Assembly (NCBI GenBank): GCA_964448725.1
Contig: CAYVAJ010000003.1
Coordinates: 17,867 to 81,866 of the forward strand
From: an uncultured Gammaproteobacteria bacterium
Lineage (GTDB): Bacteria > Patescibacteriota > Microgenomatia > Levybacterales > GWA1-39-11
Length of the DNA: 64,000 nucleotides
Direction: 5' to 3'
Position numbers and translations under genes: made by a program. Below are positions 1-64,000 of the stretch, one piece after another. Numbering within the stretch: the stretch's first letter is position 1; every line of letters starts with the position of its first letter. The notes under the pieces were generated by a model. It made no database searches. It was not told where the DNA came from and worked only from the letters and a program-made list of their open reading frames with translations.

Positions 1-28
1 CCATCGGGGTAAACTTCTCGTCCCTTTG

Positions 29-112
29 TGCCCAGGGCGGGACTCGAACCCGCACATCGAAAGCCGATACAGGATTTTAAGTCCTGCGTGTCTACCATTC
101 CACCACCCGGGC
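29..112 (-). tRNA. tRNA-Leu, anticodon UAA, class II with long variable arm
   Basis: Manual cloverleaf on the reverse complement: acceptor GCCCGGG/CCTGGGC, 3-bp D-stem, anticodon arm CAGGA-CTTAAAA-TCCTG, variable hairpin ATCG-GCTTT-CGAT, T-arm GCGGG-TTCGAGT-CCCGC, discriminator A; 84 nt. Confidence 0.85.
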
Positions 113-214
113 GATAACCTCATTATTTTACCTGAAGAGAAGAGTGTATTCAACAAAATACATAAATCACATACTCAATACAGTATACGGAATACCGTAT
201 ACCTAATACTGATC

Positions 215-1189
215 TTAAGGATGATGTGGTGGTTCAACACCGAGAGTGGTAAGAGAGTAGTCCAGTAAATCTTTCATTTCCTGCCGTCTGTTCTCGCTAT
301 TAAGAATAACTCCAATAATTTTATGTCCTCCATACTCAAGATATGTCACAAGACACATACCTGCTTCGTATGTATATCCTGTTTTTACTCCTTTTACTCC
401 TGGGTAGGTAGTGAGCAAATTCGTATCATTAAACAGACGATAGTAGCCATGGTACTTATTCTCAGGCAATTCTTTCTCAACAGTTGCTACAATTTCAGCA
501 AATTCAGGAATATTTAATGCGTATTTGGTTATTACCAACAAATCATATGCAGTAGAATACTGTTCTCCATCTCCTTCAAGTCCGCTTGGATTAGTAAAAC
601 GAGTATCAGAAAGTCCCAGTTGTTCTGCTTTTTTATTCATCAAGAACAAGAAGTTTTCCCGCCCAACAGAACTTGTTTCAGCAAGTACTTCTGCAGCATC
701 ATTTCCTGACGGAAGTATTAATCCATATAATAACTCACGGCGAGTAAATTGCTCTTTTTCAACTAGCCCCATAGAGTTTTCGCCAATTGTTGCAGCACGC
801 TTGCTGATAGTAACCAGCTCATCCAACTGTTCATTTTCTATCACCACAACTGCGGTCATAATTTTAGTGAGTGACGCAAGCGGTAATCGCTTTTTTATGT
901 CTTTTTCATAAAGGAGCTTATCACTTGCAAGGTCATAGGCAAGTACTGATCGTGCTGAAAACTCAGGAATATTTTTTGATGACGAGAGAACAGGTGAAAT
1001 ATGTGGTTTCCAATACTCATGAGTTGCTAATACTTGTTGTGTTTTGTCAGTAAAAATATTAGGAAGCGGGGAAGTGAGACGAAAGGAGCTTGTTTCAATA
1101 ACCTGCGGTTTTAGGAAAATTATCGCAAATATTGCACACCCAAGAATACCTAAGAACACAAAAATTTTCTTTGATCTAATCATAGGCAA
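215..1189 (-). CDS. D-alanyl-D-alanine carboxypeptidase (serine peptidase S11, PBP5/6-like)
   Basis: N-terminal membrane anchor; SxxK (ASLTK), SGN (LPSGNDAA) and KTG (GVKTGYT) motifs. Confidence 0.85.
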   Translation of the reverse strand: MPMIRSKKIFVFLGILGCAIFAIIFLKPQVIETSSFRLTSPLPNIFTDKTQQVLATHEYWKPHISPVLSSSKNIPEFSARSVLAYDLASDKLLYEKDIKKRLPLASLTKIMTAVVVIENEQLDELVTISKRAATIGENSMGLVEKEQFTRRELLYGLILPSGNDAAEVLAETSSVGRENFLFLMNKKAEQLGLSDTRFTNPSGLEGDGEQYSTAYDLLVITKYALNIPEFAEIVATVEKELPENKYHGYYRLFNDTNLLTTYPGVKGVKTGYTYEAGMCLVTYLEYGGHKIIGVILNSENRRQEMKDLLDYSLTTLGVEPPHHP

Positions 1190-1373
1190 CCTTTAGTATA
1201 AAATGAGAAAAAAAATCATGCAAGTTATATTTATAATTTTTTGAATAACTCGGGGTTGACCCATTCGACAAGCTCAGGGTATTATTGGAATGACTCATTC
1301 GGCAGCTCAAGGTACTATTGGTATTGACAAGTAGGAGAAATATATTTATAACTAGTAGGCGCTTATTCACTTT

Positions 1374-1973
1374 TTGCATATGAAACAGACAACATCAAAC
1401 TTTCAAAAACACCAACATAGAAATCCTATTCAAAGATATTTGATTAATAATTTTTATACTGAATTTTTCAAAATTTTACGCAGGACTAAATCTGATAAGA
1501 TTTTGGATGTAGGGTGCGGAGAGGGTATAACACTCAATAGAATCCAGCATTTAAAGTTAGGAAAAAAATTAGAAGGTATTGACTATTCAGATGACGCAAT
1601 CGCAATAGGCAAAAAAATGTTTCCTGATCTTACATTAAAGAAAGCAGATATTTATTCACTCCCATATAAAGATAATGCATTTGATCTCGTACTTTGCAAT
1701 GAAGTACTGGAACACCTAGAACGGCCACAAGATGCATTAAAAGAACTTATTCGAGTAAGTAATAAATACCTTTTACTTTCAGTACCAAATGAACCATGGT
1801 TTCGTCTTGCTAACTTTATCCGCGGTCGCCATGTCACCCGATTTGGTAATCATCCTGAACATGTTCAGAACTGGACTCATACACAATTTACTCAATTGTT
1901 GAAAAAAAACAAATTAAAAATTAAAGATAAAAAACTTCCTTTTGCCTGGACACTTATTCTTGTACAAAAGTAG
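1374..1973 (+). CDS. class I SAM-dependent methyltransferase
   Basis: LDVGCGEG glycine-rich SAM motif; LVLCNEVLEHLERP motif II (Methyltransf_11-like). Confidence 0.7.
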   Translation: MHMKQTTSNFQKHQHRNPIQRYLINNFYTEFFKILRRTKSDKILDVGCGEGITLNRIQHLKLGKKLEGIDYSDDAIAIGKKMFPDLTLKKADIYSLPYKDNAFDLVLCNEVLEHLERPQDALKELIRVSNKYLLLSVPNEPWFRLANFIRGRHVTRFGNHPEHVQNWTHTQFTQLLKKNKLKIKDKKLPFAWTLILVQK

Positions 1974-1990
1974 AATCGTGCATACCAGTT

Positions 1991-2527
1991 CTAATCTACA
2001 TTAAGTGAGCGGATCGAGTCTGCACCATTATCTTCTAAAATAACACGTGCTTCACGTGTACTTCCTTCCCGTACTGGAACAGCAAGTAGCACACCGCCTT
2101 CTTTAACTCGTTCTTCATATACCCTTGCTTCTTCTTCTGGTACTCCTAATCCTACTAGTGCACCAACAAGTCCTCCTGCAAGTGCTCCGGTTGCAGCACC
2201 TGAAACAGTTACCGCAGCTGCTCCCGTCAGGCCAAGAATAGCAGCAAGTGGCCCTCCAATTAAAATCGCTCCTATTCCGGGAATAGTAATTGCTCCGATC
2301 CCCACAAGTAACCCTGCAAGACCACCAAGAACACCTCCTGTTACAGCACCTGATGCAGCTCCTTCCGCAACACTTGCACCAGTATCTTGGGTAACTGTCT
2401 GTGTAGTTTCTCCATCACGCATAACGATTGAAATATCTTTTGCGTCATATCCTTCTGTTTTGAGATCTTCTATTGCGTCTTCTGCTGTATTTTTGTCAGA
2501 GAATACTCCTATTACCATATCAGCCAT
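1991..2527 (-). CDS. general stress protein, YflT/GSP17M-like N-domain with glycine-zipper membrane C-region
   Basis: N-terminus MADMVIGVFSDKNTAEDAIEDLKTEGYDAKDISIV resembles the YflT heat-induced stress domain; C-terminus is a G/A/L-rich repeat; strong GGAGG RBS. Confidence 0.45.
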   Translation of the reverse strand: MADMVIGVFSDKNTAEDAIEDLKTEGYDAKDISIVMRDGETTQTVTQDTGASVAEGAASGAVTGGVLGGLAGLLVGIGAITIPGIGAILIGGPLAAILGLTGAAAVTVSGAATGALAGGLVGALVGLGVPEEEARVYEERVKEGGVLLAVPVREGSTREARVILEDNGADSIRSLNVD

Positions 2528-2763
2528 ATAAAATTCACCTCCTTCACCCTGATTTAATCGGGGCTTGTTTTCTCAATATTCTGTTCTGCAGAAAAAATTT
2601 AAAGGCTCGGGTAGGAACAAGAAAAACCTGCCTCTCACGCATGTGAGTTATTATCATTTATCCTGATTCCTACTCAAGCCCTATTATTTCCATGATACTT
2701 TTTCATCATCAAAATAAAACAAATAAATCGTAAGAGAAGAGTAATGACTGCTTTGCCCATAAA

Positions 2764-2806
2764 AAACACCAGATGTGTGATAAGTACATCTGGTGTTGAT
2801 TTTAGG
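2764..2806 (-). terminator. rho-independent terminator of the 2810..3010 gene
   Basis: 10-bp stem CACCAGATGT/ACATCTGGTG; on the minus strand the hairpin is followed by TTTTTTATGGG, on the plus strand by TTGATTTT. Confidence 0.6.
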
Positions 2807-2809
2807 ATT

Positions 2810-3010
2810 TTATTTTCTTTTTAATACCGGCAACCCGGTTTTTTGACTCTCAACAACGGTAAATCCTTCAGGAACCGTATCAATGGCTTCAGGTCGTTTA
2901 TCAGGCGCGAAATAGAATATCCGTTGTTTACGATCACCTCCACGGAGTTTTACTTCTTTTGAGTGTAAAAAGTATTCTTGTCCTCGAGAATTTGTATATG
3001 CATATGCCAT
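2810..3010 (-). CDS. small conserved hypothetical protein (66 aa), monocistronic
   Basis: Strong RBS AAGGAGGTG 7 nt before ATG; own terminator; no recognised domain. Confidence 0.5.
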   Translation of the reverse strand: MAYAYTNSRGQEYFLHSKEVKLRGGDRKQRIFYFAPDKRPEAIDTVPEGFTVVESQKTGLPVLKRK

Positions 3011-3274
3011 AGTAATTCACCTCCTTATTTTCCCGACATTGGCGGGATATATTTGATATTTCTCATATACTGCTAATATAGCTAACTCCATTATTAATAA
3101 TTTCTATGATAAGAAGGTACTCCTTTGCTACAAGATTATATATCTTGAAAGATAATACTAAATTGCTCCCTTTAGAAGTCCACTAAAAACCGGTAAGGAA
3201 CCTGCAAGAAACAAAGACAAAATAGGTACATACTAGTGTTGAGATTGTAAGAAGTTCTTGTTATAATCGGGTAC

Positions 3275-3946
3275 ATGACAAACACGGTTCTATTAGTTGA
3301 AGATGATGCTGGATTGCAAAGCTATCTCAAAGAATTATTGCTTGACAGTGGATTTTCTGTACAAATAGCATCAGACGGTATTCAAGCTCTCAATACTCTC
3401 AAAAAAATCGAACCTGATATTATTATCCTTGATCTCGGGTTGCCAAATATGAGCGGGGAGACAGTATGCAGGGAAGTCCGCAAAAAATATCCAGATCTTC
3501 CTATCATTATTCTAACTGCTAAAGATTCAACTTCTGATATTGTCCAAGGACTTGATTTAGGCGCTGATGACTATATGACAAAACCATTTGTGGCTGATGA
3601 ATTATTAGCACGTATAAAAGTACGATTACGAAAGCAGGGTAGTGGTGATACAAAATTGAAAGTACTTGATCTCGAACTTGATACAAACACACTGGATGTA
3701 CTACGCAATGGAAAACAAATCCAACTTACCCCAAAAGAATTTAAGCTTCTTGAATACTTAATGCGGAATAAAGGACGAATATTGACTCGTGAGATGATTT
3801 TAAACAGAATCTGGCTGTACTCTCCTGATATAGAAACACGAGTAGTTGATGTGTATATGGGATATCTTCGTAAAAAGATTGATAGTGATCACAAGAAAAA
3901 GCTTATCCAGTCAGTCCGCGGGTTTGGTTACATGATTAAAGAGTAA
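3275..3946 (+). CDS. two-component response regulator, OmpR/PhoB family
   Basis: Receiver motifs (LLVEDD, DLGLPNMSG, KPF) plus C-terminal winged-helix (LTPKEFKLLEYLMRNKGRILTRE...GYLRKKID...GFGYMI). Confidence 0.9.
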   Translation: MTNTVLLVEDDAGLQSYLKELLLDSGFSVQIASDGIQALNTLKKIEPDIIILDLGLPNMSGETVCREVRKKYPDLPIIILTAKDSTSDIVQGLDLGADDYMTKPFVADELLARIKVRLRKQGSGDTKLKVLDLELDTNTLDVLRNGKQIQLTPKEFKLLEYLMRNKGRILTREMILNRIWLYSPDIETRVVDVYMGYLRKKIDSDHKKKLIQSVRGFGYMIKE

Positions 3947-3948
3947 GA

Positions 3949-4995
3949 CTATTTTTGTAACTGTAATAATTTTATTACATCCACTTTGTGCTGTCTCATT
4001 TTTCCACGAAAGAATCTTACTGTTTGGGTATCAAGTACTGTATTTTCAGCAACTATTGCATTTGCTGGACGGACTTTCCATACATCATGAACAAAGTGCT
4101 TTAAGAGGGCTTTTTCACCTTCTACACGTGCCTCAGGATTTTCAGCAAGCGTTTCTTCAGTAACTTGAAGTAAATAATCGGGTAGAGAACCTTGTGCTTG
4201 TGATTCAATAATTGCCGTATTTATTAATGCATTTAACCTATCAATAGCATATGAATTTCCCATAGATCTTCTGACATCAACTACTTGTCCTTCCTTAATC
4301 TCTGTATCCCATGATGACCCAATTTCTTGTAGTGTTTGCTGAATTTCTTGCGGATTAATAGTATCTTCCCATATTTTATCCCTAAATTGACGGGCACGTT
4401 CTTGTACTTCATCATTTCTGACAAGAGCGTGACAAAAATGATTCGGCTTATCTCCTAGATATTTGACTGCAGCAGTACCAAGATTCAGTGGTTTTGCCAC
4501 AGCTACTGATTCTACGATAACTAGCCGTATTTTTGAAGGATCATGATCAACCTCACTGTCCTGTTGCATATATCCCTCGCCATTTAATGCTGCAACAGCA
4601 TCACGCATGAGAATTGATGCAATAGTAAATTCACGTGGTGAATATTTCCCCCATTCTGATTGCAACCAGCCTAATTCATCTGCAGCTTCCATCACTCCTC
4701 CGAGTGATATATGAGCAATATCCAGTTCTTTTCCTGATTCATGTAAGTATTTTTGAAATTTTTTGTTCGCCTCTAATTTTGTGACAAATTGGCCAATTGC
4801 TGTTTCCTTCCCAGCACCAGATGCACCAACAAATGAGACATTTGTTACACTATCTGGATGGTTAATCATATAATCACGAATACGAGGGAATAGTTGCCGT
4901 GATCCTTCTAACCGATCATATACTGCAGTATCTTCCTTTCGCATATGTTGATATGCTTCTTGTGATTGATACATGTTTCCCTCTGATGACATCAT
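3949..4995 (-). CDS. hypothetical protein with P-loop-like motif, co-transcribed with the histidine kinase
   Basis: VGASGAGKET glycine-rich motif lacks the canonical S/T directly after Lys; start lies 2 nt after the kinase stop; no family recognised. Confidence 0.4.
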   Translation of the reverse strand: MMSSEGNMYQSQEAYQHMRKEDTAVYDRLEGSRQLFPRIRDYMINHPDSVTNVSFVGASGAGKETAIGQFVTKLEANKKFQKYLHESGKELDIAHISLGGVMEAADELGWLQSEWGKYSPREFTIASILMRDAVAALNGEGYMQQDSEVDHDPSKIRLVIVESVAVAKPLNLGTAAVKYLGDKPNHFCHALVRNDEVQERARQFRDKIWEDTINPQEIQQTLQEIGSSWDTEIKEGQVVDVRRSMGNSYAIDRLNALINTAIIESQAQGSLPDYLLQVTEETLAENPEARVEGEKALLKHFVHDVWKVRPANAIVAENTVLDTQTVRFFRGKMRQHKVDVIKLLQLQK

Positions 4996-4996
4996 A

Positions 4997-6166
4997 CTAT
5001 TTTTTAGGAATCGGAAGCTTTATTAAAACATTTGTGCCTTTATTCTTTTTTGAGGATATTTTGATTGTGCCATGATGTTTATCTACGATACTTTTTGCTA
5101 AATATAATCCAACTCCAATTCCTTCTTTATGTATTTCTCCCTTATAAAAACTTTCAAATATTTTCTTAAGACTCTCCTGTGTAATACCTGAACCCTTATC
5201 TTTAATACTGATATAGTAATAATAATTTTTTTCTTTCACTTCAAATGAAATAACAGATTCTGGGGAGGAAAATTTAGCAGCATTATCAAGTATGCTTATA
5301 AGCATGAGAATTAATTTTTCTTTATCTCCAATAATATGTATAAATCCATTAGAAAGATTGTTCGTGAATGAAACTACTCGCTGAGGATATTGCAAGCGAA
5401 ATCTTCGGAGAGAATCATTAATAATATCAATTATATTTGATTCGACCCAAAAGTATTGAACTTGTCCTGAGCGAATTCTATTAACTTCAAGTATCTCTTT
5501 CACTAAATTTATGAGCCGTATATTTTCGCTATATAATTTTTTAACCCAACCTGACTCGATTGAATCGTTATTTTTGTGCAGATTATAGAGCATTTGTGCA
5601 TAGCCATTAATTACAGTTAAGGGTGTTCGCAGCTCATGTGATGCAAGTGACATAAAAGAATCACGAAGATCCAAAGCAGATTTCATCTCACTGTATAACT
5701 GTGTTTTTCTAATTGCAAGACTTGCCATTGAACCAAATAATTTTAAAATTTCTAATTCTTTTTGAGAGAAATCAATATTGGCTCGTGAACGGATAATTAA
5801 TACACCAATGGATTTATTTTTATATGATAGGGGGAGAAAAATGGAAGACTTTACTCCAGACTCTACAATATCTGGATGAACTTTCTCAAATTCTTTTCGG
5901 GTGATCACAAATGCTTTCTTCTCTTTATAAGATGTGTAGGTAAACCCATTACTTCTTACTCTTACTGCACTTGCATCTTGTGATGAACCGTATACATTCT
6001 TGAGCTTACTTTTTTCTTTAAGAACGATAAGACCGTCTTCTCCATTAACTAAATTTATCGCCTCGCCGACAATTGTCTCATATGTTTTCATAGGAGAAAG
6101 TGGATCAAGGAATTTTAAACTGGATTTATATACACGTTCTATGGTATTTTCCATTTCCAGTTCCAA
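4997..6166 (-). CDS. cytoplasmic sensor histidine kinase (GAF-like N-domain, HisKA, HATPase_c)
   Basis: H-box ASHELRTPLT; G-boxes DKGSGI and GIGVGLYLAKSIV; no TM segment. Confidence 0.85.
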   Translation of the reverse strand: MELEMENTIERVYKSSLKFLDPLSPMKTYETIVGEAINLVNGEDGLIVLKEKSKLKNVYGSSQDASAVRVRSNGFTYTSYKEKKAFVITRKEFEKVHPDIVESGVKSSIFLPLSYKNKSIGVLIIRSRANIDFSQKELEILKLFGSMASLAIRKTQLYSEMKSALDLRDSFMSLASHELRTPLTVINGYAQMLYNLHKNNDSIESGWVKKLYSENIRLINLVKEILEVNRIRSGQVQYFWVESNIIDIINDSLRRFRLQYPQRVVSFTNNLSNGFIHIIGDKEKLILMLISILDNAAKFSSPESVISFEVKEKNYYYYISIKDKGSGITQESLKKIFESFYKGEIHKEGIGVGLYLAKSIVDKHHGTIKISSKKNKGTNVLIKLPIPKK

Positions 6167-6334
6167 ATCTTACCAAAAATATTGTATTTAGTAAATAATA
6201 ATCAGGCATAATCTTGCATATTCTTAATCGATTCTTACAAATTCCACATTCTCTGTTAACCAGCAAGCATTAGTATCAGTATTAGTTGCAAGGATAAAAC
6301 TGAAAGAAAATATACAGTAATTTTTTAAAGGGAG

Positions 6335-6592
6335 GTGATATATATGGGTATATTATTATGGATTCTATTTGGAGCAATAGCTGGATGGGTAGCATCACTT
6401 ATCATGGGAAGCAATGCACGACAAGGAATTGTCGGAGACATATTACTTGGAATTGTAGGTGCCGTTATCGGAGGTTTCCTTATGAACCTTCTCGGTGCTC
6501 CAGGTGTAACTGGATTTAACGCATACAGTATCATTATTGCAATCGTAGGTGCGATTGCATTGATAGCAATCGGTCGAGCTGTATACCGATAA
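6335..6592 (+). CDS. GlsB/YeaQ/YmgE family stress-response membrane protein
   Basis: ILLWILFGAIAGWVASLIMG...GIVGDILLGIVGAVIGGFL is the typical family signature; GGAGGTG RBS. Confidence 0.8.
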   Translation: MIYMGILLWILFGAIAGWVASLIMGSNARQGIVGDILLGIVGAVIGGFLMNLLGAPGVTGFNAYSIIIAIVGAIALIAIGRAVYR

Positions 6593-6610
6593 ATACAGTA
6601 TATACACAAA

Positions 6611-6638
6611 AAACAGCCCTTGCAAAAGGGCTGTTTTG
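6611..6638. terminator. bidirectional rho-independent terminator
   Basis: AAAAAACAGCCCTT-GCAA-AAGGGCTGTTTTG: 9-bp GC-rich stem with A-run upstream and T-run downstream, between convergent genes. Confidence 0.8.
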
Positions 6639-6649
6639 TAGTTCTCACA

Positions 6650-6931
6650 TTACCTTACTCGTTGTTCCGGAGATTCGATTTTTGCTCGCGCTTTTTTTGC
6701 CTCATCTTTTACCTGCTCTGCAGGGTCCTTGGGATTATTTTGTCCAGTAGACATTTTTTCTTCAGTCCACTGTTTGGCATTACCCAACGATTTCTTTACC
6801 TTTTCTCTATTATTCTTATCACTCATGGCAATTCCTATGGCAGTCCCTGCTGCTCCTATTACAGCACCTGCAATCATCGCTTTTGCTGTTGTTGATTTTG
6901 TATTTCTTCTTCCAATTTGTATCATGATCAT
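6650..6931 (-). CDS. YtxH-like small membrane/stress protein
   Basis: Start chosen at the ATG 6 nt after GGAGGTG; glycine-zipper segment AMIAGAVIGAAGTAIGIAM followed by a K/E-rich coil. Confidence 0.4.
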   Translation of the reverse strand: MIMIQIGRRNTKSTTAKAMIAGAVIGAAGTAIGIAMSDKNNREKVKKSLGNAKQWTEEKMSTGQNNPKDPAEQVKDEAKKARAKIESPEQRVR

Positions 6932-7095
6932 ATTCACCTCCTTGCCTGCAACACCGTGCAAATTATTCTCGTGTGACAGTCGAGCGTTGCTTATCTACAC
7001 AGATATGCTAGCTTTTCAAGATAAAGTCTTAAAAAAGAATAGGTAAGAAATAAGAAAGATTGAGCACATGAAGAGAATCGAGTGAAAATGGACCG

Positions 7096-7383
7096 TTAAT
7101 TTGGAAAGCTTTCTTTTACCATTCGGTACCATTGATACATATCCTCATTATCAGTGGTGTCCATATATGCATATAATTCTTGGTATTCATCAAAACACCG
7201 TTGAGCCGCAGTATTTATCATCATTGAGAGTAACTCAAACTCAAAAGTTTCTCGGATATTTTCAAAGAGAGTAGTAAACAGAAGCTGCTTTTCATTACTT
7301 TCCTCAATCCACATAAGTAAAAGTAGATGTCCAATATGTGGCGTAACACGATGTGGAGCAGATTTAAATGTTGCTTGAATCAT
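7096..7383 (-). CDS. hypothetical protein (95 aa)
   Basis: ORF adjacent (1-nt gap) to the upstream membrane ORF; no recognised domain. Confidence 0.3.
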   Translation of the reverse strand: MIQATFKSAPHRVTPHIGHLLLLMWIEESNEKQLLFTTLFENIRETFEFELLSMMINTAAQRCFDEYQELYAYMDTTDNEDMYQWYRMVKESFPN

Positions 7384-7384
7384 A

Positions 7385-7642
7385 TTATATGTTCGATACT
7401 TCGGGTACTTTATAGGTTAAAAACAAATGCACTATTCCACCAAATCCAATGAACATAAAAAGATATTTTAAGCCGGGAATTCCAATACCATATAGAAGAA
7501 TAATTATAAAACCGAGTGTTACACCAATCCCTAATTTCATGAGTGACATATAAATATCACTGCGACTTTTAGTTCGGGGATCAAGAGAGTTGAAGACTAA
7601 AAGTATTAGAGAGATGAACATACTAAATGCAATCATTGTCAT
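7385..7642 (-). CDS. hypothetical small membrane protein (85 aa, 2-3 TM)
   Basis: Hydrophobic segments; forms a pair with 7096..7383. Confidence 0.3.
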   Translation of the reverse strand: MTMIAFSMFISLILLVFNSLDPRTKSRSDIYMSLMKLGIGVTLGFIIILLYGIGIPGLKYLFMFIGFGGIVHLFLTYKVPEVSNI

Positions 7643-7788
7643 GCATTTATAGTACTTTTTCCGAATAAGAATGAACGCAAGGATGTGTAAGAATAGTGCA
7701 ATTCTGCAGAGCAGAATTCGTAGGTTAAAAGGCTGTGTAATGAAAACAAATAGAATGCCGTTATATACAGAATAATCTGCTTTGAAGA

Positions 7789-8259
7789 TTATTTCCGGAC
7801 AAGTTTGGAGGTTGAAACAATCTCTAGAATCTGACCATCTTCACGTTCAATAACATTGCTTCCTGATACTCGTTGGAATTCTTGTAGAAGATCAGAAAGC
7901 GTTGCTTGTGTTTCTTTCATTTCTTCTTTAAGCGCCTTCATTTTTTCAGCAATTCTAATAACATCAGGCCGCTTCATAATTTGCTGTTTTGTAGCAGATT
8001 TAACATTGTTTGCTTCCTTTGCTGTCTCAAGATGCTGTCTGTATGTCTGGTCATTTTCCAGGACATTATCGACCATTTCTTTTTGTTCTTTATATTGTTT
8101 CTGAAGAGTATCTATTGTAGTAAGATTACTTTTTATGAGATTTTCAAGGCTTAGGTATACAGTACTCTGATCAGTACTTTCAGTTACTGCATCATCAGTC
8201 GTAACAGTTACTGTTTCTGATTCTACTGCAAGAATTGTTGAGTCAGATTTTTCGTCCAT
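7789..8259 (-). CDS. hypothetical acidic coiled-coil protein
   Basis: D/E/T-rich N-terminus, heptad-like K/E-rich core; no domain recognised. Confidence 0.35.
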   Translation of the reverse strand: MDEKSDSTILAVESETVTVTTDDAVTESTDQSTVYLSLENLIKSNLTTIDTLQKQYKEQKEMVDNVLENDQTYRQHLETAKEANNVKSATKQQIMKRPDVIRIAEKMKALKEEMKETQATLSDLLQEFQRVSGSNVIEREDGQILEIVSTSKLVRK

Positions 8260-8359
8260 CGGTATCCACTATACTCAAATTAACTAAAAAAAATCAAGTA
8301 GTAAAAGTAACTTCAATACAATAAATGATTTGTTATATTGCAAAAAAGTAATTATAATA

Positions 8360-8731
8360 ATGAACGAAATGGTACACAATAACAGATATGGAGGAGTAAT
8401 ATGGACTAATCACGCATTAGAACGACTTACTCAACGAAATTTAGCACAGAACATGGCATTTAGTGCTTTTTCTTCCCCAGACCGTACTGTTCCTGGTAAA
8501 AAATCACATACAACTGAATTTCAAAAAAAAATTAAGAAATATTTTGTAACAGTTATTGCAACGAAAAATGATCAAAATGAATGGGTGGTGTTATCCTGTT
8601 GGGTAGATCCGCCTATGCCAGGATCAATTGATATAGCAAAAAAGAAAGCGTACCGGGAATATCAAAATGCTTCTATTTGGAAGAAATTATGGCTTACTGT
8701 AAAGGCGCAGCTTGGTTTAAGTAAGGTCTGA
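8360..8731 (+). CDS. hypothetical protein, possible DUF4258-like (toxin-like) N-domain
   Basis: IWTNHALERLTQR resembles the WTxHAxxRxxxR signature recalled for DUF4258; ORF opens at a TTG at 8330, the first ATG is 8360. Confidence 0.3.
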   Translation: MNEMVHNNRYGGVIWTNHALERLTQRNLAQNMAFSAFSSPDRTVPGKKSHTTEFQKKIKKYFVTVIATKNDQNEWVVLSCWVDPPMPGSIDIAKKKAYREYQNASIWKKLWLTVKAQLGLSKV

Positions 8732-9413
8732 ATTCTTGAATGTCTGCATTTGCGCGTAATTCTGTAATCAATTTCTGGTATTGTTCTCCTAATTTTTGCT
8801 GTGATAACTGTTGTTTTACCATTTCACGTAATTGCTTTTCATCCTGATCTGGAGGCAATAGGTCTTTATTCTGCTCAATATAATTGTTAATCTCTTCTTC
8901 ACTTACCTCTGTTGTACCAATCATTTTTTCGACTGATTTCTGTATTTGATAATTCTCTCGTAATCCTTCCCGAGTCATACCAAGTAAAGCAAGTTGACTA
9001 TCGAGAGATTGACCTGACTGTTTTAAAGCTTCTTCTGTCTTTTTCATTTCTTGATTAATTTCTTCTTCTGAAACTGTAATTCCTCTTTTTTCTGCTTCCT
9101 GCAGCAAGAGTGACTTATCAATCATAATGTTTACAACTTCTGCAACTTCATTTCTTTTTACTTTTTCAAGCTCGTCTAAAACCGCAAAAGTAGTAAGCGG
9201 TTTGCCATTTACTTTTGCAAATAAATATTTATCTTGGAAAAAATAGAGGAGCAGAGCAACACCAATAATAATTAATACAATCGTAATTTTCACTGGATTT
9301 ATTGCTGGAAAACGTGTTTTTATTGATGATACCCGAGAGAAAAATAAAGGAGACGGTTTAATGTCTGTTTTTTTCGTAGTTTTCTTAGTGGTTTTTTTAG
9401 TGCTTGTTGCCAT
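8694..9413 (-). CDS. SurA N-terminal-domain-like periplasmic chaperone (no PPIase domain)
   Basis: K/T-rich N-terminus, TM anchor, SurA_N-like helical domain (FAKVNGKPLT...). Confidence 0.5.
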   Translation of the reverse strand: MATSTKKTTKKTTKKTDIKPSPLFFSRVSSIKTRFPAINPVKITIVLIIIGVALLLYFFQDKYLFAKVNGKPLTTFAVLDELEKVKRNEVAEVVNIMIDKSLLLQEAEKRGITVSEEEINQEMKKTEEALKQSGQSLDSQLALLGMTREGLRENYQIQKSVEKMIGTTEVSEEEINNYIEQNKDLLPPDQDEKQLREMVKQQLSQQKLGEQYQKLITELRANADIQEFRPYLNQAAPLQ

Positions 9414-9457
9414 TACCCGATATTATATCAAAAACAATTCAATTGCAATATATTAAT

Positions 9458-9817
9458 TTATCTGTTCGTATAATTTGATACTTTTTCGAGTAAATCATGG
9501 ATATCAAACGGTTTTGAGAGAAAATCATCAGCTCCTGCATCAAGAACTGTCTGTTTTACATTAGGATGTGCTGATACCATTACAATCGGAATTGCAGCGG
9601 TTGCCGTATCATTTTTTAATGTTTGTGCTACATCACGACCATCGTCTCCTGATAACAGCACATCAAGGATAATCATATCAGGATGTTTTTGTAGTGCAGC
9701 TTCAATAGCACTTTTTCCATCAACTGCAGTAAAAACAATATAATTATCAAGTTCAAGTGAAATCTGAACTGCTTCCAGTATTGCGCTATCATCATCAACG
9801 ACAAGTATTTTTTTCAT
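9458..9817 (-). CDS. single-domain response regulator (CheY-like receiver)
   Basis: ILVVDDD, ILDVLLSGDDG, SKPF motifs; 4-bp ATGA overlap with the upstream kinase gene. Confidence 0.85.
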   Translation of the reverse strand: MKKILVVDDDSAILEAVQISLELDNYIVFTAVDGKSAIEAALQKHPDMIILDVLLSGDDGRDVAQTLKNDTATAAIPIVMVSAHPNVKQTVLDAGADDFLSKPFDIHDLLEKVSNYTNR

Positions 9818-11274
9818 ACTGTTTTTATAGGAATACTCAAATAAAAGGTTGAACCTTTTCCAACTTCACTCTCAACCCAAATTTTTCCGTTATGTCTTTT
9901 AATAATTTCTTGTGATATATATAAACCCATGCCAAGTCCTGGATAGGTTTTCTCTTTTTTATCATATACTCGAAAGAACCGCTCAAAGACTTTTTCCTTA
10001 TATTCTTCTGGAATTCCCACACCATAATCACGGACTGAAATAATCGCTTGAGACATATCTTGTGCAAGTGACACTTCAATACGGTCAGAATTAGGAGAGT
10101 ACTTTATAGCATTTGTGATAAGGTTTATGAGCACTTGTCCGATTCTTTCCTTATCTCCTATTATCATATCATTAACTGTCCCTTTGCAAATTATTCTATG
10201 TCTTTCAGAGATTGCCTGCATATTTTCAACAACTTCATATGCTAACTGTCGAAGATCCATAGTATCCTGGTTAAATTCAATTTTCCCTGTTTGGATCCGA
10301 GAGACATCAAGCAAGTCATTTATCAAAAGAGTAAGTTTATCAATCTGTGCATCCATTTTAAATAAATATTTAACAGGAGTTTTATCTGGAAGCTGATTCA
10401 AGAGTTTTATCAATACTTGCGTAAAGACTTTAACACTTGTAACTGGAGTACGGAGCTCGTGACTTGCAATACTGATAAAATCATCCTTTCTTTTCTCGAC
10501 TTCCCGTCTTTCTGTCAAATCACGCGATATAACAGAAAAACCAGAAACGTTTTTTGCCTCATCAATAATAGGGGTTATGATAGTATTAGCCCAAAATTTA
10601 CTTCCATCTTTTTTTGTTCTCAATCCTTCAAATTCAAATCTTCCATCTTCCATTGCAGAAATTAAATAAGTCCATGGCTTGCCGATTTCAATTTCATTTG
10701 GACTAAAAAAATGAGAATAATGCTTTCCCAACACTTCTTGCTGTGTATATCCTTTTGTGTTTTCAGCCCCATGGTTCCAACTGGTAACATAACCTTCTTT
10801 ATCCAGTGTATAAATTGCATAATCCTTTACTGACTCAACCACCAAACGATACCGTTCTTCGCTTCTAATCAAATCATAATTATTTACTTCAACTTTTTTT
10901 AATGCAGTGTGCATAGTTTGGCTGAGAATACTTATCAACATTCCTTCAAGTGTAAAAATAGAGAGACTTATCAGATGAGAAGGATCTTTTACCGTGAATG
11001 TATATAATGGTGAAAGGAATAAAAAATACGCAAATATTCCTGATAATACAGTCGCATATAACCCAGTCCGAAATCCGCCAATCCATGCGCTCACCACAAC
11101 TGAGACAAAAAAGAGTAAATAGGGATATTCATTTCCGTGTACTGAAACTAGTAGTAATTTTGCGAGACATGCAAGAAGACAGACAAGAGTAGCAAGCGAA
11201 TAAAGCAATAAAGGGTCGTAGGTAAATGCACGGGTATTCCACCGTGGATGTAAACGAAGATGATTCCGAAACAT
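9814..11274 (-). CDS. membrane sensor histidine kinase (TM, PAS, HisKA, HATPase_c)
   Basis: Four N-terminal TM helices, PAS-like region, H-box SHELRTPV, G-box GLGMGLYIS. Confidence 0.85.
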   Translation of the reverse strand: MFRNHLRLHPRWNTRAFTYDPLLLYSLATLVCLLACLAKLLLVSVHGNEYPYLLFFVSVVVSAWIGGFRTGLYATVLSGIFAYFLFLSPLYTFTVKDPSHLISLSIFTLEGMLISILSQTMHTALKKVEVNNYDLIRSEERYRLVVESVKDYAIYTLDKEGYVTSWNHGAENTKGYTQQEVLGKHYSHFFSPNEIEIGKPWTYLISAMEDGRFEFEGLRTKKDGSKFWANTIITPIIDEAKNVSGFSVISRDLTERREVEKRKDDFISIASHELRTPVTSVKVFTQVLIKLLNQLPDKTPVKYLFKMDAQIDKLTLLINDLLDVSRIQTGKIEFNQDTMDLRQLAYEVVENMQAISERHRIICKGTVNDMIIGDKERIGQVLINLITNAIKYSPNSDRIEVSLAQDMSQAIISVRDYGVGIPEEYKEKVFERFFRVYDKKEKTYPGLGMGLYISQEIIKRHNGKIWVESEVGKGSTFYLSIPIKTV

Positions 11275-11351
11275 ATAAGCGCTACTTATTACTATAGAGC
11301 TCTCTATGTAATGAATCTTCGAAGATACGGTAAGAAATAGTTAAGAAGCAC

Positions 11352-12140
11352 TTATTGTTTTGCAATAAAACTGGTAAATAACATCGCACAATTATTTCCA
11401 GAACAACTCACACAGCTGTGGGTATGATTACCAAGAATTGCACTACGATGAATTGGCGAATTCATCCACCAATTTACTGCTTGTTGTTCTGTGTTTTGGG
11501 AAATCATGTTTTCAGTTATCCAATATGGAATTTCTGACTGTCTTCGTGCAATACCTGCATGCATATTACCGTTTACATATATTTCATTGTATAGCTCAGG
11601 AGCACGTGCATCTGCAATTGCACATACCCGATCATCTTTCGCAAAAGGTGCAAGACCATTTTGAGTACGGATTTGATTTACCATAGAGAAAATAACCTCA
11701 GGATTCAGTCCTCCTGTGCTCGAAGCCGGTGATACCTCAGTGTTGTACGCTACAGCAGCCTGAACTTCAACAGTAGGTGTTGGTACAGCAGCTGTTGGCG
11801 TAGGTGTCGCTTGTGCCACTGAATAACTATAAGAAAAGAGCGGTTTCTTATCAGTACCATCAGTATTTTGTGCTGGAGCAGCAAATAATTCATATGTCAT
11901 TTTTTGAGGAACTGAAGCAACAGATACAGGATCAGATATATTGCGCTTCTCAAGCGTACAAGTGCTGATGATTTTTCCACACCAAGGAGTCAAGAAAGGT
12001 CCGGAGCAGAGCGCGGCCTTAGCAGAGGAGTTTTTGTTGTTGTGGATTTTTTGCGTAGTAGCGGATGCAAAATTTTGGCTTCCGCTATAAAAAGTTAGGA
12101 TGATTGCAAGTATGCTTGCAATCACATGCTTTTTTAGCAT
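11352..12140 (-). CDS. secreted CAP/SCP (YkwD-like) domain protein
   Basis: Signal peptide; C-terminal CAP signature (...NGNMHAGIARRQ...WMNSPIHRSAILGNHTHSCVSCSG...). Confidence 0.65.
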   Translation of the reverse strand: MLKKHVIASILAIILTFYSGSQNFASATTQKIHNNKNSSAKAALCSGPFLTPWCGKIISTCTLEKRNISDPVSVASVPQKMTYELFAAPAQNTDGTDKKPLFSYSYSVAQATPTPTAAVPTPTVEVQAAVAYNTEVSPASSTGGLNPEVIFSMVNQIRTQNGLAPFAKDDRVCAIADARAPELYNEIYVNGNMHAGIARRQSEIPYWITENMISQNTEQQAVNWWMNSPIHRSAILGNHTHSCVSCSGNNCAMLFTSFIAKQ

Positions 12141-12288
12141 ATTTTTTAAGACTTGGGGATAATACCATGTGAAAATTGCTAAGTCAAGTTTTACAAAACG
12201 CTCAAGGCTAATTATGAGTATTTTTATTACTCAATATCACTTATTTATGCTCATTTGTGAAGATTATTGAAGAAATTGGTTAAAATCA

Positions 12289-13209
12289 TTATAACCACTT
12301 TTTATAGTACAAAAAGAGAAGAGCACCAAGAGAAGCAAGCACTGTTGTAAGAGTAATAATAGAGAATGCATAGGTATATTCATCAAAAGGAACATCTACA
12401 TTCATCCCAAACAAGCTTGCTACAATAGTCGGTATTGTTAAAATAACAGTAAGTGAAGTAAATAATTTAATAATTTTATTCAAATTGTTAGTAAAAATTA
12501 CCTGATATGAATCACGAATACTTCGAATACTGCGTAGATTTACCGAACAAATATCAGCAGACTGCTTGATACCAACAAGCAAGTCCTGCACTAAATCTCC
12601 ATCTTCTTCATATAGATGGATAAATTTTCCTGACCGAATTGCTTCAAATACATTATTCATCGGGACTAATGCAGTAATATACTGATTTAATACTTCTTCA
12701 ATCTGTGCAAGCCTGATAAAGTCCTGTGTATCAATCTTCGTAAAGTCACTCGTACTACGTGAGACACTAGTACGAAGTCGTTTGATCTGTACTGTATATT
12801 CATGTGCGAGACGCAGCAGCATCCTGAGTACTACTTTTGATTTTTGAGTAGTCGCAATTGAAGTCTTCTGATCTAATAGGTAATTAATAACTCTATTTTT
12901 ATCTTTTGAGATGGTGATTAGGTATTTATCAGTTATTACAATTGTCAGAAGTTCAGTATGAAGTTCTCCGACAGACGATTCTGGGGTTCTCACATACATG
13001 AGAATTCCTTCTTCCTGTCGTTCAAGACGAGGTACTTCATAGTTATCAAGACTATCCTGAAGATCATGCATATTAAGCCCAGTAAGTTCTGCTAATTTCG
13101 CAAGATCCTGTTCAGTAGTATTTTCCACGTTGATCCAACAGCCTGCACGGACTGTATCAATTTTCTTAAATTTTCGATCTTTTATTGTTTTGAAATATAC
13201 TTCGATCAT
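12289..13209 (-). CDS. corA: CorA-family magnesium/cobalt transporter
   Basis: Two C-terminal TM helices with the GMN motif (LFGMNVDVPF). Confidence 0.8.
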   Translation of the reverse strand: MIEVYFKTIKDRKFKKIDTVRAGCWINVENTTEQDLAKLAELTGLNMHDLQDSLDNYEVPRLERQEEGILMYVRTPESSVGELHTELLTIVITDKYLITISKDKNRVINYLLDQKTSIATTQKSKVVLRMLLRLAHEYTVQIKRLRTSVSRSTSDFTKIDTQDFIRLAQIEEVLNQYITALVPMNNVFEAIRSGKFIHLYEEDGDLVQDLLVGIKQSADICSVNLRSIRSIRDSYQVIFTNNLNKIIKLFTSLTVILTIPTIVASLFGMNVDVPFDEYTYAFSIITLTTVLASLGALLFLYYKKWL

Positions 13210-13286
13210 AGTATCCTCCTCAATTGATTATACTGCCCCAGGTCTTCATAAAACAAGCAATTAGATTTTTTTGCTATACTGTGGAC

Positions 13287-14006
13287 ATGGAATTAACAGT
13301 ACTCACATGGAATATTTGGGGAGGGAGAAACCGTAATGCTGTTATTCAGTTTTTACAACAAAATACATGGGATATTATTGCACTACAAGAAGTTACACAA
13401 AGAGAAATAAACGGAGATGAAATTAATGATGCAGAAGAATTAGCAAAGGCACTAGCGTGTGAGTATTATTATGAACGGTCTTTTAGAACCGATAGACATA
13501 CTCCTGTATATGACCTTGGTAATGCACTTCTAAGCAGACATCCGATCAAAGACCGCAATGTATATACGCTGAGCGATATGTCTTCCTATAAAAAAAATTC
13601 TACTACTGAGCCACGTAACGCAGTTGAGATAACAATCTCAGTCAACCAAAAAGATCTCCATATTTTATCAACTCATATTGGATATGATGATTTACTCGGA
13701 GAAGGAGAGCTGCAAAAAAAACAAATAGAAGAATTATTACAACATGTACCGAAAAAAAACACCATTCTAATGGGAGATTTTAACAGTACTCCAAATAGCT
13801 CGATAGTTAAAAGGGTGACTGACCATTTTGTTCATAGTGATACTGATTTGTCAGCAAATTCATGGACAAACCTAAAAAAAACTGATAACCCACAATATAG
13901 AATAGATTATATTTTTACCACACCAGATATTACTACCCATGAATTTCATCTTGGAAAATCTGATGCTTCTGATCATCTGCCCCTCATCGCACAGGTAAAT
14001 ATTTAA
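13287..14006 (+). CDS. endonuclease/exonuclease/phosphatase (EEP) family protein
   Basis: LTVLTWNIWGG, ALQEV, GDFNSTP, SDHLPL motifs; the ORF opens at 13224, the ATG at 13287 is preferred because it precedes the conserved N-terminus. Confidence 0.7.
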   Translation: MELTVLTWNIWGGRNRNAVIQFLQQNTWDIIALQEVTQREINGDEINDAEELAKALACEYYYERSFRTDRHTPVYDLGNALLSRHPIKDRNVYTLSDMSSYKKNSTTEPRNAVEITISVNQKDLHILSTHIGYDDLLGEGELQKKQIEELLQHVPKKNTILMGDFNSTPNSSIVKRVTDHFVHSDTDLSANSWTNLKKTDNPQYRIDYIFTTPDITTHEFHLGKSDASDHLPLIAQVNI

Positions 14007-14545
14007 TGTGTCCTGTGGAATTCTTCTGCTTTATCGATATCGCTACCAATATCTAATTCTTGTGGATGTTCTTCATCTTCATCAAGTCTCAGTCCTACAT
14101 TTTGCGCGTTAGCAAGTGTATCATCATCTGATGCTGGATCTGGATTTGTTGCATTCATTCCTTGTTCTCCCGCAACATGTGGAGGAGTCTCTTCATCAAG
14201 TGTTTTATTTCCTGTTGGTGTACTACCAGGTGTAGCTTGCGGGACTTCATCAGCTGCATCTGACATAAACTCATCTTTTTGCGATGGCATATCACGTGTT
14301 GCCTGATGTTTAAAGTCTGACATAGTCTGAGAAACAGGCTCTCTACTTGGAGGGGGAGTGTTAGGATCATTGGTGTCTTTGCTGACTCCTGTCATACCAG
14401 TAGTGTCATTCATCATTCCTTGGGCATTATCAGTGGGATCAAGTGGTGTCTGTCCTATCGGATGCTTACCAGGCATACTTGACTGATTTGGATTCTGAAT
14501 TGTTCTGTTCTTTCTTGTATCTGGCATAGTACTCATGGTAGTCAT
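14003..14545 (-). CDS. hypothetical low-complexity acidic P/T/D-rich protein
   Basis: Long ORF of biased composition; may be a disordered secreted or surface protein. Confidence 0.3.
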   Translation of the reverse strand: MTTMSTMPDTRKNRTIQNPNQSSMPGKHPIGQTPLDPTDNAQGMMNDTTGMTGVSKDTNDPNTPPPSREPVSQTMSDFKHQATRDMPSQKDEFMSDAADEVPQATPGSTPTGNKTLDEETPPHVAGEQGMNATNPDPASDDDTLANAQNVGLRLDEDEEHPQELDIGSDIDKAEEFHRTH

Positions 14546-14613
14546 TGAGCGTAAGGTTATAAGAAAATGCAGGTAAGAAGCGTGTAAACATATGATTGTT
14601 TACTTCTAGAGGG

Positions 14614-15549
14614 TTAAATGACAAACTCAAATACCAGGAACAAGAAATACATTAACAAGAGTATAATACCTTCCCCTCTGGTAATTTTCCTTTCTGATCT
14701 TGCAAAGAAATAAAAGAGGGTTAATCCAATACCAGTAAAGAGAAAAACTATGTGAAAATGGTTAACAGCTGATACAGGCTTTCGATATAAGAGTGTTAAT
14801 ATACCCATAAGCAACGCATTGACTGCAGCTGATCCAAGATAATCACCAAACGCTACATCTTTCTTTCCATGAAGAACTGAACGAAGTGCAATAGAAAGCT
14901 CAGGAAGATTAGTCCCAATAGATAATACAAGAAGACCAATATAAAACGGTGCAACATTAAATATTTCTGAAAAATACAAGGTCTTCTCGACAATCATATG
15001 ACTTGAGAGAAAGACAATTGCAATTCCTCCTATCACTTTCAGAAGATCAATAAATGAATATGATTTATTTGCGAGAGCATCTGCAGACGCATCAGAAAAT
15101 ATTCCTTTTTTTGACTGAATGATAATGAGTCCTGCAATATATGCTCCTATTAAAATAAATGCTTCAAATTGTGTAATCGTCTGATCAAGCATGAACATAG
15201 ACGGCAAAATAATAACCGAAAGTGCAGTCAGCATGCGTTTCTTATCAAAATCATGTGAAAGCTTTATTCCCTTTCCAAACACTGCAAGCAACGGAATGAC
15301 AAAAAGAAACATAACAACTATTCCTCCGAGCAAATTTCCTGCAAAAATCTCAGGGTCATTGTTATTAATAGCAGTTAATCCTAGTGCAAATTCAGGAATC
15401 GAGGTAAACAATCCAAGAACAAAGAAAGACACTGCAAAGGAAGAAAGTTTCATTTTCTTAGAAAGCTTATCTGCTGATGAGACAATCAATCCGCTTCCCA
15501 TCCAAATAAAGAAGAATGAAACAAAAAACAATGTAACATTATCAAGCAT
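14614..15549 (-). CDS. Ca2+/Na+ antiporter, CaCA family (YrbG-like)
   Basis: Two alpha-repeat motifs (GTSIPEFALGL, GTNLPELSIALRS); start placed at the ATG at 15549. Confidence 0.7.
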   Translation of the reverse strand: MLDNVTLFFVSFFFIWMGSGLIVSSADKLSKKMKLSSFAVSFFVLGLFTSIPEFALGLTAINNNDPEIFAGNLLGGIVVMFLFVIPLLAVFGKGIKLSHDFDKKRMLTALSVIILPSMFMLDQTITQFEAFILIGAYIAGLIIIQSKKGIFSDASADALANKSYSFIDLLKVIGGIAIVFLSSHMIVEKTLYFSEIFNVAPFYIGLLVLSIGTNLPELSIALRSVLHGKKDVAFGDYLGSAAVNALLMGILTLLYRKPVSAVNHFHIVFLFTGIGLTLFYFFARSERKITRGEGIILLLMYFLFLVFEFVI

Positions 15550-15632
15550 ATATTCATTGTAGACAAATACCGAGCAATTCCTCAAGTACTAATAATCTTG
15601 CAAAATATTTTTATCTGTTATACCATAGACAC

Positions 15633-16484
15633 TTGGGTTTTCTGAACGATATACAGCAACAATTTATTTCTTGGCTTATAACGAGCGGACCAGTAATACT
15701 TCTCATAGTTATTGTGCTTTTTATTGCACTTCGATTTGCCAAGGTTTTTATAGAGAAAATAATTAAACGAGCGATAAAATCAAAAAATCTCTCACGCTCG
15801 TCTGAAGAAAAAAGAGAGAAAACACTTATACGCATATTCGGTACTGCATTTAATGCATTCGTATTTATTGTTGCAGGAATGCTTCTATTATCGGAGATTG
15901 GTCTTGATATTGGACCACTTTTAGCAGCTGCCGGAGTAGCAGGCGTTGCAATTGGATTTGGTGCACAGTATCTTGTTCGTGATTTACTCACTGGATTTTT
16001 CATCATTATGGAAAATCAATATAGAGTAGGTGATGTTGCCTGTCTTGGTGACACTTGCGGATTTGTTGAAGATATTACTCCTCGAATTACAGTTCTGCGT
16101 GATCTTGACGGGACAGTTCATCACATTCCAAATGGAGAAATTACCAAAGCATCTAATCTCACAAAAACATATTCTAATGTGAATATCAATTTACGAGTTT
16201 CATATGCAGAAGATTTGGAGAGAGTGATAACAGTAGTAAATAGTGTTGGGGACAAGCTTGCTCGTGAGCAAAAATGGAAGGACAAAATTAGAGAAGCACC
16301 AAATTTTTTACGTGTTGATGACTTTGCTGAGTCAGCACTTATTATTAAAATTCTTGGAAAAACAGAACCACTCAAGCAATGGGAAGTAGCCGGTGAGTAC
16401 CGAAAACGACTCAAGATTGCATTTGATAAAGAAAAAATTGAGATTCCGCTTCCTCAACATGTCGTACATATGGCAAAATCCTAA
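15633..16484 (+). CDS. small-conductance mechanosensitive channel MscS
   Basis: TM3-like G/A-rich helix (AAAGVAGVAIGFGAQ), YRVGDVACLGD...GFVEDITPRITVLRDLDGTVHHIPNGEI beta-domain. Confidence 0.8.
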   Translation: MGFLNDIQQQFISWLITSGPVILLIVIVLFIALRFAKVFIEKIIKRAIKSKNLSRSSEEKREKTLIRIFGTAFNAFVFIVAGMLLLSEIGLDIGPLLAAAGVAGVAIGFGAQYLVRDLLTGFFIIMENQYRVGDVACLGDTCGFVEDITPRITVLRDLDGTVHHIPNGEITKASNLTKTYSNVNINLRVSYAEDLERVITVVNSVGDKLAREQKWKDKIREAPNFLRVDDFAESALIIKILGKTEPLKQWEVAGEYRKRLKIAFDKEKIEIPLPQHVVHMAKS

Positions 16485-16506
16485 TGTTTGTCGATTGCGT
16501 GTATTA

Positions 16507-17274
16507 TCATCTGAAGAGTGTTCCCACAAAATAGGCAATAACAGCAGATATTCCACCGAGTACCACTATCTCACCTACTGATCGTGCGATTGCCTCTTTC
16601 GTTACTCTATATCTCAGTAACCCAAGCATCGCAAGCGCAATGAATGTTGCAATGCTTGATATATAAAAAATATTTGGATCTTCGCGAAGCAGTAGATACG
16701 GAATTATAGGAATAGAACCAAAAAACATAAATGAAAGAGTTGTTGAAAGACCAGTTAATACAGGTTTGTCTCCTTCTGGGCTTGTCATTTCAAGTTCATG
16801 ATTCATCATAAATTCCAGCCAATATTCTTCATTAGTCGCATAAATTTGTGCTACTTCACGAGCCTGTTTGTCTGAAAATCCTTTTTGTTTTAATATAAAT
16901 ATTGTTTCAGCGATCTCTGAATTTTTATTCTTTTTTATTTCTAACCGTTCTTTTTCTTTTTCCCGCCGATATACATCCTGATCTGCCCGGACAGATAAAA
17001 CATTTCCGAGCCCCATTGATACCGCATCAGCAAAGAGGTTAGCAAAGCCAAAAAGTAGCACTGCTGTAACTGATAGTGCAGCAATCGTACTGTCTCCACT
17101 TTGTGCTCCTGTAAATCCAGCTACGACTGCAAAAGTTGTCACAATTCCATCAACCCCTCCGTACACTATTTCTTTTAAATATGTTGAGAATGCAGAGAGT
17201 CTGTGTTCACGATTTACGTGCTGCTCAAACTCTTCAGTGGTAAATTCAGGGACCATACCTAATGAGTATATCAA
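16507..17274 (-). CDS. VIT1/CCC1 family iron/manganese transporter
   Basis: VYGGVDGIVTTFAVVAGFTGA signature plus C-terminal TM cluster. Confidence 0.75.
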   Translation of the reverse strand: MIYSLGMVPEFTTEEFEQHVNREHRLSAFSTYLKEIVYGGVDGIVTTFAVVAGFTGAQSGDSTIAALSVTAVLLFGFANLFADAVSMGLGNVLSVRADQDVYRREKEKERLEIKKNKNSEIAETIFILKQKGFSDKQAREVAQIYATNEEYWLEFMMNHELEMTSPEGDKPVLTGLSTTLSFMFFGSIPIIPYLLLREDPNIFYISSIATFIALAMLGLLRYRVTKEAIARSVGEIVVLGGISAVIAYFVGTLFR

Positions 17275-17352
17275 ATTAAAAATATTTTATTATATAGGTA
17301 AAACAGCCTCTATATCCCAAAAATAGTCCTTCATGGTTCAATATGCGATATC

Positions 17353-18366
17353 ATGATAAAATACAACAATATGCTTATTGATACAGTCACAATTACACTC
17401 AAAGCAGGCAAAGGAGGAGATGGATCAGTCCATTTCTATCGTTCAGGACATAATCCAAAAGGCGGACCAGATGGAGGAAATGGCGGAAAAGGCGGAGATA
17501 TCTATATCACTGCAACCCATAACGTATCTGATCTTTCGGAATTTACCTATAAAAAAGAAATTAAAGCATTTGATGGTACTGACGGAAAAGGTAAAAAAAT
17601 GCACGGAAAAAATGGCGATGATGTTACTATTAAAATTCCACTTGGTACAACAATAACTGATCTTACAACGGGTAAAGTAATTGAACTTATACACGAAAAC
17701 AAGCCATTCCGAATCGCAAAAGGAGGAGCAGGCGGTAGAGGAAATGATGAATTTAAATCTGCAACAAATCGACAGCCGCAGTATGCAGAGCTAGGAAGGC
17801 CAGGCGAGGAGAAAGAAGTAAAACTTGTTCTCAAACTTATCGCACATATTGGACTTATCGGCAAACCAAATGCAGGAAAAAGTAGTTTGCTTGCAGCACT
17901 CACTAATGCAGAGCCTAAAATTGGTGCTTATCCTTTTACCACAATTGAACCAAATCTTGGAGTATTACAAGCATCAAAAAATATGACCGAGAGAAAATAT
18001 ATTATTGCAGACATTCCAGGACTTATTGAAGGTGCACATACTGGAAGAGGACTGGGGATTAAATTTTTGCAACATATTGAAAAGACACAGTTACTCGTAC
18101 ATTGTATAGACATTACTGAACCTGATCCAGTTGAAGCATATAGAACCATCAGAGAAGAATTTGAAGAATATAATAATGGTATCTTGCTTGAAAAAGAAGA
18201 AATTATTGTACTAACCAAGACAGATTTAGTACAAACCAATGTATATGATAAAAAAATCTCCACATTAAAGAAAATCGGAAAACAGATTTACACAGTATCG
18301 ACCTATGATCAGGAAAGCCTCTCAATCCTCACAAATGTTTTTAGACAAAAACTTTCAAAACCCTAA
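17353..18366 (+). CDS. obg: GTPase Obg/CgtA
   Basis: Obg fold motif LKAGKGGDGSVHF; G1 GKPNAGKSSLL; DIPGLIEGA. The stop codon lies inside the first CCCTAAA repeat unit. Confidence 0.9.
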   Translation: MIKYNNMLIDTVTITLKAGKGGDGSVHFYRSGHNPKGGPDGGNGGKGGDIYITATHNVSDLSEFTYKKEIKAFDGTDGKGKKMHGKNGDDVTIKIPLGTTITDLTTGKVIELIHENKPFRIAKGGAGGRGNDEFKSATNRQPQYAELGRPGEEKEVKLVLKLIAHIGLIGKPNAGKSSLLAALTNAEPKIGAYPFTTIEPNLGVLQASKNMTERKYIIADIPGLIEGAHTGRGLGIKFLQHIEKTQLLVHCIDITEPDPVEAYRTIREEFEEYNNGILLEKEEIIVLTKTDLVQTNVYDKKISTLKKIGKQIYTVSTYDQESLSILTNVFRQKLSKP

Positions 18367-18416
18367 ACCCTAAACCCTAAACCCTAAACCCTAAACCCTA
18401 AACCCTAAACCCTATA
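18361..18416. repeat. tandem heptamer (CCCTAAA)x7 plus one CCCTATA unit (plant-type telomeric repeat, TTTAGGG on the other strand)
   Basis: Read directly; 7 perfect units and 1 degenerate unit; overlaps the obg stop codon. Confidence 0.95.
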
Positions 18417-18419
18417 ACA

Positions 18420-18428
18420 AATGCTATA
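18420..18428 (+). promoter_or_regulatory. extended -10 element TGcTATAAT upstream of ruvC
   Basis: TGCTATAAT 13 nt before the ruvC ATG; the -35 position falls in the heptamer repeats. Confidence 0.4.
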
Positions 18429-18441
18429 ATGAAGCTATTCT

Positions 18442-18936
18442 ATGCGTATTATCGGAATCGATCCTGGAATTGCACGAGTAGGATGGGGAGTAATTGAACA
18501 ACGTACCAATACCATAAAACCATTGGCATTCGACTGTCTTGAAACTTCAAAATCAGACACAACCCCAACAAGACTTCTTTCCATATATAATTTTTTATCC
18601 CAGCTTTTTACAGAATATCGCCCTGATGCACTCGCAGTAGAAGAACTATTCTTTAATTCTAATGCCAAAACTGCGTTGATAGTCGGACATGCCCGAGGTG
18701 TGGTGTTGCTTGCATCAGCAGTTCATCAGATACCAGTTATCTCGTATACTCCATTACAAGTAAAAATGGCCTTAACTGGATATGGACGCGCAGATAAATC
18801 ACAAATTGGACATATGGTAAAAACCTTGCTATATTTGAAAGCAATTCCGAAGCCTGATGATACGGCAGATGCCTTGGCAATTGCACTCACGCACGCATTC
18901 AGCAACAAGTTGCAAAACTTAAAACTGAAAACCTAA
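18442..18936 (+). CDS. ruvC: Holliday junction resolvase RuvC
   Basis: MRIIGIDPGIARVGWGVIE N-terminus and catalytic acidic residues typical of RuvC. Confidence 0.9.
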   Translation: MRIIGIDPGIARVGWGVIEQRTNTIKPLAFDCLETSKSDTTPTRLLSIYNFLSQLFTEYRPDALAVEELFFNSNAKTALIVGHARGVVLLASAVHQIPVISYTPLQVKMALTGYGRADKSQIGHMVKTLLYLKAIPKPDDTADALAIALTHAFSNKLQNLKLKT

Positions 18937-18965
18937 AGCTATAAGCTATAAACTAATTTTAGAAT

Positions 18966-19541
18966 ATGATTGGATTTTTACGAGGACAAGTACTTTTCCG
19001 CGATGATCCGTACGTCTATATAGATGTACAAGGAGTAGGGTATAAAGTGCTTGCAACACGAGAGGTTATTACTGCAAGTAATGATCCAGAAAAAACAATA
19101 CTTATATATACCTATACCCACGTAAGAGAAGATACCTTAGAATTATTTGGATTTTTACACACAGAAGACCTCAAGTTATTTGAAAAATTTATTGCTATTT
19201 CTGGTATCGGTCCCAAAACTGCTGTACAGATTTTTTCATTTGGGAGCAGACGTGAGATTGTGGAAGCAATTATCGCAGGGAATGTTAATTTCTTTACTGC
19301 AGTTCCTCGTTTAGGAAGAAAAAATGCACAAAAAATCATCTTAGAGCTCAAAAGTAAATTTGCACAAGGCGGTGATGAACTTGCACTGCTTGATGATGCA
19401 AGCATTCATCATGATGTTGTCACTGCATTACAAAGTATGGGATTTTCCCACGGTGAGATTCAAACTGCATTAAAATCTGTTCCGCAAGATATATCGGTAG
19501 ATGAAACACTCAAACATGTACTCAAGAGTTTAGGAAAGTAA
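18966..19541 (+). CDS. ruvA: Holliday junction branch-migration protein RuvA
   Basis: MIGFLRG...; HhH motifs (ISGIGPKTA); C-terminal domain III. Confidence 0.9.
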   Translation: MIGFLRGQVLFRDDPYVYIDVQGVGYKVLATREVITASNDPEKTILIYTYTHVREDTLELFGFLHTEDLKLFEKFIAISGIGPKTAVQIFSFGSRREIVEAIIAGNVNFFTAVPRLGRKNAQKIILELKSKFAQGGDELALLDDASIHHDVVTALQSMGFSHGEIQTALKSVPQDISVDETLKHVLKSLGK

Positions 19542-19850
19542 TTCTGCGAAATAAGGTGTAAAGGTATAGGGTTTGTAAAGTTATAAAGTTTGTAAAGTTC
19601 ATAAAGTCGTTTTAGTTATAAAGTTTGTAAAGTTCATAAAGTTATAAAGTAAGAGGAGTTAGTATTGATTATCAATAATAAATAATCAATACCACGGTAT
19701 AAGAATTAAAGTTTCTAAAGTTCATAAAGTATAAGGAGTTATTATTGTAATCAATAATAAATAATCAATAATAAGTAATCAATATCTTTGAAAATAATAA
19801 GTAATAAATAATAAATAATAAGTAATAAATAATAAATAGCCTCTGGCCTA
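19542..19850. repeat. AT-rich repetitive intergenic region between convergent genes
   Basis: Repeated units GTTTGTAAAGTTCATAAAGT (x3-4), AGGAGTTA..ATCAATAATAAATAATCAATA (x2) and AATAAGTAATAAATAATAAAT (x2). Confidence 0.8.
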
Positions 19851-21617
19851 GTATATCTCAAAATTTGCGAGGAGCTTTTTATTGCCTTCGATTTGATAGT
19901 TGAGCAGATCTGAGTAGATACCCTTCTTTTTAGAGAGCTCTTGTGGACTGCCATAATCAACTACTTTTCCACTATCAATTACTATAACTTTGTCTACATT
20001 TTGGATAGTTGAGAATCTATGCGCGATAATAATTACTAATTTATCTTTCATGAGAGTCTCAAGTGCGTCTTGTACATCTTTCTCGCTCTTTGCATCCAAA
20101 GAGCTAGTTGCTTCATCCATAATCAAGATTGGTGCATTTTTAAGAATTGCACGTGCTATTTGAATACGCTGTTTTTGTCCTCCAGATAATTTGACTCCTC
20201 GTTCGCCAACAAGACTGTTAATTCCTTTTGGAAGTTTTTGCACAAATTCATATGCATTTGCTTTTTTCAATGCATCAATTACTGCATCATCGCTTGCTTG
20301 GTGTGTCCCATACATTACGTTCTCACGGACAGTTGAGGAAAAGAGTTCATTTTCTTGAAAAACGAGAGAAATGTTATTACGTATATAATGATGGTCAAGA
20401 TCAGTATAGTCGACTCCATTAAGAAGAATTTTCCCTTCAGTTGGTGCATAAAACTTTAGAATCATATTGATTATTGTTGATTTTCCAGCACCACTGTGCC
20501 CAACAAGTGCGACTGTTTCATGCGGCTTAATAGTAAATGATACATTGGTAAGTACTCTTTCATTTTTCTCATACGCAAATGACACCTTATCAAATGTGAG
20601 TGTCGGATCTTCTATTCGTTTTGTATCAACTGGCTTTGTGTAGTCCTCTGCAGACTCAAGATTTAAAACTTCAAAATATTCTTTTGATCCACTCTCAGCT
20701 CGTTGTATGTTGGTGAGAATAAATGACATAGCAAAAAGCGGCCGACGAGATTGGGCTACAAGCTGTAATATAAGTACCATTTCACCAATCGTAAGATCTC
20801 CCTGGAATGTGTTGTAGAATACTACAATATTAATAATCAAAAGTACGATGTTGAGAGAGAGTCCACGGTAAAAATCAAATAAATGAAATGTCTGACTTTG
20901 TTTCGCATAAATCTTGTTAATATTTTCATAATTAGTGACAATCTTATTAAATTCATTTCGTTCAGTTATAAAGCTTTTAACCAATCTAATATTTCCGATT
21001 ACCTCCTGAATTCTTCCTCGTGATGCATCTTCAATTTTATTTTTCTTTACTTCTTCCTGACCCCATTTTTTAGTAGAGTAGTATGAAATAGAGATATATA
21101 TAGGAAAGAGAAGAAACGTGACAATTGCAATTGGAATATTATAGTAAGCAAGTACTGCAATGGTGAATATTGCTTGCAGAAGAGACGGCAGTGCAAAATT
21201 AGTCATTGTCTGGATAAAACTTTGAACTGAGAAAATACCACGGCTCAGTTGATTTATCATTTTTCCAGAAATCTCAGAATCAAAATAATTGAGCGGAAGG
21301 CGCAGGACTTTATCATAGTATTTTTCAGTTAAGAACTTTCCGAGCTTAGCTGAAAAATGGTCACCGAGGCGGTTGCTTACCGTCTGTGTAATAAGCGCAA
21401 GTAAGCTCACGACAAAGGCAGCAATAATCAATGTAATAAGAGTATTGATATCTCCTTGTCCATCCTGTACCCGTGCTACGATCTGATCGACAATACTTTT
21501 TGAGATAATTGGAGTGACTAATTCGAGTCCTGCGCCAAGAACAATTAACGCTGCAATGATGCTAATAAGACCGTGCAGAGGTTTTGCTAATTTTATGATA
21601 TTTCCTATATTCTTCAT
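19848..21617 (-). CDS. ABC transporter, fused permease/ATPase (MsbA-like exporter)
   Basis: Six TM helices; Walker A GHSGAGKST; signature LSGGQKQRIQIARA; start set at MKNIGN (ATG 21617) after AGGAAAGGA. Confidence 0.85.
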   Translation of the reverse strand: MKNIGNIIKLAKPLHGLISIIAALIVLGAGLELVTPIISKSIVDQIVARVQDGQGDINTLITLIIAAFVVSLLALITQTVSNRLGDHFSAKLGKFLTEKYYDKVLRLPLNYFDSEISGKMINQLSRGIFSVQSFIQTMTNFALPSLLQAIFTIAVLAYYNIPIAIVTFLLFPIYISISYYSTKKWGQEEVKKNKIEDASRGRIQEVIGNIRLVKSFITERNEFNKIVTNYENINKIYAKQSQTFHLFDFYRGLSLNIVLLIINIVVFYNTFQGDLTIGEMVLILQLVAQSRRPLFAMSFILTNIQRAESGSKEYFEVLNLESAEDYTKPVDTKRIEDPTLTFDKVSFAYEKNERVLTNVSFTIKPHETVALVGHSGAGKSTIINMILKFYAPTEGKILLNGVDYTDLDHHYIRNNISLVFQENELFSSTVRENVMYGTHQASDDAVIDALKKANAYEFVQKLPKGINSLVGERGVKLSGGQKQRIQIARAILKNAPILIMDEATSSLDAKSEKDVQDALETLMKDKLVIIIAHRFSTIQNVDKVIVIDSGKVVDYGSPQELSKKKGIYSDLLNYQIEGNKKLLANFEIY

Positions 21618-21668
21618 TCCTTTCCTATTATATCCCTCTACTACCAGTCTGACCAGTAGAAATCTTAC

Positions 21669-22463
21669 TTGATTTTTATTCAGATGCTTGCTTATTATAA
21701 ATATATGCAAAATCTTTTAAACAAAAATCTCATTGTTACCTATGCAGCACTCGTTCTTATTACACTTTTGGCGCTGGTTCTCGTGAAAGAGCTGAATATC
21801 TCCTATCCTGTACGGGTCACTACAACTCAAGCATCTGATCTTTCAGTTGTAGGAGAAGGAAAGGTAGAAGTAGTTCCTGACCGTGCGAGTCTTGAAGCAG
21901 GGATTCTCGTTGCCAATGCTGCATCAATTGAGGCTGCACAACAAGAAATTGATGAAAAAAACAATGCAATTGTGAGTGCACTTGGAGAATTAGGTATTCC
22001 AAAGGAAGATATTAAAACATCAAATTATTCAATAAATCCAAATCAGGATTTTAATCCAGGGATAGCAGGAAGAATTACCGGGTATAATGGCAATGTAACG
22101 GTTAGTATTACTGTGCGGCAGATAGATCTTGTCCCACAAGTTACTCAAGCAGTTACTACAGCTGGAGCAAATCAGGTATATAACGTGAGTTATTCAGTTG
22201 AAAACCCTGAGAAATTCCGGGAAGAAGCACGAAATAAAGCAATCGAAAATGCTAAAGAACAAGCACAAAATTTGGCAAATTCTTTAGGTATTAGACTTGG
22301 AAGAGTTGTGAATATAGTTGAGTCTACTCCAGCAAACGGCCCATTACCATTTGAACGAGCTTTGATGAGCAGAGATGCAATGGGTGGTGCAAATGCTCCA
22401 GTACTTGAACCAGGAACACAGGAAATTACCTCAGTAGTAACGCTCTATTTTGAAAAAAAATAA
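21669..22463 (+). CDS. SIMPL (DUF541) domain periplasmic protein
   Basis: N-terminal anchor; SVVGEGKVEVVPDRA...IKTSNYSINP...ITGYNGNVTVSITVR...GANQV... match the SIMPL family pattern. Confidence 0.8.
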   Translation: MIFIQMLAYYKYMQNLLNKNLIVTYAALVLITLLALVLVKELNISYPVRVTTTQASDLSVVGEGKVEVVPDRASLEAGILVANAASIEAAQQEIDEKNNAIVSALGELGIPKEDIKTSNYSINPNQDFNPGIAGRITGYNGNVTVSITVRQIDLVPQVTQAVTTAGANQVYNVSYSVENPEKFREEARNKAIENAKEQAQNLANSLGIRLGRVVNIVESTPANGPLPFERALMSRDAMGGANAPVLEPGTQEITSVVTLYFEKK

Positions 22464-23030
22464 CTAGATACCGTCTAGATTAAGCTCTTCATTAATAAAT
22501 TTACGAAATACTCCAAATTCACTGTCTTTTGAGGCCATTGGTTCCAAGGGAGCGGAAGATTGTTCACTTTTAATATTTTTAAGTTGTATTCCCATTCCCA
22601 TAAGATGAGCTATTGCATTTTTTTCATACTCAAATTCATAATTTACTTGATCTAGATCTTTGAGAAATCCTAGTTTGGTAATTTTTTTAAAAACATCATC
22701 ATGCACCATACGAGCATCTGCAGTATTTCCGATTTCGTATCCTGACATAATGAGTGTCCCAAATGCCACACTGATATGTGGCAAGGGAGTATCTGGATTT
22801 GTATGATTACTTACTCTCCAAGCAAGTGCGAAATTTTTTACAATATCAATATCCCACCCAGTTCCTTGTTCTTTTTCGATCTCATGGTACATATCAATAA
22901 TCTTGCTGGCTGCATCCGAATCCCAATTATCAATATTAAAATCGAAATTATCGCTGAGAAAATACTTGAGAACAGATGAACGCTGCACTATCTCTTCTTT
23001 TTTGTGATAATCAAAATATTCTTTTGACAT
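22464..23030 (-). CDS. hypothetical protein (188 aa)
   Basis: ORF only. Confidence 0.3.
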   Translation of the reverse strand: MSKEYFDYHKKEEIVQRSSVLKYFLSDNFDFNIDNWDSDAASKIIDMYHEIEKEQGTGWDIDIVKNFALAWRVSNHTNPDTPLPHISVAFGTLIMSGYEIGNTADARMVHDDVFKKITKLGFLKDLDQVNYEFEYEKNAIAHLMGMGIQLKNIKSEQSSAPLEPMASKDSEFGVFRKFINEELNLDGI

Positions 23031-23099
23031 AAATAATATGAAAGTCTACCATATACCATTTTCATAGACAATCGAATAGAGCTGTATTACAATCTATCT

Positions 23100-24845
23100 A
23101 TGAAACAAATACTCCTTGCGCTCATTGTTTTTTTGTTTTTTGTACCGAAATCAGTTCATGCACAAGAAGCATGGGAAATTACAAAATTTACGAGCGATAT
23201 CTTCATTAAAACATCAGGGGAAGTGCAGGTTACAGAGATAATATCTGTTGACTTCCATGATCTTGATAAACATGGGATTTACCGAGATATTCCTGTGATA
23301 TATACCAATGAAGATGGGTCAAAGTTTTATACTGAAATTAATGATATAAAAGTTGCAGGTGATCAGTACAAAGTGAGTAAAGACGGGGATTTTTTACGTA
23401 TTCGTATAGGTGATCCTGATCGCACGATTTCAAGGAAGCATGAGTATCGTATTTCCTATACTGTTGTTGGTGTGCTGCGTGGATTCCAGGACTATGACGA
23501 ATTGTACTGGAATGTTACGGGAAATTATTGGGATGTCCCTATAGAGCAAGTTCTTGCCGGAATTAGACTTGAAGGAGGAGAGATACAAAATACTGTTTGC
23601 TATGTTGGAGAGATAGAATCAATAGATACATGTTTTGCACAAAATTCAGGTGCTACTGCACAGTTTTCTGCAGAGGATTTACATCCAAATGAAGGTATGA
23701 CCATAGCTGTCTCATATCCAAAAGGTATAACAGAACTCCCTGTTGTACAGTCATTTTCAGACAGAGTTTTTTCAATTCCAGCCCTGCTAACTTTTGTGGT
23801 GACACTTGCTTTCGGAATCGGAGGAATTCTTCTGGTTTGGTCACACAAAGGCAGAGATCTATGGATGCGAGGAAAACATCTTTTTGATCATCAGGCAAAA
23901 GAAGAAAGAAGACCTCTCTTTCATAAGGATACAATTGTGGTGGAGTACTTGCCTCCAGAGAATCTTCGACCTGCAGAGATCGGAGTACTCGTAGATGAGC
24001 GGGCAGATACATTGGATGTAACAGGGACTATTATTGATCTTGCTACGCGTGGATATCTGACTATAACTGAGGAAAAGAAAAAATGGGCATTTGGATCAAC
24101 AGACTATACGTTGACACGAAAGAATAAAAGCACGAAAGAGCTGCTCACATATGAGGCAGAACTATTTGAGCGGCTTTTTGATACCGGAGAGAGTGTAAAA
24201 ATGTCAGAGTTAAAGGAAAAATTCTATACTGATCTTAAAAAAGTAAAAAGCCAGTTATATACAGATATGGTTGAGAAAGGATTTTTCCCTTCTAATCCTG
24301 AGCATGTGCGGAATGGGTATTTGGCAACTGCGATAATTGGTATGGTTGTTGCAGGATTTCTAGCCTCTTTTGCGTTTGCACAAGAAAATGAATATATCTT
24401 AGCTATTTCAATTGCAGGTATACTTACTGGATTTAATCTCCTAATTTTTTCTCGATTTATGTCTCGGCGTACTGCAAAAGGATATGAAATGTATCGCAGA
24501 ATTCAAGGATACAGACTCTTTATTGAGAATGTTGAGAAGCATAGACAGAAATTTTTTGAGCAGAAAAATATGTTCAATGTGGTTCTGCCTTATGCCATCG
24601 TATTTGGGTTAACTGGAAAATTTGCCAAAGCAATGCAAAATATGGGGGTCAAACCTGATACAGCTACTGCCGGTTGGTATCATGGTGTACATGCGTTCAA
24701 TATTATGAAATTTGAGAGTAGTGTATCAAATTTTTCCAGATCAATGAGTTCTGCTATGACTTCAACGCCATCAAGCAGCGGAGGATCAGGCGGAGGAGGA
24801 TTTTCAGGAGGTGGATTTGGTGGTGGCGGCGGCGGAAGCTGGTAA
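23100..24845 (+). CDS. DUF2207-family membrane protein
   Basis: Signal peptide, large ecto-domain, TM helices, C-terminal tail SGGSGGGGFSGGGFGGGGGGSW characteristic of DUF2207. Confidence 0.7.
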   Translation: MKQILLALIVFLFFVPKSVHAQEAWEITKFTSDIFIKTSGEVQVTEIISVDFHDLDKHGIYRDIPVIYTNEDGSKFYTEINDIKVAGDQYKVSKDGDFLRIRIGDPDRTISRKHEYRISYTVVGVLRGFQDYDELYWNVTGNYWDVPIEQVLAGIRLEGGEIQNTVCYVGEIESIDTCFAQNSGATAQFSAEDLHPNEGMTIAVSYPKGITELPVVQSFSDRVFSIPALLTFVVTLAFGIGGILLVWSHKGRDLWMRGKHLFDHQAKEERRPLFHKDTIVVEYLPPENLRPAEIGVLVDERADTLDVTGTIIDLATRGYLTITEEKKKWAFGSTDYTLTRKNKSTKELLTYEAELFERLFDTGESVKMSELKEKFYTDLKKVKSQLYTDMVEKGFFPSNPEHVRNGYLATAIIGMVVAGFLASFAFAQENEYILAISIAGILTGFNLLIFSRFMSRRTAKGYEMYRRIQGYRLFIENVEKHRQKFFEQKNMFNVVLPYAIVFGLTGKFAKAMQNMGVKPDTATAGWYHGVHAFNIMKFESSVSNFSRSMSSAMTSTPSSSGGSGGGGFSGGGFGGGGGGSW

Positions 24846-24880
24846 TTGACTTTTAATTACTTCAGATCTAGAATGAGTGT

Positions 24881-25474
24881 GTGAAGAAACAGCTAAAAGG
24901 TATTGTTAATTTCCTCTTTGAAGTAGGTATTCTCTCTAAAACTCCACGCTCAGGATTTCATTTTCTCGGAAGCGGTCAACAATCGGTGTCAGAGCATCTC
25001 AATCGTACAACTTATATCGGATATGTATTATCAACGTTTGAAAAAGATATAGACCAGGCAAAGGTATTAAAAATGTGTTTGTTTCATGATGTTGCTGAAG
25101 CGCGTACGAGTGATTTAAATTATGTCCATCAGCAATATGCACAGGTGAATGAAGATAAAGCGATTAATGATCTGGCGCTTACAGTCCCATTTGGTGATGA
25201 TCTTCAAGAGCTTTTAAAAGAGTATAAAGAGCGAAAAAGCAGAGAATCACTTATAGCAAAAGACGCGGATAATCTTGAATGGATTTTATCACTTAAGGAG
25301 CAAGTAGATATCGGAAATAAGCGTGCTGAAACCTGGCTACCATCAGCTATAAAACGATTAAAAACCCAGCAGGCAAAAAAAATCGCAGCAGAAATAATAC
25401 AAACAAAATCAGATGAGTGGTGGTTCTCAAATAAAGAAGATGATTGGTGGGTTACTCGTAATAAAGAGAAATAG
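24881..25474 (+). CDS. HD-domain phosphohydrolase (YfbR-like 5'-deoxynucleotidase family)
   Basis: H..HLNRT...LFHDVAEARTSDL HD motif. Confidence 0.7.
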   Translation: MKKQLKGIVNFLFEVGILSKTPRSGFHFLGSGQQSVSEHLNRTTYIGYVLSTFEKDIDQAKVLKMCLFHDVAEARTSDLNYVHQQYAQVNEDKAINDLALTVPFGDDLQELLKEYKERKSRESLIAKDADNLEWILSLKEQVDIGNKRAETWLPSAIKRLKTQQAKKIAAEIIQTKSDEWWFSNKEDDWWVTRNKEK

Positions 25475-25900
25475 CTATTCTCCTTTCAATAATTTCAATC
25501 CTGTGTCCTGATCGTATTCTCGTTCAAAATATCCGGAAAGTTGTGTAATCATTACTTCTCCTGTTCCTGAAATTTGCATGCTGTGTACATGTCCCCCGAT
25601 GGTCGTGTAGTCTTTACGACTGAGAGTTGCGTGTGCATGCATCATACGTTTTCCATCTGCAAACGCAATATTTCCGGTTAGATTAAGAAGCTCACATTCT
25701 TCATTCACTATTTTCTTAACATACTCACGCGTATCAAAATCATAGTAGCTCAGTTCTGCTTTATCACAAGCACCAAGTCCTGAGATCCAAGCTGCATCAA
25801 TATTTTTTGCATCACAGAATTCAAGAACTTTTTCAACGAGTTCTTCTCCTCGGAGGATCCTCAGAACATAACGGTTATCTTTGTCGTAAATTACTTTCAT
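25475..25900 (-). CDS. PPC (DUF296) domain protein
   Basis: VIYDKDNRYVLRILRGEELVEKVLEFCDAKNIDAAWISGLGA... resembles the PPC/DUF296 fold signature. Confidence 0.45.
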   Translation of the reverse strand: MKVIYDKDNRYVLRILRGEELVEKVLEFCDAKNIDAAWISGLGACDKAELSYYDFDTREYVKKIVNEECELLNLTGNIAFADGKRMMHAHATLSRKDYTTIGGHVHSMQISGTGEVMITQLSGYFEREYDQDTGLKLLKGE

Positions 25901-25960
25901 ACTATTCGTAAAAAGCTATTAGTATACTTCATACATAATACTAAATACATGATACTAATT

Positions 25961-26584
25961 TCACCCCAAATGAGCATGATCATTCCAGGTGATTAATTTC
26001 CATTCTCCATCCTGATTTTTTTCACAAAGCGTGATACCTGTGTTACTGAGGTCAAGCACAGCCTTTAATCTACTAAATTCATCAAATGAAAGTCCTCTTC
26101 CGAATATAATAAGAGAAATTATCATGCAAAGTATTTTACCGTGAGTGACAGCAAGTATGTTTTCTTCAGTTAGTAAATTGACATAATCTAAAAATTTTGC
26201 TGCACGGTGTTTTGCATCATGAAAGTTTTCTTCATCAGAAAAGTGCCAGTCAGTTAGTTTTACATTATTTCTTAGTATTTCTTTTACTTGAATTGCATCA
26301 GGATCATCAAAATGTTTTCCTTCAATAGCAGAGGGATTTTTAATTTCACGAAGTAATGGAGTAAAAACAGTTTTTTTCTGAACAGCTCTTCCGATTTCCT
26401 CAGCAGTTTGTTGTGCTCGTAGATAATCACTTGCAATAATTAACTCAATTTTTATATCACGAAATCTATTAGCTACAAATTTCGCTTGTTGGAATCCTTT
26501 TGCAGAGAGTTCAGTATCTGCCCTCTGATGTATATTTAGTGCATTATATTTACTTTCTCCGTGTCTGACAAAATAGAGCTTCAT
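25961..26584 (-). CDS. histidine phosphatase family protein (phosphoglycerate mutase-like)
   Basis: LYFVRHGES catalytic RHG motif and C-terminal His. Confidence 0.75.
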   Translation of the reverse strand: MKLYFVRHGESKYNALNIHQRADTELSAKGFQQAKFVANRFRDIKIELIIASDYLRAQQTAEEIGRAVQKKTVFTPLLREIKNPSAIEGKHFDDPDAIQVKEILRNNVKLTDWHFSDEENFHDAKHRAAKFLDYVNLLTEENILAVTHGKILCMIISLIIFGRGLSFDEFSRLKAVLDLSNTGITLCEKNQDGEWKLITWNDHAHLG

Positions 26585-26652
26585 TTGATTCGTATTATAT
26601 CAGGATATATGTCAACCGTGAAATTTGTGTAATCATAGTATAATAGACATCT

Positions 26653-27726
26653 ATGAAAAAGTTTTTTGTACTATTACTCATGCTTGGTGGAGGAGTATTC
26701 TTTTTTTTGAGCAGAAATGAGACTCAAAATCCCCAGGTACTTTCAGACCGGGATAATCAAAAAATTTCACAGGACATAACACCAAAAAGTGTAGAGGCAC
26801 AAGAATCAGTTTTTATTCCCTATTGGACCTTACAATCACAAAAACCACTTTCTCACTACTCTGAGGCATATTATTTTGGTGTAGCTGCAGACAAAAATGG
26901 AATTGATACCGATGAGATTGGGTATGAACGTATACAGACATTTCTTGATAAAACAAGTGAAATCGATAAACAGATGTTAGTAATTCGTATGGTAGATAAA
27001 GAGGTAAATAGTGAGGTTCTAAAAGATAGAGATGCGCAGTTGCGTATTGCACAAGAGTCAGTACAGGTAGCTACAGAGTATGGATTTGATGGAATCGTAC
27101 TTGATTTTGAAATATCAAGTATTTCATTTGATGCAGTAACAAATCGGGTTAGTACGTTTTATACTACTTTTGCAAAACAGGTGAGAACAACTGATCTTGC
27201 ATTTTACACTACCTTATATGGTGATACCTATTATAGAGTCCGTGCGTATGACATCAAAAAAATTGGTGAACTGTCAGATAAAGTGCTTATTATGTCATAT
27301 GACTTTCATAAATCACGGGGAAATCCTGGACCTAATTTTCCATTGAATGGAAGGGAAAAGTATGGATATGACTTTAGGCAAATGATTACTGACTTTACCA
27401 CTGATGTGGACCCAGAGAAAATTGAGATAATATTTGGAATGTTTGGATATGATTGGGAAGTGGATGATGAAGGAGAATCAACAGGTTTTGGTGAGGCGCT
27501 TACTGCCCAAGAGGTAATGAATGGTTATGTTGATGACTGTAAGCATAGAGAATGTTCTTGGGAGCGTGATAGTACTGCACAAGAAATACAAATTCAGTAT
27601 ACAGACATAGATAACAATAAACATATTATATGGTTTGAGGATGCAGAATCAGTCAAGCGAAAAAAAGAGTACATACAGAATAAAGGAATTTCAAAAATTT
27701 CTTATTGGACATATTCATATTATTAA
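26653..27726 (+). CDS. secreted glycoside hydrolase family 18-like protein
   Basis: Signal anchor; GH18 strands (FIPYWTL; FDGIVLDFE catalytic region with the first Asp of DxDxE replaced by Val; MSYDFH). Confidence 0.55.
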   Translation: MKKFFVLLLMLGGGVFFFLSRNETQNPQVLSDRDNQKISQDITPKSVEAQESVFIPYWTLQSQKPLSHYSEAYYFGVAADKNGIDTDEIGYERIQTFLDKTSEIDKQMLVIRMVDKEVNSEVLKDRDAQLRIAQESVQVATEYGFDGIVLDFEISSISFDAVTNRVSTFYTTFAKQVRTTDLAFYTTLYGDTYYRVRAYDIKKIGELSDKVLIMSYDFHKSRGNPGPNFPLNGREKYGYDFRQMITDFTTDVDPEKIEIIFGMFGYDWEVDDEGESTGFGEALTAQEVMNGYVDDCKHRECSWERDSTAQEIQIQYTDIDNNKHIIWFEDAESVKRKKEYIQNKGISKISYWTYSYY

Positions 27727-27850
27727 CTACTAACGAATAGCCAATATCCAACAATCAATAACCAATTCCTGCTTTCCGTATTCTTACAGACTCTTAACCC
27801 CTGTCTTATTGGTACTCACTATAGTAGTACTATAACGATAAATTCTTAGC

Positions 27851-28477
27851 ATGGTCATGAAAAGCAGGGCAGGGACCATTTTCAGAAGGCAAGATGGTGT
27901 CTCTCAGGAATCGGGAGACACCATTTTTATTGATGAAAAAAAACACAAGAAACATACAAAAAGAGTTAAGGCTGATAGCGTACAAAATGCAGATGCAGGA
28001 GAATCAGAAAAGAATAATCCATCAATAGCGGAAAAAAAGGCTGCAGATCCATCTCGCACGTTAGAGGGTATTGCTGTAAACAGTGCGAGAACAATTTTTC
28101 GAATTAAGACTATATTCCCATTTGTGCTATTTACTGATGAGGTTATTACCGATGAAGAAAAAGTAACAGTAATTATAGGTAATTTTTTCCGGAGTGGCTA
28201 TCTGAGAAGCGTTATGATTCAAGATATATCTAATGTGAGTGTAGAAACGAGTGTTTTTTTTGCAAAATTGACATTGATTGACCGTAATTTTGTGCAAGAC
28301 AGAATAACAGTGTCTTATCTTAACAAAGAGGAGGCACTCAAGATGCGCAGAATAATTATGGGGCTTATTATTGCACATGAAAATAAAGTAGATTTAGCTG
28401 ATTATACTATGCAGCAGGTACGAGAATACACAGAAGAAATTGGTCGCGCGCGTGAAATGGAAGATATAGCAGTTTAA
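27851..28477 (+). CDS. hypothetical protein, possible PH-like (bPH) C-domain
   Basis: Charged N-terminal region then a beta-rich C-domain. Confidence 0.3.
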   Translation: MVMKSRAGTIFRRQDGVSQESGDTIFIDEKKHKKHTKRVKADSVQNADAGESEKNNPSIAEKKAADPSRTLEGIAVNSARTIFRIKTIFPFVLFTDEVITDEEKVTVIIGNFFRSGYLRSVMIQDISNVSVETSVFFAKLTLIDRNFVQDRITVSYLNKEEALKMRRIIMGLIIAHENKVDLADYTMQQVREYTEEIGRAREMEDIAV

Positions 28478-28818
28478 GGGGTTTTGATAAGAGCGTTCAT
28501 AAAAGATGAGATGACGGATACAATCAAACTAAATCCGAATGCCCACCAGAAGTTTGCAATATGAAAGCCTGGTACGATAACACTAACAAGCATTATGAGT
28601 AATGCATTGAGTACGAACATAAAAAGACCGAGTGTGACAATAGTAATCGGAAGGGTGAGAATTGTAATAACAGGTTTTATAAACATGTTAATGACTCCTA
28701 ACACGATGGCAATAACAAGTGCTGTCCAAAATCCGTCGACCTGTACACCCCCTGATAATATGTACGAGGCAACCAAAATAGCAACTGTTGAAACAAGTAA
28801 TTGTATAAGGAGAGCCAT
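28474..28818 (-). CDS. phage holin family 4 (YvlD-like) membrane protein
   Basis: Start set at MALLIQLL (ATG 28818); 4 TM pattern typical of the Phage_holin_4_2 family. Confidence 0.55.
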   Translation of the reverse strand: MALLIQLLVSTVAILVASYILSGGVQVDGFWTALVIAIVLGVINMFIKPVITILTLPITIVTLGLFMFVLNALLIMLVSVIVPGFHIANFWWAFGFSLIVSVISSFMNALIKTP

Positions 28819-28909
28819 ATATTTATAGTAGTTATCTCTAAAATCATTGTCAAATGAGAAAAATTCTAGCCTTAATTGTAAGAAATTGCATGTAAATCTT
28901 GAATGCCTC

Positions 28910-28938
28910 TTGACGGATTTTAAAATATGCTGTATATT
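28910..28938 (+). promoter_or_regulatory. sigma70-type promoter of tuf (TTGACG-17-TATATT)
   Basis: Near-consensus hexamers with 17-nt spacer, 47 nt upstream of the tuf ATG; the predicted 5' end forms a 6-bp hairpin (28945..28964). Confidence 0.65.
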
Positions 28939-28984
28939 ATCAACACACCTAATAAAAAAGGTGTTTTTATTTGGGGAAATAAAT

Positions 28985-38919: not shown

Positions 38920-38980
38920 TGGGTAGCACGTAGCTTATAGAAGCTACAAGCCATTCGCCATAAGCTATACGCTAAAAATT
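38911..38980 (+). repeat. copy 2 of the ~65-nt intercistronic hairpin element (rplE-rpsN)
   Basis: About 58 of 64 positions identical to copy 1, including the terminal codons AGC AAA TAG; stem GTAGCTT-ATAG-AAGCTAC at 38930..38947. Confidence 0.9.
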
Positions 38981-39166
38981 ATGGCTAAAAAATCTGACGT
39001 AGTAAAATTTGAAAAAAAACAAAAATATAGTACACGAGAGAAAAACAGATGTGCGATCTGTGGGCGGTCTCGTGCGTTTATTAGAATGTATGGAATGTGT
39101 AGAATCTGCTTTAGAGAGAAAGCACTGAAAGGACAGTTGCCAGGTGTGAAAAAAGCAAGCTGGTAA
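38981..39166 (+). CDS. rpsZ: 30S ribosomal protein S14, zinc-binding type Z
   Basis: 61 aa with [23 protein letters not shown] (CxxC...CxxC). Confidence 0.95.
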
Positions 39167-39183
39167 GAGAAAGGAAAAATATT

Positions 39184-39576
39184 ATGACAAATTATACAAT
39201 GGGTGATTTTATGATAAGAATTAAAAATGCGTATATGGCGCATCTGCCTGTAGTTGAGGCGCCGTACTCAAAAGCATCTCTTGCATTGGCAAAGATTTTG
39301 GCTGATAACAAATTTGTAAAAAAAGTTGAGGAGAAAGAAGTTGATGGATGGAAAAAAATTGTAGTAACGTTGAGTTATAACAAAAGAAATCCAGCCTTAA
39401 ATGATGTGAAGATCATCTCAACTCCATCACTGCATATTTATGTTAAAAAACATGAGTTGCCTTCAAAAGTTCGAGAGCTTGGAATTCATATTGTTTCAAC
39501 CAGTAAAGGAATTATGTCAGATGAAGACGCTATGAAGAATGGAGTAGGAGGAAAATTACTGTTTCAAGTACAGTAA
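39184..39576 (+). CDS. rpsH: 30S ribosomal protein S8
   Basis: GDFMIRIKNAYMA...; AAAGGAAA RBS. Confidence 0.93.
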   Translation: MTNYTMGDFMIRIKNAYMAHLPVVEAPYSKASLALAKILADNKFVKKVEEKEVDGWKKIVVTLSYNKRNPALNDVKIISTPSLHIYVKKHELPSKVRELGIHIVSTSKGIMSDEDAMKNGVGGKLLFQVQ

Positions 39577-39600
39577 GAAAGAAGTGACGATTGAGAGATT

Positions 39601-39635
39601 AAATAATCAATCATCAATAATAAATAGTCAATAAA
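39601..39635 (+). repeat. leader motif A copy (rplF)
   Basis: AAATAATCAATCATCAATAATAAATAGTCAATAAA 5 nt before the ATG; GTGACGATTGAG directly after the rpsH stop. Confidence 0.8.
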
Positions 39636-39640
39636 ATATT

Positions 39641-40183
39641 ATGTCAAATATCGGAAAACAACCAGTAACAATTACAGCAGGAGTACAAGTCACGATTGAT
39701 GGACGAAATACAGTGATTACCGGACCAAAAGGAACGCTTGAACAGCGGATTCCTATGGGAATCACAATTGAGCAAACAGACGGACAATTAATTGTTAAAA
39801 AAGTACGTGATAGTCGTGAAGTTGAAAAATTTTATGGATTAACCAGAGCTTTGCTTGCAAATATGGTAACTGGTGTAACTGACGGTTTTACTAAACAACT
39901 AGAGTTACACGGAGTTGGTTATCGTGCAAAAGTAGAAGGACAGGATCTGGTATTAAATGTTGGATTTGCTCATCCAGTACGTATTACTCCTCCTGAGGGA
40001 GTAACTTTTACGGTTACTGATAATAATATTTATGTGTCAGGAATTAATAAAGCTCTTGTAGGCGATATTGCAAGTAAAATCCGAAAAGTTCGTCCGCCGG
40101 ATCCTTATAAATCCAAAGGAATCCGATACACAGGTGAGAAATTAAAGAAAAAAGCAGGAAAATCAGCAAAAGCTGGAAAGTAG
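39641..40183 (+). CDS. rplF: 50S ribosomal protein L6
   Basis: MSNIGKQPVTIT.GV.VTIDG..TVITGPKGTL two-domain L6. Confidence 0.95.
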   Translation: MSNIGKQPVTITAGVQVTIDGRNTVITGPKGTLEQRIPMGITIEQTDGQLIVKKVRDSREVEKFYGLTRALLANMVTGVTDGFTKQLELHGVGYRAKVEGQDLVLNVGFAHPVRITPPEGVTFTVTDNNIYVSGINKALVGDIASKIRKVRPPDPYKSKGIRYTGEKLKKKAGKSAKAGK

Positions 40184-40261
40184 TAGAAAGGAAATAAGCG
40201 AAAAGTTTAAAGATAATAAAAATAATTTTACACTTTACACTTTAAGCTTTGCATTTGAAAT

Positions 40262-40621
40262 ATGAGTGAATTACTAACAAAACAAGAAAGACGAATAAGA
40301 CGCATTAATAGAGTGCGAAGTAAATTATTGGAGAATGGAGGAAAATTGCGGATTTCAGTTTTTGCATCAAATAAGCATCTCTATGCACAGATCATTGATG
40401 ATGCAAAGGGTGTAACTCTCGTTAGTGTTTCTGCATCAGAAGTAAAAGCTGTAAAAGGATCAAAATCAGATATTGCAGCAAGTCTTGGAACATTGCTTGC
40501 TCAAAAAGCACAAAGTGCAAAAATAGGTAATAATTTGGTTTTTGATAAAGGTAGATACAAATATCATGGACGTGTAAAAGCATTTGCAGATGCAGCACGT
40601 GCAGGAGGGCTTAAGTTCTAG
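40262..40621 (+). CDS. rplR: 50S ribosomal protein L18
   Basis: RRIRRINRVRSKL...LRISVFASNKHLYAQIID.... Confidence 0.93.
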   Translation: MSELLTKQERRIRRINRVRSKLLENGGKLRISVFASNKHLYAQIIDDAKGVTLVSVSASEVKAVKGSKSDIAASLGTLLAQKAQSAKIGNNLVFDKGRYKYHGRVKAFADAARAGGLKF

Positions 40622-40653
40622 GTGTATAATAAATAGCTAGGAGTATAATTTAT

Positions 40654-41112
40654 ATGGATAATAATCAATCAAAATACGAAGAAAGAATAGTACAAATTAA
40701 CCGGGTTTCAAAGAAAACCAAAGGTGGAAATAAGGTGAGATTTGCTGCTTTGGTTGTTGTAGGAGACAAGCAAGGTAAAGTTGGAGTGGGACTTGGAAAA
40801 TCAGCAGATGTAGCAAGTGCAATTATTAAAGCAGTTGCATATGCAAAAAATAGACTTATTGATGTACCGATTGTGAATGAAACTATTCCTCATAAGATTC
40901 AAATTAAAGAGGGAGCTGCAGTTATTATGTTAAAACCTGCACCACAAGGAACTGGTATTATCGCAGGTGGAGCTGTGAGAAGTGTAGTAGAAGCAGCAGG
41001 AATCCGAAATATTTCATCCAAAATACTTGGAACATCTAATAAAGCAAGTAATGTATATGCAACATTTGAAGCATTGCGAGCACTTGCAAAACAAAATGGA
41101 GGAATAAAATAA
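40654..41112 (+). CDS. rpsE: 30S ribosomal protein S5
   Basis: RIVQINRVSKKTKGGNKVRFAALVVVGD..GKVGVGLGKS... Confidence 0.95.
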   Translation: MDNNQSKYEERIVQINRVSKKTKGGNKVRFAALVVVGDKQGKVGVGLGKSADVASAIIKAVAYAKNRLIDVPIVNETIPHKIQIKEGAAVIMLKPAPQGTGIIAGGAVRSVVEAAGIRNISSKILGTSNKASNVYATFEALRALAKQNGGIK

Positions 41113-41540
41113 TGGAATTACATAAAAGTCCAAAATTAATTGCAGCAAGTGATAAACGGCTTGGTCGTGGTCATGGGTCAGGGCGAGGAAAGACATCTGG
41201 TCGTGGAACCAAAGGACAAAAAGCACGAGGAGCTATTAGCTTATCATTTGAAGGTGGAGCACTCCCGCTTATCAAACGTATGCCTTTTCTGAGAGGAAAA
41301 GGGCGAAATAGTGGAATTAAAGTACCAGCGGTTGAGATTACATTATCAGACTTAGATAAATTGCAAGCAAAGAGTACAGTAACCAAAGATTTTCTTATAG
41401 AAAAAGGCGTTATTGAAAAAAATACAAAGCGCGTCAAAGTTATTGCAACAGGAACAATTGAAACAGCGGTAACAGTACAGATACCTGCTTCAAAAGGTGC
41501 TATTGCAGCAATTGAAAAAGCAGGCGGAAAAGTAGAATAG
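41112..41540 (+). CDS. rplO: 50S ribosomal protein L15 (follows S5 directly; no L30 gene)
   Basis: LGRGHGSGRGKTSGRGTKGQKARG signature; start overlaps the rpsE stop (TAATG). Confidence 0.93.
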   Translation: MELHKSPKLIAASDKRLGRGHGSGRGKTSGRGTKGQKARGAISLSFEGGALPLIKRMPFLRGKGRNSGIKVPAVEITLSDLDKLQAKSTVTKDFLIEKGVIEKNTKRVKVIATGTIETAVTVQIPASKGAIAAIEKAGGKVE

Positions 41541-41578
41541 ATTGGTGATTGACTAGTTATAATTGACGATTAAACTGT

Positions 41579-41612
41579 AATAGTCAATAATCAATAATAA
41601 ATAGTCAATAAA
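41579..41612 (+). repeat. leader motif A copy (secY), 34/34 identical to 35666..35699
   Basis: AATAGTCAATAATCAATAATAAATAGTCAATAAA; preceded by TTGACTAG..TTGACGATT elements after the rplO stop. Confidence 0.9.
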
Positions 41613-41617
41613 AATAT

Positions 41618-42901
41618 ATGGCCTCATTTTTTAGTCTCTTTAAGAATAGCGTGAAGGATCGGGAGATTCGGCGAAAACTTGCTATCACTGCTCTTCTCTT
41701 TCTGGTTTTTCGTTTTTTTGCACATATTCCCGTTTTCGGAGTAAATATTACACAGCTGCAATCTCTTTTTGCACAAAATCAATTTTTAGGTTTACTTGAT
41801 ATTTTCTCTGGCGGCACAATCTCAAACTTTTCAGTTCTCGCATTAGGATTAGGTCCTTACATTTATGCCTCAATTGTGCTGCAGCTTTTGACAGTTGTAT
41901 ATCCTAAATTGGAAGCTCTCTCAAAAGAGGGTGAGTATGGTAGACAAAAAATTAATCAATATACCCGTTACTTGACTGTCCCATTAGCACTTATCCAAGG
42001 ATTTGGAATATATGCGCTATTACGATCTCAAAATCTCATTGGTAATTTAGGTATTGTTGATCTCGCATCATTTATTATTACGCTTGTTGCGGGAACATTA
42101 TTTGTTATGTGGATTGGTGAGCTGCTCTCTGAACAAGGGATTGGAAATGGAATATCATTACTCATCTTTGCTGGTATTGTAAATAGAATTCCTGTAATTG
42201 CAGGACAGACACTAAGCACGCTCGGACAGGCAGATATTATGAATATTCTATTATTCCTAGGAATTGGAGTAGCTATGGTTGCAGCAGTTGTAATGATTAA
42301 TGAAGCAGTTCGCCGTGTTCCTATATTTTATGCTCGCCGTGTTCGTGGATCGCAATCTGTATCTGCACAAAGTACTCATCTACCGCTTAAATTAAATCAA
42401 GCAGGTGTTATTCCGATTATTTTTGCAGTATCATTTGTTTTGCTTCCATCAATGATGGGAAATTATTTTTTGGCTTCAAGTAATCAAACAATGAATGAAA
42501 TTGGACGCTTTTTTGCTACCTATTTCAGCCCACAGCATCCAGTATATAATATTATTTATTTTGTGATGGTAGTCGGGTTTACATACCTCTATACTGCAAT
42601 TATTTTCAACCCTCAGAAGATCTCAGAAGACCTTCAAAAACAGGGAGGATTTATTCCTGGAATAAGACCAGGTAAGCCAACTGCTTCATTTTTAAATACG
42701 ATTGTCACGAGAATCACTCTTGCTGGTGCACTATTTTTGGGTATAATTGCTGTGTTGCCTAATTTACTTGGGTTACTCACAAATACACAAAGTTTGATTA
42801 TTGGTGGTACAAGTATTTTGATTGTAGTATCAGTGGTGATTGAGACTATTAAAATCTTAGAAGTACAGCGGACGACACGAAGTTATGATCAATTCCAATA
42901 A
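41618..42901 (+). CDS. secY: preprotein translocase subunit SecY
   Basis: 10-TM protein with SecY signatures, in the canonical position after rplO. Confidence 0.95.
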
Positions 42902-42936
42902 TTTAATTGATCATATAAAAAGATAGGAATAACGTA

Positions 42937-43491
42937 TTGAAATTAGTACTAATTGGAATACAAGGATCAGGAAAATCTACACAGGGGAATTTGCTCGCAG
43001 AAAAGCTAAAAATCCCCTATCTTTCTACAGGACATATTCTTCGAGAGCTATCAAAAGAGAAAACTAGACTTGGTCGGTATATTAAAGAGACAATCAATGC
43101 CGGAGTACTTGTACCTGACAGTCGCATGATTCCTATTGTTGAGGAATATCTACAGCGTTCTGAATATGAAAAAGGGTATATTTTGGATGGATTCCCCAGA
43201 ACTATTGCACAAGCAAGAGTATTTAATGGAGAGGTAGACAAAGTTATCTATCTAAATGTTTCCGACAAAGAGGCACTATGGCGCTTGTCATATCGAGAAG
43301 AAAACGATACAGACGATCGTGAAGATTCTACGCTACTTGCGATTCGTAAAAGAATAGAACTTTTTCATGAATATACAAAGCCAGTATTAGAGTTTTATAA
43401 AAAGAGAAGACAGCTTATTGAAATAAACGGTGAACAGGAAATTAAAAAAATTCACAAAGAGATTATGCAAAAGCTTAAAGCTGCCAAATGA
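42937..43491 (+). CDS. adk: adenylate kinase (short form, no zinc lid)
   Basis: TTG start; P-loop GIQGSGKSTQ; ILDGFPRT; stop TGA overlaps the cmk ATG (ATGA). Confidence 0.9.
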   Translation: MKLVLIGIQGSGKSTQGNLLAEKLKIPYLSTGHILRELSKEKTRLGRYIKETINAGVLVPDSRMIPIVEEYLQRSEYEKGYILDGFPRTIAQARVFNGEVDKVIYLNVSDKEALWRLSYREENDTDDREDSTLLAIRKRIELFHEYTKPVLEFYKKRRQLIEINGEQEIKKIHKEIMQKLKAAK

Positions 43492-44207
43492 AAAAAGGAT
43501 TTATCATAGCAATTGATGGACCAGTCGCTTCAGGAAAAGGTACTATTGCCAAAAAACTTTCTCAAATAATTAATGCTCTGAATTTTAACTCCGGTGGAAT
43601 ATATAGAGCATATGCCAGTAAGTTGCTGAGTCATGGAATACATCAAAACGATGAACAGGCCATTCAAGAAACCCTCAAGCCAGGAGAAGCTGAAATTATT
43701 ATTGATCCTGAAAACCATGATGAGTTTGTTATTACGCTTGAAGGCGTTGACGTAACAGAACAGTTACTTATACCTGAAATCTCAATGGCTGCATCAGATT
43801 TTGGTAAAAGTAAAGCGTTTGTAGAATTTATAAGTAGCGAATTGAGAAGAATAGCAAAAAAATATGAAAGTTTGGGCCTTGGTATTATTATGGAAGGACG
43901 ACAGATAGGAACGGATGTGTTCCCTGATGCAGATGTAAAACTATTTCTAACAGCTGATTTACAAACACGATCCAAACGGCGGTATACACAATATCAGGCT
44001 AATAATATCGCTCGAACAATTGAAGAGGTTATAACAGAGACAAGTAAACGTGATGAACAAGATATGAGCAGAGAATTTGGTGCGCTTCCCCGCTATCCTG
44101 AAAAGTTAGGATATGTTATCATAGATAACTCAAAGCTCACTGAGCAGGAAACATTGGATGCAATTCTTACAATTTTGCAAAAAAAAGGTATATGGATAAA
44201 AAAATAG
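43488..44207 (+). CDS. cmk: cytidylate kinase
   Basis: IAIDGPVASGKGTIAKKL P-loop; IIMEGRQIGTDVFPDADVKLFLTA. Confidence 0.85.
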   Translation: MKKGFIIAIDGPVASGKGTIAKKLSQIINALNFNSGGIYRAYASKLLSHGIHQNDEQAIQETLKPGEAEIIIDPENHDEFVITLEGVDVTEQLLIPEISMAASDFGKSKAFVEFISSELRRIAKKYESLGLGIIMEGRQIGTDVFPDADVKLFLTADLQTRSKRRYTQYQANNIARTIEEVITETSKRDEQDMSREFGALPRYPEKLGYVIIDNSKLTEQETLDAILTILQKKGIWIKK

Positions 44208-44998
44208 AGCAAAAAATTGAAGCAATGACTAAAGCAGGCAATATTTTAGGTGCTGCTATGGATGAAGTGTTAAAACAAGCGCAACCAGGCGTAACAGAAC
44301 TAGAATTAGATAAGATTGTTGATACCTTCATTACAAAAAATGGCGGATTTCCTGGATTTAAAAAGGTACCTGGGTATAAACATGCTATCTGTGCATGTAC
44401 CAATGATGTCGTGGTCCATGGAATTCCAAAAAATCGTGTGCTACAAGAGGGAGATAGTATTTGTATTGATACAGGAGTGTATGTAGATGGATATCACACA
44501 GATATGGGTGAAACTATTAAGATAGGTGGAAAAATTGTAGATACTGTTAATGAGGAAGATGAAGTTGGAAAGTTTTTCTCTGTGGGTAAAAGAACAATGT
44601 GGAGAGCAATAGAACAGGCACTACCAGGGAATAGAGTTGGTCATATATCACAAGTGATTCAAGAAAACGTTGAAGGGGCAGGGTATTCTGTTGTTCGTAA
44701 TCTAGTTGGCCATGGTGTAGGTAAAACATTACATGAAAAACCAGAAATTCCTGGTATTCTCAGTCAACCAATTGAGAAAACACCAGTTATAAAAGCAGGC
44801 ATGACCCTTGCTATTGAAGTAATTTATAATATGGGAGAGCCGGATGTGGAGTATGAAGGTGAGGACGGATGGACAATCGTCACTGCAGACGGGTCATTAT
44901 CTGCAGTATTTGAACGGACTATTTTGGTCAGTGATGAGGGGCCTATATTATTGACGAAATTGCCTTCAGATGAGATCACGCGTACCCTTGCGTTATAG
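44192..44998 (+). CDS. map: methionine aminopeptidase type I
   Basis: Pita-bread fold metal ligands (D..D..H..E..E context: ICIDTGVYVDGYHTD, HGVGKTLHE, LAIEV). Confidence 0.9.
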   Translation: MDKKIEQKIEAMTKAGNILGAAMDEVLKQAQPGVTELELDKIVDTFITKNGGFPGFKKVPGYKHAICACTNDVVVHGIPKNRVLQEGDSICIDTGVYVDGYHTDMGETIKIGGKIVDTVNEEDEVGKFFSVGKRTMWRAIEQALPGNRVGHISQVIQENVEGAGYSVVRNLVGHGVGKTLHEKPEIPGILSQPIEKTPVIKAGMTLAIEVIYNMGEPDVEYEGEDGWTIVTADGSLSAVFERTILVSDEGPILLTKLPSDEITRTLAL

Positions 44999-45105
44999 TA
45001 TTGATTACCTGTAAGAAATCTGTTAGAATAACTCATCCCAGTATTTGTAGGGTAGTTTTGTGTGGATTCATTAAGAATCGATAGATCCTCCAATTTGGGC
45101 TAAAT

Positions 45106-45324
45106 ATGGCACATCAAGGATCGATTGAAATTGACGGAGTGGTAAAGGAAGTGCTGCCTAATACATTGTTTCGAGTAGAAGTTGAGGGTGGGCATGAGGT
45201 GTTGTGTCATTTATCAGGTAAGATGAGAATTCATTTCATCAAAATCTTACCAGGAGACAAAGTAAAGATCGAAGTGACACCATATGATAAGACGAAGGGA
45301 AGAATAACATACAGACTTCGTTAA
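45106..45324 (+). CDS. infA: translation initiation factor IF-1
   Basis: 72-aa S1-like OB protein ([31 protein letters not shown]). Confidence 0.93.
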
Positions 45325-45420
45325 GCGGAGAACGGAGAACGAGTAGCGTAAAGCTTATGTAGATTTATAAATATACTACTCAGTTTTACACTTTAAGATT
45401 TAAGCTTTAAATTATATATT

Positions 45421-45810
45421 ATGCGTTTAGTAGGAGTAAATTTACCAGATAACAAGCGGATTGATATAGCACTTACCTATATTTATGGGGTAGGGCGTAC
45501 TAATGTGTACGAAATATTAAAAAAAGCAAATATTGATCCAGCTGTACGGAGTCATACGCTTAATGAAGAAGAATTAGGAAGATTACAAAAAGCACTTGAG
45601 CCTTACAAAATTGAAGGTGATCTTCGTGCTGAAATATTTGAAAATACCAAAAGACTTCGTGAAATCTCTAGTTATCGGGGAATAAGACATACTCGTGGTC
45701 TTCCGGCACATGGACAGCGGACTCGTTCTAATGCACGTACAAAGCGAGGAAAGAGAGTAACTATTGGAGCTATCCGAAAAGAAGTAGCAGAGAGAATGGG
45801 GGTAAAATAA
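45421..45810 (+). CDS. rpsM: 30S ribosomal protein S13
   Basis: MRLVGVNLPDNKRIDIALTYIYGVG... Confidence 0.95.
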   Translation: MRLVGVNLPDNKRIDIALTYIYGVGRTNVYEILKKANIDPAVRSHTLNEEELGRLQKALEPYKIEGDLRAEIFENTKRLREISSYRGIRHTRGLPAHGQRTRSNARTKRGKRVTIGAIRKEVAERMGVK

Positions 45811-45878
45811 ATTGAGAATTGAAAATGGAGAATTGAAAAATAATTCTCAAATCTCAACTCTCAATTATCAATTTTAAT

Positions 45879-46280
45879 ATGGCTAAACCAAGAGCAGCAA
45901 AAAAAGCAACAAAAAAACAGAAGCAGATGGTAACAACCGGTAATGGCCGTGTATATGTTAGCACAACATTTAATAATACTATTGTTACGGTAACAAACGA
46001 AAAAGGAGATGCTGTCGCATGGAGTAGCGCAGGCGCTGCTGGATTTAAAGGTGCTCGGAAATCAACTCCTTATGCTTCAACTTCAGTAGTTGAAGATGCA
46101 ATAAAAAAAGCTCGTGAAGTAGGAGTAACTTCTGTAGAAGTATATATTAAAGGTCCAGGTGTGGGGCGTGATGCAGCACTACGTGCAATCCGCAATTCAG
46201 GCGTGACTATTGCTATGATTGCTGATATCACACCGATTCCACACAACGGTCCAAGACCAAAGAAGAAAAGAAGAAACTAA
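45879..46280 (+). CDS. rpsK: 30S ribosomal protein S11
   Basis: [40 protein letters not shown]. Confidence 0.95.
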
Positions 46281-46285
46281 TTACT

Positions 46286-46888
46286 ATGGCACGATATACA
46301 GGTCCAAAACATAAATTGTCGAGAAGAGAAGGAGTAAACCTAACTGGGAAGCTCTCTCAATCTCTTGATCGCCGTTTAACAAATCCTCCAGGAGGACTGA
46401 ATCGTCGTGGCCGTCCACGTAAGATGTCCGAATATGGTATCCAGCTTCGGGAAAAACAAAAATTAAAGAGAATTTATGGACTTCTTGAAAAACAATTTTC
46501 AAACTATGTAGATGAAGCATCACGGTTAACTGGAAATACTGAGGAAGTTCTTATACAGTTACTTGAATCAAGACTTGATAATATGGTCTATCGTATGGGA
46601 TTTGCTAATTCTCGTGCTCAGGCGCGTCAATATGTGTCTCATGGTCATATCCTAGTAAACAATAGTAAAATAAGTATTCCTTCATATCGAGTAAAAGAAG
46701 GAGATGTTATATCACTTCGTCCAAAACTTGCAGAACTTGATATTATTAAATCAAAATTAGAGGAAGAACCAATTACTGATTTTGTAAAACGAACAAAAGG
46801 AAAAGGTAAAGTTTTACGCATGCCAACGCGTGATGAAGTAGCAAATCCAGTTGATTACGCTTTGGTTGTTGAATTTTACTCAAGATAA
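46286..46888 (+). CDS. rpsD: 30S ribosomal protein S4
   Basis: MARYTGPKHKLSRREG...; S4 domain RLDNMVYRMGFANSRAQARQYVSHGHILVNN. Confidence 0.95.
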   Translation: MARYTGPKHKLSRREGVNLTGKLSQSLDRRLTNPPGGLNRRGRPRKMSEYGIQLREKQKLKRIYGLLEKQFSNYVDEASRLTGNTEEVLIQLLESRLDNMVYRMGFANSRAQARQYVSHGHILVNNSKISIPSYRVKEGDVISLRPKLAELDIIKSKLEEEPITDFVKRTKGKGKVLRMPTRDEVANPVDYALVVEFYSR

Positions 46889-46963
46889 TAGTACAATAGT
46901 GTTCTGTGAGCCGTAACAGGCAATAATATATTTGTGGCTTGCAGGATTTTTAGGATAAAAAAT

Positions 46964-47902
46964 ATGATTGAACCAAATTTTAAAGTTATAGAAGAAGCAC
47001 AAGAAGGTGGATATACCCGATTTATTATCGAACCTCTTGAGCCAGGATTCGGACACACATTAGGTGTTGCGCTTCGCCGCGTCATGTTAAACAACATTGA
47101 AGGTGCAGCAGTAACCTCTGTCAAAATTGAAGGGGCAAAACACATGTTCTCTACACTCCCAGGACTAAAGGAAGATGTTATAGAATTAATCCTTAATATT
47201 AAAACTCTTCGAGTAAAATTAGCTGAAGGTCAATCTGAAGCTCGTATGACACTTTCTAAATCAGGTCAAGGTAAAGTACTTGCAAAGGATATTGAATTAA
47301 CTGAAGGTGTTGAAATCGTTGACCCAGAACATTACCTTGGAAGTTTAGCTGATAAAAGTTCAAAACTTGAAATTGAATTTATTGTTGAACGAGGTCTTGG
47401 ATATTCACTTGCAGAAGAACGAAAAGTTTCAACAGTTGGAGTAATTCCAATTGATGCTATCTTCTCTCCAATTCAAAAAGTTAACTATAAAGTAGAGCAA
47501 ACCCGCGTAGGACGCCAAACAAATTATGACAAAATTGTATTTGAAGTTTGGACAGACGGAACAGTTGATGCTCGACAAGCACTTGATGATTCAAGTAAGA
47601 TTCTTGTTTCTTATTTCTCAATGATCACTCAGCCAAAAACTGAGGGAGATGCTGTTACAGCTTCTGATGAAGATGGTGCATCAGCTACTCCTGCAATCTC
47701 AGATGATCTTATGCGCATGACAGTTGATGAGCTTGATCTCCCAACAAGAATTTATAACAGTCTTCGTAATGCAGGAATTGAGACAGTTGGTGATATGTTA
47801 AATACACCACGTAAGGAACTTATGACCTATCGAAATTTGGGTGCAAAATCATTGTCAATTATTGACGAAAGCCTGGCAGAAAAAGGAATTACGTATAAGT
47901 AA
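46964..47902 (+). CDS. rpoA: DNA-directed RNA polymerase alpha subunit
   Basis: Start set at MIEPNFKV after AGGA; NTD and CTD (ELDLPTRIYNSLRNAGIETVGDM) present. Confidence 0.92.
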   Translation: MIEPNFKVIEEAQEGGYTRFIIEPLEPGFGHTLGVALRRVMLNNIEGAAVTSVKIEGAKHMFSTLPGLKEDVIELILNIKTLRVKLAEGQSEARMTLSKSGQGKVLAKDIELTEGVEIVDPEHYLGSLADKSSKLEIEFIVERGLGYSLAEERKVSTVGVIPIDAIFSPIQKVNYKVEQTRVGRQTNYDKIVFEVWTDGTVDARQALDDSSKILVSYFSMITQPKTEGDAVTASDEDGASATPAISDDLMRMTVDELDLPTRIYNSLRNAGIETVGDMLNTPRKELMTYRNLGAKSLSIIDESLAEKGITYK

Positions 47903-47952
47903 TTAATTCAAAAATATAAATTTAGTGCTATTTGCGTCAAGGCTGACGCATT

Positions 47953-47977
47953 TTTTGTTAAAAAGGGCTTTTTATAA
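47953..47977 (+). terminator. rho-independent terminator after rpoA
   Basis: TGCGTCA-AGGC-TGACGCA followed by TTTTTTGTT. Confidence 0.7.
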
Positions 47978-48002
47978 TGGTGGACATATCTGGGAGGCAA
48001 TT

Positions 48003-64000: not shown

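Follow-up and report, generated by a model that had tools for sequence, protein, structure and literature searches.

The window analysed here, i.e., the whole stretch of 64,000 nucleotides, carries on its plus strand the genes obg, ruvC and ruvA, with a heptanucleotide tandem array and a promoter element between the first two. The features of the locus are as follows:

17353..18366, plus strand: obg, GTPase Obg/CgtA (Pfam GTP1_OBG 3e-52, MMR_HSR1)
18358..18416, plus strand: heptanucleotide tandem array, about 8.4 units in the AAACCCT register, or 7 units and CCCTATA in the CCCTAAA register
18364..18366, plus strand: TAA stop codon of obg, lying within repeat unit 1 (direct read)
18422..18430, plus strand: extended -10 element of ruvC, TGCTATAAT, 11 nt upstream of the ATG
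18442..18936, plus strand: ruvC, Holliday junction resolvase (Pfam RuvC 1.8e-49)
18966..19541, plus strand: ruvA (Pfam RuvA_N, HHH_5, RuvA_C)

Direct reading of the sequence showed seven perfect CCCTAAA units (18361-18409) followed by a CCCTATA unit (18410-18416), and the TRF tool placed the array at 18358-18414, with period 7, 8.1 copies, 100% matches and a score of 114, the highest in the 64-kb window. Both analyses bore out the original prediction of such units overlapping the obg stop codon; the gap between the array and the -10 element, which had been given as 4 nt, measures 5 nt (ACAAA). The ruvC ATG follows 26 nt after the end of the array. The complementary (minus) strand of the array reads (TTTAGGG)n with eight GGG tracts, its GC content is 43% versus 36% for the genome, and a 21-nt stretch of the array is enough to contain TAA in each of the three forward frames. 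Neither terminal inverted repeats nor a target duplication were seen when the flanks were read by eye.

It was confirmed that this array is real and non-random. A two-unit pattern allowing up to two mismatches matched seven times in the window, where 0.31 matches were expected and none of 100 shuffles reached seven. The single CCCTAAA heptamer is not enriched elsewhere in the window (two further copies outside the array, 6.4 expected in total), and a pattern search for further CCCTAAA/TTTAGGG arrays, which had been recommended earlier, revealed none elsewhere in the 64 kb.

The true start of obg is probably the ATG at 17371, which is preceded at a distance of 8 nt by an element of its own, TGATAAAAT; the database copy of the protein (P0122) has 331 aa and the ORF form 337 aa. 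The first repeat unit supplies the last two obg codons (AAA CCC, encoding K and P) together with the stop. The protein ends in RQKLSKP* in the window versus ...KQKLS* in the relatives L002, L019 and L025, and these sequences point to ...KQKLS* as the ancestral C-terminus.

The presence of an extended -10 element 3' of the array, also proposed at the outset, found clear support. The core TGCTATAATGAAGCTA is invariant across eight aligned relatives, and more distant ones carry TGGTATACT or TGTTATAAT at an equal distance from the ruvC ATG; because the element is conserved at a fixed distance from the start codon, ruvC has its own extended -10 promoter. No -35 element was recognisable in any allele, and upstream of the -10 there is no conservation among the relatives. 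The motif TGNTANNNT was found 6-12 nt ahead of the ATG at many other genes of the window, which is the same architecture as at ruvC. The ruvC leader would be about 5 nt long or less, which implies a leaderless or near-leaderless mRNA.

Host assignment and integrity of the locus

The GC content is flat across the window (34-39%, about 36% overall), and the closest named homologues of both RuvC and Obg belong to Candidatus Levybacteria and to bacteria labelled 'Patescibacteria group'. In the ribosomal protein operon of the window, S5 is followed directly by L15, without L30, an arrangement that Brown et al. reportedly presented in 2015 as a hallmark of the candidate phyla radiation (CPR). The host is a bacterium of the Patescibacteria (CPR).

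The gene order VIT1 (minus strand) and obg-ruvC-ruvA (plus strand) is kept in every related contig fetched, and ruvB comes next after ruvA in most of the relatives. Both neighbours of the array, obg and ruvC, are orthologous to those of the relatives, which excludes a chimeric join. Moreover, an identical copy of the RuvC protein is present in an independent Logan contig, and the junction between the array and ruvC was reproduced exactly in two assemblies from other sequencing runs, L001 (SRR7082966) and L049 (SRR23814904). Both contigs begin inside the array. The k=31 de Bruijn assembly of Logan breaks where a tandem repeat exceeds k, so in the reads of these two runs the tract must measure at least about 38 nt; arrays of this sort break short-k assemblies in general. 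An exact-protein look-up with the 337-aa and 331-aa forms of Obg returned no contig, which leaves the left junction without an independent assembly view. A scan of JGI metagenomes with Obg gave a best match of 49% identity and no close relatives, and in the GTDB scan L002 was the only close genome among the matches listed.

Comparative analysis of the obg-ruvC spacer

The distance between the obg stop codon and the ruvC -10 element varies strongly among the relatives:

L002: 4 nt, no array
L018: 6 nt, nothing in the spacer
L017: about 19 nt, nothing in the spacer
L025: 19 nt, nothing in the spacer
L019: 21 nt, nothing in the spacer
Window: 55 nt, (CCCTAAA) array
L013: 86 nt, heptamer units and a hairpin

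Other heptamers were found at this site in three of the genomes compared. L016, whose RuvC is 86% identical to that of the window, has at the orthologous site a perfect (ACCACTA) array of at least 4.3 units, which in another register reads (CCACTAA)n; in this sister lineage the array ends at a flank shared with the window (TAACAGATGC versus TAACAAATGC in the window). L013 carries AATTAAG units and an inverted copy of them, forming the hairpin, and in L018 (AAGCTAG) repeated 4.3 times forms the 3' end of obg. As obg ends only 4-6 nt ahead of the ruvC -10 element in L002 and L018, the array is not needed at this position.

A non-expanded form of the repeat was identified in L051 (Obg 77% and RuvC 78% identity to the window). 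The last 25 nt before TGCTATAAT read AAACCCTAAACCCTATAACAAATGC in the window and AAACCCTATCCCCTAAATTAAATGC in L051, 20 of the 25 positions being identical (alignment A1). In this relative, at about 78% protein identity, the seed form AAACCCTATCCCCTAAAT lies in the same place, with two CCCTA copies just 5' of the -10, and TRF detected no tandem array anywhere on the L051 contig.

A much closer relative, L050, shares 99.4% nucleotide identity of ruvC with the window, and its RuvC protein is the same as that of L049. Its contig spans the whole spacer, reading ...CTTTCCAACTCTAAAACCTAAAACAAATGCTATAAT / ...TTTCCAACTCTAAAACCTAAAACAAATGCTATAAT, and contains two imperfect units (CTCTAAA ACCTAAA) versus eight in the window, while L001, with a ruvC 100% identical to that of the window, starts inside a long array. 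The tract length is therefore polymorphic within the species, and the unit-number variation that was to be looked for among strains exists, with two imperfect units in L050 as opposed to the long form in the window, L001 and L049. The alleles observed fall into just two classes, of 2 units and of at least 5.4 units, the counts for L001 and L049 being lower bounds, as these contigs break within the array. Because homologous non-expanded sequence is present at the same place in L051 and L050, the unit is of local origin; as judged from these sequences, CCCTAAA is an old local sequence that was expanded in some strains, and not one derived from a eukaryote.

Heptanucleotide periodicity of intergenic DNA

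TRF detected 22 period-7 arrays in the window, versus 1.5 expected from first-order Markov simulations, and 7 is by far the commonest period; arrays of period 14 numbered five (0.35 expected in the same simulations). About 17 of the 22 period-7 arrays are intergenic, although intergenic DNA makes up only about 13% of the window. The following examples lie between genes:

19748..19838, no strand assigned: intergenic period-7 array, TAATAAA x13, 76% matches (TRF)
27731-27766, 32894-32928, 35629-35698, 39602-39634, 41579-41611 and 45810-45873: other intergenic heptamer arrays

With the CCCTAAA array removed, the autocorrelation of intergenic DNA still had z-scores of 9.1, 7.5 and 5.4 at lags 7, 14 and 21, respectively. 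The bias is clade-wide: the lag-7 z-score was 6.2 in the close relatives (L002, L013, L016, L018 and L019) and -0.5 in more distant genomes.

The other arrays of the window are degenerate (69-92% matches), A/T-rich and G-poor, with units such as AATAATC, TCAATAA, TAATAAA, TAACCAA and AATTGAG. The unit changes from array to array, and within the 64-kb window there is no single unit that would be genome-wide. The arrays adjoin all kinds of genes, including those for ribosomal proteins, and the TCAATAA/AATAGTC arrays stop 3-8 nt short of start codons. All that sets the CCCTAAA array apart from these is its perfect repeats, its comparatively high GC content and the lack of an inverted partner. Its presence between bacterial genes had been regarded as unexpected; heptamer arrays are, on the contrary, the rule in this window, and they represent a known class of bacterial repeats (PMC4679880, PMC4692102).

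Predicted structures

No Watson-Crick structure was obtained for the array, whether it was folded as RNA or as one or the other DNA strand (the fold of the minus strand is 0), and folding of the RNA over 106 nt gave only -1.2 kcal/mol (z = -0.15). A scan of the region between obg and ruvC found no terminator-like site, the GC-rich hairpin with a T-run that marks an intrinsic terminator being absent. Hairpin, terminator and cruciform readings were rejected, as no structure appeared on folding the RNA and both strands.

The suggestion of a G-quadruplex-forming motif on the minus strand held up at the level of prediction. The eight GGG tracts with 4-nt loops yield five overlapping (G3N1-7)4 matches, and the array is the only canonical motif of this kind in the 64 kb (0.02 expected). 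With the G-quadruplex option of ViennaRNA, two tandem quadruplexes were predicted at -21 kcal/mol, a value obtained with RNA parameters for the minus strand entered as RNA.

Origin and possible function of the array

In our opinion, the array is probably a heptanucleotide microsatellite produced by slippage from a local two-unit seed, most likely without a dedicated function. Its setting is the intergenic DNA of a clade pervaded by 7-nt repeats. A two-unit seed (AAACCCTA..CCCTAAA), already situated just upstream of the -10 element in the relatives, grew, presumably by replication slippage, to about eight perfect units in some strains and stayed at two imperfect units in another. The last conserved codon of obg and the extended -10 of ruvC enclose the sole stretch here that is free of constraint, and this is where the array is located. 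It is probably nearly neutral: a passive, unstable spacer that shifts the terminus of obg away from the ruvC promoter by about 50 bp and also provides the last two codons and the stop of obg. The match of its unit to TTTAGGG is then a coincidence of the seed sequence. Three observations speak against a purely passive spacer: the homogeneity of seven perfect units and, in the sister lineage, a perfect array of a related unit (TAAACCC versus TAACCAC, 5 of 7 positions in register with the shared flank), both of which could mean selective maintenance; and the only G-quadruplex motif in 64 kb lies on the strand and at the position preferred in the repeats of Rehm et al. (PMC4692102).

Since orthologous sites carry different perfect arrays in sister lineages, and arrays are present or absent within one species, an active process specific to the clade might seed, expand and homogenise 7-nt arrays at gene boundaries, and the arrays might then be used, which we consider decidedly unlikely. 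Under such a process, the A-rich arrays may serve as ribosome landing sites or hairpin punctuation before genes lacking Shine-Dalgarno sequences, and the present, G-quadruplex-capable one may, in a form that varies from strain to strain, modulate the leaderless ruvCA promoter or read-through from obg. Another unlikely possibility is functional non-B DNA, in which the template-strand (GGGTTTA)8 and the i-motif-prone C strand would fold when unwound and either tune the ruvC promoter or block obg read-through. Plant telomere repeats are known to form G-quadruplexes in vitro. Here the sole (G3N1-7)4 motif of the window (eight G-tracts, 0.02 motifs expected) and the two-quadruplex prediction of -21 kcal/mol (RNA parameters) versus 0 for Watson-Crick pairing argue for folding. 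A G-rich antisense strand 26 bp upstream of an ORF is the placement preferred by the heptamer repeats of Xanthomonas and Nostoc, and the position of a G-quadruplex can decide whether it activates or inhibits an E. coli promoter (PMC4692102). The potential is, however, not conserved at the site, as the units of L016 (TTAGTGG), L013 and L018 have no GGG runs, L050 of the same species has two units, and the site is empty in L002, L017, L019 and L025. The remaining heptamer arrays of the window, approximately 20 in number, are, moreover, G-poor and A/T-rich, and Rehm et al. could not show a regulatory role for theirs (PMC4692102).

A contingency locus, at which gain or loss of 7-bp units would switch or tune ruvCA and create subpopulations differing in recombination and repair, is highly unlikely. 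In the H. influenzae hmw genes, heptamer repeats of the promoter tune expression. Such a role here is suggested by a perfect tract that abuts a promoter and is not the same in strains whose ruvC genes are 99.4% identical, and by reports of 7-bp promoter repeats tuning expression elsewhere, such as PMC12721329 and that on the TTTTGAT repeats of V. cholerae. The array, however, lies 5' of an extended -10 lacking a -35, and not between promoter elements, in a 5'UTR or in an ORF. Changes in unit number leave the promoter core and the obg stop as they are: promoter spacing is unaltered because the tract is upstream of a promoter with no recognisable -35, and the Obg protein is unaltered because the stop is in the first unit. 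Furthermore, ruvC is a housekeeping and not a surface or host-interaction gene, the neighbours obg and ruvC/ruvA lacking the usual association with surface, host-interaction or restriction-modification functions; there are only two allele classes (2 and at least 5.4 units) instead of a graded series; and heptamer arrays here adjoin every type of gene, including ribosomal protein genes. The idea of a phase-variable microsatellite spacer, put forward in the original prediction, is thus upheld as regards a microsatellite whose length varies among near-identical strains, but a switch acting through spacing is unlikely upstream of a -35-independent extended -10. Its other proposal, an UP element for ruvCA, is also unlikely, considering that the array is not A/T-rich (43% GC versus 36% for the genome), that obg of several relatives ends 4-6 nt from the -10, and that the upstream region is unconserved while TGCTATAATGAAGCTA is invariant.

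The chance of a role at the RNA level is remote. Transcripts reading through from obg would contain (CCCUAAA)8, a 59-nt tract that is G-free and 43% C (direct read) and is predicted to be wholly unstructured (-1.2 kcal/mol over 106 nt, z = -0.15), and this could act as a Rho loading (rut) site or as a ribosome standby or S1 platform for ruvC, which has no Shine-Dalgarno sequence. In keeping with this, other arrays of the window finish 3-8 nt before start codons, and MacGregor proposed binding of S1 or Csp to TAACTGA repeats located upstream of start codons (PMC4679880). The promoter of ruvC lies, however, between the array and the ATG, which means that the main ruvC mRNA would not contain the array, and there are relatives without any such tract. 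Least credible of all, with a probability close to nil, is an artefact (a chimeric join through eukaryotic telomere reads) or horizontally acquired plant or algal telomeric DNA. In its favour, plant-type telomeres have this very unit, and (CCCTAAA) arrays of at least four units do exist in metagenomes (22 IMG/VR contigs, several of them giant-virus MAGs). Nevertheless, both flanks are orthologous in every relative, GC is uniform at about 36%, the junction with ruvC recurs in L001 and L049 from different runs, L050 and L051 carry, in this very place, non-expanded sequence to which the unit is homologous, and there are no subtelomeric or other foreign flanks. Two-sided synteny, uniform GC, independent assemblies and the homologous seed refute the chimerism with eukaryotic, plant or algal DNA that had been considered previously. 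The slippage-made microsatellite of local origin remains the preferred explanation. A bacterial MAG that contains a perfect plant-telomere repeat is thus not necessarily contaminated or misassembled.

The cumulative GC-skew minimum (18953) and a switch of gene orientation are located near the array. A role of the array in a replication origin finds no support in the DnaA boxes, which are neither enriched nor clustered (15 in the window versus 21 expected).

Comparison with known repeat systems

The unit sequence of the array is identical to that of the plant-type telomere repeat (TTTAGGG)n. Unlike such a telomere, or an interstitial telomeric tract, the array has eight units, is contig-internal and not at the end of a molecule, is placed between conserved, syntenic bacterial genes with non-eukaryotic flanks, and has a local two-unit seed. 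When the literature was searched for bacterial genomes with TTTAGGG arrays, most of the papers found dealt with plant and algal genome assemblies.

A better comparison is provided by the prokaryotic long simple sequence repeats (LSSRs) with a heptanucleotide unit. According to the work of Mrazek, Guo and Shah (2007), as cited in PMC4679880 and PMC4692102, heptanucleotides are the most abundant simple repeats of 5-11 nt in prokaryotes, and interaction with the polymerase, or slippage, was proposed to favour a length of 7 nt. Like the LSSRs, the obg-ruvC array is a perfect intergenic 7-nt tandem with copies beyond chance (8.1 copies, 100% identity, TRF score 114), its period is dominant and over-represented, mainly in non-coding DNA (22 arrays versus 1.5 expected, within 64 kb), and its tract length is unstable among close relatives (L050 versus the window, L001 and L049). 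It differs in its host, a member of the CPR/Patescibacteria, and in that the units differ between the arrays of this host.

Among repeats of this class, those described by Rehm et al. in 2015 are the G-quadruplex-forming heptamer SSRs GGGAATC of Xanthomonas and GGGGA(C/T)T of Nostoc, which are situated with the G-rich sequence on the antisense strand within 50 bp upstream of ORFs; orthologous sites of different Xanthomonas species differ in the length and sequence of these repeats, for which no regulatory role was found (PMC4692102). The CCCTAAA array has in common with them a canonical G-quadruplex motif, a 7-nt unit with a G3 tract, at least four units, a G-rich antisense strand (26 nt from the array end to the ruvC ATG), co-oriented ORFs (obg and ruvC, both on the plus strand), an overlap with a stop codon, and a site that varies in length and sequence between close relatives. 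Unlike those SSRs, in which the same G-rich unit is abundant, there is one G-rich array and no second G-quadruplex motif in the 64 kb; the unit is GGGTTTA, and the eight units compare with their mode of four.

Promoter-proximal SSR contingency loci include the 7-bp repeats of hmw in H. influenzae, TAAA of nadA in N. meningitidis and AGAT of uspA2 in M. catarrhalis. The present array resembles these loci in being a perfect short repeat beside a promoter with a length that differs among strains. It differs from them in its housekeeping neighbour, in the -35-independent promoter downstream of it and in its host, which is uncultured and not among the pathogens known for phase variation.

In the literature searched, we found no description of a CPR/Patescibacteria lineage with heptamer repeats of this sort. 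More notable than the telomere match are, in our opinion, the 7-nt periodicity of this CPR clade, the recurrence of different arrays at one site and the presence or absence of an array in near-identical strains. A CPR lineage shares a heptamer-rich intergenic architecture with Xanthomonas, cyanobacteria and Beggiatoaceae, with strain-level turnover at a defined site, and if the bias towards period 7 stems from a property of the replication or repair machinery, the small CPR genomes could be a simple system in which to find its cause.

The TAACTGA direct repeats reported by MacGregor in 2015 are heptamers that abound between genes in Beggiatoaceae, Cyanobacteria and Bacteroidetes, just 5' of start codons and also in ribosomal-protein operons, where Shine-Dalgarno sites are rare (PMC4679880). 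The CCCTAAA array is distinct from them: its unit is unrelated and it is not at a ribosome-binding position, as it ends 26 nt ahead of the start codon, on the far side of the -10 element. It is the other arrays of the window, such as TCAATAA/AATAGTC at 3-8 nt before start codons, that resemble the TAACTGA repeats and share their pre-start location.

Heptameric Periodicity of the Intergenic DNA

Strong periodicity of 7, 14, and 21 nt characterizes the intergenic DNA of the window genome and of contigs of its close relatives (L002, L013, L016, L018, and L019), with lag-7 z-scores of 9.1 for the window (calculated after removal of the focal (CCCTAAA)7 array) and 6.2 for the relatives. In the more distant Patescibacteria and the other phyla examined, the lag-7 signal was not found (z = −0.5). 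The use of TRF indicated 22 period-7 arrays within the window, compared with 1.5 expected.

The window also carries three exact and three near copies (0 expected) of a 22-nt motif assembled from heptamers, TCAATAATAAATAGTCAATAAA, all of them on the + strand:

19672-19693, +, exact or near copy
19751-19772, +, exact or near copy
32908-32929, +, exact or near copy
35678-35699, +, exact or near copy
39614-39635, +, exact or near copy
41591-41612, +, exact or near copy

Four copies end 3–8 nt upstream of start codons in the ribosomal-protein operon (i.e., those of L4, L6, SecY, and the gene at 35706). Upstream of the motif there is often an inverted arm of the TTGACGATTGAC type, with which it forms hairpins; at 41541-41620, for instance, the RNA fold has z = −2.6. 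The motif was found in none of the fetched contigs of the relatives. A separate heptamer hairpin (AATTGAG/AATTCTC, z = −4.3) is located in the S13-S11 gap.

Spacers of the ruv Genes

Downstream of ruvA, a 300-nt spacer is packed with repeats:

19542-19847, spacer, containing:
direct repeat families with units of 29-38 nt
17-mer TGTAAAGGTATAAAGTT, five copies
TAATAAA, 13 copies

In most relatives, ruvB directly follows ruvA, whereas in the window a convergent ABC transporter occupies that place, and therefore ruvB is displaced in this genome. The ruvC-ruvA spacer (18937-18965) comprises 29 nt with AAGCTAT repeats, while in two strains of the same species with 99.4% identical ruvC it has 86 nt (L049, 553-638; L050, 570-655), among them those of a long inverted repeat, ATTGTTAC...GTAACAAT. 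Turnover of the intergenic spacers is thus much faster than that of the genes.

Exact internal (CCCTAAA) runs of at least four units were also present in 22 IMG/VR viral contigs, several of which are giant-virus MAGs.

Lineage and Origin-Like Signals

Within 40654-41540, L15 directly follows ribosomal protein S5 with no L30 gene between them, which is consistent with a candidate-phyla-radiation genome. The relative L002 (CAZIAP010000001.1) encodes Obg and RuvC proteins 77–78% identical to those of the window, and shares the order VIT1/obg-ruvC-ruvA-ruvB with Levybacteria-like contigs; its label, "uncultured Gammaproteobacteria bacterium", is probably wrong.

Cumulative GC skew shows a broad minimum at about 11000-23000 (lowest point at 18953), where genes switch from mostly minus to mostly plus orientation, which resembles a replication origin. 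The 15 one-mismatch DnaA-box matches (21 expected) are scattered and form no cluster.

Promoters and Gene Starts

Extended -10 elements resembling TGNTATAAT precede many start codons of the window by 6–12 nt, for example:

3259, 17354, 49499, 54352, extended -10
9430, 17273, 26602, 54329, − strand, extended -10

Since these elements lie so close to the starts and the genes concerned lack a Shine-Dalgarno sequence, leaderless or near-leaderless mRNAs may be widespread in this genome. Translation of obg itself probably begins with the ATG at 17371, rather than at 17353. In the relative L051, the conserved ruvC start (3008-3013) reads ATA CGA instead of ATG CGA, and the gene as called is shortened to 143 aa; this may be due to an error in sequencing, or else the gene may be a pseudogene or use a non-canonical start.
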